Source: Nanobdellota archaeon | GTDB taxonomy: Archaea; Nanobdellota; Nanobdellia; Woesearchaeales; CAZZGN01 | Length of the DNA stretch: 55,049 bases | Direction of reading: 5' to 3' | Assembly (NCBI GenBank): GCA_051819665.1 | Contig: JBNJDG010000004.1 | Coordinates: forward strand, 1 to 55,049 | Shown: one piece after another, positions 1-55,049 of the stretch | Numbering within the stretch: position 1 is the first letter of the stretch | Layout of the letters: each line of letters starts with the position of its first letter | Program-made: the position numbers and the translations under genes | The notes under the pieces: generated by a model | Database searches by the model: none | Told to the model about the DNA's origin: nothing | What the model saw: the letters and a program-made list of their open reading frames with translations, nothing else

Positions 1-183
1 CGGATTCACTGGTTCATCCTTGAGTTACTCGCTTTCGGCTCGTAACAATCCGAGCAGGGCTATCTTTTTTTCTCTCTAAGGCTTGATAGATCATCTCGAA
101 TCGGATTTGAACATCTTCGGATTCACTGGTTCATCCTTGAGTTACTCGCTTTCAGCTCGTAACAATCCGAGCAGGGCTATCTT
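1..183. repeat. Direct repeat: 66-nt copies at 1-66 and 118-183 (period 117 nt), structured and REP-like
   Basis: The copies differ at one position only (G37/A154). Internal inverted repeats are cggatt/aatccg and gttac/gtaac. The first copy is cut by the window edge. Confidence 0.9.
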
Positions 184-1208
184 ATCTCTTCCTTTATGAG
201 CTTCATCATCTCATCAAGGTCATCATAGTCAACACTCGCGAAACAGACCCTTATGAATCCGTCGAAAGCTGCAACTCCGAGGCCTTTCTCGAGAAGTTTC
301 TTCCTTACAGCCTCGCTGTCCTTTGTCCTTACGCAGAAGAAGAATCCAGAGTTGAAAGGTAGGGTATCAAGGTCTTTCGCGAGCTCTTTCACCTTCCTGT
401 ATTTCTTCTCGACCGGAGAATAATCGGGTTCCTCATCAAGTATTTTCAGGGCCATATTCTGGGTGATGTTCGATATGCTGGATACGGTCTGCCTTACTAC
501 TGCAGCAGCCTTGTCCATAAGTTTCTCCCCGTCATGACTCACGCTCAGGAAACCAATCCTAAGGCCCCATGCGAAATATTCTTTGGTCATCCCATCAGCT
601 TTAACGACAAGGTTATTCTTTTTAAGATCATGATAAAGAGATTGCTTGTATGTATTATCGAAGAACAAGCCTTCATAAGCATCATCAAGGATAACAGTCT
701 TGCCTTTGACTATTCCTTTGATCTTCTCTGCCTGCTCATTCCCGAGTGAATAGCCTGTCGGGTTATGAGGGTAATTGAAGAGCACTACATCCGATTTGTC
801 AATGACCTGTCTTAATGATTCGGGATCCAGAGGATCATATTCATAGATCTCCTTTTCTTCGAAGATAAGGTCGTAATTTTCCCATCTTGGCTTAGGGAGT
901 ATTATGCTTTCCCTGCAGAACAATCTTCCGGCTATATGAATTGCGTGTGTTATTCCATTGGTGACTATGGGCAGGGAATCCAGGCGTTTCTTTTCCTTCC
1001 ATCTTTCCCTCAGCTTTTTTAGGCCGTGAGTGGGGGCATAACCTATCTCTTCCCCGAATCCTTCTAAGGGTCCGGAGGTAAGGAAACTGTGGTTCTCTTT
1101 CGCTACACCTGCTGTAGCATTGATCCTTGAGTTCTTCGCTTCCTGTGCCTGCCCGATAACGCCTTTCTTTGGGAATACGATCCTCTTTCCGAAATCAGAG
1201 AGTCTCAT
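177..1208 (-). CDS. PLP-dependent aminotransferase, class I/II
   Basis: Motifs NYPHNPTG, ILDDAY and the PLP lysine in GMTKEYFAWGLRIG; C-terminal IRVCF. Confidence 0.9.
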   Translation of the reverse strand: MRLSDFGKRIVFPKKGVIGQAQEAKNSRINATAGVAKENHSFLTSGPLEGFGEEIGYAPTHGLKKLRERWKEKKRLDSLPIVTNGITHAIHIAGRLFCRESIILPKPRWENYDLIFEEKEIYEYDPLDPESLRQVIDKSDVVLFNYPHNPTGYSLGNEQAEKIKGIVKGKTVILDDAYEGLFFDNTYKQSLYHDLKKNNLVVKADGMTKEYFAWGLRIGFLSVSHDGEKLMDKAAAVVRQTVSSISNITQNMALKILDEEPDYSPVEKKYRKVKELAKDLDTLPFNSGFFFCVRTKDSEAVRKKLLEKGLGVAAFDGFIRVCFASVDYDDLDEMMKLIKEEIR

Positions 1209-1327
1209 AAGCTTTAATATTCCAGTCTATTATTAAAATCTTGCCTCTTTTTCCCTTGGGATTAATATAATTCATCGAACAGAACACAGAAAAATTTATA
1301 ACTGAGCAGTAGTCTCTAGGTTAAGGC

Positions 1328-1831
1328 ATGAAAAAGGAACAAGATAATACTCTGGAACCTGATTATGTTGTGCTTCCCATAAAGGAATATAGATTATTGA
1401 GGCGTGTCACTGAGGAGAATGAATCATGTATAAACTGGGTAACACATAGGGGCAGGAAGTTTCCCGGAAAACAGGAAAAAGCTGAGAACGATTTCTTTTA
1501 TAATCCTGATGTGAAGTATTTATTTTTCCAGGATAAGTCTTCTGAGAAACAGGGTTATGCCAGGATATTCAGGGATATAGAGAATAATGGTTGGGTAGAT
1601 GGAATATTCGGGGAGGGACCTTTTGGTATCCAGGATATAGTGGAGCCTCTGAAAGGGCATTTTGATAAGATGTTTGATGGCAGCCCTTACGTAATCAATA
1701 GTCCTGAATTCATCGATCTTCAGGAATACAGGAAGGAACTCAGGATGAAGGAAGAACCCCGTTACTCTTTCAGGTTCAAGGCAGACAAGGAGTATATCCT
1801 GAAGGATCTCTTCTCCGGATATAAAGGTTGA
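1328..1831 (+). CDS. Hypothetical protein, paralog of 11668-12159 (SCI...NPDV...GYxRxF...GWxDxI family)
   Basis: TATA-like AAATTTATAA upstream; clear by-eye alignment to the 11668 ORF. Confidence 0.8.
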   Translation: MKKEQDNTLEPDYVVLPIKEYRLLRRVTEENESCINWVTHRGRKFPGKQEKAENDFFYNPDVKYLFFQDKSSEKQGYARIFRDIENNGWVDGIFGEGPFGIQDIVEPLKGHFDKMFDGSPYVINSPEFIDLQEYRKELRMKEEPRYSFRFKADKEYILKDLFSGYKG

Positions 1832-3058
1832 TCAATACCTCTTTTTCTTTTTCTTCTTGATCATGATCAACAGCAGTAAGATAACGACTATTATCGCGAT
1901 GTATATCAAGGCGCTGGAAGACTGCTCGGAAGATTCTTTCCTGGAAGCTTCTTTGTTTGTCCCGTTATATTCGACATCTGACGGATTCACATTTATTACA
2001 TTTGATTTCTCGAAGCTCTGCTTATCCTCGTAATATATCCTTCCTTTGACCTTATATCTGCCCGGTTTCTCAGGGGAGAAAGTCATAGGTATCTCTCCGG
2101 TCTCACTGCTTTCGATCTCCATATTACCGGATTCAAGGTTCTTGACAACTTTATTATCTAGCATTATATCTCCTTTGAATACTGCAGAAACATCTTTCTC
2201 ACCAGTGTTCTTGAAGATAGGTTTTACTTCTATATCATCACCCACATTGTTCCATACCTTGTTCTTTATCTGTACAAGCTTTCCTGAGACGCTCATTGCT
2301 CCTGGTTCCAGGACATCAAAGGTCATCGTGTCCTCAAAACCGCAGGGTTCTACCGAGACATCTGCGAAATACTGGCCTATGTCGAGATCATCGGTGCTTA
2401 ATGATGTAGTGAATTCTTTCCTCAGAGTAGGTCCTATCTCGGTCTTATTCTTCCTGACCGTCTTGACGATCTCACTCTGATCCTTGTTCCAGACATCTAT
2501 CTCCACTTCGGGATTGAGCCAGACATTCCCATAGTTGATGGTCCTGAAATCGAAGTCAATCTCATTGCCCATCTCTGCGTTCTCTACATTCGAGGACAGA
2601 ACCTGGCAGTCTACTATCTCGTCATCGGAGATCTCTATGCTAAGCCTTGAAGCTACAGCTGTCTCTATTATAGCACTTGTCTGTCCTTCGAAATCCCTGT
2701 CCATATCTATCCTGAATCTCATGAGGGTCTTGTATACACCATTGGGTACATCTGCGGGAGGTTCTACTATGACGGTCATACGCTGGGGATTACCTTCTGA
2801 GATATTGAAGCTTGTAACATTGGGCTCAAAGGAGATCCAGTCGTTAGCAGTGGCATTGTGCTTTAGAGACCTCCTGATAGTCAGTTGTTCGTCTGTGGAA
2901 GTGGATACCCTGAAATCCCTTTCAGCATACCCGTTCCTGAGAAGATCAGTCATGTTTATGTTGACCGGATTGATTGCCAGCCCGATGGCCATAGCATTAT
3001 TGACGAGCAAAATCAGAAAAACCGCGTATATCAATATTTTCATGTTCATTTTTTCCAC
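1832..3058 (-). CDS. Secreted, C-terminally membrane-anchored multi-Ig-domain protein; PapD/DUF916(WxLIP)-like chaperone candidate
   Basis: Signal peptide ending AMA. N-domain pattern INPxxI...WISFEP...VIVEPPADVPNGVY. Two further Ig-like domains with NxG(N/E) and GxY motifs. C-terminal TM helix followed by KKKKKKRY. The CDS is secure; the family call is by pattern. Confidence 0.75.
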   Translation of the reverse strand: MEKMNMKILIYAVFLILLVNNAMAIGLAINPVNINMTDLLRNGYAERDFRVSTSTDEQLTIRRSLKHNATANDWISFEPNVTSFNISEGNPQRMTVIVEPPADVPNGVYKTLMRFRIDMDRDFEGQTSAIIETAVASRLSIEISDDEIVDCQVLSSNVENAEMGNEIDFDFRTINYGNVWLNPEVEIDVWNKDQSEIVKTVRKNKTEIGPTLRKEFTTSLSTDDLDIGQYFADVSVEPCGFEDTMTFDVLEPGAMSVSGKLVQIKNKVWNNVGDDIEVKPIFKNTGEKDVSAVFKGDIMLDNKVVKNLESGNMEIESSETGEIPMTFSPEKPGRYKVKGRIYYEDKQSFEKSNVINVNPSDVEYNGTNKEASRKESSEQSSSALIYIAIIVVILLLLIMIKKKKKKRY

Positions 3059-3090
3059 TCTTTTTTATCTGATTTAAATTATTTTCTGTT

Positions 3091-3984
3091 CTATGATGAT
3101 ACTGCGCCGAAATAGACTTTTCCTGTGCATGCTCCCAGTGCGCCTGATTCGGGGACATGAAGCCTCCAGTATATCAGGTCTGAGGTAGGAGGGGAATCAT
3201 TCCCAGTAGCCTTAGTAAGGTTCTCGTCGAGGATGACCGTGCCTCCGCTTCCGACCATTGAGGTTCCTGTAAGCGTACCTCCTGTATCGGAGCTTGCGTT
3301 TATGTTCTCTGCAGGGATCGAGCCTGAATCACAATCCATTGCCTCAGTGTCTGAAGTTCCTGTAGAAGAGTCATTGTATACATCAAGTTCAGTGTCTATC
3401 TCTACGTTCCCTTCATTTTCATATGTGGAGCTTTTCTCATTTGAGGTCTCCCCGACTCCTATTTCCCCAAAATCTATAAGCAGGCTGTCGGGAATATCTA
3501 TAGCAAGAAGCTCGTTCATGGTGGCATTGTCATCCTCGCTTGCATTACTGTTACCGTCAATATCTGTTGCATTTATCCTGCAGTGCCATTCTCCCGGTTC
3601 AGCGTAGAACTCAACATCAGGGAAGAGGCATTCGGCTTCTCCTGAAGCGCTTTCGTATGTACAGTCGGGGTTTGAATAATGGAAATCGTCCTGATCACCA
3701 TCTCCGAGATAACTGCTTGGTCCGTATATCTCTGCAGATACATTATCTATGTCGCTGTTGCCGTTAGGATCAGTAACATCCGCCGAGCAGTTGAGAAGTG
3801 TCTCTGTTCCGGCAGTGAGGTCCATCTCATTATCTCCTCTAATGTCATCATTCAGCTCTACATTGGAGACGTTCGGGACAGAGGTTATATTGACCTGTGT
3901 ATCCCCTGTTTCAGACTGGTCCGAGAAAGCGGAATAACTGCATAATACAAACAGGACCACTATCATCAACCATACATTCCTCAA
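3091..3984 (-). CDS. Secreted acidic six-Cys surface-protein paralog 1 (putative fibre/pilin-like subunit)
   Basis: TTG start with GAGGTG SD; signal peptide; ADVTDPNG, FPDVEFYAEPGEWHC, IDFG, NEGN, MDC and WxLxVP..GxCxGxVxFGA motifs shared with four neighbours. Confidence 0.85.
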   Translation of the reverse strand: MRNVWLMIVVLFVLCSYSAFSDQSETGDTQVNITSVPNVSNVELNDDIRGDNEMDLTAGTETLLNCSADVTDPNGNSDIDNVSAEIYGPSSYLGDGDQDDFHYSNPDCTYESASGEAECLFPDVEFYAEPGEWHCRINATDIDGNSNASEDDNATMNELLAIDIPDSLLIDFGEIGVGETSNEKSSTYENEGNVEIDTELDVYNDSSTGTSDTEAMDCDSGSIPAENINASSDTGGTLTGTSMVGSGGTVILDENLTKATGNDSPPTSDLIYWRLHVPESGALGACTGKVYFGAVSS

Positions 3985-4085
3985 CGCTCTGCACCTCTTT
4001 TATTTAAGCTTGTATAGTTGATACGGCCTTTGGCATTAAAAAATCTTTTGTTTTGTATTTATAAAGAAAGGTTAAAGGGTTATTT

Positions 4086-4976
4086 TCAGTATGGCAATGC
4101 TCCTAAAAGTATATGGCCGGTGCAGTTACCTCCTGCGCCGTATGGTACCTCAGCTTCCCACCATACGTCACCTGTTGTAGGCGGTTGATCGTCTCCCGTG
4201 GCTTCAGCAATAGCAGTGCTTAACTCTCTTGTATCTGATGGGCTATCGCCGTACATTGATGTTGAGATATCATATTCGCTGACACCTGCACTGAAGAAAC
4301 CTGCGCTGATATCTCCAATATCACAGTCCATGCCGTGATAATCCCAGATTGAATTGTTGAATACATCTACTTCAGTATTAATACCTATATTGCCTACGTT
4401 CTTGAATTCTGTGGATTTCGGGTCTGAGACATCATTCACCTGAACATAACCGAAATCAAGTACAAGATCGTCCTGTACGTCTATAGCGGCCAGTTCAACC
4501 ATGGTTGCAGAGTCATTCTCTGTAGAGTTCTCATTACCTCCAAAGTCAGTTGCATTAATCTGGCAGTGCCATTCTCCCGGCTCAGCATAGAACTCAACAT
4601 CGGGGAAATTACATGTCGCATCTCCATAAGCACTATCATAATCACAGCTCGAGTTCGTATAATGCCAGTCATCAAAATCATTGTCCCCAAAGTAACTGCT
4701 CGGCCCGTATATCTCTGCTGAGACGTTCTTTATATCGTCATTACCGTTCGGATCGGTCACGTCCGCATAACAGTAGAAGGTAGTCTCATTCCCTGCTTCG
4801 GGTGCCAGTTCCTCAGAAGGTGTTTCGCCATCTCTGAGTCGGACATACTCTACATCCGGTGCTTCGTTCTTCACCTGTACAGTTGTATTACCTTCTTCCT
4901 CGTTAGGGAATTGAGCGAGAGCAGAGCAACTCATGAGGATAAACATTACAATGACCAATACTCCTGTCTTTTTCAT
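4086..4976 (-). CDS. Secreted six-Cys surface-protein paralog 2
   Basis: Same motif set. ATG at 4976 (MKKTG) preferred over TTG at 4982. Confidence 0.85.
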   Translation of the reverse strand: MKKTGVLVIVMFILMSCSALAQFPNEEEGNTTVQVKNEAPDVEYVRLRDGETPSEELAPEAGNETTFYCYADVTDPNGNDDIKNVSAEIYGPSSYFGDNDFDDWHYTNSSCDYDSAYGDATCNFPDVEFYAEPGEWHCQINATDFGGNENSTENDSATMVELAAIDVQDDLVLDFGYVQVNDVSDPKSTEFKNVGNIGINTEVDVFNNSIWDYHGMDCDIGDISAGFFSAGVSEYDISTSMYGDSPSDTRELSTAIAEATGDDQPPTTGDVWWEAEVPYGAGGNCTGHILLGALPY

Positions 4977-5009
4977 GAACAAATCTGCCTCTTTTTTTGT
5001 TATCTTAAT

Positions 5010-5888
5010 TTAAGGTGTCATCGCACCGAAAAGCACCTTACCGTTACATCTACCCAGTGCTCCTGAGCTTGGGACTTTCAGATTCCACCATATTGTGTCT
5101 GTTGGCGGATCCTGGTCATCTAAAATGGGTGGAGAAAGACTCGTTGTGATTGTCTCCGTACCGGTTGCTGCCATTGATACACCTGATGTTAAACCACTTT
5201 CTGTTTCACTTGCGTTTATGCTCTCAGCCGGGAGAGTTCCCGAATCACAGTCCATAGAGTCGCTATCGTTTATATCTGAGTTCTTGTAGACATCGAGTTC
5301 AACATCAAGATCTACATTACCCTCGTTCTCGAATACTGTGGACTTAGCATCAGAGACTCTGCCGGTATATACATTTCCGAAATCTATCAATAGAGAGTCA
5401 GAGATGTTTATAGCAGCCAGTTCCAACACTGTCGCATTGTCTTTCTCACTGTCGTTAACGTTTATATTGTAGTCACTCGCATTTATCTGGCAGTGCCATT
5501 CTCCCGGTTCAGTATAGAACTCAATGTTCGGGAAAGTGCATGTTGCATCTCCATATTCACTGTCATAATCGCAGCTCGAGTTCGTATAATGATATTTGGT
5601 ACCGTCGTAGTCACCAAAATAGCTGCTCGGACCATAGAGTTCTGCTGCAACTTTTCTTATATCAGCATTCCCATCCGGATCAGTCACGTCCGCATAGCAG
5701 GTGAATGTAGTATCTTTTCCCGCCTCAAGCGTCAGCTCGTCTTCAGGTAATGAGCCGTCCCTGAGTCGGACATTCGACACATCCGGTGTAGAACTGTTTA
5801 TACCCAAAGTAGCGTTCCTTTCATCTCCGAGGACTGCGGAACTCATCAGGATTATGAATACAATTATCAGTATTCCAGTCTTTTTCAT
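5010..5888 (-). CDS. Secreted six-Cys surface-protein paralog 3
   Basis: Same motif set; signal peptide MKKTGILIIV...AVLG. Confidence 0.85.
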   Translation of the reverse strand: MKKTGILIIVFIILMSSAVLGDERNATLGINSSTPDVSNVRLRDGSLPEDELTLEAGKDTTFTCYADVTDPDGNADIRKVAAELYGPSSYFGDYDGTKYHYTNSSCDYDSEYGDATCTFPNIEFYTEPGEWHCQINASDYNINVNDSEKDNATVLELAAINISDSLLIDFGNVYTGRVSDAKSTVFENEGNVDLDVELDVYKNSDINDSDSMDCDSGTLPAESINASETESGLTSGVSMAATGTETITTSLSPPILDDQDPPTDTIWWNLKVPSSGALGRCNGKVLFGAMTP

Positions 5889-5974
5889 GATCTGTACCCG
5901 CCTCTTTTTTTGTAAAAATCTATCTCTCTTTATTTTTTAGGCTTTTAGTTCCCTTTTATGTATATTATCGGGAT

Positions 5975-5998
5975 TGTCATTTATATATCTTTTGGAAA
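5975..5998 (-). promoter_or_regulatory. BRE/TATA promoter for paralog 3; related copies at ~7104-7126 (paralog 4) and ~8271-8294 (paralog 5)
   Basis: Minus-strand CCAAAAGATATATAAATGACAA, conserved upstream of three paralogs. Confidence 0.6.
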
Positions 5999-6108
5999 TT
6001 AGGGTCTACTGGCCTTTAGGAAAAGGTGTTCCGGGTATTTTCACTACTATAAAATTCATTGAATCTTATTTTGCTTGAAGGTCCTGTTTACAGAAAATGA
6101 ATGAAGAA

Positions 6109-6141
6109 AAAGAAAAAAATCAAAAAGGCATTCATGCCTTT
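6109..6141 (-). terminator. Hairpin plus T-rich tail after paralog 4 (identical hairpin at 7253-7270 after paralog 5)
   Basis: AAAGGCA-TGAA-TGCCTTT overlapping the stop codon, followed by T-tracts on the minus strand. Confidence 0.6.
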
Positions 6142-7018
6142 AGTTTATTGGTACTGCGCCGACAAGCGCTTTGCCGTTACAGGTACCTGCTACACCAGAG
6201 CTGGGTACTTTCAGTTCCCAGGCTATATTTTCATTAGGTGGTGGTGCATCATTTCCGCTAGCTTCATAAAGTTCTATGGTAATTCTTGCAGTTCCTGTCT
6301 CCACCATAGAGGTTTCTCCAGATGATGCACTTACGTTGATGTTGCCTGTGGGGATGGTTCCTGTATCACAATCCATTGCATCACTGTCATTAATTCCTGT
6401 AGCAGAGTCGTTGTAAACGTCGTTCTCAAGATCAATAGCTATGTTTCCTATGTTGAAGAATTCCATTCCCTGGAATCCAGAGACATCACCAACACCAACA
6501 TCACCGAAGTCGATAAGGAGAGAATCTGAGATGTCTACAGCAGCCAGCTCAAGCAGAGTTGCATTATCTCTCTCAGTAGCGTTCTTATTACCATCCTCAT
6601 CGGTTGCGTTTAACTGACAGTGCCATTCTCCCGGTTCAGCGTAGAACTCAACATCCGGGAACGTGCACTTTGCAGTTCCTGTTGCCTTGTCGTAAATGCA
6701 ACTATCGGAGTAATGGTGGTCGTCTTGATCATAGTCTCCGTAGTAACTGGTCGGCCCGTAGATTTCTGCTGAGACGAACAATATATCATCATTACCGTTC
6801 GGATCGGTCACGTCTGCTGTACAGTTGAAAGTAGTCTCGTTGCCTGCTTCAAGCTCCAGCTCGTTATCTCCTTTTGTGCCGTCATGGAGCACAATGTTCG
6901 TTACGTCTGGTGCTTCGTTCTTCACCTGCATTGTAGTGTCTCCCTCCTCCTCGTTTGCAAGGACGGAGAAGCTCATCAGTATCATCATCCCTATTATTAA
7001 AATCCCAATCTTTTTCAT
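6140..7018 (-). CDS. Secreted six-Cys surface-protein paralog 4
   Basis: Same motif set; closest to paralog 5. ATG at 7018. Confidence 0.85.
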   Translation of the reverse strand: MKKIGILIIGMMILMSFSVLANEEEGDTTMQVKNEAPDVTNIVLHDGTKGDNELELEAGNETTFNCTADVTDPNGNDDILFVSAEIYGPTSYYGDYDQDDHHYSDSCIYDKATGTAKCTFPDVEFYAEPGEWHCQLNATDEDGNKNATERDNATLLELAAVDISDSLLIDFGDVGVGDVSGFQGMEFFNIGNIAIDLENDVYNDSATGINDSDAMDCDTGTIPTGNINVSASSGETSMVETGTARITIELYEASGNDAPPPNENIAWELKVPSSGVAGTCNGKALVGAVPIN

Positions 7019-7349
7019 GATCAAATCCCGCCTCTTTTTTTTAAAAACCTATTTCTCTTTATTTTTTAGGCTTTTAGTTCCCTTTTATGTATATTATCAG
7101 AATTGTCTTTTATATATCTTTTGGAAATTAGGGTCTACTGGCCTTTAGGGAAAGGTGTTCTGGGCATTTTCACTACTATAAAATTCATTGAATCTTATCT
7201 TGCTTGAAGGTCCTGTTTACAGAAAATGAATGAAGAATAAGAAAAAAATCAAAAAGGCATTCATGCCTTTAGTTTGCTGGTACTGCGCCGAAAAGCACTT
7301 TACCGTTACAGGTACCTGCTACATTAGAGCTAGGAACTTTCAGGTTCCA
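7011..7349. repeat. Copy B of the intergenic direct repeat
   Basis: Matches 5881-6220. Confidence 0.9.
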
Positions 7350-8162
7350 GTATAAGTCACCTGCACTTGGTGTCTGGTCATCTCCGGTAGCTTCAGCAAG
7401 GCTTGTGGCCATTGTCACAGTTCCTGACTCTACCATCGATGTACCTGAACCTAGGTTACCAGTTGTTGTACTTGCGTTGATGTTGTCTACAGGGATGGTT
7501 CCTGAGTCACACTCCATTGCATCAGCGTCAGAAGTTCCTGTAACAGAGTCGTTGTAAACGTCGTTCTCAACATCAAGAGCTATATTACCTGTGTTATTGA
7601 AGTTTGTCGTCTGTTCTCCAGAGACGTCACCAACACCAACATCGCCGAAGTCGATCAGTAGGTCGTTTGAGATGTCTATAGCAGCCAGATCAAGCAGAGT
7701 TGCATTGTCTGTCTCTGTAGCGTTCTCATTACCAGCATAATCGGTTGCGTTTATCTGGCAGTGCCATTCTCCCGGTTCAGCGTAGAACTCAACATCGGGG
7801 AACATGCAGTGTGCAGTTCCTGCTCCGCTGTCGTAACTGCAACTTGAATTGGTGTAATGGTAGTCGTCGAAATCCGTGTCTCCGAATGAACTGCTCGGAC
7901 CGTAGATTTCAGCTGAGACGAACTCTATATCATCATTACCATTAGGATCAGTCACGTCTGCTGTGCAGTTGAAAGTCGTCTCGGCGCCTGCTTCAAGCTC
8001 CAGCTCGTCGTCTCCTGTTGTGTTGTCGTAGAGATGAACGTTCGTTACATCCGGTCTCGCGCTGGTGATGTTCACCGTAGTGTCTCCTTCCTCAGTGTTT
8101 GCAAGGACGGAGAGACTCATCAGTATCATCATCCCTATTATTAAAATTCCAATCTTTTTCAT
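7269..8162 (-). CDS. Secreted six-Cys surface-protein paralog 5 (first in the array, probable major subunit)
   Basis: Same motif set; strongest SD in the array (AGGAGGTGTGAT at 8180-8169); ATG at 8162. Confidence 0.85.
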   Translation of the reverse strand: MKKIGILIIGMMILMSLSVLANTEEGDTTVNITSARPDVTNVHLYDNTTGDDELELEAGAETTFNCTADVTDPNGNDDIEFVSAEIYGPSSSFGDTDFDDYHYTNSSCSYDSGAGTAHCMFPDVEFYAEPGEWHCQINATDYAGNENATETDNATLLDLAAIDISNDLLIDFGDVGVGDVSGEQTTNFNNTGNIALDVENDVYNDSVTGTSDADAMECDSGTIPVDNINASTTTGNLGSGTSMVESGTVTMATSLAEATGDDQTPSAGDLYWNLKVPSSNVAGTCNGKVLFGAVPAN

Positions 8163-8405
8163 AATCAAATCACACCTCCTTTTTTTGTGTAAAAGTCACT
8201 ATAAGTTACTATATTCAGGTTTCTTTATTGTAATCTTGCTCTTAGTAGTGTTTTAAGTATATTATATGTGTTGTCATTAATATATTTTTTGGAATATCGG
8301 GGTAAAACAATCATCTGAGAATATTTTCTTTGTTTTTTAACTACTTCCAAGTGCATAAAAACATTCAAAAAACATGCGTTGAAGAAATAATGCAAAAGAG
8401 AAATA

Positions 8406-11400
8406 ATGAAGCTAAAAAGTGTAGTAGTGGTATTTGTATTTATATTCTCGATTTCTTTAGCTTCTGCTGGCTCATCCTTACAGACCTCTCTCACGCCCGA
8501 CGAAGCGGATATGTGCGGGGGGCCTGATCCTGATACGCTTAATATGACAGCAGAGGTGACGAATGATGGTACTGAAAATCTGTCTTCTGTCGATGCAGAG
8601 CTTGTTATCGGTAGCGGGACAGGTATCTCCGTAAACACCTCCAATCCTCTCTCTCTGGGAGACATGGACACGGGCAACAGCACGACAGTCAACTGGACCA
8701 TCTCCTGTGATGAGAGCCAGTCCGGTGACCATGTGCTTTATCTTAACTATTCCACAGCCGGAAGTTATAGCAATACTTCGATAGAAGAGAATGATGAGTT
8801 CAGCGAGATCACAGTCAATACTTGTGAGACGCCCGTAGTGGAGGATATGGAGCCTTCAGGAACAGTCACGAGGAATGATGTGGAGCTTAAGGTTAATACT
8901 GACATGAAGGCTGACTGCAGGTATGATGATGAGAATGTAAGTTACAGCATTATGACAGGCAGGCTTAACGGTTCAGATGAGGAATATACTGATACACAGT
9001 CGCTTGAGGAAGGGGATCATGAGTTTTATGTCAGCTGTGAGAACGGTTATTCATCATGCTCTGACACGATGGATGATCCTGAAAAGCTCTATTTCGAAGT
9101 TGATACTAACTCGCCTGAAATTTTGAGCTCTTCACCGACCGGCGAAGTGTCTGAGTCATTCACTCTTGAGGTCGAAACGAACGAGAACGCTACGTGCAGG
9201 TACAGCAGCTCAAGCGGAGAAGATTATGGCGAGATGGAGAAGACAATGGACTCTGTAGATTCATTGGATCATAAACAGGACATGTCCATCACTTCTGACG
9301 GGTCTTATACTTATTATGTGAAGTGCAAGGACAATCACGGTAATGAGGCAGCTTCGGACCATGCAATAAGTTTCACAGTTGACAGCTCTCCTGTCGCTGA
9401 AATCACTCTAAGTGATCATCCTCCTGTAAATCCGGGTGTTATCCAGGTGGATCTTGTTACGTCTGAGAAGGTTGTGTCCGCTCCAAAACTGACTTATGAG
9501 CTCCATGATGATGAGGATGAGGACAATCCTACGAGGACTGTTCCTCTGAGCGGTTCGGGAAGGTTCTGGGAAGGCGAGATGATAATCTATGAGGATGATC
9601 TCCATAAGGTCGGAGAGTTCAGTTATTCAGCGACTGATTATTCAGGTAATGTAGGTAATTCCATATCCTCAGGAAAATCTTTCCTTGTTGATACTCTTGA
9701 TCCGGAGGAGATCTCTGAGTTTGAAGGGGAATCAAGGGAAGATGGATCTATCAAGCTGGAATGGTATAACGATGATGACGAGAACTCTTATTTCAATATC
9801 TACAGGGCTACAGTATCGGATGTGGACAAGCTGGATCATTATGCGGAGAGTACTGATGAGGATTTCGAGGATCAGTCAACGGAATTGGGCGAGGAGTATT
9901 ATTACAGGGTAAGCTCTGTAGATACTGCAGGTAATGAAGGAGAGCTTTCGGAGACGATATCTGTGGTATCCAAGGCAGAGAATGAAACAGAGGTGAGTTC
10001 TTCAACAGGTCTTGATTCTGAGTATGTCCCTCTCGTGGATGAAAGGATAGAGAGGATCAATGAGCTGTTAATAGACCTTGAGAACGAGGCCAGTTCCTTT
10101 AATGAGGGGGAGAATAAGGATCTTGCGGAGACAGTTGATTTAAGCAGCGAAGTGGAGAGCATAAGGGAAGAATTGAAGAAGTATAAAGGAAAAGTCAAGG
10201 AACTCAAGGATGAGGATCTTTCGAAGAGCGAGCTTGATCTGGAGCTCAATAAACTTGATATGAAGATTGATACTTCAGAGAAGAACATTCCCGAGAGCAT
10301 TGAGCTTGTTCAGGAGATGGATAAAGAGAGCTCTCCTACTTCGAGTGATGTGAAAGAAGCTGCTAATGATCTTATCAATCTGAAGAGGATGACCAATATA
10401 GATGAAGATGTTAAAGAAAAGTATATAAAAAATAACCAGGAGTTTCAGTCTGATTATGAGGTGGGTACTAATCTCCAGAAGATAGAGGTTGAGTATCTTG
10501 GCGGTTCCTCCAAGGAGATAATCAATGTGGAGAAATCTATTAAAGGGAATCCGGGAGAGGGTTATTCATTAGTGGAGAAGATACCTAAAGAGTTGGCTTC
10601 TAAAGTTGATAATATTGAATTCGGCAATGAGAATTATGATATCATCAAGAGGGATCCTAAGGTGAGGTGGGTCCTGGAGGATGTTCCCGATAACAGCCTT
10701 TCTTATTATGTCGAGAGTGAGGAGGACCTTTCTTCTATAGGAGGCATAAAATCTATGATAATGGAAGATATCAATGATTATGTCGAGACTAATACTTCAG
10801 ATGAAGAGAATAAGACTGATTCTCCTGAAGAGGAATCTTCCGGATTCCTTGATAAGATCATGTCATGGGAGATAAATTCATCACAGATCGGCATAATCAT
10901 AGGTGTGCTCCTTATCATCGGTCTTAGCGTATATTATTTCTTCTATCTTGACCAGGATGATAATACAGGCAGGAAGAAAGAGGAGATGCTTAATGGTTAT
11001 GTCTCCCAGAAGGAGGCAGGAAAGAGAGAAAATCAGAGGAATGTACAACCTGTACACAATGATCCAGGGCCTGGAAAAGAGCAACAGAATCAGGGTATGC
11101 TCCAGGAGGAGATAAATGAGCTTTACAATCAGCTCCAGGTTACCAATATAAGGAATCTTCTTCAGGAAGCTCATATGAAGATTGATAAGGGAAGGAACAA
11201 AGAGGCTGAGAAGCTCATGGATGAGATCCTGGTCCTTTATAAGTATCTGCCGGAGAAACAGAAGCATATCGTGAGTTCTGAGACAGAGGAATTATCCAAC
11301 AGGCTGGACAGGAAAGGGAATAATGGGGAAACAGAACAGGTCTCTGGTACCAGGCCTCTCCAGTTTGTAAATGGGGCTATAGCTTCGGATCTGTTGCAGC

Positions 11401-11600
11401 TTCTTGTCATGATAGATAATATGGAAGAGGATGTCTTCAGGTATCATGTTAATCAATACCGTAATGATATAGGTGAGTGGGTGGGTAATTCTATGGGGAA
11501 GAAAGAATTGTCCAGGATATTGATGAGGCTGGATGACAGGGAAGAGATGGAAAGGGTTCTCCTGAATTATCTTAAATCCGAAAGGCTTAATCAGGGATGA
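8406..11600 (+). CDS. Large membrane-anchored surface protein with Ig-like/FnIII domains, coiled coil, TM helix and a cytoplasmic DUF5752-like C-terminal domain
   Basis: Signal peptide; two LxVxTxxxAxCRY repeats; FnIII-like LEW..FNIYR..YYYRVSSVDTAGNEG; TM IGIIIGVLLIIGLSVYYFFY; C-terminal FVNG..SDL..L...M...VFRYHVN..RNDIGEWV. Confidence 0.85.
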   Translation: MKLKSVVVVFVFIFSISLASAGSSLQTSLTPDEADMCGGPDPDTLNMTAEVTNDGTENLSSVDAELVIGSGTGISVNTSNPLSLGDMDTGNSTTVNWTISCDESQSGDHVLYLNYSTAGSYSNTSIEENDEFSEITVNTCETPVVEDMEPSGTVTRNDVELKVNTDMKADCRYDDENVSYSIMTGRLNGSDEEYTDTQSLEEGDHEFYVSCENGYSSCSDTMDDPEKLYFEVDTNSPEILSSSPTGEVSESFTLEVETNENATCRYSSSSGEDYGEMEKTMDSVDSLDHKQDMSITSDGSYTYYVKCKDNHGNEAASDHAISFTVDSSPVAEITLSDHPPVNPGVIQVDLVTSEKVVSAPKLTYELHDDEDEDNPTRTVPLSGSGRFWEGEMIIYEDDLHKVGEFSYSATDYSGNVGNSISSGKSFLVDTLDPEEISEFEGESREDGSIKLEWYNDDDENSYFNIYRATVSDVDKLDHYAESTDEDFEDQSTELGEEYYYRVSSVDTAGNEGELSETISVVSKAENETEVSSSTGLDSEYVPLVDERIERINELLIDLENEASSFNEGENKDLAETVDLSSEVESIREELKKYKGKVKELKDEDLSKSELDLELNKLDMKIDTSEKNIPESIELVQEMDKESSPTSSDVKEAANDLINLKRMTNIDEDVKEKYIKNNQEFQSDYEVGTNLQKIEVEYLGGSSKEIINVEKSIKGNPGEGYSLVEKIPKELASKVDNIEFGNENYDIIKRDPKVRWVLEDVPDNSLSYYVESEEDLSSIGGIKSMIMEDINDYVETNTSDEENKTDSPEEESSGFLDKIMSWEINSSQIGIIIGVLLIIGLSVYYFFYLDQDDNTGRKKEEMLNGYVSQKEAGKRENQRNVQPVHNDPGPGKEQQNQGMLQEEINELYNQLQVTNIRNLLQEAHMKIDKGRNKEAEKLMDEILVLYKYLPEKQKHIVSSETEELSNRLDRKGNNGETEQVSGTRPLQFVNGAIASDLLQLLVMIDNMEEDVFRYHVNQYRNDIGEWVGNSMGKKELSRILMRLDDREEMERVLLNYLKSERLNQG

Positions 11601-11667
11601 TTTCTGTAGCCTTTCTGCATGTTGTTCTTTCAGAAAAATATTTAATCTGTTGCATTTACCCAGCCTT

Positions 11668-12159
11668 ATGTTTAAGGAAAGTATAGACAGTAATCAATTG
11701 AAGTATATCATTGAGCCTTTGCAGGACCTGGATTCTCTGAGGGAGCTGACTTTCCGGAATGCTTCGTGCATAAACAGAGAAACTTACATAGGGATGCGTT
11801 CTCCCGAAAAACAGGAGAAGGCTGAACATGATTTTTTACATAATCCTGATGTCCTGTATTTGTCCATTAAGAAGGAAGATTCTGAAAGTAAAGGTTATAT
11901 GAGACTTTTCAGAGACAGTGAAGGCTGTGGGTGGCTTGATAATATAACTCCTTTCACAACTTACCATGTTCTTGGAACCAAGGATAGTATGAAGGATATC
12001 TTTAATGGTCTTTATGTCAGACTATCTTCAGGTCTCAACGGAGATTTTTATGCTGGTCTCCCTGATATGAAAAAGCAGCTCTGGATGGAGAACGAACCAG
12101 TGTATCATCATCGTTTTTCCCTGGGTAAAGATTATCATATTGTGGACATCCTGAAGTGA
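11668..12159 (+). CDS. Hypothetical protein, paralog of 1328-1831
   Basis: SCINRETYIG..PEKQEKAEHDFLHNPDV..GYMRLFRD..GWLDNI aligns with the 1328 ORF; ATG ~22 nt after a TATA-like TATTTAA. Confidence 0.8.
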   Translation: MFKESIDSNQLKYIIEPLQDLDSLRELTFRNASCINRETYIGMRSPEKQEKAEHDFLHNPDVLYLSIKKEDSESKGYMRLFRDSEGCGWLDNITPFTTYHVLGTKDSMKDIFNGLYVRLSSGLNGDFYAGLPDMKKQLWMENEPVYHHRFSLGKDYHIVDILK

Positions 12160-12211
12160 AAGTTCTTGGTAGTCCCAAATATATTTAAATGAGTTTTATA
12201 TCCATAGCTAT

Positions 12212-12976
12212 ATGAGATTACTGAAGATTTCTCTGCTGATGATATTGCTCTTACCTTTGCTGTCATTCGCGGAGACACCGGATGAAGTACAGCTTGATTC
12301 TTACGTGAATGATTATGCGGATCTGCTCACTGATGAAGAAGAGAGAGAGCTTTCCTCTTATCTTGAAGATATCCAGGATTCAGGTGAGGCGGAATTTGCG
12401 GTCCTTACTGTTGATAATCTCGGCGGTTATGACCGGAACAGTTTCGCTTTTGATGTGGCCCAGGGCAATCTAGGTGATGAGGATAAGAACAACGGGCTTC
12501 TTATACTCGTGTCGGAAGAGGGGAGACAATACAGGATCGAGGTCGGGAGAGGCCTTGAAGCTGATCTGAATGATGCCAAAGTAGGCAGGATCGGAAGAGA
12601 GATAATGGTCCCTAATTTCAAAGAAGGCAATTATTATAAGGGTTTGAGGGATTCGGTACTCCAGGCAGGAGCGGAACTGGATGTTAATTTTTCTGGAAAG
12701 GATGTTAAGGAAAGCGGTTCTTATTACAGCGAAAGCCAGGGGAGCAATTATGAGGGCTGGATAAACCTCGCTATCATAGTCCTTTTCATACTATTCATGG
12801 TTGCCAGGGCGAAGGGAAGGAAGAAAGGAAAAAGAGGAGGAGATGATGTTTTCCTTGCGGCTATGTTCGCTTCCTCTATGATGAGAGGTGGCGGCGGAGG
12901 TCTCGGCGGATCCGGTGGTTTCGGCGGATTCGGCGGCGGAGGCTTCGGCGGAGGCGGAGCCGGAGGAGGTTTTTAA
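12212..12976 (+). CDS. TPM-domain (YgcG/TLP18.3-like) membrane protein with Gly-rich tail
   Basis: YVNDYADLL, NNGLLILV..RIEVGRGLE..LND, TM helix, GGFGGFGGGGFGGGGAGGGF. Confidence 0.9.
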   Translation: MRLLKISLLMILLLPLLSFAETPDEVQLDSYVNDYADLLTDEEERELSSYLEDIQDSGEAEFAVLTVDNLGGYDRNSFAFDVAQGNLGDEDKNNGLLILVSEEGRQYRIEVGRGLEADLNDAKVGRIGREIMVPNFKEGNYYKGLRDSVLQAGAELDVNFSGKDVKESGSYYSESQGSNYEGWINLAIIVLFILFMVARAKGRKKGKRGGDDVFLAAMFASSMMRGGGGGLGGSGGFGGFGGGGFGGGGAGGGF

Positions 12977-12977
12977 A

Positions 12978-13199
12978 ATGCTGGAAAAATTTAAGAAGAA
13001 GTTCGGAAAGAAGAAAGATTCGTTTCAGGAGAAGGAGCTTAAATGCCCCAGGTGCGGCATAGTCATGGACAAGCTTAGGAAAGATGGTGTTGTTATAGAC
13101 AACTGCAGTAAATGTAAAGGATTATGGCTTGATGATAAGGAGATAGATAAGCTTGTCTCCTTGGCTAAGAAGAAAGAGGGTGATGATGATGGCAAGTAA
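12978..13199 (+). CDS. Small zinc-ribbon protein (zf-TFIIB-like)
   Basis: CPRC...IDNCSKCKGLWLD; ATG 2 nt after the TPM stop. Confidence 0.8.
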   Translation: MLEKFKKKFGKKKDSFQEKELKCPRCGIVMDKLRKDGVVIDNCSKCKGLWLDDKEIDKLVSLAKKKEGDDDGK

Positions 13200-13797
13200 T
13201 AATTATACACCGTATGTAGTGATAGGGATTATAGTATTATTGGTGATAATATTCTTCTCGACCTTTATCGGTGCTTACAATTCCCTTGTGAGACTTGATG
13301 AGACAGTAGATCAGAGATGGGCCAATGTTGAGACTGCTTACCAGAGGAGGGCTGATCTCATACCTAATCTAGTTGAGACTGTCCAGGGTGTAGTTGATTT
13401 TGAGAAAGAGACCCAGACTAAGATAGCTGAAGTGAGGAGTCAGGCTTCTTCTGCGAAGGAAGAGATGGAGGAAGCATCCGATCAGGAGGAGTTCAGGCAG
13501 GCAGCAGTCAAGTCCGATAAAGCGATGTCCTCGCTTAGTGGCCTCAATATAAATGTTGAAAGGTACCCTAAGCTGAAGGCTAATGAGAATTTCCTCTCCC
13601 TCCAGGATGAGCTGGCAGGAACAGAGAACAGGATAAAGACAGAGAGGGATCTTTACAATGAGGCTGTGAAGGAGTACAATATAAAGGTAAGAAGATTCCC
13701 TTCCAATATAATCGCTAATATGTACGGCTTTGAGGAGAAGGAGTCTTTCGAGTCTGACGAAGGTGCGGATGAAGCGGTTGATGTGGATTTCGAATAG
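13189..13797 (+). CDS. lemA: LemA family protein
   Basis: N-terminal TM; YN.LV..W..V...YQRRADLIPNLV; ERYPKLKANENFL.LQ.EL..TENRI...R..YN; FPSNIIA. Confidence 0.93.
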   Translation: MASNNYTPYVVIGIIVLLVIIFFSTFIGAYNSLVRLDETVDQRWANVETAYQRRADLIPNLVETVQGVVDFEKETQTKIAEVRSQASSAKEEMEEASDQEEFRQAAVKSDKAMSSLSGLNINVERYPKLKANENFLSLQDELAGTENRIKTERDLYNEAVKEYNIKVRRFPSNIIANMYGFEEKESFESDEGADEAVDVDFE

Positions 13798-13883
13798 GTA
13801 TTTCTTTCATGCTTTTTTCTCTTTCTTTTTCTCTCTGGGTTATGGATAGATTTAATAATAAAAAATGATTCTTAATTTACATT

Positions 13884-15389
13884 ATGTATGATGTAATACT
13901 CGTGATAGGTGAGCTGTTCTTCGATCATCCTCTCTCCGGAGCGGCTATAATCAAAAGGCTTCTTGAGAGGGAGGGCTATAAGGTTGGTGTGATTGAAAAG
14001 CCCGAGAAGCCGGATGATGTAAAGAGACTGGGCAGGCCTAGATTGTTCTTCGGTGTGAGCTCGGGAAGCATAGACTCTATGATAAGGAATTATACTCCTC
14101 TGAAGAAAAGGAGGGACAGGGATAAACATTCTGATTATGATGAGAATGTAAAGGACAGGGCCCTGATAGTCTATACTAACTGGATCAAGCAGTCCTTCAG
14201 GGACGTGAAGATAGTCCTCGGTGGTACGGAGAGCACTCTCAGGAGATTCGTCCATTATGATTACTGGCAGAACAGGCTCAGGAAGCCTATCATCTTCGAT
14301 GCCAAGGCTGATATACTCGTATATGGGAACGGAGAGAAACAGACTCTTGAGATTGCAGACAGGATAAATAAAGGCAATGCTCTTGTGGATATAAAGGGCA
14401 CATGCATAATCAGCAGGGACCTGCCTGATGGCTTTGAGGTAATACCGGGATTTGAAGAGATAAGGGAGAACAAGGACAGGTTCATTGATGCACAGAGGAT
14501 GTTCAGCAATGGAAGGAATCTGGCGCAGAAGATAGATAACAGGTACCTGTTGCAGTATGAATCTCCTGTCTATACGAGCAGTGACCTTGACCATTATTAT
14601 TCGATGCATTTCACGAGGAAGATTCCCAATACTTTGAAGGGATTTGAGTTCTCAGTCGTCACACACAGGGGCTGCATAGGGAATTGCAGTTTCTGCGCTC
14701 TCAGGCTGATCCAGGGAGATAAGATCATAAGCAGGAGCGAGGGATCCATACTTGACGAGATAAAGGGATTGACTGAACATCCGGATTTCAAGGGCACGAT
14801 AGATGATCTCGGTGGTCCTACAGCTAATATGTATGGAATGGATTGTAATCTTTGCAATGGAAATTGTATTGACTGCAGTAATCTGAAGACTGATCATAAT
14901 AGATTGTTATCCTTATTGAGGAAAGCGAGGAAGATCAAGGGAGTTAAGAGGATCCATGTAAGGAGCGGGATAAGGTTCGATCTGGCAACAAAGGAATACA
15001 TAAAGGAACTTGTCGGGCATGATCATATCATCAATACTCTCAGGATAGCACCGGAGCATACTGACAGGAGGATCTTAAAGCTTATGAACAAGGACAGAGG
15101 GGATCTCGATGAGTTCATAAGATTCTTCAGGAGCCTTGACACGAAGAAGGAGCTGTCGTTCTATTTCATTACTGCACATCCCGGTTCTTCCCTTAAGGAG
15201 GCGAGGAAATTATCAAACGATATAAAGAGGCTTAAGAATTCAGAGGATATACAGATATTCATACCAGCTCCTATGACTGACTCTACCTGTATGTATTATA
15301 CCGGAAAGGATCTTGACAAGAATGAGATACATGTTCCTTATACATACAGGGAGAAGAAAGAACAGAAGAGGATCCTTTACAGTAATTAG
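13884..15389 (+). CDS. YgiQ (UPF0313) family radical SAM protein
   Basis: FDHP, LGRPRLFFGVSSG..DSM..NYT, GGTESTLRR..HYDYW, HRGCIGNCSFC, DLGGPTANMY, APEH. Confidence 0.92.
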   Translation: MYDVILVIGELFFDHPLSGAAIIKRLLEREGYKVGVIEKPEKPDDVKRLGRPRLFFGVSSGSIDSMIRNYTPLKKRRDRDKHSDYDENVKDRALIVYTNWIKQSFRDVKIVLGGTESTLRRFVHYDYWQNRLRKPIIFDAKADILVYGNGEKQTLEIADRINKGNALVDIKGTCIISRDLPDGFEVIPGFEEIRENKDRFIDAQRMFSNGRNLAQKIDNRYLLQYESPVYTSSDLDHYYSMHFTRKIPNTLKGFEFSVVTHRGCIGNCSFCALRLIQGDKIISRSEGSILDEIKGLTEHPDFKGTIDDLGGPTANMYGMDCNLCNGNCIDCSNLKTDHNRLLSLLRKARKIKGVKRIHVRSGIRFDLATKEYIKELVGHDHIINTLRIAPEHTDRRILKLMNKDRGDLDEFIRFFRSLDTKKELSFYFITAHPGSSLKEARKLSNDIKRLKNSEDIQIFIPAPMTDSTCMYYTGKDLDKNEIHVPYTYREKKEQKRILYSN

Positions 15390-16807
15390 AATTCTTCCTT
15401 CTCGTATATCCTTCTCTCCCATTTCTTTATGCCTGAAGTGAAAAGCCCGTATGATGCTCCCAGGAGTATGAGACTGAACACTATATAAACGGTAATCCCG
15501 TAACCAAGTACAGGCATTACCATCCCTAGCATAAGCACCGGCAGCATGAAGGCTGCTGTCATGAGGAAACTGGTCGATTTCATAGATCTTTCATTCGGTT
15601 TCAGGCCATTGACGAAGAGATTGACAGCTCCTGAATATACTATGAAGGAGAATAAGATTATGATGCTTTCAGGGACCAGGATGCTTTCGTTCAGGTAAGA
15701 ATAAAGAAGCAGTATAGGTAAGCCAATGAGGAAGTTTATCAGCACTACAAGCGTCAGTTTGGAAAAGACAAATTGCCCTAATCTCACTGGCAGGAAGATA
15801 TAATAGCTCATCGAATCCATGCTGAAGAGTATATTAGCGAAGTTTATGCTTAAAGTTCCAATCAGGATAGAGAAGAATACGCTGTTGCTTATCACTGAAG
15901 AGAATCCTATAGGGAGGCCTTTGAGGCTTGTGAACAATAAAAGCAAGAGTCCGGAAGGCATGACAACATTGAAGAAAGGCTTTGCGAAAAGACCATGAGA
16001 TCTGTTGAGGTCTATAAGGTCTTTCTGGAAGAAATGCGGGAGCTTCCCGAATCGATAGGAGCTCAAATTTCTCTTTCTGGAAGTGATGTTGTACTCTTTC
16101 CCCACGATCCTTGAGATGAGGAATACAAAGATTGCCAGCAGGAGTATGTTCATTGAGATGCTGGTTAGGCTGAAGTCCGTGAAAGCAAAGTATGGAAGGA
16201 AAAATTCCCTGCCGATTGTAACCATACCATAAGCTGATAAGCCGGACAGGACAGTGAGGGCAAGGATGAAGAAAGCTCTGTTCTTCGCATATATGACAGT
16301 CAGCAGGAAGGATAACAGGAAACCTGTGATGAATGATAAGACCGAGGATAATAAGAACGCGCCGAAGAAAGAAGCGCTCATCCCTGCAATAAGGATAGAA
16401 GCCAGAAGACCTGCTGTAAGGGGAAGTATGAACCACCCTATATAGAATATGGTGTCTGAAAGCGCAGTAACAAGGAAGATCTCGCTCAGTTTTATAGGCA
16501 GGATCATAGAGTTAGAGAACAATTTCCCTACATCCCCGAACTTTCTTTTCAGGAAATCATTCGCATTGAGTCCGAAAGTCCCTGAGACAATTCCTGAGAT
16601 AAGGAAGAAAAGGAATGTGTAGAATGAAAAGTTAAGGATGTTCAGATTGATGTCAGAGAAAAGGAACAGGCATGAGAATATCAATGCAGAACTAAGGAAG
16701 ATAACCATAGGAAAGGCCAGGAAGTTATTCTGGTTGTTCAGTGAACCATGGAGCCTTGTTTCCTCCTTGATCAGGTTCTTAAGGAATAATGCTCTAATCT
16801 GTGTCAT
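15386..16807 (-). CDS. Multi-pass membrane protein, ABC exporter permease
   Basis: About 12 hydrophobic helices; overlaps the upstream ABC ATPase gene. Confidence 0.8.
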   Translation of the reverse strand: MTQIRALFLKNLIKEETRLHGSLNNQNNFLAFPMVIFLSSALIFSCLFLFSDINLNILNFSFYTFLFFLISGIVSGTFGLNANDFLKRKFGDVGKLFSNSMILPIKLSEIFLVTALSDTIFYIGWFILPLTAGLLASILIAGMSASFFGAFLLSSVLSFITGFLLSFLLTVIYAKNRAFFILALTVLSGLSAYGMVTIGREFFLPYFAFTDFSLTSISMNILLLAIFVFLISRIVGKEYNITSRKRNLSSYRFGKLPHFFQKDLIDLNRSHGLFAKPFFNVVMPSGLLLLLFTSLKGLPIGFSSVISNSVFFSILIGTLSINFANILFSMDSMSYYIFLPVRLGQFVFSKLTLVVLINFLIGLPILLLYSYLNESILVPESIIILFSFIVYSGAVNLFVNGLKPNERSMKSTSFLMTAAFMLPVLMLGMVMPVLGYGITVYIVFSLILLGASYGLFTSGIKKWERRIYEKEEF

Positions 16808-17507
16808 TTGAGATGACCTCTAGAAAGTAATCTTCCAGGTTTTTCCTCTTATTCCTGATATTCTTCACCTTGTCCTGAAGGATGAAACGGCCTTTGTTTA
16901 TTATCCCTATGTCTGTGCAGAGCTCTTCGGCTATGCTCAATACATGTGTTGAAAGGAATATGGTATTGCCTTTCTTGACATAATCCCTTAGGAATGATTT
17001 GAACTTTTTCTGCATTACCGGGTCGAGGTTTATCAATGGTTCGTCGATGAAGACCAGCTGCGGTTTGTGGATGAAGGCCTGAGTGGCGATCACTTTCTGT
17101 TTGGTCCCTCTGGACAGATCCTTTATCTGGTTGTTCTTGTCTTCTTTGTATTCGAAGAAATCAAGCCAGTCGTTGATGTACCTGTCCATGTTTTTTATGC
17201 CTCTCACTTTGCATATGAACTGGAGATATTCATAGACGGTAAGGAAAGAAGGAGGCGATTCCTGTTCAGGCACAATGCCTGTCTTGGCTTTGGCATGGAC
17301 AGGGTTCTTTGATACATCCTTGTTGAATATTAAAGCATTTCCGCTGTCAGGCATCATCTGTGCGGTCAATAACTTCACCAAAGTTGATTTACCTGCTCCA
17401 TTGGGTCCAATACAGCCGAAAAGCTCCCCTTTCCTGAGGCTTAGGTTTATGTCCCTGAGCTTAAAATCGTCAAATCCTTTAGCGAGGTTTTTTGTCTTTA
17501 GTATCAT
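16794..17507 (-). CDS. ABC transporter ATP-binding protein
   Basis: Walker A GPNGAGKST, signature LSRGTKQK, Walker B VFIDEP, H-loop STH. Confidence 0.95.
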   Translation of the reverse strand: MILKTKNLAKGFDDFKLRDINLSLRKGELFGCIGPNGAGKSTLVKLLTAQMMPDSGNALIFNKDVSKNPVHAKAKTGIVPEQESPPSFLTVYEYLQFICKVRGIKNMDRYINDWLDFFEYKEDKNNQIKDLSRGTKQKVIATQAFIHKPQLVFIDEPLINLDPVMQKKFKSFLRDYVKKGNTIFLSTHVLSIAEELCTDIGIINKGRFILQDKVKNIRNKRKNLEDYFLEVISNDTD

Positions 17508-17612
17508 TCTTGTCCCTTCCCGGAGCTTATCTTAAGTCCTCCTGTCAGTTTCGTTAAATTCATCATTAAAAAGTATTTCTCTTTTGGATTTTAACATAAG
17601 AATCCTGAGAAT

Positions 17613-17918
17613 TCAGGGCTTTGCATCCTTGGCGAATCCTGCTTCGAATTTACAACCGAATTTTTTTGCATGAGCGGCGCTCTTCGGGTATTCCCTGCAG
17701 ACTTCAGGCCTTGTCTCGTATATATCACAACCATGCTCACCCAGGAATATACATTCCATATTGTCCTTATGGATAAGGAATCTGTTGTTGTCAACCCATG
17801 TATCCAGGCAGATGATTATGTCGTATCTGTTTTCCTCTTTCCATCTCTTTATGTCCTCATCCCTTATCCTCACATAAGTAAAAGTACAGCAATTCCTGCA
17901 GTCCCCGCATAGATTCAT
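17613..17918 (-). CDS. YkgJ-family Cys-cluster (CxxCxxCC) protein
   Basis: CGDCRNCC...CIFL...CDIYETRPEVCREYP; start taken at MNLC. Confidence 0.85.
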   Translation of the reverse strand: MNLCGDCRNCCTFTYVRIRDEDIKRWKEENRYDIIICLDTWVDNNRFLIHKDNMECIFLGEHGCDIYETRPEVCREYPKSAAHAKKFGCKFEAGFAKDAKP

Positions 17919-17959
17919 CCTGAATCGGGAAATGTCATGGAATAAATACTTTACGGAAA

Positions 17960-18505
17960 TCACACATATTGGGCCATGGTGTTGAACCAGATGAGCATTG
18001 TCGCGAAATAGAAAAGTTCGATTATAGTATTTAATCCGGTAATGATGAAGAGAGCGAAAGTGCCAAGAATAGAGATGATTGGTGTGTATCTTGATATGAA
18101 TTTCGCTGCCTTATTCTCTGGATGGAAGTCCTTGTCTATGACATAGATTATCCTTGTCATGACCAGTGCTGCGGCGATGCCCAGGAAGGTATGGATAGCT
18201 TTGCTTAACATCATCTCGTCATTATAGGGCAGGAGGATAGCTGTGATTCCTATAAGTGCAAAAGCAATATGTTCCCTTTTTAATCCTGCATTCAATTTAT
18301 CCGTTATCCTCTTTATTACGAAAGGGAGAAGAACTATGACTATGCCTGTTCCGGCCAGGAATAAAGGATAATTCCCTTCCATGTTCCCTATCATCGAGAG
18401 AGGTTCTTTGAGCAGCGAAATCTCTCCGCTCTTAAGTATGAGAAGGGAAACGATGATTATGGAGAGAACAGAGATGATCCTTATCGATGTCCTTGTGCTT
18501 ATCAT
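17960..18505 (-). CDS. Integral membrane protein (DUF998-like)
   Basis: About six TM segments; LSMIG and conserved-looking His (IHT). Confidence 0.7.
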   Translation of the reverse strand: MISTRTSIRIISVLSIIIVSLLILKSGEISLLKEPLSMIGNMEGNYPLFLAGTGIVIVLLPFVIKRITDKLNAGLKREHIAFALIGITAILLPYNDEMMLSKAIHTFLGIAAALVMTRIIYVIDKDFHPENKAAKFISRYTPIISILGTFALFIITGLNTIIELFYFATMLIWFNTMAQYV

Positions 18506-18590
18506 AATTGCTCTCTCGTAATCACTTAATTAAATATTTTTCCGATTTTTGGAAAGTTTTATAAAACAGTATTATAGGAGTAAAGTTACA

Positions 18591-18908
18591 ATGATACACT
18601 CAACTACAGATGAGATTGCGGGTTATAAGGTCAAAGAAGTCCTCGGTGTTGTAAGAGGGAATAGTGTGAAGGCAAAATGGTTCGGTGCGGATTTTCTTTC
18701 AGGGCTTAAGAACATGGTCGGCGGAGAATTAAATCATTACCAGAAACTCTTCGGTCATGCGAGGGAGAATGCGATATCCAAAATGGATGAGGATGCTGAA
18801 AAGCTGGGTGCTGATGCAATAGTGGGGATGAAGTTCATGACTTCCCAGATAGCGCAGGGGTCAGCAGAGATACTCGTCTATGGAACAGCTGTGAAGCTTA
18901 AAAAATGA
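18591..18908 (+). CDS. YbjQ/UPF0145 family protein
   Basis: TT..I.G..V..VLGVVRG, GLKNMVGGEL..Y, AREnA..M...A..LGADAIVG, EILVYGTAV. Confidence 0.92.
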   Translation: MIHSTTDEIAGYKVKEVLGVVRGNSVKAKWFGADFLSGLKNMVGGELNHYQKLFGHARENAISKMDEDAEKLGADAIVGMKFMTSQIAQGSAEILVYGTAVKLKK

Positions 18909-19237
18909 AGATAAAAGATAAGGCCTCGGAACTGTATGAGGATGATGCCAAAGAGGCCCGGAGGGATACAGAGCCTTATGCTATGTGGTCTTTTGTCCTT
19001 TCGATAGCTCCGTTTTTCGTTTTTTTCATCCCTTTCGTTAATTTCATCATCCCTTTGCTTCCTCTTGCATCTATAGTACTTGGTATAGTTTCTCTGAACA
19101 GGGACTTCAGTGAATTCAGCGGCAGAGGTTTTTCTATTGCAGGTATAATCATATCTTCAATTGAGATTATTTTGGCTGTCCTCATTCTTATAGTGCTGGG
19201 TCATCCTCCAATATATTTATTAAACAGTTTTGTTTAA
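18905..19237 (+). CDS. DUF4190-like small membrane protein
   Basis: A..SFVLSI...SIVLGIVSL....GRGFSIAGIIIS. Confidence 0.75.
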   Translation: MKIKDKASELYEDDAKEARRDTEPYAMWSFVLSIAPFFVFFIPFVNFIIPLLPLASIVLGIVSLNRDFSEFSGRGFSIAGIIISSIEIILAVLILIVLGHPPIYLLNSFV

Positions 19238-19245
19238 CAATATTT

Positions 19246-19977
19246 ATGGCCTATTCACTTGTACTCGGAGGCGGGGGTGCCAGAGGAGTTTATCACATAG
19301 GTCTCCTAAAGGCATTACAGGAGAAGAATATAAAGATAAAAGAGATCTCTGGTACGTCCATAGGGGCGATTCTTGGTCTCCTTTATGCTTCTGATCCTGA
19401 TTTCGATTTTGATAAGGTATTCAATGATTTTGATTTCATGAAATTCATCCGGTTCACTTATTCTCTCTCAGGTTTCCTCTCTCCCGAGAAGATTGAGAAT
19501 TTCCTGAAAAGGCATGTTCCACAGAGGGATTTTTCAGAACTGAAGATAAAACTGAGCTTTAATGCTGTCGATATAAATACCGGTGAAGAGGTTGTTTTCA
19601 GCGAAGGGAAGATATTCCCTGCAGTCATAGCGAGCATGGCAGTTCCAGGAGTGTTCCCTTTGGTGAACATGGAGGACAGGTTACTCTGTGATGCGGGAGT
19701 GATCAACAGTCTTCCAGTCTCACTGATAAAGAGCAGGAACAAGAAGATAATCTCCGATATAAGACCTCCACTGAAGAAGATAACAAAGAATTCTTCCAGA
19801 TATGATATCCTGTCCAATTATCTTGTCATCCCTCAGATGTCTACCAAGATAGAAGAGGATTCCCTTTATATGAGGTATAAAGGAGACCTTGGGATGTTCG
19901 ATTTCAGGAAACAGAAACTTCTTCCGCTTCTTGATGAGGGTTATCGAGAAGCAACGACTTTATTGTCCGGTAAGTGA
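19246..19977 (+). CDS. Patatin-like phospholipase
   Basis: GGGGARG, GTSIG, ASMAVPG, DAG. Confidence 0.92.
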   Translation: MAYSLVLGGGGARGVYHIGLLKALQEKNIKIKEISGTSIGAILGLLYASDPDFDFDKVFNDFDFMKFIRFTYSLSGFLSPEKIENFLKRHVPQRDFSELKIKLSFNAVDINTGEEVVFSEGKIFPAVIASMAVPGVFPLVNMEDRLLCDAGVINSLPVSLIKSRNKKIISDIRPPLKKITKNSSRYDILSNYLVIPQMSTKIEEDSLYMRYKGDLGMFDFRKQKLLPLLDEGYREATTLLSGK

Positions 19978-22060
19978 CAGGGTATTCCCGCGGATCCAGC
20001 ATCCTTGTATGAAGGTCGCTGTTCAGTGTGTCAGTGCATTTACCCTTGATCTGGAAATTCTCAGCATATTCAAGAGGAACGTTATCTGCGAGCACGATCC
20101 CATCTCCTTTTCCTTTATTCATATCACATCCAATTCCCCTTATGGTATAAATCTCTGTATCTGTAGGTATGAAATTGTCTAGTTTCCTGAGGAATACGCT
20201 CCCCTTTTTCATATCATTGCATTCCCTCGAAGCGCCGGTCACGGAACATAGTCTCTTGACCCTTCCTTCTATGCCTCGATTGGGTGTCCCTACAAGTATT
20301 AGCTTATTGACCCTTTTCTCACCGAAAAGGGAGAGATATTTCCTGGATACGAGACCACCCATAGAATGGGCAACTATATCAATCTCTTCTGCTCCTGTCC
20401 TGTGCCTGACTATCTCGATGAGATCCTTCAGGCGGATAGCATAGTTCTCTATGCTGTCGCTTTTCTGTGTGACTATCTTGTAATTTCCTATGTCGTAATA
20501 TGCCAGTTGGTAATAACTCCCTCTCACTGCTACCCTGGCGTTCATCTTTCCCCATTCATTATAAGGGAGATCCCTGATCATATGTTCTCCTCCTATCTGT
20601 CCTGCATTTATGTATCCTTCTTCCTCCAGATTTTTTTGTATCTTTGAGAATGCTTCGTGGGACATTTCTGGCCTGTTCTTCTCGCTTATTGCATGTCCGT
20701 GGATGAAAAGTACCGGTCTGTTCCCTGTCCTGCTGCATGCTTCACATTCGGAATAGATACAGCATTCGTTGGTGACCTTTGGAATGCTTATGTTCTCAGG
20801 TTCTGATTCAGGTATATCTATCTTTTCAGGGATGGAGAAATTGAAGCTTATGAAAGTGTCTTTGTCCATGCAGAACTTTGGCTTTTCGGTCTCTATATAT
20901 GATCTATTCAGAAGACTCTCGTTTTCCAGCATCATGCTTTCGTTAACGGTAAGGTTATCTTTTCTTGCTTTTTTCATGATTATTCTTGAGATGCTCTGAT
21001 TGCTCTCGTTCCTGGGTGGATTATTTTTATCTGTGAAATTGTTCACTCTTTCGAGAGTCCTGCAGTCTTCTCCTTCGAAAGAGATATTCCTTCCGGCAAT
21101 ATCATTAGCTCTGATAAGTGTGTTTATGGTTGAATTAAGTTTATTTTTTTCCCTTTCCAGATCTTTTGTGTAATTATCCATGATACTTTCTGCATCGATT
21201 GTGAAGTTGCTGTATTCATAATTCTCGAGAAGCTGTATCTCACTGAAAAGATTGTTCCTGAAATCGTATACTTCCCTGACTTTTGGTGAGCTCATCCTGT
21301 TATAGAACTCATAGACGGGCTTAAGTTCCGGCAGTTCTTTTATCTTCTTTATCTTCTCGTTGATCCTCTTCGCTTTCTCCTTCACTTCTTCATTCTTCTC
21401 CCTATACTGGCCTAATTCAAGTGTACTGAAATTTTCCTGTAATCGTTTGTGTTCCTGATCCTGCCAGAGTTCAAGTATGGTTCTTACATTGCTGTTTATG
21501 GTGATTTTCTTTGTGAAAGGGAATCTGTTGATCTCTTCTGCAAGGGCTCTTGCCCTGCTTAAATTATAAGTATATTCAGTAAGCCTTTCTTTTAGTTCTT
21601 TTTTCAGTTCTCTTTGTTCGCTGGAGAGATTGTGGTTGAGTGTGATAAGCGAGGTTTTGTAGTATTTTTTCTTGTGGCCGGAACAGAGCCTGCTCTTTAT
21701 ATTACTGCACTCGATATTGAGATTGTACATCACCTGGCCTTCTCCTCTGGCCGGAGCTGTGAATTCATGCCTGAATTTTTTCTGTCCGTAGAATTCACCC
21801 TCTTTCAGGATTGATTCATGGCTTATGTCCTTAAGCTCATAGCTGCACTTGGCCTTGCAGACAGCCGGACTTTTTGTCTCTATGCTGAAGTTTATATCTT
21901 TGCTTCCTCCGTTCTGGAGCTCCATGGATACTGTTGTGGGTGTCATGTCAAGGTCCATCTGTTCAGAGAGTATAAACTGGACCTTTAGGCCTACAACATA
22001 GATTATGATCATCAGGGCTATCAATGAGATGGCGAGGATGACCAATGTTTTTTTCCTCAT
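19904..22060 (-). CDS. Membrane-anchored protein with a long stalk and a C-terminal alpha/beta-hydrolase (lipase/esterase) domain
   Basis: N-terminal TM; PVLFIHGH, IVAHSMGG, LVGTPNRG, GDGIV, LH. Confidence 0.85.
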   Translation of the reverse strand: MRKKTLVILAISLIALMIIIYVVGLKVQFILSEQMDLDMTPTTVSMELQNGGSKDINFSIETKSPAVCKAKCSYELKDISHESILKEGEFYGQKKFRHEFTAPARGEGQVMYNLNIECSNIKSRLCSGHKKKYYKTSLITLNHNLSSEQRELKKELKERLTEYTYNLSRARALAEEINRFPFTKKITINSNVRTILELWQDQEHKRLQENFSTLELGQYREKNEEVKEKAKRINEKIKKIKELPELKPVYEFYNRMSSPKVREVYDFRNNLFSEIQLLENYEYSNFTIDAESIMDNYTKDLEREKNKLNSTINTLIRANDIAGRNISFEGEDCRTLERVNNFTDKNNPPRNESNQSISRIIMKKARKDNLTVNESMMLENESLLNRSYIETEKPKFCMDKDTFISFNFSIPEKIDIPESEPENISIPKVTNECCIYSECEACSRTGNRPVLFIHGHAISEKNRPEMSHEAFSKIQKNLEEEGYINAGQIGGEHMIRDLPYNEWGKMNARVAVRGSYYQLAYYDIGNYKIVTQKSDSIENYAIRLKDLIEIVRHRTGAEEIDIVAHSMGGLVSRKYLSLFGEKRVNKLILVGTPNRGIEGRVKRLCSVTGASRECNDMKKGSVFLRKLDNFIPTDTEIYTIRGIGCDMNKGKGDGIVLADNVPLEYAENFQIKGKCTDTLNSDLHTRMLDPREYPVTYRTIKSLLLDNPHQEAEEVSVS

Positions 22061-22075
22061 ACAGATAAAGAGGTC

Positions 22076-23047
22076 TTATTTGTTTAAAACTTTTTCGAAG
22101 AAATCCTTGAAATCTATCTGGGCTTTATCTTTCATATCCTTTCTGGCGAGAAGAACGACCCTTGAAGGCTCATGTTCGTCTATTACCTGGTAATCCTTGA
22201 GGACCTTCTCCAGCTTTTCGGAGTATTCCCTTATCTCGTGATGCCTCGGCATGTTCTTTATGGAAAGCCTCTGTCTGGAAGATCCCACGAACATATAGGC
22301 CTTCACTTCTATAAAGTCAGGTCTTGCTTTATCTATTATATGCTTGTACCTTTCAGGTTCGACCATGTTCATCTCCTTGATCATGGTCATCCTCATGCAT
22401 GTCCTGTAGTCTTTCTCTCTTATTATGTCGAGGCTCTCCTGCTGCCTTTCCCAGGAATTTTCGAATAGAGGCCTTCCTATATCTTTCGCTAACTCCTTGT
22501 CCGGCGCATCCACACTTATGTATAGCTGGGTTACATCCTCTATCTCTTCAAGCTTTTCCGGGAAAGTCCCATTAGTTACAAGGAAGGTGGATATCTTCCT
22601 TTCATGGAACTTTCTCAGGATCTCGTTTATCTTCGGATAGGTTATGGCCTCGCCTGTCAGTGAGAGAGCAACATGAGCCGGTTCCTCGCTCTCTTTCAGG
22701 AGTCTCTTATCAGCTTTATCATTGCCCCAGAAACCGTTGAGGAGTTTTTTCTGTTTCCTGATGGATTCATCAATTATGAAGTCAGGATCATCCACGTCCC
22801 ATTTCCATTCCTTTGATACAGGTGCTTTGTAATCCCTCCAGCAGTATATACATCTATTGGCACAGCTTAAGGAGGTTGTCATCTGGAGGCATCGGTTGCT
22901 CTTTATCCCGTAGAACTTATGCTTGTAACAGCTCCCTTCCCCTCTTATCATCTTCTTGCTCCATCCGCATACCTTTACAGCGCTATGATTTCCGACAACA
23001 CCGTAATGCTGTTTCTCAAGGGATTTTTTGCCTTCTTCTGTGATCAT
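22076..23047 (-). CDS. taw1: 4-demethylwyosine synthase TYW1/Taw1 (radical SAM)
   Basis: HSAVKVCGW, CYKHKFYGIKSNRCLQMT, CANRCIYCWR, HVALSLTGE, FIEVKAYM. Confidence 0.95.
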   Translation of the reverse strand: MITEEGKKSLEKQHYGVVGNHSAVKVCGWSKKMIRGEGSCYKHKFYGIKSNRCLQMTTSLSCANRCIYCWRDYKAPVSKEWKWDVDDPDFIIDESIRKQKKLLNGFWGNDKADKRLLKESEEPAHVALSLTGEAITYPKINEILRKFHERKISTFLVTNGTFPEKLEEIEDVTQLYISVDAPDKELAKDIGRPLFENSWERQQESLDIIREKDYRTCMRMTMIKEMNMVEPERYKHIIDKARPDFIEVKAYMFVGSSRQRLSIKNMPRHHEIREYSEKLEKVLKDYQVIDEHEPSRVVLLARKDMKDKAQIDFKDFFEKVLNK

Positions 23048-23140
23048 ATGTCTCTAGTATTCTGTTATTATTTTTATTTCTTTGCACTTTGCATTGTGGG
23101 TATAGAAATAATTAAAAACTTCAAAAACGATCTTGGTATT

Positions 23141-23698
23141 ATGGATATGATAAGTTCTTTGTCACAACTGGAAAATGTGCTGTCTGAACAGAGAGGGTTG
23201 ATATTTGAGAAGAAACCGGGAGACTATATCCTTGCTTATTACGATGGATCAAATGATTGTGTTAATAAATATCTCATCAGGGATCCCTGCTTGAAATCTT
23301 CATACGAAAATAAAACTGTTGATAAGGTGAGAGGGGAGATATTTTCGGGGGGTTCTATAGACTTTATATTTGAACCACAGTACTTTAAGAGAGCTGCATG
23401 GAGGTCGAAACAGGAGACTGAGATGAAAAATCTTGAAAGTTTTTCAGATGTCTACTCAAGATGGATGAGTAAGGTGAGGGGCATTGATTTAGAGGGGTAC
23501 TATGATCCTTATCGTGGCAGGATATTGCTTATGGGTATAGAGAAGGGGGAGAGAGAAATGAATTACATATTGAAGTTCGATAATAGGTGGAATAATACTA
23601 TGGCTCCTGGTCTTATAGAAGTTTCGGCAAGACACTCGAAAAGGGCAGCAGAGATAAATTCAAGGATTGCTACAACTGATCCTTCTATCTACTTCTGA
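23141..23698 (+). CDS. Hypothetical protein
   Basis: Long ORF in an otherwise empty interval; start moved to the ATG outside taw1. Confidence 0.6.
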   Translation: MDMISSLSQLENVLSEQRGLIFEKKPGDYILAYYDGSNDCVNKYLIRDPCLKSSYENKTVDKVRGEIFSGGSIDFIFEPQYFKRAAWRSKQETEMKNLESFSDVYSRWMSKVRGIDLEGYYDPYRGRILLMGIEKGEREMNYILKFDNRWNNTMAPGLIEVSARHSKRAAEINSRIATTDPSIYF

Positions 23699-23749
23699 AT
23701 ATATGGACAGTGAACCACAATATTTATAAATGAAATCTCCTTCCTCGCG

Positions 23750-23831
23750 CCTATCGATAGGTAAACCGGTCCTGAATGGGCTTGTTTATACTGGAGACTC
23801 GTTCTGAGTTTCCTTATAGGAGGTATTTTAT
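23750..23831 (+). promoter_or_regulatory. Structured 5' leader of rps15 (candidate autoregulatory ribosomal leader); TATA at 23722-23730
   Basis: Three complementary pairings that form a three-way junction and overlap the GGAGGT SD. Confidence 0.55.
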
Positions 23832-24287
23832 ATGGCAAAAAGATTTTCAAGAAGCAGAGGTAAATCAGGTTCGAGCAAGGTGCTTGATGGGAAGAAACCA
23901 GTATGGATGACGCATAAACCGAAAGAAGCAGAGATGCTCGTAGTCAAGCTTGCAAAGGAAGGTTATTCCTCATCTGGGATAGGCATAACCCTGAGAGATA
24001 AGTACGGTATCCCTTCAATAAAAGCCATAACAGGCAAATCGATAACTAAGATCATGGAGGATAAGGAGGTAGTCCCTAAACTTCCTGAGGATCTGATGAA
24101 TCTCATGAGGAAAGCATTGTCCATAAGGGATCACCTTGAAGAGAACCATACCGATATGACAGCCAAGAGAGGTCTTGAGCTCACTGAAGCTAAGATCAGG
24201 AGGCTTGTCGGTTATTACAAGGAAGAGGGAAAAATATCCAAAGACTGGAAGTATAATCCGAAGGATGCCAGGCTTTATGTAGAATAA
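23832..24287 (+). CDS. rps15: 30S ribosomal protein uS15 (archaeal S15P/S13e)
   Basis: RGKSGS..P.W, IG..LRD.YGIP, PEDL.NL..KA..IR.HLE.N..D..AKRGL.LTEAKIRRL..YYK, WKY.P. Confidence 0.97.
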   Translation: MAKRFSRSRGKSGSSKVLDGKKPVWMTHKPKEAEMLVVKLAKEGYSSSGIGITLRDKYGIPSIKAITGKSITKIMEDKEVVPKLPEDLMNLMRKALSIRDHLEENHTDMTAKRGLELTEAKIRRLVGYYKEEGKISKDWKYNPKDARLYVE

Positions 24288-24289
24288 AC

Positions 24290-25654
24290 ATGGATGATAT
24301 ATTCGGCAGTTATCTTGATAAGGCAGCCGCGAAGTTCAGGCAGAATAAAGGTCCTGTCAGGGTAGTTTCCCATTTTGACAGTGACGGGATAGCTGCTGCT
24401 TCCATCCTGATCCATGCCTTGAACAGGCTTGGTTATACTTATTCTTTGACTTTCGTGAAAAGCCTCGATAGGAAGACGATAGATCTCCTTTCAAAGGAAG
24501 ATAATGAATTCTTTGTTTTCACTGACCTGGGAAGCGGTCAGACTGGAGAACTGAACGAGAAGATGACCGGGAAGAATGTCTTCATACTTGATCATCATAT
24601 CCCAGGTGAGACAGTGTCTGATTTCATTCATATCAATCCTGTTCTTTTCGGCTTTGACGGAACAAAGGAACTTTCCGGTGCCGGCGTAGTCTATTTCTTC
24701 TGCAAATATCTGCTCGGTTCGGGCAGGCCTCTTCCCCATATAGCCTTTATTGGTCTGATTGGTGACAGGCAGGATAAGGGCGGAGTGAAGTCCTATAATA
24801 AACAGATACTTGATGAAGCAGTGGAAGAAGGAGAGATAGAGGTAGAGAAGGGCGTGAGGTTCTTCGGAAGACAGACACGACCTCTTTACAGATTATTGAG
24901 AGACTCGACTAATCCTTACATACCCGGGGTCACTGGCTCAGAACAAGGCACAAAGAAATTTCTTGACGAGCTAGGGATAGATATGAAGAGCTCAGGCTCT
25001 TACAGGAAAATAACAGATCTTGATAAGAGCGAGACGAAAAAGCTTATCAGTGGAATAATAAAGAGAAGGAAGGATGAGAAGAATCCTAAAGACATCTTTG
25101 GTAATATATATACTCTGGTGAACCAGAAAAGGGAGAGCCCTTACAGGGATGCAAAGGAATTTTCCACGCTGCTTAATGCATGCGGAAGGATGGGTAAGGC
25201 CTCTGTCGGTATGTTCGCATGTCTCGGTGATAGGAAGAGCAGGGAGAGAGGGGTTGAGATACTCAAGGATTACAAGAAAGAGATCCTCAGGACTTTGAAA
25301 TGGTATGAGGGTAATAAGGAGAATGTATATAGGGGCAGGAATTATGTGATCGTTGATGGGAAGACATCTGTGATGCCTGAACTTGCCGGTACTTTCGCTT
25401 CGATAATATCTTATTCTAGAGAGAACAGTGATTATATAATGACCCTGGCCCAGAATGTGGACGGCACAACGAAGGTCTCTTTCAGATATGCCGGCAGAAA
25501 AAAGGATATAGATATAAGGGGTATCCTTAAAGAGTCAACTGAAGGACTGGATGCTGAAACAGGCGGTCATGATAAGGCTGCTGGCGCAATCATAAAGACA
25601 GATAATGAAAAAGAATTCATCGAAAGGGTAAAAAAGAAACTTGAAAGGCTCTAA
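24290..25654 (+). CDS. DHH-family phosphoesterase, RecJ/Cdc45-like
   Basis: SHFDSDG, FTDLGSG, LDHH, INP, EFSTLLNACGR, GGHDKAAGA; typical archaeal position after rps15. Confidence 0.92.
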   Translation: MDDIFGSYLDKAAAKFRQNKGPVRVVSHFDSDGIAAASILIHALNRLGYTYSLTFVKSLDRKTIDLLSKEDNEFFVFTDLGSGQTGELNEKMTGKNVFILDHHIPGETVSDFIHINPVLFGFDGTKELSGAGVVYFFCKYLLGSGRPLPHIAFIGLIGDRQDKGGVKSYNKQILDEAVEEGEIEVEKGVRFFGRQTRPLYRLLRDSTNPYIPGVTGSEQGTKKFLDELGIDMKSSGSYRKITDLDKSETKKLISGIIKRRKDEKNPKDIFGNIYTLVNQKRESPYRDAKEFSTLLNACGRMGKASVGMFACLGDRKSRERGVEILKDYKKEILRTLKWYEGNKENVYRGRNYVIVDGKTSVMPELAGTFASIISYSRENSDYIMTLAQNVDGTTKVSFRYAGRKKDIDIRGILKESTEGLDAETGGHDKAAGAIIKTDNEKEFIERVKKKLERL

Positions 25655-25935
25655 AGCGCGTTATTGATCCTGTCTATATAATCTGCCACTTCTGATCCTT
25701 TCTTAGTGAGAGTGAGAACTTTCAGCCTTCCTCTCTTCTCGAAATTGATCAGGTTCTCATTCTCCATATGCTGGAGGATCTTGACTACATGTGAATATGT
25801 GCAGTCTATCTGCTTCGCAAGGGAGGAAGCATATATCTCTGACTCCGAGTTGTATAATGTCGCTAGCATCATTGCGGGCTTTTCTCTGAACAAAACTTTG
25901 AACATATCTTTCGTATTCATCAATGACTCCCCCAT
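25651..25935 (-). CDS. Winged-helix DNA-binding protein
   Basis: YASSLAKQIDCTYSHVVKIL...GRLKVLTLTKKG. Confidence 0.85.
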   Translation of the reverse strand: MGESLMNTKDMFKVLFREKPAMMLATLYNSESEIYASSLAKQIDCTYSHVVKILQHMENENLINFEKRGRLKVLTLTKKGSEVADYIDRINNAL

Positions 25936-26108
25936 TCTATGATATATATTTAATAAAATAGATTATTTAATGTGTATTTAATTAATATTGTATTCTAAAC
26001 TCATATATAAAGCTTATGTTTTTGGTGATTTTTCTTGTTTTCTTATCACGTTGTTAACAGTAATCTTTAAATATATCTTTGATTCAATAACTCTACAGGC
26101 GTATAGTA

Positions 26109-26801
26109 ATGAACGACATTCCGAGAAGGACGACGCTGAAAGAGATCATTGAAGGAAAGGCGCCGGAATCACAGAATCTGGAAATATGGCTGGGGAAGGA
26201 AGATCTCCGTCTGGAGAGTTTCCACAAGGGCCATTCTTTATCTCATGGTATGAGGCCTTATTGGGAGGCCAAGACAAAATATGGTTCTAAGGTCCGTTTT
26301 CTGAATGGGGTAAAAGGATATGATTTTGAGACTTTGTACAGAAAGACGATCTCTGCGATAAAGAAAGGAGAACCGGTGATCCTTCAGGGAAGTTATGATG
26401 GAGAGACTTTCAAGGCAGACAGACTCAAAGTGAACGGTACTCAGACAAAGAATTTTGATTATACTAATCTGGAGAGGGACCTCGAGAGAAAATGTTATGA
26501 GGATCCTAAAAATGCTGCAGACTCTTCATTGGATCTGCCTGAGTCTAGTAGAGAGCATATAATAGAATATGTTACTGCTGGATTGGAACTTGATCCTTCG
26601 CGTGTAGGTAAGACTGATAGGAATTATTTTACAGAAGCTCCTTCCGGGCAGAATTATCTTTTGAACGGAAAGTTTAGTGATAGTCTGGAGGCAATAGGTA
26701 GAAATGCAGAGAAGTTCCTTGAAGAATATAGGACAGATTGTATAAATAATCTTGGAAGGATTATAGAGACATATGAGAAAGCCCAGGGCAAGAGTAACTG
26801 A
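26109..26801 (+). CDS. Hypothetical protein
   Basis: 230-aa ORF with TATA upstream; no family recognised. Confidence 0.65.
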   Translation: MNDIPRRTTLKEIIEGKAPESQNLEIWLGKEDLRLESFHKGHSLSHGMRPYWEAKTKYGSKVRFLNGVKGYDFETLYRKTISAIKKGEPVILQGSYDGETFKADRLKVNGTQTKNFDYTNLERDLERKCYEDPKNAADSSLDLPESSREHIIEYVTAGLELDPSRVGKTDRNYFTEAPSGQNYLLNGKFSDSLEAIGRNAEKFLEEYRTDCINNLGRIIETYEKAQGKSN

Positions 26802-26864
26802 TGAAGATTTGTTTGTTTTTTTCTTGAATTTTATGGCTGAAGTTTCATTTAAAGAGTTGGCAAT

Positions 26865-27164
26865 ATGGATATATCGGATAAAGTGAAGGACATTGGAAGA
26901 GAAAAGAAAAATAGAAATGCTAAAAAATTAGCCCAGATATTGGTTACAACAGCTGTTACTGGTGTTTTTCTCTGGAATGTTACAGGAGACCATTATATTA
27001 AGTCTAAGGGCCTTAAGTTTGATTATGAGCAGGATACGGTAAATGTCGAGAATAAAGCCGGATATTCAAACACTCATCCTGTTGATGAAAAAAAGGATAC
27101 AGTCCCTTATAGGACCAAAGGGATAGATTATAATCTCATTAACAGTTATCTTAAGGAAAAATAA
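26865..27164 (+). CDS. Hypothetical protein with one hydrophobic segment
   Basis: 99-aa ORF filling the gap before tRNA-Phe. Confidence 0.55.
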   Translation: MDISDKVKDIGREKKNRNAKKLAQILVTTAVTGVFLWNVTGDHYIKSKGLKFDYEQDTVNVENKAGYSNTHPVDEKKDTVPYRTKGIDYNLINSYLKEK

Positions 27165-27188
27165 GGAGTTACAGAATTCATAAAAAGG

Positions 27189-27262
27189 TGGGGTCGCTGG
27201 GATTTGAACCCAGGACTCCTACGTCTTCAGCGTAGTGCTCTCCCAGTCTGAGCTACGACCCC
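27189..27262 (-). tRNA. tRNA-Phe (GAA)
   Basis: GGGGTCG/CGACCCC acceptor, CTACG-CTGAAGA-CGTAG anticodon arm with G37, T-loop TTCAAAT; no intron; CCA not fully encoded. Confidence 0.96.
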
Positions 27263-27303
27263 GTGAGAATCGATAAGGGGACTGGAAAAACCGATCCTTT
27301 AAA

Positions 27304-27720
27304 TTATTTTCGTTCTTCAAGATCGTCTATAGAAACAATATCGTCCTCTTCGAGGTCTTCGACCTTCTCCAGTTCATTGAGCTCTTTGTCTTCTTTCTTG
27401 AGCTCTTCCATGCCTCTCTCGACCTCATCTTCCTCTCCGAGTTTCTCGATCATGCCGAATTTACCGCTCGTGATCTCTTTCTCTCCCTTGAACTCGTTGA
27501 CGTATCCTTTCTTGATATGAAGTCTGTCTCCCTTGTTGATCCTCTTAGTATCATGATCCCAGAGGGTTAGGTTTATCCTCCCCGAGTCATCATTTATGAG
27601 AGCTTTACAGACTTTCCCTTTCTTGCCGTATTTCTCGAATTCCTTGACTTCTCCCTTGTCCTCTACATTCACGATAAGGTCGACATCCTTCTGTTTCGGC
27701 TGAAGATCGGCGATTTTCAT
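27304..27720 (-). CDS. Single OB-fold ssDNA-binding protein (RPA/SSB-like) with acidic tail
   Basis: KIADL, GKV....I.DDSGRI.LTLWD, I.KGYVNEFKG..EI..GKFG. Confidence 0.9.
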   Translation of the reverse strand: MKIADLQPKQKDVDLIVNVEDKGEVKEFEKYGKKGKVCKALINDDSGRINLTLWDHDTKRINKGDRLHIKKGYVNEFKGEKEITSGKFGMIEKLGEEDEVERGMEELKKEDKELNELEKVEDLEEDDIVSIDDLEERK

Positions 27721-27816
27721 TTTCGTAAGAAGGAATCAGATAATTGTATATTTAAAAGTTGTGGAAAAAAGGGTTGTTTGAAGAAGAAAAGTATTCAGAG
27801 AAAGAACAGTATAAAC

Positions 27817-28086
27817 TCATTTCTTCGCTTTCTTCTTCCGGCTCTTTCTCTTCACTTTTTTCTCCAGCTCCGATTCCTTGCTCTCTTCAGCCATCATAAG
27901 ATGGTGGAGGGTATAGAAAAGAACTCCCCCGCCGAGGATGATGAAGATGTACCAGACAGGCTGGGCTATCCAGACATAGCTGGAGATTATGAGCCCTATG
28001 CCTATGCCTATGAAAATCTTGGATGTAAGCAGAAGAAGGAAATGAAGCAAAGAAATCTCTTTTTTTATTATCTTCTTCTTTAGCAT
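27817..28086 (-). CDS. Small membrane protein with basic tail
   Basis: Two TM segments; TATA-like sequence upstream. Confidence 0.65.
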   Translation of the reverse strand: MLKKKIIKKEISLLHFLLLLTSKIFIGIGIGLIISSYVWIAQPVWYIFIILGGGVLFYTLHHLMMAEESKESELEKKVKRKSRKKKAKK

Positions 28087-28130
28087 AAGCTATAATTCCG
28101 GACAGGTTTTAATAAAATTTTTGGTAAGAT

Positions 28131-29600
28131 TCAGTATATGAGCTCTCTCAGCTTATCATTGAGCTCATTGATCTTGACCCTTTCCTGTTTCGTTGAGTCC
28201 CTGTGCCTTATCGTAACAGAGTCATCCTCAAGCGTGTCGAAGTCGACAGTCACACAGAAAGGAATCCCTTTCTCATCTGCTCTTGCATATCTTCTTCCTA
28301 TTGAGCCGCCCTGATCGTAAATGGAATCGAATTCCTTCTTCACCTGGCTGTAGATTTCTCCTGTTTTTTCCTTGAGCTTTTTCACGAGAGGATAGACTGC
28401 CACTTTTATAGGGGCTATGCTGGGCTCAAGTTTCAGGACCTTGTTCCCTCTTTCCTTATCATCAACATAACCCTGGGTTATTAGGGCGAGGAAGACCCTC
28501 TCGACACCGAAAGTGGGCTCGATGACCCTAGGAACAACCTTCTGCTGGGAATCATCATCGAACATCTCCAGCTTTTCCCCGCTTTCGTTTATATGTTGCG
28601 TTAGGTCATACTGTCCCCTGTTCGCGTTACCTGCAATCTCTTTCGTTCCGAAAGGGTACTGGAAATCGATATCGTAAGTAGCTGAAGAGTAATGTGAGAG
28701 CTCTTTCTGGCTGTGTTCTCTCACTTTCATATCTTTCAGTCCTATTCTCCTGAGCCACATTATCTGCTCCGCAAGCCAGTATCCGTGCCATTCTCCAAGT
28801 TTTTTGTTATCAATCAGATATCCTATAGTGCTCTCTGATCCGTCTCTCCCGTTCTCCTGATCTTCTGCTGTAGAGAGGAGGAAACTGCATTCCCTGTGTT
28901 CCTGTGTCAGTTCATTGCATTCTTTCTCTTGCGGATGTATGAAGAACTCGAGCTCTGCGATATTGAACTCTCTGGACCGGAACATGAAGTCTCTCGGTGC
29001 TATCTCGTTCCTGAAGCATTTACCTATCTGTGCCACGCCGAAGGGCAGTTTCTGTCTCGTTGTCTCTTTAAGAAGTTTGAAGTTAGTGAACATTGCCTGA
29101 GCAGTCTCTCCTCTCATATAAGCGGTGGAAGCTTTGCTTTCCTCGGGCCCCACATTCGTCTTGAAAAGCAGATTGAAGTCTTTAAGCTCTTCAAGCTTCC
29201 CCTCGCATTCAGGACAGGTGATGTTGTTATCGTCGATGATCCGGTTGATCTCATCGATAGACTCGCCCTCGACATTCTTATTCAGGTTGTCCTCTATAAG
29301 ATGGTCTGCCCTGAATTTGGCTTTGCACTTAGAACACGTAGTTACCATATCACCGAAATTCTCGAGATGTCCGGAGGCTTTCCATATTCTCGGGTTGGCT
29401 ATTATGCTAGAATCCATGCCTATTACATTGTCTCTGGATTTCACGAAATAATTCCACCAGCTCTGTTTGATGTTGTTCAGGAGTTCTACACCTAAAGGAC
29501 CATAGTCAAAGAATCCTTTCATCCCTCCGTAGATCTCAGAGGAAGGATATACCAATGCCTTTTCCTTGCAGAATTTTGCGAGCTCTTCGGTCGATAACAT
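28131..29600 (-). CDS. glyS: Glycine--tRNA ligase (alpha2 type)
   Basis: IYGG..G..DYGPLG, ASGH, RGETAQ, AQIGKCFRNEI.PR..FR.REF, VIEPTFGVER, GSIGRRYAR.DE.G.P.CVTVD. Confidence 0.97.
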   Translation of the reverse strand: MLSTEELAKFCKEKALVYPSSEIYGGMKGFFDYGPLGVELLNNIKQSWWNYFVKSRDNVIGMDSSIIANPRIWKASGHLENFGDMVTTCSKCKAKFRADHLIEDNLNKNVEGESIDEINRIIDDNNITCPECEGKLEELKDFNLLFKTNVGPEESKASTAYMRGETAQAMFTNFKLLKETTRQKLPFGVAQIGKCFRNEIAPRDFMFRSREFNIAELEFFIHPQEKECNELTQEHRECSFLLSTAEDQENGRDGSESTIGYLIDNKKLGEWHGYWLAEQIMWLRRIGLKDMKVREHSQKELSHYSSATYDIDFQYPFGTKEIAGNANRGQYDLTQHINESGEKLEMFDDDSQQKVVPRVIEPTFGVERVFLALITQGYVDDKERGNKVLKLEPSIAPIKVAVYPLVKKLKEKTGEIYSQVKKEFDSIYDQGGSIGRRYARADEKGIPFCVTVDFDTLEDDSVTIRHRDSTKQERVKINELNDKLRELIY

Positions 29601-29643
29601 AGAGCTGAGGCTCTATTATACATTTATAATGTTTTTGGTTTGT

Positions 29644-30042
29644 TCAGGGCCTGAATTCCTCCCTCGCGAGTTCCTCTATCACAGGGTGTTCTTTTATCAC
29701 AGCAGGAGAAAACGATTCGAGCCTGTTCCTGTACATGACTTTCTCTTTGAGATCCCTGAAATTGCATTCGATGATGAAGCCGCCGGGTGTCCTGAAGAGG
29801 TTGTTTATCTCTCTGTGCTTACAGAGCTCATCCTCTAAGAAGTCTTTATTTGCGGATTTTATTATGAAGAGTATCTTTATCGGAAAGTCAGGGTGTCCGA
29901 TAAGTGTTGTGTATTTAATCTTGATCTTATCTATCTCCTTCATCCTGCCGTGGATTGTTGACATGGGTAGTCCGGTGTCTTCTGAAATCTTCTTGATTTT
30001 TGCTCTCGAGTCCTCTCTCAAACTTCTTATTATGCTTCTCAT
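29644..30042 (-). CDS. Lrp/AsnC family transcriptional regulator
   Basis: II..L..DSR.....IS...GLP.ST...R HTH followed by a RAM-like domain. Confidence 0.8.
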   Translation of the reverse strand: MRSIIRSLREDSRAKIKKISEDTGLPMSTIHGRMKEIDKIKIKYTTLIGHPDFPIKILFIIKSANKDFLEDELCKHREINNLFRTPGGFIIECNFRDLKEKVMYRNRLESFSPAVIKEHPVIEELAREEFRP

Positions 30043-30638
30043 GACAGACCCCTGTAGACGATCTCTTTGCAGCTCTTCGCGATTATCAGCTGTTCTTCAT
30101 AGAAGAGTTTCTCGGAATTATTATCTGTATTCTCATACGCTTTGTATAACTTCTTCTCTGCATTTGATAATTTATCTATCTCTTCCTTGAGTCCGTCATT
30201 CACCTTTTTTATCAGCTTCTTCCCGTATTCTTTCGAGTGTTTGTTGTCTTCGGTTTCCTTTTTTATCCTGTCCTTGAGCTCGTTTATGACGAGGATGTCC
30301 CTGTCGTATTTTCTCTCATTGAGTTCATACTTCTGCCTGAAGATATGGTGCATGCCCTGGCCGTAGTTCATGATCCTTGAGATTGATGGTTTGGGGTCTC
30401 TGTAGTCCCTTATCTCCTTTGTCTTGTTGAGTATCCTGTTTTTGAGGTCCAGAAGCTCATCCCTTTCTGTAAATGACAGGTAATCGTTTATGAGCTGGTG
30501 ATATTCTAACAGTTTCTGAACATCCTTATCGTTGATGTCATCACTGAAAAAGCTGTCTATCTCTTCCCTTATATCTTTATAATTGTCCAGGAAGTGGTCT
30601 ATCTCTTCCTCTTTCCTTATGCATTCTTCAAGAGTCAT
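30039..30638 (-). CDS. Hypothetical helical protein in the subtilase operon
   Basis: Overlapping junctions with both neighbours. Confidence 0.7.
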   Translation of the reverse strand: MTLEECIRKEEEIDHFLDNYKDIREEIDSFFSDDINDKDVQKLLEYHQLINDYLSFTERDELLDLKNRILNKTKEIRDYRDPKPSISRIMNYGQGMHHIFRQKYELNERKYDRDILVINELKDRIKKETEDNKHSKEYGKKLIKKVNDGLKEEIDKLSNAEKKLYKAYENTDNNSEKLFYEEQLIIAKSCKEIVYRGLS

Positions 30639-30861
30639 TTTTTTTGTAGGTATTCATCTGTTCATAGTTTATCTTGTTCTTGTCAAGTATATCTTTTGCA
30701 TTCTCGTAATCCTTTTCTCCGATGTACCTTATCTTTGCCAGATAAGTGTCATGGATCTCGATCCGGTTCTCCGGCTCGGGTTCTATGAAATCTTGTTCTT
30801 TGAGCTCGTCTATTATCTGTTCGAGTTCCTTCTCGGGGTATCTTATTATGAAATCTTTCAT
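30628..30861 (-). CDS. Small protein, possible free I9-like subtilase inhibitor
   Basis: ATGA-coupled to the subtilase; DFIIRY resembles the subtilase prodomain NLIIRY. Confidence 0.6.
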   Translation of the reverse strand: MKDFIIRYPEKELEQIIDELKEQDFIEPEPENRIEIHDTYLAKIRYIGEKDYENAKDILDKNKINYEQMNTYKKNDS

Positions 30862-32327
30862 TTGTATTCCTCCATCAGATTATCTGCTCTAACAAGGCCT
30901 TCACCGAACTTGTCCTTCTCTCCGAGATATTGGGATGTATCTTTTAGCTTGTTCTCTATATCCTCCAGTCCCTGTGATTTCGCTAAAGCGCATACTCCGC
31001 TTACATGTGGTGAGGCCATGGATGTGCCGTCGTATTTGTCATACTTGTTATTCGGTATAGAGGATTTTATACTAACTCCCGGAGCTGAGATATCATTCAT
31101 ATCGTTCCGGTTGCTGAATCCTGCATGCTCGTTGTTTCTGTCAACAGCTGCGACGCTTATGACCCCTTTGTTTGCTGCCGGGTATTCATAGATCTCATCT
31201 CCTGCATTTCCTGCGGCCGCAACTACATCTATCCCTTTTTCATAAGCCATCATGCATATGTCTTCAAGTGCCTTTGAGTGTTTCGGCGATCCTAGGCTCA
31301 TGTTTATCACATCTACGGCGTTGTTTATAGACCAGTTTATCCCTTTTATTACATCGAATGTGCTTCCTGCTCCGTCATCTCCGAGAACTTTTACAGCATA
31401 AAGCTGCGCTTCGGGAGCCACACCCACATCTTTTCCTGCTACTGTTCCTGATACATGAGTGCCGTGGCCGTCCTTGTCCATTGGATCTCTTCCATAAGCG
31501 AAGTCTTTGCCTTTTATCTCGCCGAATCTTTCAGCAATCTCATTATGCGTATAATCAGCACCTGTATCGACGATGGCTACTTTAGCACCTTCTCCTTCTG
31601 AGATCTCGTTAGCATCATAAACACCGATATTGTCCAGGTTCCAGAGAGTTCCCTTCCTTACTGGGTTCTTAACTTCGACTAAACCAGGGATGTAAACATA
31701 AGGCTCTTCTTCCACATAAGCTACCGAAGATATTATGTTCCTTATGCTCTTGAGCCTGAAGTTGTTATTGGTTATATCTTCCTTGATCCTCTGCATATCC
31801 TTTATGTCTGATTTAAGCGAGATGAACGGAAGATTCTCTTCATAGTTAAGTTCAGTATTGGAGAAACTTCTTCTTATGTTATAGCTGAGTTCTTCCGGGT
31901 CTCCATCATATCTTATGATCAGATTACCTGTTGTTTCTTTCTTCTTTTCCTCATTCCCTCTTTTAAGGTGTTGGACTTCCCTTTCGATCTCTTTTGTCCT
32001 TCTGTCTGTGGCTATCACCTTGTCCTTAATCACAAGATTTTCCAGATATTCTTCCTTCTCTTTCAGGTATCTCTTCTGGAGCTTGTCCAGCGCCTTCTCC
32101 TTATCACCTGCCAGCCTGTACTTTAGCTTATCCTTCTTCTTTGTCTTTACCGTATGCTTGTTCTTGTTGTCCTCTATATCAAGGGCAAAGTAGTCTGTAA
32201 CTTTCCTTCCGCATATGACGAGGTAGCCGTCTTCGGTCTTTCTCGGGAAGGAGAAATCGTTGTCGATAGAGTTGTAATGTTTTGCGAGTTCGTTCAGGAA
32301 ATCCTCAAGGTCATCTTCTGCTGCCAT
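30858..32327 (-). CDS. S8 subtilisin-like serine peptidase with long N-terminal extension and no signal peptide
   Basis: Catalytic AIVDTG, HGTHVSG, AAAGN, GTSMASPHV. Confidence 0.93.
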   Translation of the reverse strand: MAAEDDLEDFLNELAKHYNSIDNDFSFPRKTEDGYLVICGRKVTDYFALDIEDNKNKHTVKTKKKDKLKYRLAGDKEKALDKLQKRYLKEKEEYLENLVIKDKVIATDRRTKEIEREVQHLKRGNEEKKKETTGNLIIRYDGDPEELSYNIRRSFSNTELNYEENLPFISLKSDIKDMQRIKEDITNNNFRLKSIRNIISSVAYVEEEPYVYIPGLVEVKNPVRKGTLWNLDNIGVYDANEISEGEGAKVAIVDTGADYTHNEIAERFGEIKGKDFAYGRDPMDKDGHGTHVSGTVAGKDVGVAPEAQLYAVKVLGDDGAGSTFDVIKGINWSINNAVDVINMSLGSPKHSKALEDICMMAYEKGIDVVAAAGNAGDEIYEYPAANKGVISVAAVDRNNEHAGFSNRNDMNDISAPGVSIKSSIPNNKYDKYDGTSMASPHVSGVCALAKSQGLEDIENKLKDTSQYLGEKDKFGEGLVRADNLMEEYK

Positions 32328-32478
32328 ACAGGGAAGGGTTTCCTCAGATTAAAAATGTCTTATTGAGGATTTTCCGGAGATATTTTCCCTCTCCTGCAGA
32401 GCTTCCCTTTCCATTAGAATTATTCCGAAATCTCCTTCATGGTGTGGAAATATTGCAGAAAATCAAAATATTTAAATA

Positions 32479-32492
32479 TGAATATATATTCA
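32479..32492. promoter_or_regulatory. Perfect 14-bp palindrome TGAATATATATTCA directly after a TATA box; candidate operator
   Basis: TTTAAATA at 32471-32478, then the palindrome, upstream of the DUF5320/DUF134 operon. Confidence 0.55.
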
Positions 32493-32510
32493 CAACTCAT
32501 GGTGATGATT

Positions 32511-32699
32511 ATGCCGGGATTAGATCGTAGAGGGCCTATGGGAAGAGGCCCAAAGACTGGAAGAGGGCTTGGAAGGTGTGGCCCCGGGAGAACCGGGAGG
32601 GATTACATCGAAGAGCTCGAGGAGAAAAAGAAGGAGATTGAGGAACTGATAGAGGATGCCAAGGCCGAGGTCAAGAAGAAGGATCAGGGGCAGAGTTGA
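32511..32699 (+). CDS. DUF5320 family protein
   Basis: MPGLDRRGPMGRGPKTGRGLGRC plus a short coiled coil. Confidence 0.85.
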   Translation: MPGLDRRGPMGRGPKTGRGLGRCGPGRTGRDYIEELEEKKKEIEELIEDAKAEVKKKDQGQS

Positions 32700-32928
32700 C
32701 TCGGACTTCTTCAAGCCGAGAGGAAAGCCCCTTTCAGAGACGAGGATCATAACCCTGACTAAAGAGGAGTTTGAAGCGATAAGGCTCAGGGACTATGAAT
32801 GTTTAGACCAGAATGATTCAGCGGAGAGGATGGAAGTCTCTCAGTCGACTTTCCATCGTGTGTATGCTGATGCAAGGAAAAAACTAGCGAGAGCTATAGT
32901 TGAGGGAAATGCGATCGAGATATCTTAA
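32656..32928 (+). CDS. DUF134 (UPF0251) DNA-binding protein
   Basis: MPRPR..RRI, FKPRG, EEFEAIRLRD...LDQ...A..M.VS.STF.R....ARKKLA.A.VEG. Confidence 0.92.
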   Translation: MPRPRSRRRIRGRVDSDFFKPRGKPLSETRIITLTKEEFEAIRLRDYECLDQNDSAERMEVSQSTFHRVYADARKKLARAIVEGNAIEIS

Positions 32929-33301
32929 GCCTTTGAAACCGTTAGTAAAGTCCCTGCCTATGATGTTGGGCGTGATCTTACTGATCTCTTTAGTCAATAA
33001 TATGTTCTCTCCGGGATGGGTGGCCTCTCTGATAACAGAATTCCCTATTATAGATTCATTAATAGGAAGTGTTTTCGGAAGCATTGCTGCAGGTAATGCG
33101 GTCTCGAGTTATGTGATAGCCGGCGAGTATTTCTCTGTCTCAAAAGCTATGATGACAGCCCTTATGGTTTCATGGGTGACTGTGGGTGTTGTCCAGATAC
33201 CTGCAGAGTCGCTTATGCTCGGGAAAAGATTCGCTATAATAAGGAACATCCTTGCTTTCATATCATGCATTATGATAACGATGGTGATGATATGGGTATA
33301 A
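32900..33301 (+). CDS. Predicted permease subunit (DUF318/ArsP-like half)
   Basis: GSIAAG...SY.IAGE, SWVTVG.VQ.PAE...LG.RFA..RN. Confidence 0.8.
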   Translation: MREMRSRYLKPLKPLVKSLPMMLGVILLISLVNNMFSPGWVASLITEFPIIDSLIGSVFGSIAAGNAVSSYVIAGEYFSVSKAMMTALMVSWVTVGVVQIPAESLMLGKRFAIIRNILAFISCIMITMVMIWV

Positions 33302-33768
33302 GGCCCGATAACAGTACAAAATTCCTGCTGGCTGTGATAGCTCTTTATATTGTTGTGGCTTTCTTTGTCCCTGGTAAGATTCTTGCTTCATTGAAATCTT
33401 CAGTGAATATATTCAGCAGGGTCCTGCCAGCATTGCTGGTCGTTGCTGTTCTTATGTATCTCTTCTCGGAAGTGAAGGGTGTAAGGAAGTTCCTGACAAG
33501 GAAAGGTCCTTTATCATGGTTCTTCTATTCCTTCGCTGGTATACTCTCTGCAGGTCCTATATACATGTGGTATCCTCTCCTGGCGGAGCTGAAGGAAGAA
33601 GGGGTCAAGACTTCAAAGCTTGTTGTCTTCATGTATAACAGGGCTATAAAATTACCTCTTCTGCCTGTTATGATCTCTTATTTCGGTTTGAGGTATGTTC
33701 TTCTATTGATGTTATTGATGTTCGTCTTTTCGTTCATAAACGGTAAGATGTATGAGGTGGTATCATGA
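33292..33768 (+). CDS. Predicted permease subunit (DUF318/ArsP-like half)
   Basis: GILSAGPIYMWYPLL..LK..G, F.YNRAIKLPLLP; start at MGIRP with GGTGA SD. Confidence 0.8.
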   Translation: MGIRPDNSTKFLLAVIALYIVVAFFVPGKILASLKSSVNIFSRVLPALLVVAVLMYLFSEVKGVRKFLTRKGPLSWFFYSFAGILSAGPIYMWYPLLAELKEEGVKTSKLVVFMYNRAIKLPLLPVMISYFGLRYVLLLMLLMFVFSFINGKMYEVVS

Positions 33769-34055
33769 TAGCTGTGGCTTCGAAAGGGAATACAAAGGAT
33801 TCAGAGATAAGTGACAGGGCTGCAAGAGCTCCGTATATATTGTTCTTTGATGATGGAGAACTTGTTGAGGCCTACAGGAATCCGTATTCGGAAGGAGGCG
33901 GTGGAGCGGGCTTTGCTATGGGGAATCTCATCGCTGATAAGAAAGCAGAGAGGTTTATAGCCGCAAGGATTGGAGAGAATCTTAAGGTTGTTCTGGAAAA
34001 GAGAGAGGTTGAAGCCAAGGTAATGTCTGGCAAAGTAAAGGATGTTCTTGGATGA
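33765..34055 (+). CDS. NifB/NifX-family (FeMo-cofactor-binding-like) protein
   Basis: IAVAS......IS..A.RAPY....D, NP.....GGAG, A..IG.N. Confidence 0.85.
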   Translation: MIAVASKGNTKDSEISDRAARAPYILFFDDGELVEAYRNPYSEGGGGAGFAMGNLIADKKAERFIAARIGENLKVVLEKREVEAKVMSGKVKDVLG

Positions 34056-34169
34056 TCCTTTATTCTTATTCGATACTTTTAAATTTCTTCTGTATTTCCG
34101 GACAAAGAAGCTAAGTCAGGAACAGAGGACTCTGTTATGATCTTTAGCTCTTATTGAAAGGTGATATTC

Positions 34170-34466
34170 ATGGCGGATAAGTTTTATGTCAGTAACCAGG
34201 GCGGTGAAAGGGTTATAGGTTTTAATGATAGCGAGGAGACAAGGGATTTCGTGAAGAACATCATTTTCTTCGAGTTCAGGATAACAAAAGGAGATAAGGT
34301 CAAGAAGGAGGACGAGCTTCTCTCAGTAGAATCCATGGAAGGGACGGATAATCTGAGAAGTCCTGTTGACGGAGAGGTAACAGAGGTGAACGATGATGTA
34401 CAGCATGATCCCGAGATGCTTGCTAATGATCCTTCTGTGTGGCTTGTGAAGATAAAAGATGAATAA
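34170..34466 (+). CDS. Glycine cleavage H-like protein lacking the lipoyl lysine
   Basis: GDKVKK...L.SVES-ME-G....SPVDGEV.EVN......PE....DP..WLVKIK; Glu at the canonical Lys position. Confidence 0.8.
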   Translation: MADKFYVSNQGGERVIGFNDSEETRDFVKNIIFFEFRITKGDKVKKEDELLSVESMEGTDNLRSPVDGEVTEVNDDVQHDPEMLANDPSVWLVKIKDE

Positions 34467-34478
34467 GGCACAGAAGTT

Positions 34479-36224
34479 TCATAATTTGCCGGAATCCGGC
34501 TTGTAACCGAACTTGATCGAATATCTTATAAGATTGGACTGCGTGTCGTTAGGGAAAAGGGTGTTCCATCCGTAAGGGTCGAATTTCTTCCAGTCCTTCT
34601 TGCCTTGTGCTATGCCTTTCATGGTGTTGTAGATGATATGATTGTTCTGTGCCCCTTTTCCGGTTCCTCTTATGAGAATGGGAAATGAGTTTGGGTACAT
34701 GAGGGATATCCTGACTATGTCTTGTGCGCTTCCGCAATCCCCTGAGTATGCGATCATCTTCCTGTCTGAAGGTACGGAGAAAGTTTCTGTCTGGTGGGGG
34801 CTGTGCCCTCTGTGGGCGATCATGATATAATCCTTGTCCTTGATCTTCTGTGCAACGTTCTTATCCTTTACGAGTTCTATCATTATGTGCTTATCATTTA
34901 TCTCTTTAGTGAGTCTCTTGTGTTCTTTTCCGTTCTTGGTTAACTTCATACCATATCCATTGTTGAAACTATGGGCACTGTGGGAGAACCATTCCTCATC
35001 CGGGTAGTAGACCAGTACAGCTTTTAGGGTGTCCCTTTCTGACCATTCATCGGGGACTTTGGATAGGGGTATCTCGGGCAGGGTTTTCGTTATATCTGAT
35101 CTGTTCTGTTTCTTCAGCATGAAACCGTAAACACCTTTCTCGATGTTCTTATCGGCATTACGGAACCTTTTCTCCAGGAATTCGTTAAGCTGCTCTGAAT
35201 ATTCTGTCCCGAAGAATCTTTCGAGATTTTTGACGGCAAAACTCCCGTTCCTTATAAGCTTGTATTGGTCTTCTGATTTTAGCCCTTTTATGAGTGCATC
35301 AAAGAAAAAATCCTTATCTTCATCTATTATTTCCTCGAGGTATCCTCTGCTTGACAGGGCATATACGAAATCGATCCACTTCTCTCTTTCAGAATCTACC
35401 TTTCTTATGCTGTCAGTTATATCTTCAGGAAGGTTGTCGTGTAATCTCTTGAATGTGCTTTCATAGATAGTATCATTGGCAGAGGAGATCATATCATAGA
35501 TAGCTTTGAATTCGAGATCATCCGTAATATTATCTCTTATGAGATCTGTCTTATAAAGCTCCCATTCGGTGTCGTGTATATAGTCGATCAGTTTTGCGGC
35601 TTTTTTCTGGTTCTCTGCTTTCCCCTGGTTCAGTTTTTCGGCGATCTCTTCTGCAAGGCTTCTCCTTCCCCTTATCTCAGAATAATCAACACCCATCTCT
35701 GTCATTGTCTTCTGTTTTAGATTGCTGTATTTGTCGGCTATCCTGATCCCTTCCAGGATATCATAAGTATTCTCATCATCTTTGATCGCTTCAGGAAATG
35801 TATGATAGAATGTGACTTCCGGCGTGCTGAAGTCTTTGATCTCCTTTATAGAGCTTATCAATTCTTTTTTTGATATATTCTCTTTTGCTGGCTCTAGGAT
35901 ATATCTGAAAACAATATCTCCGTATTTCCCGCTCGCATTCACTATATCTTTTATGTATGCTGTGTCCAGGTCATTAGCATATTTAAGGGCGCTTCCGGAT
36001 CTTTTTCCTGAAACTTTTATGATATCCTTTATTTCTTTGATGCTCAGTCCATCTTCAAGAGCTGAAGGTATCTGTTTTATAGTATATCCTGAATAATCGC
36101 CGGCACATTCTTCGGCGTAAGGTATGAGAGATCTAGCGCTGTCCGGTATCTGGGCTTTCGCTGTATTGAGGGTTAGCAGGATACCTGCAAGCCCGACCCA
36201 TTTCTTTAGCATCCATATTGGCAT
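34479..36224 (-). CDS. Secreted protein with helical repeats and a C-terminal HRGHS...GDCG domain (putative His/Cys peptidase)
   Basis: Signal peptide ending AKA-Q; motifs IAHRGHS and YSGDCGS. Confidence 0.7.
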   Translation of the reverse strand: MPIWMLKKWVGLAGILLTLNTAKAQIPDSARSLIPYAEECAGDYSGYTIKQIPSALEDGLSIKEIKDIIKVSGKRSGSALKYANDLDTAYIKDIVNASGKYGDIVFRYILEPAKENISKKELISSIKEIKDFSTPEVTFYHTFPEAIKDDENTYDILEGIRIADKYSNLKQKTMTEMGVDYSEIRGRRSLAEEIAEKLNQGKAENQKKAAKLIDYIHDTEWELYKTDLIRDNITDDLEFKAIYDMISSANDTIYESTFKRLHDNLPEDITDSIRKVDSEREKWIDFVYALSSRGYLEEIIDEDKDFFFDALIKGLKSEDQYKLIRNGSFAVKNLERFFGTEYSEQLNEFLEKRFRNADKNIEKGVYGFMLKKQNRSDITKTLPEIPLSKVPDEWSERDTLKAVLVYYPDEEWFSHSAHSFNNGYGMKLTKNGKEHKRLTKEINDKHIMIELVKDKNVAQKIKDKDYIMIAHRGHSPHQTETFSVPSDRKMIAYSGDCGSAQDIVRISLMYPNSFPILIRGTGKGAQNNHIIYNTMKGIAQGKKDWKKFDPYGWNTLFPNDTQSNLIRYSIKFGYKPDSGKL

Positions 36225-36314
36225 GGGGCTTCAGGTTTATATATTTTACTGTACAGTAGTTAACATTGTAATCGTACAAAGTTTTTTAATTGAAGGAGTT
36301 TGTTTTTTTCTGTG

Positions 36315-37712
36315 ATGGATAAGACCATAACGAAATCGGATTATCTTGCATATCTTGATTGCAGTAGATATTCATGGTTCCTTCACAATAAACCGGAGCA
36401 GTTACCTAGTCCGGATGCTTCAGCTGAGTTCAGGATCAACCAGGGTTATGAGGTGGAGGAATATGCCAGGAGATTGTTCTCCGGTAAACATCCGACGAAG
36501 GAGAAAGACACGAAAGCATTGATAGATGAGAAAGAGACTATCTTTGAGGCGGAACTTTCTGTTGATGGTCTGTATGCGAGGGCAGATGTTCTCCGTTATG
36601 ATGACGGCTGGGAGATTTACGAGATAAAATCCTCGGGCAGGGTGAAGGATGAGCATAAGGAAGATCTCGCTTTCCAGAAATTCGTTGCAGAGTCTTTGGG
36701 TCTGGATGTGAAGAGATGTTATGTGGTTCATATAGATACCTATTATGTAAGAGAGGGAGAGTTAGAGCCGGAAAAGCTCTTTACTGTTGAGGAAGTTGAG
36801 ATGGATGACTCAGGAGTGGGAGAAAATATCCAAGAGCTGAGAAGGATCCTGGCTTTGCCTGAACCGACGGGCTGTTCTATAGACAGAGGATGCAGGGATT
36901 GTTCTCTTGACTGTATGGAATCTTTGCCCGAGAATAGTGTTTTCGGGCTCTACAATGGGGGGAAGAAGAGCGATGAGCTTTATTCTTCAGGGATAGAGGA
37001 TATTAAGGACATACCTGATGATTTCAGGCTCTCGGAAAAGCAGAGGATACAGAAGGATTGTGTGAAAACAGGTAAGGAGCATGTTGATGAAGAGAAGATA
37101 AGGTCATGGCTAGATTCATTGGAGAAGCCGCTGCATTTCCTTGATTTTGAAAGTTTCCAGACAGCTGTACCCAGGTTTACCGGGATAAGGCCTTATCAGC
37201 AGATAGTTTTCCAGTACAGTCTTCATATCAGAGATGGGGTGATCACCCATAAAGAGTTCCTTCATGACAGTAGGGATGATCCGAGAAAGGATTTCATCTC
37301 TAATCTTGTTCACGATGTCTCAGACAGAGGTTCTGTAATCGTATATAACAAGACCTTCGAGAAGGGAAGGTTAAGGGAGCTTGCTAAAGCCTATCCGGAG
37401 TTCTCCCACGAGATAGAGAGCATGATCTCGAGGATTGTGGATCTTCTTGATATCTTCAGGAATTTCTGGTTCTATTCTCCTCTCCAGAAAGGTTCGGCAT
37501 CCATAAAGAAAGTCCTGCCTGTCTTCTCTGATCTCTCCTATGATGGCCTTGATATAGGTAATGGCACTGATGCATTCGTCACTTATCTAAAATTCATGGA
37601 AGGGGAGATAGAGCTTTCAGGTGTTAAAGAGGCTCTTCTCGAATATTGTAAGCTTGATACGTATTCAGAGATTGTCATATTGGACGGCCTCAGGGAAAGG
37701 GTTGATGGCTGA
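36315..37712 (+). CDS. DUF2779-domain protein: Cas4-like PD-(D/E)xK nuclease fused to an RNase H-like exonuclease
   Basis: ITKS.Y...LDC, ADVL...W.IYEIKSS, DLAFQ, LDFE, PYQQI.FQYSLH, VYNKTFE, DL, SIKKVLP, YCKLDT. Confidence 0.85.
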   Translation: MDKTITKSDYLAYLDCSRYSWFLHNKPEQLPSPDASAEFRINQGYEVEEYARRLFSGKHPTKEKDTKALIDEKETIFEAELSVDGLYARADVLRYDDGWEIYEIKSSGRVKDEHKEDLAFQKFVAESLGLDVKRCYVVHIDTYYVREGELEPEKLFTVEEVEMDDSGVGENIQELRRILALPEPTGCSIDRGCRDCSLDCMESLPENSVFGLYNGGKKSDELYSSGIEDIKDIPDDFRLSEKQRIQKDCVKTGKEHVDEEKIRSWLDSLEKPLHFLDFESFQTAVPRFTGIRPYQQIVFQYSLHIRDGVITHKEFLHDSRDDPRKDFISNLVHDVSDRGSVIVYNKTFEKGRLRELAKAYPEFSHEIESMISRIVDLLDIFRNFWFYSPLQKGSASIKKVLPVFSDLSYDGLDIGNGTDAFVTYLKFMEGEIELSGVKEALLEYCKLDTYSEIVILDGLRERVDG

Positions 37713-37776
37713 ATCTCTAGATTCTCTTTACCTCCCCCGAAAAAAATATATATCCTTTATTGTCAGTTTTTCTTAG

Positions 37777-38226
37777 ATGGCCTTGGATGGTTTCACTATA
37801 CAGATGATCTCTGTGGGAGTTGTATTGTTTCTCTTTGCGCTTCATATCTTCTCCAAGAAGGTCCATTATTTCGTGGGTGGATTGATCCTCATGGGTCTCG
37901 GAGTCCTTAAGTATCTGGTAGCCCGGAATTATTTCCATTTTCAGTTATGGAAATTCCCGGTTATAGAATTTGCCCTGTGGTTCCTGGCTGTGTTTGCCGG
38001 GAAAGACCTTCTCAAGGAGGGTTTTAGTGAGGATAGTAAGGTGCTCAAATGGCCCAGTATAATCATCGCCCTCACTATCATCGTGCTTACTACGGTCCCT
38101 ACTCTTAATAGCATGGGTATCATAGAGTTTGCATTGCCCTCTTATCCGCCGATAATAGACCATGTTATCTATGTGCTGACAGGTATCTTCCTCCTGATCG
38201 GGACTTTCACTCTTGTTGATGAATAG
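37777..38226 (+). CDS. Integral membrane protein
   Basis: About five TM segments. Confidence 0.7.
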   Translation: MALDGFTIQMISVGVVLFLFALHIFSKKVHYFVGGLILMGLGVLKYLVARNYFHFQLWKFPVIEFALWFLAVFAGKDLLKEGFSEDSKVLKWPSIIIALTIIVLTTVPTLNSMGIIEFALPSYPPIIDHVIYVLTGIFLLIGTFTLVDE

Positions 38227-38269
38227 TCTTAGAATAATTATTTAAATATGTTCTATTTACCTTCTTACA

Positions 38270-39076
38270 ATGGTAAACATTTTGGCAGTGTCTGATGAGA
38301 GCCTTATAGAGAATGGCGGGAATTACCTTGCTGCAGAGGTGAAGGAGAAGATTGATATCCTTGTGAATTGCGGGGATCTCGGGCCCATAGATCTCCAAAA
38401 GCTTGAGATGGATTTCAAGCCTTCGGTAAAGTTGATGGTCTATGGCAATCATGACAAAGGGGCCTTTGCATCCAATAAACTTACTAATGGTGGCGTCACG
38501 GGTTATGGAAGGGATGAGAGGTTCCTCCCGAATAATATGAAATATAAGGATGAGGAGTTTGAGTCGAAGGAATTCTCTGAGCTCTATAAGACGACTGTGT
38601 TGAATAAGGCCCTGCATAAGGTGAAGCCGGGAAAGAACAATGGGCTTGATGATGAGATCATATTCGGTGGTTTTTCAGGTTCGATGACCGAAGGTATGAA
38701 CAAGGAGAGGAAATGGCCTTTCTATTTCACCGAGAAAAAGGCAAGGTCATTCGCTAAATCTTTGAAGAGAAAGAGGAAATGGAAGAGGCTTTTCGGTTCT
38801 GATCTGTCTATAGATATAATGATGAGCCATGCCGCGCCTGACATAGGCGGTTTCTATGGTGATCTCGGATCCCATCATCTTCCTTCGAAGGCACTTGGGG
38901 AGATCCAGAAAGAGTTCATGCCTTCCCTTTGGCTCTATGGCCATATTCATCCGAGTTATACGACAGAGAATCTTGATTTCAAAAAGAAAGATTCATATAT
39001 ACTTAATGCAGTCCCGTTCAAGTTCATCGACTATGATGAGAAGAAAAAGAAGGTAGTGGATTATTATCCGAAATGA
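38270..39076 (+). CDS. Calcineurin-like metallophosphoesterase
   Basis: ILAVSD, CGDL, GNHD, MSHA.P, GHIH. Confidence 0.9.
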   Translation: MVNILAVSDESLIENGGNYLAAEVKEKIDILVNCGDLGPIDLQKLEMDFKPSVKLMVYGNHDKGAFASNKLTNGGVTGYGRDERFLPNNMKYKDEEFESKEFSELYKTTVLNKALHKVKPGKNNGLDDEIIFGGFSGSMTEGMNKERKWPFYFTEKKARSFAKSLKRKRKWKRLFGSDLSIDIMMSHAAPDIGGFYGDLGSHHLPSKALGEIQKEFMPSLWLYGHIHPSYTTENLDFKKKDSYILNAVPFKFIDYDEKKKKVVDYYPK

Positions 39077-39924
39077 TGCATGATAATATGTTGGGGCCCA
39101 ATGCCGGGAAAGTACCACCAGATCAAACTGTGAGAGGGCATTCTGAGAAGGCTGCCAGAGCTTATGAGGATGCAAGAGGTATAGGCCGGTCACAGCTCAG
39201 GAGACTGCCCTGGGAAGAGAAATCTTACCTTCATCTTCTGGATTCTGTGATGGCCGGTCATGAGATAGAAAGGAAAGTCAACAAAGGTGATGAGCTAGTC
39301 TCGCGGTTCATGATTGAGGGTTCTGCGGCTGAGTTGAGGTATAAGGATTTTTCCAGGGGTTTTATGCCTCTCCCTAAGCCCGATACTCCTTTTGCCAATA
39401 AGTGGAAGGAACTATATTCGCAGAGGCGCAGGTGGTTCAGTTCAGGGAATAGCATAGAGGTCAAGGAATTCCTTCATAAGCATTATGTAGTGGAAGGCCA
39501 TAAGAGGGCCAGTGTGGCCACTTATACAGGATTTGATCCAGTGCCGGTGCAGATTGAGAGACTGATCCCGAAGAATAAGGGAGACAGGAAGACCAGGGAG
39601 TACTCAGCATATCTTCAGTTTGAGTCCCAGACAGGAATAAGCCATATATGGTTTCACGACGAGGACGGGTATAATAAACTGAATGACAGGATAAAGAGGC
39701 TCTTTCCCTCTTTCTCATTTGATGATTTCAAGTCTGAGATATACAGGCCCTTCATGACATTGTATAACCAGTTTGAGGATAAGAGGCTCCAGAAGATACC
39801 TCCTGGCGAGTTATTGCTCTCTTATATAGATAATCACTGGGAGAAGGGGTTAGGGTCTTCAAAGAAGGCAAGGAAAGGACTGAAAAAAGAGATAGGAAGG
39901 TTAAGCAGGATGTATTCAGAGTAA
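39073..39924 (+). CDS. ParB/Srx-like domain protein (DUF4032-associated type)
   Basis: RYKDF.R.FMP, KW..L, YVVEGHKRASVA, F...TG; ATGA-coupled to the phosphoesterase. Confidence 0.65.
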   Translation: MMHDNMLGPNAGKVPPDQTVRGHSEKAARAYEDARGIGRSQLRRLPWEEKSYLHLLDSVMAGHEIERKVNKGDELVSRFMIEGSAAELRYKDFSRGFMPLPKPDTPFANKWKELYSQRRRWFSSGNSIEVKEFLHKHYVVEGHKRASVATYTGFDPVPVQIERLIPKNKGDRKTREYSAYLQFESQTGISHIWFHDEDGYNKLNDRIKRLFPSFSFDDFKSEIYRPFMTLYNQFEDKRLQKIPPGELLLSYIDNHWEKGLGSSKKARKGLKKEIGRLSRMYSE

Positions 39925-39980
39925 AATTCTATGAATTTCCAAAAACTTAAATAATCACAGATGAGACTTAGGTAATCATT

Positions 39981-41918
39981 ATGAAATACAGAGGTCTTGA
40001 ACTTGATAAGTTCCAGGAAGAAGCAATAAGCCATATAGATGAGGACAAGTCAGTTATAGTCTCGGCCGGTACAGGCACGGGCAAGACGCTCATAGCTGAT
40101 TACCTTATCGAGAAATCCATCAATGAAGGTAGCAGGGTCATCTATACGAGTCCTATAAAGGCGCTCTCTAACCAGAAATTCAAGGATTTCAAGGCACTCT
40201 ATGGGGATAAGATCGGCCTTCTTACAGGTGATGTGTCCATAAACGAGGATGCCCAGATATTAATAATGACGACTGAAATCTACAGGAATATGCTCCTCTC
40301 TAAGGATCCTATATGTGATACGATATCTTATGTTATCTTCGATGAGATCCATTATATAAACGATATAGAAAGAGGCACTATCTGGGAAGAATCGATAATC
40401 TTTGCGAGCTCAAACACGAAGATGCTTGCTTTAAGTGCTACAATCCCGAATGCGAATGAGTTAAGGGACTGGATATCCTCCCTGAGACCCGAGGAAGTCG
40501 CTCTGGTCTATTATGAAGACAGGGCTGTGCCGCTCAATCATATGTTCTTCGAGCATTTCAACGGGCTTATGGAAAGGGAGGAGATGCCCAAGAAGATAAA
40601 AGAACTTAAATCATACGCAAGGCATTCTCCCGGTAAGAAAGGGAAAAAGAAGAAACCGAGGCTTCACAGTCCGGAGATAGCAAGGAACCAGTTCCTTGAT
40701 CTTGTGCATGAGCTTAAACAGAAGGAATGGATGCCCTGTATATTCTTCTCTTTCTCAAGGAAGACATGCGAGATGAAAGCTGATAAGGTAGCAAAGAAGA
40801 TGAATCTTCTCAGTAAGGAAGAGAGGACCAGGGTGGCAGAGATAATCCCTAAGTACATAACAGCTGAAGCCTCTCACCTGAAGAGTGTGAAGCTTGTAAG
40901 GAATGCGTTGATGAAAGGAGCAGGTGTGCATCATGCAGGGATCCTGCCTGCTGTCAAGGAACTGGTAGAGCATCTGTTCTCTGAAGGCCTGGTGAAGGTC
41001 CTTTTCGCTACAGAGACCTTTGCAGTAGGTATAAACATGCCTGCCAAAGCAGTCTGTTTCTCCTCGATGGAGAAATTCGATGGGATAAGTTTCAGGCATC
41101 TTACGACGAAGGAGTATTTCCAGATGGCCGGCAGGGCCGGAAGGAGAGGTATAGATAATGTAGGTTATTCGATTGTCCTCCTCGAACCTGACTTCGCTGA
41201 TACGAAGAAACTGATGTATATAACTGAGAAGGACAGGGACCCTATCAGGAGCCAGTATACTTTGTCTTACAACACTACTGTGAATCTTCTGAAATATCAG
41301 GATGAAAAGACTATAGAGAAGATCCTGAAGAGTAATTTCGGTTATTTCGTGAAGAAGAGGCAGGAGAACCAGGTAAGGATCATGTCCTCTTACAAGAACC
41401 AGCTCAAGAGGCTCAGGAAGCTGGGATGTATAGACAATCAGAATAACATACTTGAGAAGGGCGAGTTCATGTCCCATATTTATTCTGATGAGGTGCTCAT
41501 GACAGAGCTTGTATATAGTGGGGTCCTGGATGAGCTTTCCGCCGAGGAGATAAGCATAGTCATAGCCTCGGTCGCTTATGATGGCAAGAAGTCCGATCAT
41601 TTCTCCTTCAGGGGAGTTGATAAGGAATATTCCAGGTTGATAAAACTGCTTTCAAAGGATAAGGTGATCGAGAAGAACATAAACAAGTTGTCTGTCAAGA
41701 GGATGATCAATGTTGTCATGAAATGGAGCGAGGGCTGTGATTTCCTTGAGCTGATGGAATACAGCAACCTTGCAGAGGGAGATCACATAAGGCTTTTCAG
41801 GCAGATCATAGACAGGATCCAGCAGCTGATAAAGGCAGGAGTCTCTGTAGAGCTCGAGGAGAAACTGGTGAAAGCTATGAATCTCCTGGATAGGGATGTG
41901 GTCAAGGTAGAGTTTTAG
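39981..41918 (+). CDS. Ski2/HelY-like DEIH-box helicase with DSHCT-type C-terminus
   Basis: LDKFQ, AGTGTGKT, PIKALSNQK, MTTEIYRNML, FDEIH, LSAT, HHAG, ATETFAVGINMPA, QMAGRAGRRG, EGD.IR. Confidence 0.93.
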   Translation: MKYRGLELDKFQEEAISHIDEDKSVIVSAGTGTGKTLIADYLIEKSINEGSRVIYTSPIKALSNQKFKDFKALYGDKIGLLTGDVSINEDAQILIMTTEIYRNMLLSKDPICDTISYVIFDEIHYINDIERGTIWEESIIFASSNTKMLALSATIPNANELRDWISSLRPEEVALVYYEDRAVPLNHMFFEHFNGLMEREEMPKKIKELKSYARHSPGKKGKKKKPRLHSPEIARNQFLDLVHELKQKEWMPCIFFSFSRKTCEMKADKVAKKMNLLSKEERTRVAEIIPKYITAEASHLKSVKLVRNALMKGAGVHHAGILPAVKELVEHLFSEGLVKVLFATETFAVGINMPAKAVCFSSMEKFDGISFRHLTTKEYFQMAGRAGRRGIDNVGYSIVLLEPDFADTKKLMYITEKDRDPIRSQYTLSYNTTVNLLKYQDEKTIEKILKSNFGYFVKKRQENQVRIMSSYKNQLKRLRKLGCIDNQNNILEKGEFMSHIYSDEVLMTELVYSGVLDELSAEEISIVIASVAYDGKKSDHFSFRGVDKEYSRLIKLLSKDKVIEKNINKLSVKRMINVVMKWSEGCDFLELMEYSNLAEGDHIRLFRQIIDRIQQLIKAGVSVELEEKLVKAMNLLDRDVVKVEF

Positions 41919-42493
41919 ATATCAGAGAGATCTTCCTTTATCTTTTCAATATTTCCTGGCTCTGCTTTTATGACTTTCATCCCTAGTTTTTCAGCTTCTT
42001 TGATGTTATGTTCGCTGTCATCTATGAAAACAGTATCTTCAGGTTTTTCTCCGAATCTCTGCAGGACATCATTCAGGTTGCCGGGTTTGAGCTTTCCTAT
42101 GTCGAAGGAGAATACCTCATGGTCAAAATGTTTTCCTAAACCTAATCTATCGGCAATTCCGGCAGTGAATACATCCGTGTTGGAAAGAAGGGTTTTCGTA
42201 TCTTTAATCGAAGACAGGAGATCTTCAGCTCCCTCGTATGCTTCCGCTTTCCTTATACCCTCCGAGAAGACAGAGCAGACAAAATCTATATTCTCCTCTG
42301 TCTCCTTTATGCTGAAGGCTCTTAAATAAGAAGCTGCTAGGTCTTCCATGGTCCTGAACCTTTTCAGCTGGACAGCTTCTTCATACTTCCTGATGTAATC
42401 TTCCTTTTTCTCTATACCGAAGTGTTCCCTTAATGTAGAGGATATACCAATGTTCTTCTTCGCCAGCGTCTTCCAGAGATCGAAGATTATCAT
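41915..42493 (-). CDS. HAD-family hydrolase
   Basis: IIFDLWKTL, LLSN, KP, FIDDS..NI..A..LG. Confidence 0.88.
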   Translation of the reverse strand: MIIFDLWKTLAKKNIGISSTLREHFGIEKKEDYIRKYEEAVQLKRFRTMEDLAASYLRAFSIKETEENIDFVCSVFSEGIRKAEAYEGAEDLLSSIKDTKTLLSNTDVFTAGIADRLGLGKHFDHEVFSFDIGKLKPGNLNDVLQRFGEKPEDTVFIDDSEHNIKEAEKLGMKVIKAEPGNIEKIKEDLSDI

Positions 42494-42544
42494 CAGTAAT
42501 TCCTGTTTTAAAGGGTTATTTAAAATCTTTGATGTTTTGAGAAA

Positions 42545-42706
42545 GAAAGAAGAGGAGGGCTATAGTCGAGATCAAGAGGTGTGATCATGAGGCGAACTGA
42601 ACCAGGGTCTCGATTGGGGGGAGGTGTGATCTTCCCTGGTTTCTCTCGGCTGAGACCATGCAAATTCCTTTACAAGCTTTTCAGCATATAGGCCCTCCTC
42701 TTTCAT
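42545..42706 (-). ncRNA. Candidate stand-alone structured sRNA with two loop-displayed anti-SD motifs
   Basis: Own TATA (TTTATAAA, 42735-42728), 11-bp closing stem (42550-42560 with 42692-42702), two copies of GAUCACACCUC, U-rich 3' end. Confidence 0.55.
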
Positions 42707-42803
42707 ATTATCCTCTTAGGTAATTTTTTTATAAATACGTTATTCAACTCAGATAAAGACCTGAATTTCATAAAATTTAAAAATGGTAAACATACGTTAA
42801 CCC

Positions 42804-43466
42804 TTGATGGATGTTTTATGTATCTTACCGGACTGGTTCCTGGGTTATGGTATGCTGCTTGAGTTCATCTTTTTCCTGTTAGCAGCGTTTATAGCTTTCT
42901 ATTCATACAGGGTTTACAAGATCACCAAAAGGAAAGATGTAAAGAATATATTCATAGCTTTCATAGCTTTTTCCTCTTCTTATCTGATTCAGTTCCTTGC
43001 GAATGGTGTTTTTTATATTGATAATAATCTGATGCCTCTGGAGACTATATTACTGAAGACTTTACCGATGTATATATATTTCATCCTGTACATGTTTGCA
43101 TTGGTGACTTTAGCTTATGCCGTTCTAAAGCCTAAGACAAGCAGGTTTTATTATCTTTTCCTGGCTGTGGTATTGATAGGCATATTCATGGCACAGAGCC
43201 CGGTATTGGTTTTCAATCTGTTTTCTGTGTTGATACTTCTTTATACAGGGGCATTTGCTTTTTATAATTATTATAGGGGGAAGAGAAAGAATAATCTGAT
43301 GTTTGTAATATTCATAATCCTGCTTTTCATAGGCAAGCTTCCTTTTGTTTTTTCAGGAAGGATATGTACATGTTCGATCATCCAGCACATTATGTTCTCT
43401 TTCGCTTATGTGATACTTTTTACTGTGCTTTTTATGGTAATGAGATATGGGTTCGAAAAGAAGTAA
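42804..43466 (+). CDS. Multi-pass (~7 TM) membrane protein
   Basis: About seven hydrophobic segments; overlaps the downstream wHTH gene. Confidence 0.75.
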   Translation: MMDVLCILPDWFLGYGMLLEFIFFLLAAFIAFYSYRVYKITKRKDVKNIFIAFIAFSSSYLIQFLANGVFYIDNNLMPLETILLKTLPMYIYFILYMFALVTLAYAVLKPKTSRFYYLFLAVVLIGIFMAQSPVLVFNLFSVLILLYTGAFAFYNYYRGKRKNNLMFVIFIILLFIGKLPFVFSGRICTCSIIQHIMFSFAYVILFTVLFMVMRYGFEKK

Positions 43467-43722
43467 ACTGGAAGTTGTAAAAGACATCCTGACCTCGATA
43501 AGGAACAGGGATGGTAGGATTAAACGTACCCATATCCTTTACAAGGCGAACCTTTCTCACCGGATGCTGGATGAATATCTCAATGATCTAATTTCCAGAG
43601 GTTTTGTCGAGGAATTGGAGCAGAAGAAAGGCAAGAGGTACAGGCTTACACAAAGAGGTCATGAATATCTGAATAAATTCAATATGGTCTCCGGATTCAT
43701 GGATCTCTTCGGTTTCGATTAA
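43447..43722 (+). CDS. Winged-helix transcriptional regulator (archaeal HTH_45-like)
   Basis: KRS.LE...DIL, T.ILYKANLS......YL..L...G......Y.LT..G..YL. Confidence 0.88.
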   Translation: MGSKRSKLEVVKDILTSIRNRDGRIKRTHILYKANLSHRMLDEYLNDLISRGFVEELEQKKGKRYRLTQRGHEYLNKFNMVSGFMDLFGFD

Positions 43723-44882
43723 TCATTAAGGAACTCTTCCTTGCTTATCCTTTCAGGAGGAGCTTCTGTATCATAGTAATCGAAATATCTTGTTTCTTTA
43801 GTGGTTGGTTCTATCGGGTCTCCCTCTTCTTTCCTCCTGCTTATGATCTCCCAGGGAGTAGGCCTGTCTATACCATATTCAGAGACACAGAGTTTTTCTT
43901 TGATGTCATTTGAAAGATTATTGCATTCATAGGCATTTATAGTTATGTTCTTCTTGTCAAAAGCCGGCTCGTCATCAAGATAGAGGCTTATATCGAAATT
44001 GACTGTCCTGGTTTCTCCGGGGCCAAGGGCTTTCTTGGAACCCCAGCCCCATGCTATATCTTTCCCTCTGCCTTTCATATCAAGGACTACCCGCTCGGTT
44101 TGCCCGTTGATTATCGTGATGTTCTTCCTCCATATCTCATCTTCAAAGTCCCCTCTGGTCCTGGAGAAATCCTGCCATTCTATCTTCAGCTCTCCATCTC
44201 CTTCTGGTCTTGACCTGTCCTGTTTGAAACTGCATTCGTCCTCTCTCATGGCTTCCTGGATCAGATTGTTGACCTCTTTGCCGTCTATTGTATAGTTCCT
44301 CATGTCCTGATTGACTGAAGGATCAAGCGTGTCCCTGAAATATTCTGCGAAGGCATCTTTCATTCCTGGAGATAAGTTGCAGTCCATCTCTCCCTGGCCC
44401 GGTATAATCTGTATGAAATGGCAATCTTCTCCTTCCTGACCGATAATTTCCCTTCCGATCTTACCTGCGGTTAGTGGATGTTCCGCTTTGCATGAGTATG
44501 GTTCACAGTTCTGTATCTTTTCAGGGAGAGCCTCGCATCCAGGACTGGCTTTGTCCTTCTCGGTTAAGTTATCCTGTTCTGCAGGATCCTTCTCAGGCCC
44601 TTTTTCTTCGCCGGTCGTTTCATCTTCACTTTGCTTGTCATCTGATTGGGTCATGAAAGCCATGGCTCCTCCTATAAGTAGCAGTATTATTATGCCGGTA
44701 GTGATGAGGATGGTCGATCTTCTTGAGTCTCCTTTCTCTGGTTCTTCAGAAGCAGCTTTCATTGCCTTCTCTACATCTTTAGGGTCGTGTCCCTGCTTGA
44801 CCAGGTGTTCATAACACTGTCTTGAAGAAAAGCCTCTTGATTGCGCTTCCCTGAACCATTCCACCAGCTTCTTATTGGCCAT
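43719..44882 (-). CDS. Single-pass membrane protein with a small cytoplasmic N-domain and Cys-containing ectodomain
   Basis: N-terminal L..W.....RG.S......L.KQG..P.DVE.AM, then TM, then ectodomain. Confidence 0.75.
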   Translation of the reverse strand: MANKKLVEWFREAQSRGFSSRQCYEHLVKQGHDPKDVEKAMKAASEEPEKGDSRRSTILITTGIIILLLIGGAMAFMTQSDDKQSEDETTGEEKGPEKDPAEQDNLTEKDKASPGCEALPEKIQNCEPYSCKAEHPLTAGKIGREIIGQEGEDCHFIQIIPGQGEMDCNLSPGMKDAFAEYFRDTLDPSVNQDMRNYTIDGKEVNNLIQEAMREDECSFKQDRSRPEGDGELKIEWQDFSRTRGDFEDEIWRKNITIINGQTERVVLDMKGRGKDIAWGWGSKKALGPGETRTVNFDISLYLDDEPAFDKKNITINAYECNNLSNDIKEKLCVSEYGIDRPTPWEIISRRKEEGDPIEPTTKETRYFDYYDTEAPPERISKEEFLND

Positions 44883-45019
44883 TGATGTTTTTATTGTAGC
44901 TCTTTTTTATATATCTTTGGTTCTACTTGATGGTGCTCTATGAAAAAGTCTTATCGTGCTGATTATCCTGAAAACTGTTTTATCTTAATTTTTATCATAT
45001 GGCCCTTGAAAGGGATTGA

Positions 45020-45835
45020 TCAGAGGAATTCTTTCAGGGATTTGTATCTCTTAAGCATATTTTTTCCTTTCTTGAGGTAATAACCGATCAATTGGGGTTT
45101 AACATCAAATTCTTCTGCAATACCTGCCATGGATGATTCGTATTCGCCGATACCATAGAACTTTCTGAGAGTGTATGCTATGTTCTCATTCTTTTTGGCA
45201 ATATCCTCCAGAGCCGATTCCAGCCTTGCTTTTAGATGATGTTCGTCCAGTCTATGTCCGGGAACTTCGAAAGTTTCATTAGGTAATCTCTCCTCATAGG
45301 TTCTCTCGTTGCCTAATCTATGGTCTATGTACCTGGCCTTGAGGGGAACTTTGTGATCTTCTGAAACCGAATGTTCGGGTACGTCGCTGAGAAGTTCATG
45401 AGTAAGGGACTCAACTTTTTCTGAATTCTCTTTTAAAGACCTTTGTTTATTCTTTGGTATCCTTATTGCATTGGTCTGGTCCCTTACGTATTCTATGATT
45501 GATGCCCTTATATTCCATACTGCATAGGATATGAATTTGAACCCTCTTGTCTCATCAAAGCTTTCTGCAGCCTTGATGAGGCCTTTGTTACCCTCATTGA
45601 CCATATCAGATAATGGAGCGTTCTCATGCCTGTATTGTTTTGCTATTGATACTACGAACCTGAGATTTGATTTTATTAGTGTCTCTTTGGCCTTTTCATC
45701 ACCCTTCTTTAACCTATATGCAAGTTCAGACTCCTCTTCAGGCTTCAATAAAGGGTATTTCTTGATTTCGTTGATATATTTGTTCAGTATGTATCCGTTG
45801 TTCAACGGCCTTTCCTGTATCTTTATCTGTCTCAT
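45020..45835 (-). CDS. Bacterial-type RNA polymerase sigma-70 (RpoD/RpoS-like) factor
   Basis: Region 1.2 LNKYINEI..YPLL..EEE.EL; region 2 NLRFVVSIAKQY..LSDMVNEGN.GLIKAAE.FDETRGFKFISYAVW; IRIP; degenerate region 4. Confidence 0.92.
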   Translation of the reverse strand: MRQIKIQERPLNNGYILNKYINEIKKYPLLKPEEESELAYRLKKGDEKAKETLIKSNLRFVVSIAKQYRHENAPLSDMVNEGNKGLIKAAESFDETRGFKFISYAVWNIRASIIEYVRDQTNAIRIPKNKQRSLKENSEKVESLTHELLSDVPEHSVSEDHKVPLKARYIDHRLGNERTYEERLPNETFEVPGHRLDEHHLKARLESALEDIAKKNENIAYTLRKFYGIGEYESSMAGIAEEFDVKPQLIGYYLKKGKNMLKRYKSLKEFL

Positions 45836-45881
45836 CAAGTAAGGGTGTGTTAACTAGATTAATAAAGATATCGTTTTTTGT

Positions 45882-46172
45882 TCATAATCCCTGTTTCTCC
45901 ATCCTCTCCCTGATGATCTTGACAAGCTCTGGATCCATATACTCGAATCTGTCGGGAATTTCAAGAGAGAGGGTCTTATCGGAGGGAAAGAATCGTTTCA
46001 TCCAGTCTTCCATGACAATGATCTTATCTGCCCATTGTTTTGCTGAGTTAGTTACTGGCTTTACGGCCATCGGATGCACTCCTGCGGATTTTGCCTCATA
46101 CTTGTCCTTATATAGTTCTTCTGCAGTCGGACTTCTCTGCAGATTTGCGTGGCAGATGAATAATACTTTCAT
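45882..46172 (-). CDS. Low-molecular-weight phosphotyrosine phosphatase-like protein
   Basis: VLFIC..N..RS.TAE, SAG, WAD.I.VME, L.IPD.F..MDPEL. Confidence 0.88.
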   Translation of the reverse strand: MKVLFICHANLQRSPTAEELYKDKYEAKSAGVHPMAVKPVTNSAKQWADKIIVMEDWMKRFFPSDKTLSLEIPDRFEYMDPELVKIIRERMEKQGL

Positions 46173-46182
46173 TTTTATCACC

Positions 46183-47757
46183 TTATTTAATACAGGTCAT
46201 GTTGATGCATTCATAACCTTTTGCACAATGTTTGTCCTTATAACAGTCTATGCAGGACTCGCTCTTCTCTACACAGGTTTGAGTACCGCCGGTACATCCG
46301 GTGCATTCTTCGTTGCAGTCATCATCAGAAGCGCATTCAGAGGGGCTGTTACCTCCGCTGACGGTGATCGTCTGTGAGAAAGAGCTTATCGGTTCAATGT
46401 CCTTTATATCTTCATTCTCTGTATCATCACATTGTTTTCCTGTTTCTGCTCTTATTATCCTGCAATCATATATATCTATAACATAATTGAAATTTCCTTC
46501 TGAGTAGAAGCTGTCCGTGAATCTTTCATCTACGTATTCTTCTGTCCTGAATGCCCGGTAACTTTTTTCATCGTGCTGATGTATATTTCCAGTTATCATC
46601 TCCTGATATATCCTGTTTGTGCCTTCTTTATTGTAGTTATAAGTGATCAATGTCTCAAGAGGTCCTCCGGAATATTCAATGCTGAAATTCCCTTCTACTG
46701 GTTCTCCCATCTCAAAGTTGGTCCTGTTTATGCCTTCAATCGTTATCTCTCTGTCCAACTCCTTAATGCTTATTATGGGGTATTCGTCCTTTATTGATAC
46801 GAGGGTTATCCTGAGTTCGTCTATGCTGTCATTATCAGTGTCAAGCCCTTTGAACTCGCCGGTGTTGAAGTTCATCTCTGTATTATCATCGAAAATAAGC
46901 CTTGCGCTTTCCTTTCCGGTTTTCCCGGATATAAGAGTGTGCTCTTCACCTTTATGATCAAAGGAGGTCTTGTGTTTGAGCTTTATATTTGTAATATTAT
47001 CTAAGCTGATGTATGCTATATTCTCGCATCTGGCTTTCTTGGTTGAGGGTTTCTTGCATGTATCCTTTGTGGCACGATACCCGTCATTGCAGTCTGCATC
47101 ATTACAGCATTCGTATGAGATACATGATTTGTTCTCTTTGAATTGGCAGTCTCCACAGGTAAGGCTTTCGATATTACCTTTTTCACCAGTGTCTGTTTCT
47201 TTCCCTTCTTCTTCCCCGATAGGATTCGTTAAGAACGATATGAGGACAATGGAGATGATTATCATGAAGACCGCTCCGATGATGATCTTTTCGTATGACT
47301 TCTGCTTATTTTTGTCTTTATTCTTGTTTTCTTTCCCCTCTTCTTCCTTGTCTTGTCCGGTTTTCTTTTTCTGCTCAATCTTTTCAAGGTATTCCTTTGA
47401 GGGTTTTGGCGGAGCTGGAGGGTTGTTATTGAGCTTATCTTTCTGTTCACTCTTCTCTTTTGATCCCTTTTTCCCTTTTTGGCCTTTATTATCCTTTGCT
47501 GATCGTTTATTTTCTTCTAATTTCTCAGGGTTTTTTTTGGAGGAACCGGGAGGAGAGGTATTATTGGCCTTGGGCTCATCTTTCTTTGTTGTTTTCTTCT
47601 TTGATTCTTTTTTCTTTGATCCTGCTTTCTCAGTCTTATCTTCGCTCTTTTCCTTAGAATCTGCTTTTTTTTCTTTCTCCTCTTCCTTGATGATATCTTC
47701 AGGAGAGACAGAATGATCCTTCTTATACCTCTTACCATACTTCATCAAAAAAGACAT
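46183..47757 (-). CDS. Single-pass membrane protein with a Lys/Glu-rich disordered cytoplasmic domain and Cys-rich ectodomain
   Basis: ~155 aa low-complexity N-terminus, TM, CC..DADC.D repeats, Cys-rich C-terminus. Confidence 0.78.
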   Translation of the reverse strand: MSFLMKYGKRYKKDHSVSPEDIIKEEEKEKKADSKEKSEDKTEKAGSKKKESKKKTTKKDEPKANNTSPPGSSKKNPEKLEENKRSAKDNKGQKGKKGSKEKSEQKDKLNNNPPAPPKPSKEYLEKIEQKKKTGQDKEEEGKENKNKDKNKQKSYEKIIIGAVFMIIISIVLISFLTNPIGEEEGKETDTGEKGNIESLTCGDCQFKENKSCISYECCNDADCNDGYRATKDTCKKPSTKKARCENIAYISLDNITNIKLKHKTSFDHKGEEHTLISGKTGKESARLIFDDNTEMNFNTGEFKGLDTDNDSIDELRITLVSIKDEYPIISIKELDREITIEGINRTNFEMGEPVEGNFSIEYSGGPLETLITYNYNKEGTNRIYQEMITGNIHQHDEKSYRAFRTEEYVDERFTDSFYSEGNFNYVIDIYDCRIIRAETGKQCDDTENEDIKDIEPISSFSQTITVSGGNSPSECASDDDCNEECTGCTGGTQTCVEKSESCIDCYKDKHCAKGYECINMTCIK

Positions 47758-47780
47758 ACAGTAGAATTTTCAATATGGAT

Positions 47781-48290
47781 TTAAATAACTTTCGCCGGGA
47801 TGAATTTGAGGAAGCTCTGTTTGGGCATTATGTGTTCATCATCGAGTTTATAGCCCGCTTCAGTCAGCTCGTTTATGATCCTCTCTCTCGGGGTACCATG
47901 GCCTTTTTCCTTCTCCCAGTCGATAATCACAAGCTCACCTTTGAGGTATTGTTTAAGGTTCCTGAAATAGTTCACCCTGTCAGTAAGATGATGGTAGACA
48001 TTCCTCATGAAAATGAGGTCCATCTTCCCGGGGAGTTCTGTTGATTCCTCCACGAGGATGGTCTGGACATTATCGAATCTCCAGGTCTTCTTTTTCACAT
48101 GCTCGAGCAATTTCCTGTCCACATCCACAGCATAGACCTTCTTTGCTCTCTTTGCGAATTCCTTTGTGAGAAGCCCTCCTCCTGGACCTATATCGGCAAC
48201 TATGCTGTTCTCATCAATATCCAGCCTTTCAAGGATCATGTCCTTGTATCTTTTCGCTTTCCAGTTGAATAATCTTCCCATGAAGCTCAT
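47781..48290 (-). CDS. Class I SAM-dependent methyltransferase
   Basis: VADIGPGGG, VYAVDVD, DLIF...VYHHL, G.LVIIDW, AGY. Confidence 0.9.
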   Translation of the reverse strand: MSFMGRLFNWKAKRYKDMILERLDIDENSIVADIGPGGGLLTKEFAKRAKKVYAVDVDRKLLEHVKKKTWRFDNVQTILVEESTELPGKMDLIFMRNVYHHLTDRVNYFRNLKQYLKGELVIIDWEKEKGHGTPRERIINELTEAGYKLDDEHIMPKQSFLKFIPAKVI

Positions 48291-48413
48291 TTTATATGGG
48301 AATAGTTGTTTATATTTATAAAACTATTCCGGAATCGGACCCATTATATTTCTAACAGGCTCATATAGAAAGATTTTTTTATATCCTCCTTAACCTAAAC
48401 GTGAAATAATTCA

Positions 48414-48487
48414 GGGGCCGTGTTGTAGCTTGGCTATCATCGGTGGTTCGGGGCCACCCGACCGGAGTTCGAATCTCCGCGGCCCCA
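48414..48487 (+). tRNA. tRNA-Pro (CGG)
   Basis: GGGGCCG/CGGCCCC acceptor, GGTGG-TTCGGGG-CCACC anticodon arm, CGGAG-TTCGAAT-CTCCG T arm. Confidence 0.93.
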
Positions 48488-48495
48488 TCTCGTTT

Positions 48496-49611
48496 TCATT
48501 CTTTGGCAAGCTTATATATCTGATAGACGTCCTCTTCCCCGAGAGGCAGATAACTGCCAATCTTCCTTTTGCCGGCAGCTTTCTTCGAAAGTTCTCTCAG
48601 TTTGTCATCATCTATATTGTGCCTTACAGGCATGCCTATGTCTTTGAAGAATCCTTCGAGGTCTTCTATAGAACTGAAGACTTTAGAGAAAAACCTGTCG
48701 AATTTCTTCGGGTTCCTCTCTTTTACGTATCTCATCCAGGCGGGGAACATTATTGCAAGCCCTGCGCCATGGGCAAGGTCATTATAGGCAGAGATCTCGT
48801 GCTCTATCATATGGGTGGCCCAGTCTCCCGGACCTGTAGCTGTATTCAGCATCCCGTTATGTGCTATGGTGGAACACCACATGAGATTGGCTCTGGTGTC
48901 ATAATCATCTGGTTTATCAAACACCTTGTAAGCGTTCTTCTTTATGGTCCTCAGCACGCCTTCGCAGAGTTCATCTGTTATCCCTGAGTCATCATCGTTC
49001 ACGAAATATCTTTCGAATAGATGGGCCATCATATCAACGATACCGCAGGCAGTCTGATAATTTGGCAAGGTATATGTTATCTCGGGATTCAGAATGGAGA
49101 ATACAGGCCTCATGCATTGTGCCCCTGTACCTTTCTTCTCATTGGTCTTCTCGTTTGTGATAACTGAATTCATGCTCCCTTCGCTTCCGGCTGCTGGTAT
49201 AGTCAGGACTGTTCCGACCTTTAATGCTTCCTTTGGCTTGCTGCCTGTATAGAAATCCCAGACATCCCCTTCGTATTTAGTTCCTATTGAGATGGCCTTG
49301 GCAGAGTCGATGACGCTTCCTCCGCCTACAGCAAGTACGAAGTCTATATCCTTCTCCCTGCATATCCTGATCCCCTCTTTCACGAGGTCCAGTCTCGGGT
49401 TTGGAACAACTCCCGGAAGTTCGGTGAAGTTTATTCCCTCTTGCTTCAGGGCTTTGATTATCTTATCATAAAGGCCGGTCTTCTTGATGCTTCCCTGCCC
49501 GTAATGGAGGAGTATATTGGTGGAATGTTTTTTTACCTCTTTTCCCACTTCCTCTTCTTTGTCCTTGCCGAATATGTATTTAGTGTTTAAGTGTAGATTG
49601 AAGTCTCTCAT
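48496..49611 (-). CDS. Iron-containing alcohol (butanol) dehydrogenase, bacterial Bdh/YugJ-like
   Basis: YGQGSIK, PNPR, AVGGGSVIDSAK, LTIPAAGSE, DMMAH..ERYF, DWATH.IEHE.SA..D.AHGAGLA. Confidence 0.93.
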   Translation of the reverse strand: MRDFNLHLNTKYIFGKDKEEEVGKEVKKHSTNILLHYGQGSIKKTGLYDKIIKALKQEGINFTELPGVVPNPRLDLVKEGIRICREKDIDFVLAVGGGSVIDSAKAISIGTKYEGDVWDFYTGSKPKEALKVGTVLTIPAAGSEGSMNSVITNEKTNEKKGTGAQCMRPVFSILNPEITYTLPNYQTACGIVDMMAHLFERYFVNDDDSGITDELCEGVLRTIKKNAYKVFDKPDDYDTRANLMWCSTIAHNGMLNTATGPGDWATHMIEHEISAYNDLAHGAGLAIMFPAWMRYVKERNPKKFDRFFSKVFSSIEDLEGFFKDIGMPVRHNIDDDKLRELSKKAAGKRKIGSYLPLGEEDVYQIYKLAKE

Positions 49612-49768
49612 AGATTAAGAGGAGAAGAATTGTTCATATTTAAGTTTTGAGGAACTCTGGAGAGAATAATAAATCAGGGCTTATGTTTTCTGTTATGATA
49701 CATTAATTGTTACTTTTTAGTAACACAAAAAGGAAAAAATTATAAAAGGCATATGCTCTCCCTATAAT

Positions 49769-50191
49769 ATGCCGGAAGATTATGAAATAGGCGCTGATGA
49801 AACAGCTGAAGTTTACCCTCCTGATATGGCATGGACAGGTGGAATTGATACCTGTCTGGGTGTTGGGATAGTGAATGATAAGAAAGGTTATCTCGGGCAT
49901 TTTTATGGTGGGGAGGAGTACAGAGCTTATGAGCTGATTGACAGAGCGATAGAGGAATCCGGAAGCATTAGTGATCTGGAGGTAGTTCTTGTGGGCAATA
50001 AGCCGGTGGATGTGTATGACCGGAAATTCTTGGATAATCATAAGAGGGAAAAGAAAGACTTGGTTGGTTATGTTGAGGAAAAGGGAATAGAGTTCAGGAA
50101 CGAATTAGAGAAAAATCCAGATGGTCCTTCCTACACTTTAACAGTCGATCCCGGAAGGGGTGTGATTGATGTGGCGGAGGATTATCTCTGA
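49769..50191 (+). CDS. CheD-like (Cys/His deamidase fold) protein
   Basis: TGGIDTCLGVGIV......LGHF and VLVG resemble CheD TxGLGSC...H motifs. Confidence 0.55.
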   Translation: MPEDYEIGADETAEVYPPDMAWTGGIDTCLGVGIVNDKKGYLGHFYGGEEYRAYELIDRAIEESGSISDLEVVLVGNKPVDVYDRKFLDNHKREKKDLVGYVEEKGIEFRNELEKNPDGPSYTLTVDPGRGVIDVAEDYL

Positions 50192-50238
50192 ATTATTCTT
50201 CGTAAAATATTAAAGAGAGATATCACTATAAGGTATTT

Positions 50239-51027
50239 ATGATAATATCCAACAAGGATCTTGACTATAAAGGGGATTATGTAAGCATCTCTAAAGAGCA
50301 TACTCATGAGATAATCTCCGGGAACAGGAATGAAGAAAGGGTAATAATGGCCGGTGGTGATGGCACAGCAAGCACCGGCCTGGATGCGTTTCTTAAGAAC
50401 GGTATGGAGGAAAAAACATTCGGGATATATCCTCTTGGCTCGGGTAATGATTTCGCTTTGAATGCTCTCGATGATAAGGTCAGGAAAGTCGATGTAGGTT
50501 ATTACAATAATGACCATTTCCTTAATATTTTCGGAATGGGTCTGGTTGCTGATGTTGTGGAAAGAGCCGGATCCTACCAGGGAATGTCTTCGAGGTATAA
50601 ATTGGCTGCTATGAGATCATTGTTTGGAGGGATGCCCTCTACAAGGATAAAGGATCTTGAGATAAATGGTGAGAAAGTAAGTACAGAAGGAGAATATAGT
50701 ATGTTCATGCTCATGAATACTGAAAAGGCAGGCAATGGTATGAGGTTCAATCCTGAAGGGAATCCTTATGACGGCACTTTCGAATTCTTCGCTCTCAGGA
50801 AGGATTATCCAAGTACCTTATGGATGCTCCTCAATCTTTCCTTAGGCAGACCTACACATCTTGTCTCTGATAAGGTCCTTTACAGGAGAGGTGTCAGGAG
50901 ACTGAGCCTGGAGAATGAAAAGCCTCTTCCTGCACAGAAGGATGGTGAGACTCTTGGGTATATGGATAAGGTAGATGCGGGTTTTTATAAGAAAGTAAAT
51001 ATGTTCAGATACTTCAAAGAAGATTGA
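50239..51027 (+). CDS. Diacylglycerol/lipid kinase family (YegS/DgkB-like)
   Basis: AGGDGT, P.GSGNDFA, DVG, F.N..G.G..A, N....G.G, DG, Q.DGE. Confidence 0.88.
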   Translation: MIISNKDLDYKGDYVSISKEHTHEIISGNRNEERVIMAGGDGTASTGLDAFLKNGMEEKTFGIYPLGSGNDFALNALDDKVRKVDVGYYNNDHFLNIFGMGLVADVVERAGSYQGMSSRYKLAAMRSLFGGMPSTRIKDLEINGEKVSTEGEYSMFMLMNTEKAGNGMRFNPEGNPYDGTFEFFALRKDYPSTLWMLLNLSLGRPTHLVSDKVLYRRGVRRLSLENEKPLPAQKDGETLGYMDKVDAGFYKKVNMFRYFKED

Positions 51028-51081
51028 AGTTATAGAATAGTTTTTATATTAATTATGTTTCTCTTTCTCCAGGTGATATTC

Positions 51082-51336
51082 ATGAGGTATGTTTTGATAG
51101 CTTTGGTAGCCATGGTCGTTTTGACAGCATGCACTACAGCTCCGAGTAATGAAACTGAATGTGCAGAGGCCGGCGGACAATGGTTAAGCCAGTACAATGA
51201 ATGTGAAGGCATTACAGAAGAGCAGTGCAATCAGATGGATGGAGAATTCGATAACTGCGCTTCTGCCTGCAGGCATGACCCGGATGCGGATGTATGCACA
51301 AAACAATGTGTCCTTGTATGCAAGGTAGCGGAATGA
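51082..51336 (+). CDS. Small Cys-rich putative lipoprotein
   Basis: AGGTGA SD; lipobox-like LTAC; eight further Cys (C..AGG.W, C...CR, CTKQC..VC). Confidence 0.75.
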   Translation: MRYVLIALVAMVVLTACTTAPSNETECAEAGGQWLSQYNECEGITEEQCNQMDGEFDNCASACRHDPDADVCTKQCVLVCKVAE

Positions 51337-51343
51337 TTATAGG

Positions 51344-52780
51344 TTATTTGTAGGTTATCCGCTCTCCGTTATAGGCTTTGAAGGTTAGTTCATTTCCCTG
51401 CTCTAATCTTCCTACAACTTTATTTTTAAGACCGTACTTGTCAAGTACCTTAGAAGCTTCATCCGGATCTCTTGTCGCTATGAAGCCATCATTTCCCATA
51501 GGCCAGCTCCGGTATGCTTCGGATGCTTTGCTTCCGTCCAGTTCTATCATCTCTTTATCCACTTCACTGGGATGGAAGATGTTATGAAGTTCAGCACCAA
51601 GGTCATGCTTGGCCAGCTTTTTTTGTAGTTTCCCTTCAAATGAGCCGCCGCTCATGTGTGTGAAAAAAGTAGCATAACCGTTCTTTGCGAGTTCCATTAC
51701 AGCCGGGTAAAGAAAAGTAGAAGGCCTTGTCAGATATTCCATCCATGGTTGCATATCATCTCTTTTGTGATAGTTATCACCAAAATGTTTCTTCATTGTA
51801 CTTCTCCTTGCACTTATGCCATTTGATCTCGTGTTAGGTTTATCAGAGCTTATAGCAATAAGATAATCTCCTTCACTGAGAGAGTTCAACTGATCGTAAA
51901 GGTCTTCATTCAGTTTGCCAACAACATTGCCGCTAACATTGTGTCCATATCTCTTATCGAAACCCTGAAGCCTTCCGTCAACAAATATAGGCAAGAGGTC
52001 ATAAGCAAAATCACCAGTCTCTGATATGAATGAAGCATGATGGAAAGCTTTCTGTAATTTATCCATTGGTACTTTGCTGCTCAATTCAAGTATATCCTGC
52101 ATGGCCTTTATCTCCGATCCGACCCTTCCAGCATCATCCGTTTTCATTACAGCTGAATCCTGTACTGCCGGCCCTATTATACCGGCTCTTTCAGAGAACT
52201 CAGGTTTTGTGCCAACACCGTCAGAATTCATGTAGAATGGGCCATTGTCATCAAGTCTCCTATAGATTGTGCCTTTCTTTAGGGAAGGCGGGAACTTGAA
52301 AGGGACTATGCTTATCATCATGCCTGACAAGTTTATCCTGTATTTATTATTGACCCTGTCTCCCAGTTTTGCCCACTCGCCGTTAAGATAAGCGAAATCA
52401 TACTCTCTGGCCTTGTTTTCCAGTGTTTCTCCCAGCTTTTCGGCAAGTTTTTTATCATCATCGTGAGAGTCAACTACACATGAGAATGCAAGAGGTGAAC
52501 CACGTATATTCTTAGAATCATTGACAAGTTTTTCTATAAGCGATTCAGTGTATTTCCCTGGCTTTTTCTCTTTACTGTCACCTGTTGCAGAATGAACTAC
52601 ACCTATATAACCTTCAGGAACATTAACTGTTGCAACACCGCCCATACCAGGAGCAAGAATTCTGACATTGTCATTATCCCATGTTTTAGTTGCATGCTTC
52701 GCCATTATGGAAGAAACATCGTCACCTTCTTCCTGGAACTTTTTATGGTATTCATCCAAAGAGATCTCATCGTCTGCCAT
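51344..52780 (-). CDS. PurM/AIR-synthase-like protein with an extra N-terminal PurM-like domain
   Basis: SDGVGTK, SNG.S..R, L..PS..Y, THMSGG, W.MG.G....; a first domain with LNGEWA.L..SG. Confidence 0.7.
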   Translation of the reverse strand: MADDEISLDEYHKKFQEEGDDVSSIMAKHATKTWDNDNVRILAPGMGGVATVNVPEGYIGVVHSATGDSKEKKPGKYTESLIEKLVNDSKNIRGSPLAFSCVVDSHDDDKKLAEKLGETLENKAREYDFAYLNGEWAKLGDRVNNKYRINLSGMMISIVPFKFPPSLKKGTIYRRLDDNGPFYMNSDGVGTKPEFSERAGIIGPAVQDSAVMKTDDAGRVGSEIKAMQDILELSSKVPMDKLQKAFHHASFISETGDFAYDLLPIFVDGRLQGFDKRYGHNVSGNVVGKLNEDLYDQLNSLSEGDYLIAISSDKPNTRSNGISARRSTMKKHFGDNYHKRDDMQPWMEYLTRPSTFLYPAVMELAKNGYATFFTHMSGGSFEGKLQKKLAKHDLGAELHNIFHPSEVDKEMIELDGSKASEAYRSWPMGNDGFIATRDPDEASKVLDKYGLKNKVVGRLEQGNELTFKAYNGERITYK

Positions 52781-52856
52781 ATTACTACTCTCTGTTAGAA
52801 ACAACTATTTAATTCTTTCGTTAATATTTATGGTTGATCTTTCACTTATTTTCCAT

Positions 52857-53018
52857 ATGTCTGAACGAATCATCATTGATTCATTAGCTACAGACGGAAC
52901 TTCAATGCTGGCTTTGTTGTTACCGATGATAATAGTTGATGTAATTCTTATGACTATAGGTATGGTGATTTTATATCATCTGGGCGGCTGGCTGAGAAGT
53001 CTGTTTAGGAGTTCATAA
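52857..53018 (+). CDS. Possible small membrane protein
   Basis: 53 aa with one TM segment, TATA ~25 nt upstream; overlaps the 3' end of the next gene. Confidence 0.35.
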   Translation: MSERIIIDSLATDGTSMLALLLPMIIVDVILMTIGMVILYHLGGWLRSLFRSS

Positions 53019-53344
53019 CCTATCGCTTCCATCTCGTGCCTTATATCCTGGCAGGGTTCTTTAGCTAAGATTATATTTTTTCCCTTATTATAGGCCATGC
53101 CTATCTCCATAAGGGTGTTCGTCCCAGGCTTTGAATAATTGGCCACTATTATTCCGTCTGCCCATTCAAGGTTTTTATTGAATTCCTCCATCGCTTTCCT
53201 TTTCTCTTCTATTGGTATGGGCTCCGGAAGGTCCTTATTCTCAGGTTTTCTGACTTGATGGCCTTTCTCCTCAAGCTCCTGTATTATTTTATCAAATTTT
53301 TCATAATGCTTCATGCTGCCTATAATTATGTATCTCATGTGCAT
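52976..53344 (-). CDS. Nucleoside 2-deoxyribosyltransferase-like protein
   Basis: IIGSM, L...G..V..P, ADGIIV.N, NTLMEIGMAY..GK.I. Confidence 0.75.
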   Translation of the reverse strand: MHMRYIIIGSMKHYEKFDKIIQELEEKGHQVRKPENKDLPEPIPIEEKRKAMEEFNKNLEWADGIIVANYSKPGTNTLMEIGMAYNKGKNIILAKEPCQDIRHEMEAIGYELLNRLLSQPPR

Positions 53345-53915
53345 TCCCTGTTCTTTTTTTATTTTTAAATATTCTCATTGCTTCATTCTGGATCTCTATA
53401 AGTTCTTCATTGTTGACCTTAGATACTTTATCATACATCAATCCCCCATATTTTCCATCTGAGGTCTTGTATCTTGGCATGTAATCATTACCAAAGAAAT
53501 CTTCACACATCTTTGTGTTAGGATACAATTTAACTATATTTATTCCAATATAATCCCAAGGCAATCTTAGTGCTTGATTCACTGTATTATAGACTTCTTC
53601 TAAAGTCTCATCAGGAAAACCGATCATATAGAAACCCTTTAACTCTAGCTCCCTTGGTTTATTCTTGAATAATTCCTCAACATGCATAGACCTATGGGAT
53701 TTTCTTATTTTTCTCAGTATACCATCGTTCGCTGATTCTGCACCAATTGATACTTTGTATACACCATATCCGGGAAGTTCATCCTTGATAGAATTTATCT
53801 TTCTTACTTTTCCCATGGCTCTTGTTTTGAAACCGTTCTCTTTTAATCTGCTCAATATATCTCTGTAATTTCCCGAAAAAAGGTTATCATCAAGAAAATG
53901 TACTTTGTTTGTATT
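53301..53915 (-). pseudogene. C-terminal remnant of a class-B-type radical SAM gene
   Basis: The frame extends upstream of the listed start through VHFLDDNLF; GAES.ND.IL..I.K, FYMIGFPDET and YPNT present; no CxxxCxxC. Confidence 0.75.
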
Positions 53916-54244
53916 TTTGCTATGTTTTTCAATATATCATCTGTGAGTGTTTTTATCTTTTTTCCATTACAGAAGCTTTCAATAAGCATTCCTTTCTCAA
54001 AATAAACTGGTTTTGGTGCATGAAAACCATCTAATATCTTGAGCGTCTTGTATTCATTATAGAGATTTCCTTTTCCTGAATCATCATTATTTATTCTTAT
54101 AATATATCTCTTGGAATCTATCTGAAGAATATAATTCTCATTATAACATCCTGTAGCCAGTTTTTCTATCTTGGGTTTCTGGATCTTATCTACATCAAAC
54201 ACAGAAGGATCCAGGGAAAGGATATACTCTTTTAATCTCTCCAT
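53916..54244 (-). pseudogene. N-terminal remnant of an APH/choline-kinase-like phosphotransferase
   Basis: LATG..NENY, YIIRI, NEYKTL..L, AP.P, LIESF..G; ends before the HGD catalytic loop. Confidence 0.7.
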
Positions 54245-54322
54245 AGCTAAAAATCAAGAAGGCACTTATATAAATTTAAAGAAATCAATCCGGTTTAGTG
54301 AGCGAGGTTTTCTTCAGGGGTC

Positions 54323-54809
54323 TTATATCCATCTGGGTATCCTTTTTTTATAATCAGTATAATCCTTTCCGAATTTTTTCTTGAGGTTCGGTTCCTCTAT
54401 ATGAACAACATAGGCATGTATAAGAGCAAATATAAGTATTGTATAAGATATGAGAATAAGCGCTCCTGTCAGGAAGGCCTCTCCAAGGACGATCATTATA
54501 TATCCTATGTACATTGGATTCCTGCTATATCTTGTCTTTTACGAGTTTCTTGGTGGGCACATATGGGGGGGGAGTGCCTTTCCCTTTTTTTATAAAAAAG
54601 CTGAAGCAAAGGAAGAATATAATAAGACCGAAGGTTATGAGAACGCTTCCTGTGATCATACCGGCAATAGTTGGATGAGGGTTTATTCCTATTATCCTGC
54701 CTAATTTAATCAATGAATATGGAATAACTACAAAGAAAACTGATGCTACTAGAAAAGCTCCTGCCAGGGCTTTCATGATTTTTTTTATATCCATTCTTGT
54801 GGTCCTCAT
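54323..54809 (-). pseudogene. Frameshifted isoprenylcysteine/phospholipid methyltransferase (ICMT/PEMT) family gene
   Basis: GKGTP.P..P.KKLVKD in one frame; RYSRNPMYIG...EE..L..KFG..Y..Y...IPRW continues in another frame. Confidence 0.8.
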
Positions 54810-54818
54810 TTTGTGTTA

Positions 54819-54892
54819 CACCCGTGCCGGGATTCGAACCCGGGTCTCAGCCTCCGCAGGGCTGTGTACTGTCCAGACTATACTACACGGGT
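54819..54892 (-). tRNA. tRNA-Arg (GCG)
   Basis: ACCCGTG/CACGGGT acceptor, discriminator G, CAGCC-CTGCGGA-GGCTG anticodon arm, CCGGG-TTCGAAT-CCCGG T arm. Confidence 0.93.
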
Positions 54893-54972
54893 ATGTTTAC
54901 AGCAAGATTTCTATGATTATTATAAATCTTTCTGTGTTAAAATCATTAAACAGCTGTTAAATAGGATTAACA

Positions 54973-55047
54973 TCACCATGCTATCGTAGAGGGCGCTTTC
55001 CTGCCTACAGGCTCAACGTCTTCAATAGTAAAACCTGCCTTCTTTAA
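54973..55047 (-). CDS. 3' end of a gene running off the window (possibly a methyltransferase)
   Basis: Reads LKKAGFTIEDVEPVGRKAPSTIAW-stop; LxxAGF is common at methyltransferase C-termini. Confidence 0.35.
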   Translation of the reverse strand, partial: LKKAGFTIEDVEPVGRKAPSTIAW

Positions 55048-55049
55048 GT

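What the first reader, a model, noticed from the sequence alone, without database searches (positions are those of the whole stretch)
1832..8180. Candidate undescribed archaeal chaperone-assisted surface fibre system: five Ig-fold subunits plus a membrane-anchored chaperone
Seen: five tandem co-oriented ~295-aa secreted, very acidic paralogs. Each has six invariant Cys and many NxS/T sequons, but no TM anchor and no class III (prepilin) signal. Each mature chain starts with a short beta-strand (e.g. EEGDTTVNIT). Two domains follow, ending in WxLxVP..GxCxGxVxFGA. The last gene is a 408-aa protein with a PapD/DUF916-like first domain, two more Ig-like domains, a TM helix and a poly-Lys tail. Known: chaperone-usher pilins of CS1/Csu type end in a VP..GxYxGxxx strand and polymerise by donor-strand complementation, and Firmicute WxL clusters pair unanchored subunits with a DUF916-DUF3324-TM protein. 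Inference: this is an usher-less, non-type-IV filament or surface lattice that a DPANN cell could use for host attachment.
Basis: partly seen in the sequence, partly recalled or inferred. Interest (0 to 1): 0.85.

Follow-up and report, generated by a model that had tools for sequence, protein, structure and literature searches.

The report
Archaeal WxL-like chaperone and fibre genes
A tiny salt-lake archaeon carries five copies of a new secreted surface protein next to a membrane-anchored relative of the chaperone that builds the recently described WxL pili of Gram-positive bacteria. This suggests, but does not yet prove, that such pili also exist in Archaea.

Summary
There are five tandem minus-strand paralogs of 292-299 aa. 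Each is secreted and very acidic, with six invariant Cys. A 408-aa protein follows, with a signal peptide, three domains, a TM helix and a poly-Lys tail.

The pair is a conserved cassette. In a 400-genome sample of the phylum, both families are strongly present in 52 genomes, and only one of them in 5. In 27 of 57 places the TM gene lies directly downstream of a subunit-type gene. In relatives the same about 270-aa module also ends long proteins of 602-4699 aa. The usual gene order is short, long, TM.

The TM protein is a remote but specific homologue of Firmicute WxLIP/ElrE (DUF916-DUF3324-TM). An October 2026 preprint shows ElrE to be a membrane-anchored donor-strand chaperone and reports the system as confined to Bacillota. 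The subunits have no detectable homology to WxL, Pfam or PDB entries.

In four metatranscriptomes from one study, contigs over copy 1 are about 20-100 times deeper than those over its neighbours.

My best reading, at about 0.5, is an archaeal counterpart of the chaperone-guided donor-strand pilus. The main rival is a static membrane-docked surface complex.

The parts
7269..8168 (-). Subunit copy 1, the candidate major subunit. Layout: signal peptide, conserved N-terminal strand, Cys-rich domain 1, domain 2.
   Evidence: RNA-library contigs over 7246-8234 have word depth 400-1300 (X1, X2) against 0-38 for every other bin in 1-12500. This is contig depth from one study and is only a hint.
6140..7024 (-). 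Subunit copy 2
   Evidence: 71% identical to copy 1. Followed by the same hairpin plus T-run as copy 1.
5010..5888 (-). Subunit copy 3
   Evidence: 60% identical to copy 1.
4086..4982 (-). Subunit copy 4
   Evidence: 59% identical to copy 1. Its N-terminal segment is 88% identical to copy 2, against 58% over the whole mature chain.
3091..3984 (-). Subunit copy 5. It ends 32 bp before the 408-aa gene.
   Evidence: One RNA-library contig (2793-3421) spans the junction with the 408-aa gene.
1832..3058 (-). 408-aa membrane-anchored WxLIP-like protein, the candidate chaperone and/or anchor.
   Evidence: Family of 1207 representatives at E<=1e-3. Co-occurs with and lies next to the subunit family. 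WxLIP ectodomain HMM against this protein gives E=2.2e-4 in a set of 191. Pfam WxLIP_HBD scores 16.3 bits, below the 28.9-bit cut-off.
8055..8099 (-). Copy 1 mature N-terminus, NTEEGDTTVNITSAR. This is the candidate donor strand.
   Evidence: The motif NVTVxTxVN[IV]TN precedes an invariant Pro in nearly all short homologues. It is mostly not kept in the 12 long proteins examined. Its role is inferred.
7272..7355 (-). Copy 1 C-terminal hairpin, YWxLxVP..GxCxGxVxFGA.
   Evidence: Most conserved segment of the family. The same V.VP..G.K..F.A ending occurs in partner proteins of related archaeal loci.
2618..2986 (-). 408-aa protein, domain 1 (aa 25-147). It ends in a long amphipathic strand.
   Evidence: Domain 1 against the B-family domain 1: 96.5%. 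B-family domain 1 against DUF916 (PGBD): 94.3%. The direct comparison of domain 1 with PGBD gives 1.4%. Hydrophobic residues alternate across 40 homologues.
1964..2617 (-). 408-aa protein, domains 2 and 3. These are DUF3324/CARDB-like Ig domains and look like an internal duplication.
   Evidence: Domain 2 against domain 3: 90.5%. Domain 2 against HBD: 70%. Domain 3 against HBD: 41%. CARDB/ASH hits in relatives fall in domain 3. The domain 3 end is approximate.
1835..1912 (-). TM helix (aa 383-400) and KKKKKKRY tail of the 408-aa protein.
7253..7270 (-). Hairpin followed by a T-run, directly after the copy 1 stop codon.
   Evidence: RNA-library contigs over copy 1 end at 7246-7279. This is a consensus match only.
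6124..6141 (-). Identical hairpin plus T-run after the copy 2 stop codon.
8169..8405 (.). Divergent intergenic region between copy 1 and the 1064-aa gene. It contains A/T-rich TATA-like stretches and GGAGGTG before the copy 1 start.
   Evidence: read by eye. One RNA-library contig reaches 8234.
8406..11600 (+). 1064-aa type I membrane protein. Layout: signal peptide, Ig-like domains, charged helical region, TM at aa 828-848, 216-aa cytoplasmic tail. It is a likely fourth component.
   Evidence: Homologues at E<=1.4e-37 occur in 52 places in the sample, and 37 of these lie within 10 kb of a listed subunit or TM-protein match (counted by hand).

Best explanation
The locus encodes an archaeal counterpart of the chaperone-guided donor-strand-exchange pilus of Firmicutes (the WxL/Elr system).

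Proposed mechanism:
1. The six proteins are exported by the Sec pathway.
2. The 408-aa protein stays in the membrane through its C-terminal helix. With its DUF916-like first domain it binds the C-terminal domain of each newly exported subunit.
3. Subunits then join head to tail. The conserved N-terminal strand of one subunit inserts into the preceding one.
4. The fibre stays tethered to the membrane protein, because the organism has no cell wall and no sortase step is expected.
5. Copy 1 is the major subunit and copies 2-5 are minor or variant subunits.
6. In related genomes, long proteins of up to 4699 aa carry the same module at their C-terminus and would be tip or inserted adhesins. This genome has none, so its version is tipless.
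7. The divergently encoded 1064-aa membrane protein is a further conserved partner of unknown role.

Shown: the cassette, its conservation, the homology of the membrane protein to WxLIP, the C-terminal position of the module, and the depth excess over copy 1.

Inferred: binding, strand donation, polymerisation, and any role in attachment.
For: 1. Phyletic link. HMMs of the two families were run on the same 400 other genomes. Strong subunit hits (E<=1.4e-40) occur in 54 genomes and strong TM-protein hits (E<=2.3e-60) in 55. Both occur in 52, subunit only in 2 (one of these has a TM-protein match cut by a contig end), TM protein only in 3, and neither in 343. Related genomes are not independent.

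2. Synteny. There are 57 strong TM-protein places. In 27 the gene lies directly downstream of a module gene on the same strand, with a gap of at most 320 nt. In 5 one gene lies between. In 2 the TM gene comes first. One is fused. Three lie within 3.5 kb in another orientation. Two sit at contig edges. For 17 no module gene is listed nearby.

3. Architecture matches WxL loci. The module sits at the extreme C-terminus of long proteins of 602-4699 aa. Of the 12 fetched loci that hold both families, 5 show the full order short, long, TM. The payload regions are unannotated in 7 of the 9 long proteins scanned.

4. Natural fusions. P0162 and L029 consist of payload, module, then domains 2-3 and the TM helix of the membrane protein. 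L030 has domains 1-2 followed by the module.

5. Homology of the membrane protein to WxLIP, with TM helices removed. The archaeal B family against the 408-aa family gives 98.7%, E 4e-16, over 304 columns. B against the Firmicute WxLIP ectodomain gives 97.7%, E 1.6e-12, over 205 colinear columns. Domain 1 matches only PGBD and domains 2 and 3 match only HBD. The WxLIP ectodomain HMM hits 53 of 172 stored family members at E<=1e-3, with a best E of 8.7e-12. Among 846 ORFs from the archaeal loci it hits 13, all within the 53 A3/B-family ORFs, and none of the other 793.

6. Function of the bacterial homologue. ElrE is reported to be a membrane-anchored chaperone that complements the subunit fold and nucleates a donor-strand-exchanged ElrD fibre (preprint sections 7 and 8).

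7. Candidate donor strand. The N-terminal strand motif is the most conserved part of short subunits and is largely not kept in long ones.

8. Expression hint. RNA-library contigs over copy 1 are about 20-100 times deeper than those over the TM-protein gene in 4 runs of one study, and a hairpin plus T-run follows copy 1. This fits a polymer made from a major subunit better than a 1:1 complex.
Against: - No structural test was possible. The subunit fold, any open groove, strand insertion and the chaperone interface are all unseen.
- The subunits show no detectable homology to WxL. hhalign gives 8% and 0.3-0.5% per domain. Pfam WxL matches 0 of 37 members.
- From the sequence pattern, domain 2 looks like a full sandwich ending in a two-strand hairpin, not an obviously truncated fold. 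This is my reading by eye.
- The N-terminal strand could simply be the first strand of domain 1, acting within the same chain. About 5 of the 12 long proteins have a similar-looking strand in front of the module.
- The window's own protein misses both Pfam cut-offs. Its domain 1 does not match DUF916 directly (1.4%; PGBD HMM E=4.5).
- The B alignment has only 8 rows, chosen because they hit PF11797. Only its match of domain 1 to PGBD is free of that choice.
- For 17 of 57 TM-protein genes no module gene was listed nearby. In one family of genomes the gene sits beside an SRP54-like gene instead.
- The tool states that contig depth cannot rank genes. All four runs come from one study, and DNA may be present in RNA libraries.
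Confidence: 0.5

Rival explanations
1. A static, membrane-docked surface complex. The 408-aa protein is a permanent anchor that holds the C-terminal module of short and long secreted proteins on a wall-less cell. No polymer forms. This was the model held for WxL clusters before 2026.
For: - The co-occurrence, adjacency and fusions fit this model equally well.
- In the P0162/L029 fusion the module is tied for good to domains 2-3 and the TM helix.
- The module ends giant proteins of up to 4699 aa that look like displayed adhesins.
- Hassan et al. 2023 proposed exactly this platform for WxLIP (PMC10599100; abstract and section 2 read).
Against: - The bacterial homologue has since been reported to be an assembly chaperone and not a fixed platform.
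- Five payload-free short paralogs have no obvious purpose in a pure docking model.
- The depth excess of copy 1 over the anchor gene argues against 1:1 stoichiometry (a weak hint).
- The short-specific conserved N-terminal strand is left unexplained.
Confidence: 0.25
2. A two-dimensional surface lattice similar to an S-layer. Copy 1 would be the abundant canopy protein. The 408-aa and 1064-aa membrane proteins would be its stalks or anchors. Long module-bearing proteins would be inserted into the lattice.
For: - Copy 1 contigs are very deep in RNA libraries.
- The subunits are acidic, sequon-rich, secreted and lack an anchor.
- The 1064-aa partner has Ig domains, a charged helical region and a TM helix. 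This recalls S-layer stalk proteins, a comparison made from memory.
Against: - The distribution is patchy. Strong hits occur in only 54 of 400 genomes that are at least 90% complete, and in 7 of 10 genomes of one genus. That is unlike an essential envelope layer.
- There are several paralogs per genome.
- The homologous bacterial machinery builds a fibre.
Confidence: 0.12
3. Unrelated surface Ig-domain proteins that are merely neighbours. On this view the WxLIP similarity is generic Ig-fold resemblance and there is no shared function.
For: - All Pfam hits of the window's proteins are below cut-off.
- Ig-like domains readily give weak profile matches. The first 95% hhalign score was inflated by the TM helix and Lys tail.
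Against: - Both families are present in 52 genomes and only one in 5.
- There are 27 direct adjacencies and natural fusions.
- The WxLIP HMM hits 0 of 793 non-family ORFs, although many of these are Ig-rich.
- Matches are domain-specific.
Confidence: 0.03

Closest known systems
WxL/Elr pilus of Enterococcus faecalis and other Bacillota (ElrE = DUF916-DUF3324-TM chaperone; ElrD/ElrC = WxL pilins; ElrA = tip adhesin). Source: bioRxiv 10.64898/2026.10.17.759780 (abstract and sections 7, 8, 12-15 and 52 read).
   Same: - A membrane-anchored Ig-domain protein with a C-terminal TM helix and a basic tail, homologous in its ectodomain.
- It is encoded next to short secreted subunits and, in relatives, next to long proteins that carry the same module at their C-terminus with a variable and mostly unannotated payload.
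- Short subunits have a conserved N-terminal strand.
- There is no usher.
- Tipless operons exist in both.
   Different: - The host is an archaeon. The preprint found the system only in Bacillota, among 4,698 genera.
- The subunit is a two-domain, six-Cys family with no detectable WxL homology.
- The membrane protein has a third Ig domain and misses the Pfam cut-offs.
- No sortase or LPxTG step is expected in a wall-less archaeon. I did not search for one.
- There is an extra conserved 1064-aa membrane partner.
- Polymerisation has not been shown here.
Classical and archaic chaperone-usher pili (Pap/Fim, Csu, CS1). Details are as described in the preprint; the rest is recalled.
   Same: - The proposed logic is the same: an Ig-like chaperone caps an Ig-like subunit, which then polymerises through an N-terminal donor strand.
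- Adhesins carry the pilin module at their C-terminus.
- There is one highly expressed major subunit gene.
   Different: - There is no PapD_N or usher match (the usher was not searched for genome-wide).
- The chaperone is membrane-anchored and not periplasmic.
- There is no outer membrane.
Archaeal donor-strand filaments that need no chaperone: Sulfolobus threads (PMC9715654), Pyrobaculum bundling pili (PMC9245690), Pyrodictium cannulae (PMC12518558), and haloarchaeal Tat-dependent pili/tafi (PMC12337348, PMC11821415). Only the search listing and the starts of abstracts were seen.
   Same: - They are archaeal, are not type IV pili, and are glycosylated extracellular filaments built by strand donation.
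- This shows the principle already operates in Archaea.
   Different: - Those filaments are described as chaperone-free.
- Subunit profiles from this locus match none of the solved chains.
- Here a dedicated membrane protein co-occurs with the subunits.
WxLIP 'static platform' model (Hassan, Chaudhuri and Williamson 2023, PMC10599100; abstract and Results part 1 read).
   Same: - A DUF916-DUF3324-TM protein is proposed to bind and stabilise its neighbouring small and large partner proteins.
- The most common cluster has one WxLIP and two partners.
   Different: - That model relies on peptidoglycan binding, which cannot apply to this archaeon.
- It has been revised by the 2026 preprint.

Membership tests
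WxL/Elr chaperone-pilin system (criteria of bioRxiv 10.64898/2026.10.17.759780, section 52) | A chaperone of 150-800 aa carrying both PF06030 (WxLIP_PGBD) and PF11797 (WxLIP_HBD) above their gathering thresholds. | tested here: not met
   The 408-aa protein scores 16.3 bits on PF11797 against a 28.9-bit cut-off, and has no PF06030 hit. PF06030 has no match anywhere in the genome. PF11797 matches 1 of 40 family members at E<=0.1.
WxL/Elr chaperone-pilin system | The membrane protein is homologous to the DUF916-DUF3324 ectodomain (remote homology, TM helix excluded). | tested here: met
   hhalign of B against WxLIP gives 97.7%, E 1.6e-12. B against the 408-aa family gives 98.7%. The WxLIP ectodomain HMM hits 53 of 172 family members at E<=1e-3 and 0 of 793 non-family ORFs. 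The window's own protein scores E=2.2e-4. For this protein the DUF916 part is linked only through the B family.
WxL/Elr chaperone-pilin system | The chaperone has a C-terminal TM helix (96.7% of WxL chaperones). | tested here: met
   A hydrophobic helix at aa 383-400 followed by KKKKKKRY. The feature is conserved in the family consensus.
WxL/Elr chaperone-pilin system | The pilin carries a WxL domain (PF13731). | tested here: not met
   The window copies have no hit at E<=1. Among short homologues 0 of 37 match. hhalign against an alignment of 39 WxL proteins gives 8% and 0.3-0.5% per domain.
WxL/Elr chaperone-pilin system | Chaperone and pilin genes lie within 10 kb, with long adhesins carrying the pilin module at their C-terminus. 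| tested here: met
   In the window the gap is 32 bp. Across relatives, 27 of 57 places show direct adjacency. The module is C-terminal in all 13 long proteins examined. No long form was found in this genome.
WxL/Elr chaperone-pilin system | An N-terminal donor strand on the pilin that inserts into the neighbouring subunit, and donor-strand complementation by the chaperone. | not testable with these tools
WxL/Elr chaperone-pilin system | An LPxTG terminator subunit and sortase anchoring. This feature is optional in the preprint's definition. | not tested
   No search was made. The weak LPXTG_anchor hits on the 408-aa protein cover only its TM helix and basic tail.
Classical chaperone-usher pili | A PapD-like chaperone (PF00345) and an outer-membrane usher. 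| tested here: not met
   No PapD_N hit on any of the six proteins at E<=1. The usher was not searched for. An archaeon has no outer membrane (established knowledge).
Type IV pilins / archaeal class III signal proteins | A short charged N-terminus, a [KR][GA] cut site, and a conserved hydrophobic mature N-terminus. | tested here: not met
   By eye. The signal peptides end in AxA-like sites and the conserved mature N-terminus is polar (NVTVxTxVNITN). The motif is recalled and no dedicated predictor was run.
Known archaeal donor-strand filaments (threads, ABP/TasA-like, cannulae, tafi) | Sequence relationship to their solved subunits. | tested here: not met
   Subunit profiles were searched against all PDB chain sequences. 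The best hit was Hydin, at E=0.034 and 0.42. No Peptidase_M73/TasA hit appeared in Pfam. A comparison of folds could not be made.

The most novel reading that the evidence does not exclude
Chaperone-guided donor-strand-exchange pili are not confined to Bacillota. DPANN archaea build a homologous usher-less fibre using a WxLIP-type membrane chaperone and a new six-Cys, two-domain pilin family. Giant C-terminally tagged adhesins, of up to 4699 aa in relatives, ride on the fibre. It is tethered directly to the membrane and is used to hold on to host cells. The chaperone family, including the wider B family that reaches the Pfam cut-off in 9 of 391 genomes, would then either predate the split of the two domains of life or record a transfer between Firmicutes and archaea.
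Probability: 0.4. Interest if true: 0.9.

Novelty: new variant of a known kind. Interest (0 to 1): 0.75.

Why it matters
- DPANN archaea live attached to host cells, yet little is known about how they attach. None of the 12 papers listed by my one search on DPANN surface structures describes a system of this kind.
- The only experimentally defined relative of the membrane protein was published weeks ago as a new pilus pathway 'confined to the Bacillota'. That screen used Pfam cut-offs on RefSeq proteomes.
- The same machinery component is found here in about one in eight genomes of an archaeal phylum sample. It is paired with a new subunit family and with giant proteins that carry the subunit module.
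- This makes several questions directly testable:
  - Do Archaea have chaperone-assisted pili?
  - How old is the pathway?
  - Which proteins mediate DPANN-host contact?
- It also gives names and a working hypothesis to more than a thousand 'hypothetical' protein clusters.

Tried and rejected
**Structure and complex prediction.** No statement about folds in this report rests on a model.

**Direct family searches.** Pfam and NCBIfam gave nothing above cut-off on the six proteins. PDB sequence searches with three profiles found nothing useful.

**The word-based protein search** found only 13 subunit relatives. That made the family look much rarer than the HMM genome search showed, which found matches in 122 of 401 genomes.

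**An inflated first score.** The first profile comparison of the 408-aa family with WxLIP gave 95%. I rejected it as inflated by the TM helix and Lys tail. Without these it fell to 58%. The link was accepted only after I found the intermediate B family and ran the specificity control.

**Rejected domain relationships**:
- subunit domain 1 or domain 2 against domains 1, 2 or 3 of the membrane protein (at most 16%)
- subunit against DUF916 or DUF3324
- subunit domain 1 against subunit domain 2

**PapD-clan idea rejected.** The ASH/CARDB hits of relatives fall in domain 3 and not in domain 1. They therefore do not support a PapD-clan first domain.

**Uninformative searches.** The names of relatives were all 'hypothetical protein', from Woesearchaeota or Nanoarchaeota MAGs and one 'bacterium' MAG.

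**Genes not found in this genome.**
- The roughly 240-aa neighbour family seen in other genomes was not found with one query.
- A long module-bearing protein was not found here either. The genome is 96% complete.

**RNA coverage.** Parts of the locus without RNA-library cover in runs X3 and X4 are not evidence of silence.

**Supplementary files** of the two WxL papers were closed. Table S5 of PMC10599100 and the SI of the preprint may list DUF916/DUF3324 proteins outside Bacillota that I could not see.

**Unpublished genomes.** G243, G244 and G396 contribute only weak matches to the tallies 122/401, 193/401 and 98/401. None of them is in the strong sets or in any fetched locus.

Full report
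**1. What is there**

Window 1832-8180 holds six co-oriented minus-strand genes.
- Five are paralogs of 292-299 aa, 58-71% identical to copy 1. They share six invariant Cys and an invariant C-terminal W..VP..G.C.G....GA.
- They have ordinary signal peptides, pI about 4.05, K+R of 1.7-5.5% and 8-11 sequons each.
- The sixth gene (1832-3058) encodes a 408-aa protein with a signal peptide, about 355 aa of ectodomain, a TM helix at aa 383-400 and a KKKKKKRY tail.
- A sixth, solitary paralog lies on another contig of the same genome. That genome has 1.12 Mb in 64 contigs and is 96% complete. The 408-aa gene is single-copy.
- The surrounding genes are archaeal housekeeping genes: wyosine synthesis, a class II aminoacyl-tRNA synthetase and a Ski2-type helicase.
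- Named relatives of the 408-aa protein come from Woesearchaeota and Nanoarchaeota MAGs.

**2. No known family by direct search**

- Pfam and NCBIfam give nothing above cut-off for any of the six proteins.
- The best lead was WxLIP_HBD (DUF3324) on the 408-aa protein, at E=0.0097 and 16.3 bits against a 28.9-bit cut-off.
- Profiles of both families find no solved structure by sequence.

**3. The two families form a conserved cassette**

*Family sizes.*
- The 408-aa family is large, with 1207 cluster representatives at E<=1e-3 and 167 at 1e-30.
- The subunit family looked tiny in the word-based search, with 13 proteins. An HMM run over 401 genomes of the phylum finds it in 122.

*Co-occurrence.* The 408-family HMM run on the same genomes gives 193 of 401 at E<=1e-5. 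Only the strong hits separate cleanly from the rest:

| Category (of 400 other genomes) | Genomes |
|---|---|
| Strong subunit hits (E<=1.4e-40; next best 1e-24) | 54 |
| Strong 408-family hits (E<=2.3e-60) | 55 |
| Both | 52 |
| Subunit only (one has a 408-family match cut by a contig end) | 2 |
| 408-family only | 3 |
| Neither | 343 |

Related genomes are not independent, so this table is descriptive and not a statistical test.

*Adjacency.* I counted the 57 strong 408-family places by hand against the listed subunit matches. Because 86 matches were not listed, the counts of adjacency are lower bounds.

| Arrangement | Places |
|---|---|
| Directly downstream of a subunit-type gene, same strand, gap of at most 320 nt | 27 |
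| One gene in between | 5 |
| TM-protein gene first | 2 |
| Fused | 1 |
| Within 3.5 kb, other orientation | 3 |
| At a contig edge | 2 |
| No subunit-type gene listed nearby | 17 |

Of the 17, six come from one family of genomes in which the gene sits beside an SRP54-like gene. That name is my reading of the N-terminal sequence.

**4. The subunit is also a C-terminal module**

- In 20 fetched loci the roughly 270-aa module always lies at the very end of its protein. This holds for long proteins of 602, 685, 711, 760, 839, 928, 1069, 1078, 1334, 2090, 4152 and 4699 aa.
- The commonest gene order is a short protein of about 310 aa, then a long protein, then the TM protein.
- The N-terminal payload regions have no Pfam match in 7 of the 9 long proteins scanned.
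- Two natural fusions exist. One joins payload, module, and domains 2-3 plus the TM helix (L029; also P0162, recorded on three contigs under two NCBI accessions). The other joins domains 1-2 to the module (L030).
- This genome has only short forms.

**5. The same blueprint was just described in bacteria**

- A literature search found Sleutel et al., bioRxiv 10.64898/2026.10.17.759780, dated 17 October 2026.
- Its claims: the Enterococcus elr/WxL cluster builds a pilus. ElrD polymerises by donor-strand exchange. [quoted passage not shown] Long proteins carry the WxL module at their C-terminus as adhesins. Tipless operons are common. The system was detected only in Bacillota, among 4,698 genera, using Pfam gathering thresholds on RefSeq proteomes.
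- Earlier work had read the same clusters as a static platform (PMC10599100).

**6. Is the 408-aa protein a WxLIP homologue?**

*Reference alignments.* I collected 68 Bacillota loci using the published WxLIP motif. From them I built alignments of 28 WxLIP proteins (A5) and 39 WxL proteins (A6). Pfam confirmed the identity of five samples.

*Direct comparison.*
- The 408-aa family against WxLIP gave 95%. This was driven by the TM helix and Lys tail.
- With ectodomains alone the score was 58%. Domain 2 against HBD gave 70%, domain 3 against HBD 41%, and domain 1 against PGBD 1.4%.

*The intermediate B family.*
- Running PF11797 over 391 genomes of the phylum gave matches at E<=0.01 in 95 and over the Pfam cut-off in 9.
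- These matches lie in a second set of proteins of about 380-410 aa with the same layout of signal peptide, three domains, TM helix and basic tail. I call this the B family.
- Six of the 8 scanned exceed the PF11797 cut-off.

*Comparisons with TM helices removed.*

| Comparison | Probability | E-value | Columns |
|---|---|---|---|
| B vs 408-aa family | 98.7% | 4e-16 | 304 |
| B vs WxLIP ectodomain | 97.7% | 1.6e-12 | 205, colinear |
| B domain 1 vs PGBD | 94.3% | 1.1e-7 | 75 |
| B domain 1 vs 408-family domain 1 | 96.5% | 7.3e-10 | 106 |
| B domain 2 vs HBD | 95.9% | 5.1e-9 | 96 |
| B domain 3 vs HBD | 95.2% | 2.5e-8 | 83 |
| Cross-pairs (domain 1 vs HBD; domains 2, 3 vs PGBD) | at most 1% | 0.054-0.096 | 21-57 |

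*Direct HMM test and specificity control.*
- An HMM of the TM-less WxLIP ectodomain hits 53 of 172 stored members of the 408-aa family at E<=1e-3. The best E is 8.7e-12, and the window's own protein scores 2.2e-4.
- Among 846 ORFs from the archaeal loci it hits 13. All 13 lie within the 53 A3/B-family ORFs, and none of the other 793 is hit.

*Conclusion.* The 408-aa protein is a remote but genuine WxLIP relative. Domains 2 and 3 are duplicated DUF3324-type domains. Domain 1 is related to DUF916 only through the intermediate family.

*Caveat.* The B alignment has 8 rows that were picked because they hit PF11797. Only the match of domain 1 to PGBD is free of that choice.

**7. The subunits are a new family**

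- They show no WxL signal. Pfam matches 0 of 37 members. hhalign gives 8% and 0.3-0.5% per domain.
- Domain 2 is homologous to the partner proteins of the B-type loci (94%, E 1.4e-7). These partners are short proteins of 186-215 aa and the C-termini of 558-1000-aa proteins. All end in V.VP..G.K..F.A, and all are encoded right before a B-type membrane protein in the six loci examined.
- A client followed by a WxLIP-like membrane protein is therefore a general theme in this phylum. The window's six-Cys two-domain subunit is one branch of it.

**8. Hints on mechanism**

- *Candidate donor strand.* In the short proteins compared (31 rows of under 400 aa), the 14 residues before an invariant Pro follow NVTVxTxVN[IV]TN, with about four looser cases. 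This is the most conserved stretch of the family. In the 12 long proteins the motif is absent, although about five have a loosely similar strand there. This fits a donor strand needed only by polymerising subunits, but a strand acting within the same chain is not excluded.
- *Chaperone strand.* Domain 1 of the membrane protein ends in a hairpin whose last strand shows strict hydrophobic alternation across 40 homologues. It sits where ElrE's donor strand lies. This is only consistent with the model, because many sandwich strands look like this.
- *Expression.* Four metatranscriptome runs, all from one study and labelled salt lake metagenome, hold the locus.
  - Contigs over copy 1 (7246-8234) have word depths of 410-865 in X1, 595-1325 in X2, 19-49 in X3 and 27-71 in X4.
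  - Every other bin in 1-12500 has a depth of 0-38.
  - A hairpin plus T-run follows the stop codons of copy 1 and copy 2.
  - The tool warns that contig depth cannot rank genes and that DNA may be present in RNA libraries. DNA could not produce a step of this kind within one locus, but I treat it as a hint of a highly expressed major subunit and nothing more.

**9. A wider cluster**

- The divergent 1064-aa gene (8406-11600) encodes a type I membrane protein with Ig-like domains, a charged helical stretch, a TM helix at aa 828-848 and a 216-aa tail.
- Its homologues at E<=1.4e-37 occur in 52 places. Of these, 37 lie within 10 kb of a listed subunit or TM-protein match, often directly upstream of a short subunit gene.
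- Other genomes add two further families. One is a pair of secreted proteins of about 240 aa ending in TTYYFY[VI]EL. The other is a Cys-repeat TM protein of about 360-400 aa. Neither was found next to this cluster.

**10. Verdict**

*Solid:*
- The cassette is real and conserved.
- Its membrane component belongs to the WxLIP/ElrE superfamily.

*Inferred:*
- That the component acts as a donor-strand chaperone, and that the subunits form a fibre. This rests on homology to one very recent, not yet peer-reviewed study and on architectural parallels.

*Not tested:*

*My weights:*

| Reading | Weight |
|---|---|
| Chaperone-assisted donor-strand fibre | about 0.5 |
| Static membrane-docked complex | about 0.25 |
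| Lattice | about 0.12 |
| Other, including mere neighbours (0.03) | the rest |

*Prior description.* Four full-text searches and term look-ups in the two WxL papers found no description of DUF916/DUF3324-type systems in Archaea. The supplements were closed.

Noticed in passing
window 8406-11600 (+): The 1064-aa type I membrane protein encoded divergently from copy 1 belongs to a family that travels with the cassette. Of 52 strong places, 37 lie within 10 kb of a listed subunit or TM-protein match. In genomes where the TM-protein gene lies elsewhere, this gene sits directly upstream of a short subunit gene. Its role is unknown.
   Followed up: partly
window 1328-1831 (+) and 11650-12159 (+): Two paralogous genes of about 168 aa (36% identity over 162 aa, E 9e-35) with no family match bracket the whole surface-protein cluster in the same orientation. 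The cluster may have been inserted or duplicated as an island.
   Followed up: partly
loci L131-L136 (genomes G147, G276, G209, G170, G364, G375): A second archaeal family of proteins of about 380-410 aa with a signal peptide, three Ig domains and a TM helix reaches the Pfam WxLIP_HBD cut-off. This holds for 9 of 391 genomes and for 6 of the 8 proteins scanned. Each gene is preceded by short or long proteins ending in V.VP..G.K..F.A. Some short partners have N-termini that could be class III (prepilin-like) signals. I did not check this.
   Followed up: partly
control genomes: PF06030 matched in Methanosarcina acetivorans and Thermotoga maritima. PF11797 matched in Methanocaldococcus jannaschii, besides Lactococcus lactis. 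DUF916/DUF3324-like domains may therefore be wider in Archaea than the Bacillota-only picture suggests.
   Followed up: no
L036 283-1751, L037 2673-4403, L038 1605-3341, L041 170-952, L116 2055-2798, L117 7159-7911, L118 6878-7627: A secreted family of about 240 aa ending in TTYYFY[VI]EL, often as a tandem pair, lies directly upstream of short subunit genes in several genomes. It was not found in this genome with one query.
   Followed up: partly
L116 8408-9661, L117 3367-4515, L118 1275-2177, L119 5792-6823, L120 3011-4258, L127 3376-4614; window 46186-47769 (-): A membrane-anchored family of about 360-400 aa has an N-terminal Ig-like domain and 6-9 Cys repeats (NHxCxxLxCxxDE). It sits between the long-protein gene and the TM-protein gene in five genomes. 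A 528-aa frame far away in the window shows weak similarity to it (best E 1.6e-8).
   Followed up: partly
window 7253-7270 and 6124-6141 (-): Identical 18-nt hairpins followed by TTGATTTTTT come directly after the stop codons of copies 1 and 2. The duplication unit therefore included the 3' flank.
   Followed up: partly
window 8055-8099, 6911-6955 region and 4860-4910 region (-): The N-terminal segments of copies 2 and 4 are 88% identical although the mature proteins are 58% identical. Copies 1 and 5 share a second type of segment. This may reflect gene conversion or a constraint on the strand.
   Followed up: partly
one search matches in G117, G366, G173, G206 (TAA) and G240, G265, G057 (TGA): Several otherwise full-length 408-family genes in other genomes contain a single in-frame stop codon. 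In L043 the gene is split into frames of 229 and 176 aa. Pseudogenes, sequencing errors or recoding were not told apart.
   Followed up: no
L031, L034, L044-L047 (one family of genomes): Where the 408-family gene is not next to a subunit gene, it lies beside a gene whose product begins like SRP54 (read by eye), in most of these loci head to head. This could be a link to the export machinery or mere synteny.
   Followed up: no

Follow-up and report, generated by a model that had tools for sequence, protein, structure and literature searches.

A candidate anti-RBS small RNA, possibly dual-function, in a long intergenic gap of a salt-lake DPANN archaeon

A 310-nt intergenic gap in the genome of a tiny salt-lake archaeon holds an element that we regard as a credible but unproven anti-RBS small RNA, possibly with a dual function; taken as a whole, this explanation is one we favour tentatively. 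Coordinates refer to the window, the whole stretch of 55,049 nt that was analysed. The gap would hold a minus-strand transcription unit of its own, in which a BRE/TATA promoter at 42744–42727 would start an RNA at ~42706. The RNA would be at least 168 nt long and reach a C/U-rich tract at 42549–42539, part of it continuing toward the neighbouring HAD hydrolase gene. It is predicted to form a four-way junction shut by an 11 + 4-bp stem, the loops of which would display two single-stranded look-alikes of the 16S 3′ tail, (GAU)CACACCUC(C/U). These loops, chiefly that of the 3′ hairpin, may pair with the Shine–Dalgarno (SD) region and AUG of the minority of mRNAs that are leadered, the best-matching messages being those of phosphoglycerate kinase (PGK), archaellin and a pilin-like gene, and such pairing would prevent 30S binding. 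As AUG would open the RNA, a 44-codon frame within it may be translated too, a second and lesser role that would make the RNA dual-function. The analysis shows the sequence features themselves, a promoter-like site, the predicted fold, complementarities to gene starts and presence in an RNA library; the strand and ends of the transcript, its regulatory action and its targets are inferred.

The MAG of this organism comprises 1,120,464 bases (1.12 Mb) and is mostly leaderless; its median intergenic gap is 55 nt. A direct check of the letters found every feature that the preliminary description had listed. The closing stem pairs AAGAGGAGGGC (42550–42560) with GCCCTCCTCTT (42692–42702), 11 nt that are 100% complementary across a spacer of 131 nt. 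The direct repeat GAGGTGTGATC occurs at 42576–42586 and 42621–42631, with 45 nt between, and AACCAGGG (42600–42607) is complementary to CCCTGGTT (42634–42641). On the minus strand are TTTATAAA at 42735–42728 and, after the stem, the C/U-rich run CUUUCUUUCUC at 42549–42539, and far away in the window GGAGGTGTGAT precedes by 5 nt the start region of a 297-aa gene (8162–7269). Both small open reading frames, one of 44 codons (42706–42572, minus strand) and one of 34 residues (42587–42691, plus strand), are present. Perfect inverted repeats of at least 11 bp with spacers of 30–200 nt number 67 in the 1,120,464 bases, where simple arithmetic gives an expectation of ~46, and the chance of one falling within a single 310-nt gap is ~2%; that of the 11-nt direct repeat is comparable. 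Stem and repeat, each near a 2% chance event, were also the reason that the region was picked. Each feature singly is weak and does not exceed chance; the conjunction of stem, repeat, gap length and promoter does. Of 69 gaps of at least 250 nt, two besides this one contain two SD or anti-SD hexamers; these were rejected as sister elements, being ordinary gene starts missed by a crude gene call.

Promoters were scored with a matrix learned from 32 promoters of stable-RNA genes (tRNA, SRP, 5S and RNase P) of the same genome. The minus-strand BRE/TATA match at 42744–42727, AATAACGTATTTATAAAA, which includes the TTTATAAA described above, scores 11.2, and scores of at least 10 are reached at 3.5e-4 of positions; the best promoter score on the plus strand between 42200 and 42560 is 3.5. 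Minus-strand transcription, the direction first proposed, is thus the better supported. Counted from the first base of that match, the ATG of the 44-codon frame (42706–42704, minus strand) is 38 nt away, which is the modal leaderless spacing in this genome: an ATG is found at 37 or 38 nt in 190 of 709 promoter matches, against ~31 expected. The transcription start predicted from this spacing falls exactly on that ATG, so a purely non-coding reading is not safe. The original description of a non-coding RNA is supported as to minus-strand transcription and weakened by a predicted transcript that opens with the start codon of a frame. The ATG of the divergent 7TM gene (42807) likewise lies 38 nt from a promoter site, here scoring 15.9. 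The suggestion that the 7TM/wHTH pair controls the element was not upheld; what speaks for it comes down to divergent promoters ~25 nt apart.

The element is represented in an RNA library. The analysis covered metatranscriptome contigs of four runs (X1–X4) of one study, in which holes in the contigs are no proof of silence. A strand-blind contig of 214 nt from run X4 covers 42465–42677 at a depth of 9.5 with 0 differences, ending 29 nt short of the predicted start. Its flanks are bare in the same run, cover is low and patchy, and runs X1–X3, including the two that best cover the neighbouring genes, have no cover of the element.

The MFE fold of the minus strand has an energy of −52.9 kcal/mol (z = −2.94), and 0 of 200 shuffles are equally stable; the plus strand is nearly as foldable (z = −2.64). 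This fold is more stable than that of the first 171 nt in 163 of 166 leaderless mRNAs (mean −38.3, SD 7.4). The 5′ arm of the closing stem is predicted to be AAGAGGAGGGC (42702–42692 in the RNA, pair probabilities 0.52–1.0) and the 3′ arm, from sequence and MFE fold, GCCCUCCUCUU (42560–42550), and beyond a 1-nt bulge the stem is lengthened by 4 bp (CUAU/AUAG). Hairpin 1 of the four-way junction is predicted at 42685–42649 in both MFE and centroid structures. Hairpin 2 (42648–42593) has the 8-bp stem AACCAGGG/CCCUGGUU and a loop with the repeat copy GAUCACACCUCCCCCC (42631–42616), and hairpin 3 (42590–42566) has a GAUCA/UGAUC stem with CACCUCU as its loop and contains the 17-nt UCAUGAUCACACCUCUU that is complementary to start regions. 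The repeats are thus placed as had been described, and the anti-SD cores are indeed exposed in the predicted fold, the probability that CACCUC is unpaired in the ensemble being 0.93 in hairpin 2 and 0.99 in hairpin 3. The C/U-rich tail CUUUCUUUCUC (42549–42539) that follows is a possible terminator and resembles the T/C-rich runs immediately 3′ of 5S, SRP and tRNA genes in the same genome.

The repeat is a near-copy of the end of 16S rRNA. In all four of the four relatives that possess a 16S gene its 3′ end is GGAUCACCUCCU, and the repeat GAUCACACCUC equals this tail with an AC insertion; the MAG itself is without a 16S gene, so its anti-SD sequence is taken from the relatives. Read on the plus strand, 42574–42590 is identical at 17 of 17 positions to the RBS and ATG of PGK (blastn-short E = 0.009), and 42572–42590 matches the archaellin start at 18 of 19. 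A 17-mer is common to two start windows in 3 non-duplicate pairs of 664,128. The genome has TCAAGAGGTG in three places: within the element and at the starts of the archaellin and pilin-like genes. Start windows complementary to the RNA over at least 10 nt and at least 11 nt number 13 and 6, respectively, against shuffle means of 6.3 and 1.7 (counts reached by 8 and 3 of 200 shuffles), and the opposite-strand control gives 6 and 1. The 3′-hairpin segment pairs at −25 kcal/mol or lower with 33 start windows, against 1–23 in 20 shuffles; its best duplex energies (−33.1 and −32.4) lie within the best-shuffle range of −26.3 to −35.4 and are no gain over shuffles. A duplex scan with the whole RNA was uninformative, being dominated by the polypyrimidine tail.

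As to which messages are predicted to pair, filament-class genes do so better than others (Mann–Whitney p = 0.0017), with 3 of 14 in the top 33, an advantage that fades when the comparison is limited to SD-led genes (p = 0.13). Gene starts in general show a moderate excess of complementarity to the RNA; signal-peptide genes show no enrichment among the predicted targets (9 of 33, p = 0.16). The one target named in the preliminary description, the RBS at 8169–8179, has the 11-nt match ascribed to it, but at chance level; there are 103 GGAGGTG sites in the genome, of which ~0.5 would be expected to go on as TGAT. Its 297-aa product has no Pfam match, so that its identification as the major fibre subunit is at most putative. 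PGK, archaellin and the pilin-like gene match the element better than this target, although by duplex energy none beats the shuffles. The broader proposal of a trans-acting repressor of leadered mRNAs is favoured by the exposed anti-SD cores and the enrichment of start regions; the named fibre target lacks statistical support.

Read on the plus strand, the 3′ hairpin has the look of a filament-gene start that was duplicated, which suggests that the RNA may be descended from an inverted copy of the 5′ end of a target. Plant microRNA genes, which are thought to derive from their targets, offer a parallel for birth by inverted duplication. A more specific account, in which an RNA with two decoy copies of the 16S tail was born by inverted duplication of a filament-gene start and selectively switches off SD-led messages (archaellum and pilus subunits, surface proteins and PGK) while sparing leaderless translation, we consider a long shot.

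The element can also be read as having no function: the start of a filament gene, duplicated in tandem and decayed to a scrap, would lie in a divergent promoter region rich in AT, its stems due to chance and its transcription to background. Its plus-strand text resembles the start regions of the pilin-like and archaellin genes even to including ATGAGGCG, which reads MRR as in the pilin-like gene. The closeness of stem and repeat to chance and the low, patchy RNA cover fit such an origin, as does the near-palindromic TATA, which scores 9.5 when read on the plus strand. The element is moreover an orphan in all searches. It is single-copy in the genome and, as had been expected, gives no Rfam match at gathering score; at E up to 10 only three matches appear, to eukaryote (animal) families, and we judge them to be chance. 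A 201-nt query against 60 relatives gave only AT-rich chance matches in blastn, the best of 31 nt (E = 4.5e-4) in the promoter part, and a single-sequence covariance model (163 positions, 51 pairs) run on 100 relatives recovered the element itself and one match at E = 0.38. A scan for two copies of GAGGTGTGATC separated by 25–55 nt returned 95 metagenome, 20 genome and 2 viral stretches, all of them unrelated tandem repeats. Within the order, 106 of 301 genomes have a match to the 7TM protein (at no more than 32% identity, a tally that includes G000 and the unpublished G182, on which we base no claim), and no relative was confirmed when metagenomes were scanned with this protein. In one genome of the same family (G001) the 7TM and helicase genes are adjacent, and the HAD gene and the element are both missing. 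With no homologue in relatives or in metagenome, genome and viral collections, the element has no support from conservation or covariation.

Against an origin as scrap, independent features converge within 170 nt, namely the promoter spacing, the enclosing stem, the repeats left exposed and 17 nt shared with the start of PGK, a gene that is no filament paralogue. The gap of 310 nt is also long against the median of 55 nt, and a six-frame tblastn search against the organism's own genome reveals no gene remnant in it. We think a functionless scrap rather unlikely. Other identities were considered as well. Those of 5S, SRP and RNase P RNA were rejected, each gene being found elsewhere in the genome. 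By the criteria for an archaeal C/D-box sRNA (C box RUGAUGA, D box CUGA, guides of ~12 nt), inspected by eye, RUGAUGA is present on neither strand, the nearest sequences being GUGAUCA and AUGAUCA, and CUGA spacings are 9 and 18 nt; this identity was rejected too. The single genomic copy and the lack of any phage or plasmid match give no sign of a repeat, MITE or mobile element, and the translations of both small frames are without the transmembrane-length hydrophobic stretch of a type I toxin–antitoxin system.

The position of the ATG raises the question of a plain leaderless gene for a 44-residue protein (42706–42572, minus strand, MKEEGLYAEKLVKEFAW...DHTS), in which fold and repeats would be incidental or would tune the gene's own translation. 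Frames of 40–79 codons follow 12 of the 190 ATGs that lie 37 or 38 nt from a promoter match, against ~2.5 by chance, and most of these resemble real small proteins; for an ATG at the leaderless position followed by 44 open codons, we put the joint chance probability at less than 1%, a point in favour of translation. Both repeats are in frame, 15 codons apart, and the opening 22 codons score 0.40, which is coding-like. The second half, however, scores −0.24, and the whole frame scores 0.07, which is under the 5th percentile found for real coding windows and the lowest of the 12 leaderless frames, 9 of the other 11 scoring 0.39–0.81. The first 20 nt of the RNA are buried in the fold, their probability of being unpaired being 0.22 against 0.56 ± 0.14 in leaderless mRNAs, with only 1 of 166 as low; in bacteria, the accessibility of the start codon is described as one of the factors that determine initiation on leaderless mRNAs (PMC8459731). 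Neither 5.8 billion clustered proteins nor 1.84 billion representatives include a homologue of the 44-aa product. Its one match (E = 3.5e-4), 18 aligned residues of a repeat-rich protein of 300 aa, was not accepted as a homologue. A small-protein gene would also leave unexplained the perfect copy of an RBS and ATG on the opposite strand, and we regard it as unlikely to be the whole of the matter.

The element might instead serve the HAD hydrolase mRNA as a 5′ leader, long and structured, that carries a leaderless upstream ORF and acts in cis on HAD. The sole RNA contig does not show the discrete RNA of ~160 nt first described: it passes the U-rich end and putative terminator and continues over the opening 29 nt of the HAD gene. 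No run of at least four U's occurs between the stem and 42525, the next U4 run being at 42525–42522, and the promoter-like site of HAD itself is weak (score 7.2). Nevertheless, the HAD ATG lies 40 nt from that site, inside the leaderless range, and only a weak AGGA stands ahead of it. Run X2 covers the body of HAD (42112–42262) and not the element, and X4 the element and not the body, both at low depth. Within the order, the HAD protein is matched in 76 of 301 genomes at no more than 41% identity, and the five best homologues (33–41% identity) have neither CACCTC nor GAGGTG, nor any similar element, in the 330 nt upstream. Reading the sequence, we see no good partner for the anti-SD loops at the HAD start. 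A leader of this kind seems to us improbable. A plus-strand mRNA for the 34-residue frame (42587–42691), driven by a strong RBS, is very improbable. By the standards of this genome its AAGAGGTGTGATC-ATG is a textbook start, 17 nt identical to that of PGK, but the strand has no promoter-like site at 42200–42560, the frame has a codon score of −0.16, typical of non-coding frames, and no Pfam family match, and the second RBS-like copy has no start codon after it.

As an anti-RBS sRNA, the element would be a fresh example of a sort of RNA that is already known. In Staphylococcus, RsaE/RoxS and RNAIII use C-rich unpaired loops to pair with the G-rich Shine–Dalgarno regions of several mRNAs, and RNAIII also codes for a small peptide and so is dual-function. 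The present element differs in its archaeal host and in having no Rfam match to their families, and its motif goes beyond a UCCC-type one, reaching into GAUCAC and so into the 16S tail itself. Closer at hand is Methanosarcina mazei, in which loop 2 of sRNA154 is described as an anti-RBS sequence that masks the RBS of glnA2, and for sRNA41 masking of RBSs inside polycistronic mRNAs is proposed (PMC5867862). As these two are portrayed there, the element shares with them an intergenic position, a stable fold with stem-loops and the proposed mechanism (PMC5867862). It has neither sequence nor Rfam kinship to either, starts at an AUG in a DPANN genome that is mostly leaderless and has its motif in two copies, each close to the 16S tail in sequence; sRNA154 and sRNA41 are conserved across Methanosarcina and have been tested in vivo, whereas the element is an orphan known from sequence. 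Short transcripts of M. mazei termed spRNAs are described as annotated sRNAs that also serve as templates for small proteins (bioRxiv 10.1101/2025.10.28.685009; PMC11456600). In the element, the codon usage of the frame is poor and its 5′ end lies buried in the fold, both of which argue against efficient translation.

In the literature that we searched, no riboregulator is described for DPANN (Woesearchaeota-type) archaea. If real, the element would be a regulatory base-pairing RNA in such an archaeon, and it would show how, where translation can be initiated in two ways, an organism may regulate one of them as a class by mimicking the anti-SD tail of the ribosome. The possible link to archaellin and pilin would connect the RNA to motility and attachment, which are central for episymbiotic life. 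As a candidate from a single genome without conservation, its present value is that of a well-defined hypothesis with clear tests. For the annotation of these genomes, two by-products may be useful sooner: the genome-specific promoter matrix, with its sharp promoter-to-ATG spacing of 37–38 nt, and the list of leaderless small frames.

The host is an archaeon, as archaeal SRP RNA, RNase P RNA and 5S rRNA are present on contigs other than C4, the window, in the assembly (1.12 Mb in 64 contigs, 96% complete, 4.45% contamination, 43% G+C). The element, a candidate minus-strand folded RNA from ~42706 to ~42539, lies in a gap of 310 nt (42494–42803); in a crude gene map of this genome the median gap is 55 nt, and 39 of 751 gaps measure at least 300 nt. 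The gap is flanked by a HAD-family hydrolase gene (41915–42493, minus strand; Pfam Hydrolase, E 4.5e-14) and by a 7-TM frame of no Pfam family (plus strand, ATG 42807), with an HTH_45 winged-helix gene 3' of the latter (plus strand, Pfam E 2.9e-19). In motif I of the hydrolase FDLW replaces the usual DxD (MIIFDLWKTL). Its closest homologues, at three loci in relatives (L158–L160), likewise have FDLW (IIFDLWSTM, IFDLWGTL), so that, judged by sequence, FDLW marks a HAD subfamily without the second catalytic Asp.

The features listed in the preliminary description are all present: an 11-bp inverted repeat (42550–42560/42692–42702), an 8-bp stem (42600–42607/42634–42641), the 11-nt direct repeat GAGGTGTGATC (42576–42586 and 42621–42631), TTTATAAA on the minus strand (42735–42728) and a C/U-rich run 3' of the closing stem. 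The minus strand is predicted to fold into a four-way junction of −52.9 kcal/mol (z −2.94; none of 200 shuffles reached this stability), in whose ensemble the closing stem has pair probabilities of 0.52–1.0 and both repeat cores fall, as proposed, in predicted loops, with unpaired probabilities of 0.93 and 0.99. The plus strand folds nearly as well (z −2.64), so folding cannot fix the strand. Taken singly these features are modest. The genome has 67 perfect inverted repeats of at least 11 bp with 30–200-nt spacers, against ~46 expected by arithmetic, and the chance of one in a single gap is roughly 2%, as is that of the direct repeat, for a region originally picked out because of these very stem and repeat features. 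TCGA precedes both repeat copies, an arrangement consistent with a 45-nt duplication. Non-functional debris is one reading of such a sequence, in our estimate a somewhat unlikely one. The best single account, to which we lean tentatively, is that the element would be transcribed independently from the minus strand as a highly folded RNA that base-pairs through exposed loops resembling the 16S tail, and that is possibly translated too. The observation is confirmed and its interpretation supported in part, the basis being one genome, predictions and one strand-blind contig; the element is a coherent, testable candidate.

As anticipated, no Rfam family matched at gathering score, and the three matches at E up to 10, all to eukaryote (animal) families, are chance. 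The element is single-copy in this genome, where no further copy was found, and has no match in phage or plasmid collections. Both blastn against 60 relatives and a single-sequence covariance model run on 100 relatives returned the element itself only, and motif scans gave 95 metagenome, 20 genome and 2 viral stretches, all of them unrelated tandem repeats. A six-frame search of the element found no gene remnant. The lineage is thinly sampled: relatives of the 7TM protein occur in 106 of 301 genomes of the order (a tally that counts the host genome and one unpublished genome, G182) at identities of at most 32%, and a metagenome scan confirmed no close one. HAD homologues occur in 76 of the 301 (best identity 41%), and the 330 nt upstream of the five best lack Shine-Dalgarno (SD) and anti-SD words. 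In the only same-family genome (G001; locus L019, C3) the 7TM gene adjoins the same helicase, without HAD gene or element. This helicase, of the Ski2-like DSHCT type, adjoins the 7TM gene in both members of the family, though differently oriented (L019 compared with 39981–43466 of the window); the HAD gene and the element occur in the present genome only.

A promoter model was trained on the 60–70 nt upstream of 32 ARAGORN tRNA genes and of the SRP, 5S and RNase P genes, which after removal of duplicates left 32 distinct sequences. Common to these is an A-rich BRE with TTTATAAA or TATTTAAA after it, and T/C-rich runs come directly after the 3' ends of the stable RNAs. Across the genome, the ATGs of long frames lie in a sharp peak 37–38 nt from the first base of matches to the resulting 18-nt matrix (consensus AGAAAATTTTATAAAGAA), 97 at the one distance and 93 at the other, over a background of 15.5 per position. 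Thus 190 of 709 matrix matches have an ATG at 37/38 nt, where ~31 are expected, and 166 of the 190 open at least 80 codons. This sharp spacing indicates a mostly leaderless genome: most of the mRNAs that the organism translates are leaderless. The matrix predicts transcription starts within one or two bases, and both transcription and translation starts of this genome are predictable from it. SD words serve a minority of genes, among them archaellum and pilus genes; GAGGTG lies 5–7 nt upstream of a start in 61 of 447 occurrences, and its reverse-complement control has no peak at 5–7 nt. The archaellin mRNA on contig C38 (~2190–2241, minus strand) appears leadered, with a 5' UTR of ~51 nt; a promoter site scoring 15.9 there puts the start at an ATG whose 21-codon frame extends into the archaellin RBS.

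In the gap, promoter-like sites were found at 42769 on the plus strand (score 15.9; 7TM ATG 42807 at 38 nt), at 42744 on the minus strand (11.2) for the element, and at 42533 on the minus strand (7.2; HAD ATG at 40 nt); the near-palindromic TATA of the ~42744 region scores 9.5 when read on the plus strand. The minus-strand transcript proposed earlier thus has a promoter-like site, with a predicted start at ~42706, and a plus-strand transcript of the element has none. At its other end the C/U-rich tail CUUUCUUUCUC (42549–42539, minus strand) resembles the sequences after 5S and tRNA genes; the next U4 run beyond it is at 42525–42522.

The minus-strand site lies 38 nt from ATG 42706, where a 44-codon frame (42706–42572) begins that had already been raised as an alternative. 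By our estimates an ATG at 37/38 nt has a chance of ~4% and 44 open codons one of ~7%. Among the 190 ATGs at this spacing 12 open frames of 40–79 codons, against ~2.5 expected, and most of the other eleven resemble genuine small proteins, zinc ribbons and coiled coils among them. These figures are real evidence for possible ribosome loading on the transcript. A plain leaderless gene for a 44-aa protein, opening at the modal promoter spacing, is nevertheless unlikely. Its codon score of 0.07 per codon is the lowest among the twelve frames (of the eleven others, nine score 0.39–0.81), falling from 0.40 in the first half to −0.24 in the second, which holds the repeats; real coding windows average 0.41 (5th percentile 0.11) and shadow frames −0.13. 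In bacteria, how accessible the start codon is helps to determine leaderless initiation (PMC8459731). The first 20 nt of the element have a mean unpaired probability of 0.22, against 0.56 ± 0.14 in 166 leaderless genes (one of which is as low), and its first 171 nt are more stable than those of 163 of the 166. No homologue of the product was found in 5.8 billion clustered proteins, and its one match against 1.84 billion representatives (E 3.5e-4) covers 18 residues of a repeat-rich 300-aa protein. The eleven other frames (48–77 codons, at the exact promoter spacing, on C1, C2, C5, C7, C8, C11, C12, C22 and C29) are likely unannotated small proteins, nine with good codon scores and several seemingly zinc-ribbon-like or coiled-coil-like.

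Parts of a 4-kb stretch around the element are present in five metatranscriptome runs from two salt-lake studies. Cover was examined in four runs of one study (X1–X4) as contigs, which give neither strand nor ends. In X4 a 214-nt contig (42465–42677, depth 9.5, no differences, flanks bare) covers the element; in X1–X3 parts of the helicase, HAD, 7TM and wHTH genes are covered and the element is not. The contig leaves the 29 nt next to the predicted start uncovered and, on the other side, passes the C/U tail and reaches 29 nt into HAD. RNA libraries thus contain the element, and on this strand-blind contig it runs without a break into the HAD 5' end; the discrete ~160-nt RNA proposed is a candidate whose 3' boundary the contig overruns. 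This continuity would suit a cis-acting leader of HAD, which we think quite unlikely: X2 covers the HAD body and X4 the element, which hints weakly that the one does not always accompany the other. A plus-strand mRNA for the 34-aa frame (42587–42691) is very improbable, since no matrix score on that strand exceeds 3.5 between 42200 and 42560, which leaves its strong RBS on a transcript without a promoter.

The 16S gene was not found in this MAG; in four of four relatives having one the 3' end is GGAUCACCUCCU, and the repeat GAUCACACCUC(C/U) equals this tail plus an inserted AC. On the plus strand the 3' hairpin (42566–42590) reads as a complete start region. Positions 42574–42590 (AAGAGGTGTGATCATGA) are identical over 17 nt to the RBS and ATG of phosphoglycerate kinase (PGK) on C9 (Pfam PGK, E 1e-120), and 42572–42590 match the archaellin start on C38 at 18 of 19 nt (Arch_flagellin, E 9.5e-30). 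With a pilin-like gene on C52, whose Class III signal peptide match (19.4 bits) is under the Pfam cut-off, the hairpin shares blocks of 11 and 8 nt, including ATGAGGCG. The genome has three occurrences of TCAAGAGGTG, one in the element and one at the start of each of these two filament genes, the archaellin and the pilin-like gene. The element may derive from an inverted, tandemly duplicated filament-gene start region. PGK is not paralogous to the filament genes, and its match is unusual (roughly p 0.005–0.01), as 17-mers are common to only 21 of 664,128 pairs of loosely defined start windows, 18 of them from the duplicated C1/C10, leaving 3. The target first suggested, GGAGGTGTGAT at 8169–8179, exists, at a length of only 11 nt, with ~0.5 such sites expected among 103 GGAGGTG sites; the gene there encodes a 297-aa product without Pfam family, so the label "major fibre subunit" is unverified.

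We compared 1,111 distinct start windows with 200 approximate dinucleotide shuffles and the opposite strand. Perfect complementarity to the minus-strand RNA reaches at least 10 nt in 13 windows and at least 11 nt in 6, against 6.3 ± 3.0 and 1.7 ± 1.5 in shuffles (counts reached in 8/200 and 3/200) and 6 and 1 on the opposite strand; from 12 nt upwards the excess is gone (1 versus 0.42). A 40-nt segment around the 3' hairpin pairs at −25 kcal/mol or better with 33 windows (1–23 in 20 shuffles) and the other loop with 8 (0–7). The best duplex energies (pilin-like −33.1, PGK −32.4, archaellin −30.2, rank 8) lie within the range of the best shuffle values (−26.3 to −35.4). The 14 filament-class genes of our gene set, drawn from 11 Arch_flagellin and 8 Class_IIIsignal matches, outpair the rest (Mann–Whitney p 0.0017; 3 of 14 in the top 33, p 0.007), an advantage that among SD-led genes only has p 0.13. 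Signal-like N-termini show no enrichment, occurring in 9 of the 33 top windows (p 0.16). By these predictions the RNA has a generic anti-RBS potential, with a suggestive lean to filament genes and PGK that is not significant.

C-rich-loop sRNAs of Gram-positive bacteria mask ribosome-binding sites, and small-protein-encoding sRNAs have reportedly been described in M. mazei. For intergenic sRNAs of that archaeon, PMC5867862 gives masking of ribosome-binding sites by loops as established for sRNA154 and proposed for sRNA41. The element belongs to none of these families by sequence; it would be an additional member of the same functional kind. Among the best-ranked literature matches listed, none describes a regulatory base-pairing RNA in DPANN archaea, which is no proof of absence.

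A 13-nt direct repeat of 85% identity (42730–42742 and 42787–42799, both with ATACGTTA) overlaps the minus-strand promoter with its first copy and lies between the TATA and the 7TM start with its second; the wHTH protein encoded next to it may use it as an operator, though the match is short and near chance level. This archaeal genome also encodes a 272-aa protein (45020–45838, minus strand) with matches to two parts of bacterial Sigma-70, region 2 (E 7e-16) and region 1.2 (E 3e-9). C1 and C10 have in common long duplicated segments, with 18 identical start windows and duplicated tRNA-Ser flanks; this may be an assembly duplicate or strain variant, and part of the 4.45% contamination figure.

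Follow-up and report, generated by a model that had tools for sequence, protein, structure and literature searches.

A sigma-70-family gene whose usual DNA-reading residues have been replaced lies in the chromosome of a Nanobdellota archaeon that also carries two canonical copies. The window, that is, the whole stretch of 55,049 nucleotides that was analysed, holds one copy, and the two others are found on contig C41, where C41a reads WWIRQT and SSERVRQ and C41b reads WWIRQS and TRERIRQ at the canonical motifs. Judged by its residues, the window copy is the odd one of the three. We hold with moderate confidence that it is a maintained, probably transcribed, lineage-specific paralog with re-tuned DNA recognition alongside canonical sisters, and we infer that it binds DNA with a new specificity. 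Archaeal transcription is initiated by TBP, TFB and TFE, which leaves a bacterial sigma factor without an evident partner in the cell, yet about one third of the sampled genomes of the order keep at least one. One small genome with two canonical copies and one in which every canonical base-reading residue is exchanged amounts to a natural experiment, and comparison of the three copies could separate archaeal co-option, free DNA-binding factors and action on another organism's polymerase. Should the window copy be no more than a duplicate in drift, the finding would be an ordinary one.

The ORF is intact, starts with an ATG (MRQIKI...) and encodes 271 amino acids (Table 1); a TTG is found one codon 5′ of this ATG. 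It had been described from the DNA as a full-length RpoD-like ORF, which the ORF call, Pfam and NCBIfam bear out. Pfam Sigma70_r2 matches residues 53-121 with 58.2 bits (cut-off 24) and Sigma70_r1_2 (region 1.2) matches with 37.1 bits (cut-off 22), while the NCBIfam superfamily model TIGR02937, which covers the sigma-2 plus sigma-4 architecture, matches residues 49-264 with 81.4 bits (cut-off 42.9). The best Foldseek matches of the protein are sigma chains (E ~1e-11). The window protein is thus a member of the sigma-70 family at the superfamily level. It missed all the NCBIfam equivalog cut-offs for RpoD, RpoS and SigA, the best group 1/2 equivalog being RpoS (TIGR02394, 130.6 bits vs a cut-off of 378.7), with RpoD_Cterm (TIGR02393) at 99.5 vs 354 bits. 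No Sigma70_r3 or Sigma70_r4 match was obtained from Pfam at E<=1; the Sigma70_r4 E-values of the paralogs were 8e-10 for C41b and 5e-4 for C41a.

Table 1. Features of the window sigma gene and its promoter (positions in the window)
Feature	Position	Strand	Details
TATA box TTTATTAA	45859..45866	-	starts at -31 from the ATG, 23 nt between
Sigma-70-family ORF	45020..45835	-	ATG 45835-45833, stop codon TGA 45022-45020
Regions 1.2-2.4 (sigma-2 domain), residues 13-125	45461..45799	-	Pfam r1_2 and r2; region 2.2 (DMVNEGNKGLIKAAESFD) kept
Altered region 2.3/2.4	45491..45517	-	W107 kept; N108, A111, I114 and E115 changed
Short, degenerate region 3, residues 126-193	45257..45460	-	no Pfam Sigma70_r3 match
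Sigma-4 domain, residues 194-271	45023..45256	-	four-helix fold predicted; TIGR02937 match reaches residue 264
KPQLIGY replacing TRERxRQ, start of region 4.2 recognition helix	45080..45100	-	alignment to E. coli RpoD

When the window protein was aligned to E. coli RpoD, the region 2.2 equivalents of D403, E407, G408, N409, G411 and L412 were found to be kept, as were those of Y430 and W433 (W107). In bacteria, sigma docks on the polymerase clamp through helix 2.2, the -10 element is read by W433, W434 and Q437 (as well as T440 and R441), and the -35 element by R584, E585, R588 and Q589. In region 2.4, W434 has become N108, Q437 has become A111, T440 has become I114 and R441 has become E115, and in region 4.2 the changes are T583 to K246, R584 to P247, E585 to Q248, R586 to L249, R588 to G251 and Q589 to Y252. 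Region 3 counts 68 residues, compared with 81 in the Prevotella-type sigma and in E. coli RpoD; its gap is common to both C41 paralogs, and each of the three copies has this region in a short, degenerate form. The preliminary description had reported an intact core-binding region 2.2, a change of WWIRQ to WNIRA affecting the W434 and Q437 equivalents, a replacement of TRERVRQ by KPQLIGY in region 4.2 and a shortened region 3, and the alignment upholds all of these.

In the predicted structure, pLDDT is >88 over residues 21-120 of sigma-2, region 3 forms one helix (128-150) followed by pLDDT values of 49-64 for about residues 151-200, and sigma-4 reaches 90-94 over residues 201-260, a confidence that leans on an alignment composed mostly of canonical sigmas. 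The sigma-4 domain has a net charge of +3 and its recognition helix one of +5. We would not retain the word eroded, which the preliminary description had used for the DNA-reading residues and which presumes lost function: the frame is open, pN is 0.35 and pS 0.80 differences per site (the latter saturated) against the nearest paralog, C41a, both sigma-2 and sigma-4 are predicted to be folded (pLDDT >90), and the recognition helix is still basic.

The setting of the gene is archaeal, as had been proposed. The same contig encodes TYW1 (384 bits, cut-off 318) and archaeal RecJ (409 bits, cut-off 360), and an Sso10a chromatin protein (67 bits, cut-off 60) is encoded 1.3 kb from the sigma gene. The genome encodes TBP, TFB and the split A'/A'' polymerase subunit; we found no bacterial core polymerase genes in it, no match to bacterial beta' up to the family cut-off and no bacterial alpha-CTD. 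One could suspect that a bacterial or phage gene was misjoined to archaeal DNA by assembly or binning, since the estimated contamination of the bin is 4.45% and the nearest relatives outside the genome are bacterial-type. However, about 10 kb separate the gene from the nearer end of its 55-kb contig, which carries archaeal markers, its promoter is of the host type, RNA-library contigs span its two junctions (44278-45060 and 45782-45932), the genome holds paralogs of it, and homologs occur in complete genomes of the order assembled in one and three contigs (G017 and G028). Castelle et al. 2021 (PMC8204110) also ruled out mis-binning for the DPANN sigma family. A chimera, which the preliminary description had named as a concern, is refuted as far as these data allow, as is mis-binning, and we give the artefact practically no credence.

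Neither phage genes nor defence systems were found among the neighbours of the window copy. Also in the window are genes for a lipase-like alpha/beta-hydrolase and for a lipid kinase of the YegS type, from which nothing follows about a bacterial partner. The neighbour on the downstream side (387 aa) is unmatched in G001, a genome of the same family, and has only a weak, partial counterpart in G191, and the synteny of these two genomes does not define an ancestral empty or filled site. An adjacency between Spt5 and sigma genes was considered and set aside, for it occurs at one locus only (L033 of G191) and is absent at the other sigma loci examined. In G000, the gene that follows Spt5 encodes a membrane protein and not a sigma factor.

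The TATA box that had been noticed upstream of the gene stands exactly at the position usual in this genome. With 23 nt between the box and the ATG, it starts at -31, which is the modal position in the genome: across 863 long ORFs, a TTTAWWW begins 57 times at -31 and 60 times at -30, whereas other positions have about three each. A box at -31 would imply a leaderless or near-leaderless mRNA. Expression had been proposed as a check, and RNA-library contigs from three of the four runs of one study cover parts of the ORF, two pieces inside it (X1, 45418-45659, and X3, 45506-45656) showing no differences. The gene is probably transcribed; these contigs may include carried-over DNA and show neither strand nor level. 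We also scanned the upstream sequences of 857 genes for bacterial-type promoter patterns (TANNTTTG, TTTG-N17-21-TANNTTTG, TTG-N19-21-TANNNT and TGNTATAAT, all of them consensus forms) and found none above mononucleotide shuffles and no positional peak, a scan that a small regulon could escape.

Phylogenetically, the window copy is joined first by C41a (SH-aLRT 83) and next by C41b (83), and all three copies fall in a six-row clade with a support of 98, four of whose six members have non-canonical 4.2 helices. The nearest protein to the window copy is a paralog from its own genome (44-45% identity), followed by bacterial-type sigmas at <=42%. Among 5.8 and 1.84 billion cluster representatives, we found neither a relative above 45% identity nor an ortholog of the window copy, so that its conservation across species is not demonstrable; the one same-family genome searched (82% complete) gave no sigma match. 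For the C-terminal half alone, comparison with C41a yielded a pN of 0.40 and a pS of 0.77. Since synonymous sites are saturated (pS of 0.74-0.85 against either paralog), no dN/dS ratio is given between paralogs and the values show only that pN is below pS. Unique amino-acid changes number 44 in the window copy vs 28 in C41a (chi-square 3.56), a modest acceleration that would fit relaxation as well as re-tuning.

Sigma-70 genes are common in this part of the archaea. Of 301 genomes sampled from the order, 99 were found to carry the family (78 of the 222 high-quality ones), as were 114 of 301 in a phylum-level sample. The tree distinguishes two types in the order, one Bacteroidota-like and the other group 1-like. 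Region 2.2 hardly varies among 40 sigma sequences from the order; the canonical residue stands at the positions of W434, Q437, R588 and Q589 in 35 sequences each, at that of E585 in 34 and at that of R584 in 31. Both canonical residue sets are kept in 29 of the 40 and both are lost in six.

We propose the following scenario for the window gene as a re-tuned paralog. The family is Bacteroidota-like, and the window copy would have arisen by duplication within a small archaeal clade. Its TATA promoter, native to the archaeon, would drive a leaderless or near-leaderless mRNA. The protein keeps the sigma-2 body, including docking helix 2.2 and the melting residues Y430 and W433, as well as a basic sigma-4 helix-turn-helix that is predicted to fold, whereas regions 2.4 and 4.2 have exchanged their base-reading side chains and region 3 has shrunk. 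Such a protein may act beside the two canonical copies as a DNA-recognition variant; it would probably share their docking partner, hence compete with them for it, and that partner would be the clamp of the archaeon's own RNA polymerase.

Competition could also be the whole of its function, the window copy being a built-in antagonist which, without base reading, titrates the docking site of its canonical paralogs. This is unlikely in our view, though several observations favour it: the protein has an intact region 2.2 but none of the equivalents of W434, Q437, R584, E585, R586, R588 and Q589, two canonical copies are present in the same genome, and the pattern recurs, three of the six doubly changed sequences of the order being in genomes with canonical copies (G000, G039 and G032). 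Anti-sigma factors, moreover, were not found in DPANN archaea according to Castelle et al. 2021 (PMC8204110). However, the other three of these six are accompanied by no full-length canonical copy in the genomes searched (G019, G026 and G010), W433 and Y430 are retained, and a pure decoy has no need of a sigma-4 domain, which is here predicted to be folded and bears a basic recognition helix. Alternatively, the gene may be a redundant third copy that is decaying under relaxed selection and has yet to gain a stop codon. The window copy is a singleton without ortholog, its terminal branch is long (1.11 vs 0.71 for C41a), regions 3 and 4 have no Pfam match, and it is poorer in GC than the C41 paralogs (39.5% vs 44%). 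Against this, the branch of C41b is equally long (1.13) and yet its motifs are canonical, pN falls far short of pS, the TATA box has a precise position and RNA-library contigs cover parts of the gene. The frame is also open over 271 codons; given the base composition, about 6% of random codons are stops, and a randomised 135-codon C-terminal half would be open in about 2 of 10,000 cases. We find decay improbable.

That the sigma sets of the order act on the archaeal polymerase, with helix 2.2 on the A' clamp coiled-coil (the TFE/Spt5 site) and the window copy as an antagonist or a re-targeted factor, is a tentative and rather doubtful proposal; if true, it would give Archaea their first sigma-type layer of initiation or regulation. 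R275, E295 and A302 of E. coli beta' matter for sigma binding, and the archaeal A' coiled-coil has I263, L283 and H290 at these positions. This coiled-coil does not vary among 23 genomes of the order, with or without sigma genes; both observations weigh against such docking. A complex prediction of A' clamp residues 1-391 with window sigma residues 1-135, run without controls, gave a score of 0.00 and no answer, and counts neither for nor against it. The sigma set might instead act in trans on the RNA polymerase of a bacterial partner, much as phage sigma factors act on that of the bacterial cell, with the window copy as a decoy or a specificity variant. The apparent lack of bacterial core polymerase genes in the genome would fit such an effector, as would the existence of two sigma types in the order, most of whose sigmas keep the beta'-docking and the -10/-35-reading residues, and the frequency of MRQLKI-type relatives on large phage contigs, encoded by 405 viral stretches of IMG/VR. 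However, nothing was seen that indicates transfer between cells, and we know of no bacterial host of this archaeal lineage; we regard action in trans as quite improbable.

Sigma-70 genes of DPANN archaea have already been published: Castelle et al. 2021 (PMC8204110) describe the family (fam00359) as prevalent in Woesearchaeota. This was the only source on DPANN sigma factors found in our literature search, and a term search of PMC11606122, PMC11705971, PMC7289017 and bioRxiv 10.64898/2026.05.13.725050 brought nothing further. As in that published set, the window sigma-70 gene shares its contig with archaeal informative genes and its genome with TBP and TFB, but paralog sets and replaced DNA-reading residues are not described in the passages of that paper considered here.

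The Bacteroidota resemblance claimed for the protein is confirmed by its best database matches outside the genome, proteins of 284-287 aa with 39-42% identity, some of which are named RpoD or SigA of Prevotella, Bacteroidia or Ignavibacterium and many of which start with MRQLKI and carry GFKFISYAVWWIRQ. The short primary sigmas of Bacteroidota and their relatives (about 287 aa) have an MRQLKIT start and the motifs GFKFISYAVWWIRQS...TRERVRQIKEKA, and share with the window protein the N-terminus, regions 1.2-2.3 and a C-terminal L(K/R)x(F/Y)L tail. In contrast to them, the window copy has a region 3 that is 13 residues shorter, different -10/-35 reading residues and no Pfam region 3 or 4 match, and the archaeal genome around it yielded no bacterial core polymerase genes. 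Phage sigmas are similar in that MRQLKI-type genes lie outside a bacterial chromosome; a viral origin was nevertheless rejected, phage relatives being no closer than bacterial ones (full-length identity <=38%, higher only in N-terminal segments). We also rejected MzaA, the sigma of the MZA anti-phage system, whose match to the window protein is confined to the sigma-2 part (PADLOC positions 412-510 of 683); the NCBIfam MzaA score was 106 vs 800 bits for a model of about 700 aa.

E. coli sigma-32 (RpoH) offers a further comparison. RpoH models are among the better NCBIfam matches of the window protein (109-111 bits), at scores below their cut-offs (TIGR02392, 109.2 vs 323.1 bits; NF005143, 110.9 vs 241 bits). 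Unlike the window copy, whose nearest relatives are Bacteroidota-type and not RpoH, sigma-32 keeps AERVRQ in region 4.2 and has HW instead of WN at positions 433/434. However, it too has an alanine at the Q437 position, within IKAEIHEYV as compared with IRASIIEYV in the window protein, and changed specificity would therefore fit the replacement as well as loss does, which makes a changed DNA specificity of the window copy plausible.

The bacterial-type sigma gene carried by this archaeon is genuine and domesticated. The contig that bears it is the entire 55-kb window, and the genome to which it belongs (1.12 Mb over 64 contigs; completeness 96%, contamination 4.45%) encodes TBP, TFB and a split A'/A'' polymerase subunit. 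In that genome we found no bacterial alpha C-terminal domain and no bacterial beta' match reaching the family cut-off. Metatranscriptomes from a single study (four libraries, possibly related to the assembly sample) supplied short contigs that bridge both junctions of the gene: one (44278-45060) spans its 3' end and the downstream gene, and another (45782-45932) its 5' end and the upstream gene. Two more are listed inside the ORF without any differences (45418-45659 in RNA-library run X1 and 45506-45656 in X3), while run X2 shows depth over 45458-45604. Since these libraries possibly contain DNA and are strandless, they establish contiguity and are simply consistent with transcription. The continuity that the preliminary description wanted verified is thus secured, with no artefactual join, and an assembly or binning artefact has a negligible probability.

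Features of the sigma locus, its contig and the two paralogs in the same genome
Feature	Location	Strand	Details
Sigma-70-family ORF (window copy)	45020-45835	-	open frame, 271 codons, ATG start (MRQIKI...)
LMW-phosphatase-like gene	45882-46181		small; beside window sigma
ORF without family match	43719-44882	-	flanks sigma, same strand
ORF without family match	46183-47757	-	524 aa, C-terminal part cysteine-rich; flanks sigma/LMW-phosphatase-like pair
tRNA-Pro (CGG)	48414-48487	+	ARAGORN; below Rfam gathering score, both other window tRNAs detected by Rfam
Sso10a chromatin protein	1.3 kb from window sigma gene
TYW1	same contig		384 bits, cut-off 318
Archaeal RecJ	same contig		409 bits, cut-off 360
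Dimeric-type GlyRS	same contig
Ski2/Hel308-like helicase	same contig
C41a	contig C41		276-282 aa; WWIRQT, SSERVRQ
C41b	contig C41		267 aa; WWIRQS, TRERIRQ

Each flanking ORF has a charged N-terminus and then a hydrophobic segment. Both resemble rapidly evolving surface proteins, no usable match to either turned up in relatives, and no defence-system context was found around the sigma gene.

Among 863 long ORFs of the genome, the motif TTTAWWW begins at -31 from the ATG in 57 and at -30 in 60 (117 together, and 193 within -33 to -28), other positions showing about 3 each. Such a peak is characteristic of leaderless transcripts driven by TATA boxes, and transcripts of this genome appear largely leaderless. 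The TTTATTAA of the window sigma begins precisely at -31, so that the archaeal TATA box previously noticed upstream of it lies at the genome peak, and the promoter is native to the host. Simple bacterial-type promoter patterns showed no enrichment 5' of genes in this genome.

The encoded protein, whose ATG is preceded one codon upstream by a TTG, scores 58.2 bits against the Pfam model for Sigma-70 region 2 (cut-off 24) and 37.1 bits against that for region 1.2 (cut-off 22), with no region 3 or region 4 match at E<=1. Residues 49-264 pass the NCBIfam sigma-70 superfamily model (81.4 against 42.9 bits), and the protein falls far under every cut-off of the equivalog models (RpoS, RpoD, RpoH, SigA and others). 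Its closest solved structures are primary and stationary-phase sigma factors (SigA, 7l7b_F, E 1.5e-31). AlphaFold2, given a 30-row alignment, predicts sigma-2 (residues 13-121) at pLDDT of about 90 or above, a single helix at 128-150, an ill-defined segment to about residue 200, and a four-helix sigma-4 (194-262) at pLDDT 90-94, a value that depends on an alignment mostly of canonical sigmas. The top Foldseek matches of this model were all sigma chains (E about 1e-11).

The closest non-self match was a paralog, C41a, both among the top 8000 word-sharing candidates scored from 5.8 billion clusters at 90% identity (45%) and among 1.84 billion representatives at 50% identity (44%); no ortholog of the window copy was found in either set, nor any sigma match in the sole other genome of the family (82% complete). 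The next of the 8000 candidates were 39-42% identical and 284-287 aa long, some carrying the name RpoD/SigA from Prevotella, Bacteroidia or Ignavibacterium. Many large viral contigs of IMG/VR (150-675 kb; L088-L167) carry short sigmas of the MRQLKI type, at times two apiece; such phage-contig relatives are no closer to the window copy than bacterial ones. Several database relatives altered at the W434 position (P0147, P0150, P0157, P0221) could be of phage or archaeal origin.

A Pfam region 2 search found three sigma genes in the genome, two of them on the 8.4-kb contig C41, on which no domain-diagnostic marker gene was found and whose TATA spacing matches the rest of the genome. For C41b, a separate TATA-like element lies at about -33 to -24. 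In locus L172 (C41:2746-4189 of this genome, G000), C41a begins one base beyond the stop of a YggS-family gene encoding a PLP enzyme. That gene carries a TATA box at about -29, which C41a probably uses too, and the pair resembles a single operon. In a rapid maximum-likelihood phylogeny of 74 sigma domains, supported by SH-aLRT only, the window copy joined C41a (83) and then C41b (83), within a clade (98) that also holds one sequence of G191, another genome of the order, and two database proteins. Terminal branches were 1.11, 0.71 and 1.13 for the window copy, C41a and C41b, respectively. A short region 3 is common to all three copies. The region 4.2 helix is non-canonical in four of the six clade members (window KPQLIGY, G191 SPGQVNG, P0144 TTRQVDL, P0005 SNQRVND), and only in the window copy is WWIRQ altered as well.

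Sigma-70 genes (fam00359) are present in DPANN archaea and prevalent in Woesearchaeota (Castelle et al. 2021, PMC8204110); mis-binning was excluded there, and the same paper states that no anti-sigma factors were found and that the mechanism is unclear. We found nothing further in the literature on sigma factors in DPANN archaea. The bacterial-type sigma in an archaeon is already published at family level; the preliminary description was right about its presence and missed both this and the two sister copies. A profile from alignment A1 (the window protein and its relatives; E<=1e-10) detected sigma genes in 99 of the 301 genomes sampled from the order, or 78 of 222 when limited to those of high quality. 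Many of these genomes are multi-copy, with a maximum of six, and complete one-contig and three-contig genomes are among the positives. A phylum-level sample, again of 301 genomes and restricted to those at least 90% complete, gave 114 with a hit, of which 31 belong to other orders of the same class. These counts take in unpublished genomes (G244, G182, G112, G132, G209, G121, G422), as do the tree and motif rows L041, L044, L052 and L056. Within the order, the tree separates a Bacteroidota-like type, including the window copy, from a group-1-like type ('FSTYATWWIRQ'). Many sigma domains of the latter type form the C-terminus of very long open frames (about 500 to 1763 aa), as in G113:C5:268662-269519 (open frame of 1763 aa), G095:C21, G206:C16 and G256:C3.

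Aligned to E. coli K-12 RpoD, the window sigma conserves the region 2.2 residues D403, E407, G408, N409, G411 and L412, as well as Y430 and W433. The substitutions fall at positions which we take to be readers of the -10 and -35 elements: W434 to N108, Q437 to A111, T440 to I114 and R441 to E115 in regions 2.3/2.4, and T583 to K246, R584 to P247, E585 to Q248, R586 to L249, R588 to G251 and Q589 to Y252 in region 4.2. The changes named beforehand were therefore found, as was the shortened region 3 (68 residues, against 81 in RpoD and in a Prevotella-type sigma). In 40 sequences from the best-scoring loci of the order, a biased sample, W433/W434/Q437 were retained in 33, R584/E585/R588/Q589 in 30, both sets in 29 and neither in 6; three of these six, the window copy among them, share a genome with canonical copies. 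One genome, G039, has four tandem sigma genes (C3:16372-20262; L017, L031), three of them canonical; the third in transcription order (C3:17271-18083; L031:126-1016) carries WHIRQ and TTKEIIGI, a double change parallel to that of the window copy.

Whether these substitutions amount to decay is a matter of weighing. A drifting duplicate would fit a singleton copy that lacks Pfam region 3 and 4 matches, has a GC content of 39.5% against 44% and shows a modest surplus of unique amino-acid changes (44 against 28 in C41a with C41b as outgroup, chi-square 3.56). Against it, the frame is open, the promoter is exactly positioned, sigma-2 and sigma-4 folds are predicted at high confidence, and the recognition helix remains basic (net +5; whole sigma-4 +3). 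Moreover, nonsynonymous divergence from C41a is 0.35 per site against a saturated synonymous 0.80 (0.40 and 0.77 in the C-terminal half), and we regard drift as distinctly unlikely. The substitutions described earlier as "eroded" are real, but erosion is not their sole reading: alternative sigma factors generally depart from group 1 at these positions, and E. coli sigma-32 likewise has Ala at the Q437 position (IKAEIHEYV, against IRASIIEYV in the window sigma). Altered specificity accounts for them at least as well.

We give about even credence to a maintained paralog whose promoter reading was re-tuned or lost and whose docking partner is common with its canonical sisters. A competitor blind to promoters is a rather unlikely account of the same protein, with its conserved region 2.2 and altered reading positions. 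The proposed effector on a bacterial polymerase seems very improbable. Of the sigmas from other genomes of the order, the closest one (L033, G191:C2:12621-16463; 1501-2388, minus strand) lies 43 bp downstream of a Spt5/NusG-like ORF (2432-2938) on the same strand, with an FtsZ-like ORF (3147-3800, minus strand) on the far side of the Spt5/NusG-like one. This adjacency was seen in L033 only, the gene after Spt5 in the window genome (C2:66830-67279) being a membrane protein. Spt5 binds the polymerase clamp coiled-coil, the same site used by bacterial sigma region 2. In this archaeon's own genome, a search for bacterial core polymerase genes found none. The archaeal A' clamp coiled-coil, invariant in 23 genomes of the order, sigma-bearing or not, is the homolog of the beta' clamp helices, and it has I263, L283 and H290 in place of beta' R275, E295 and A302, which we take to be important for sigma binding.
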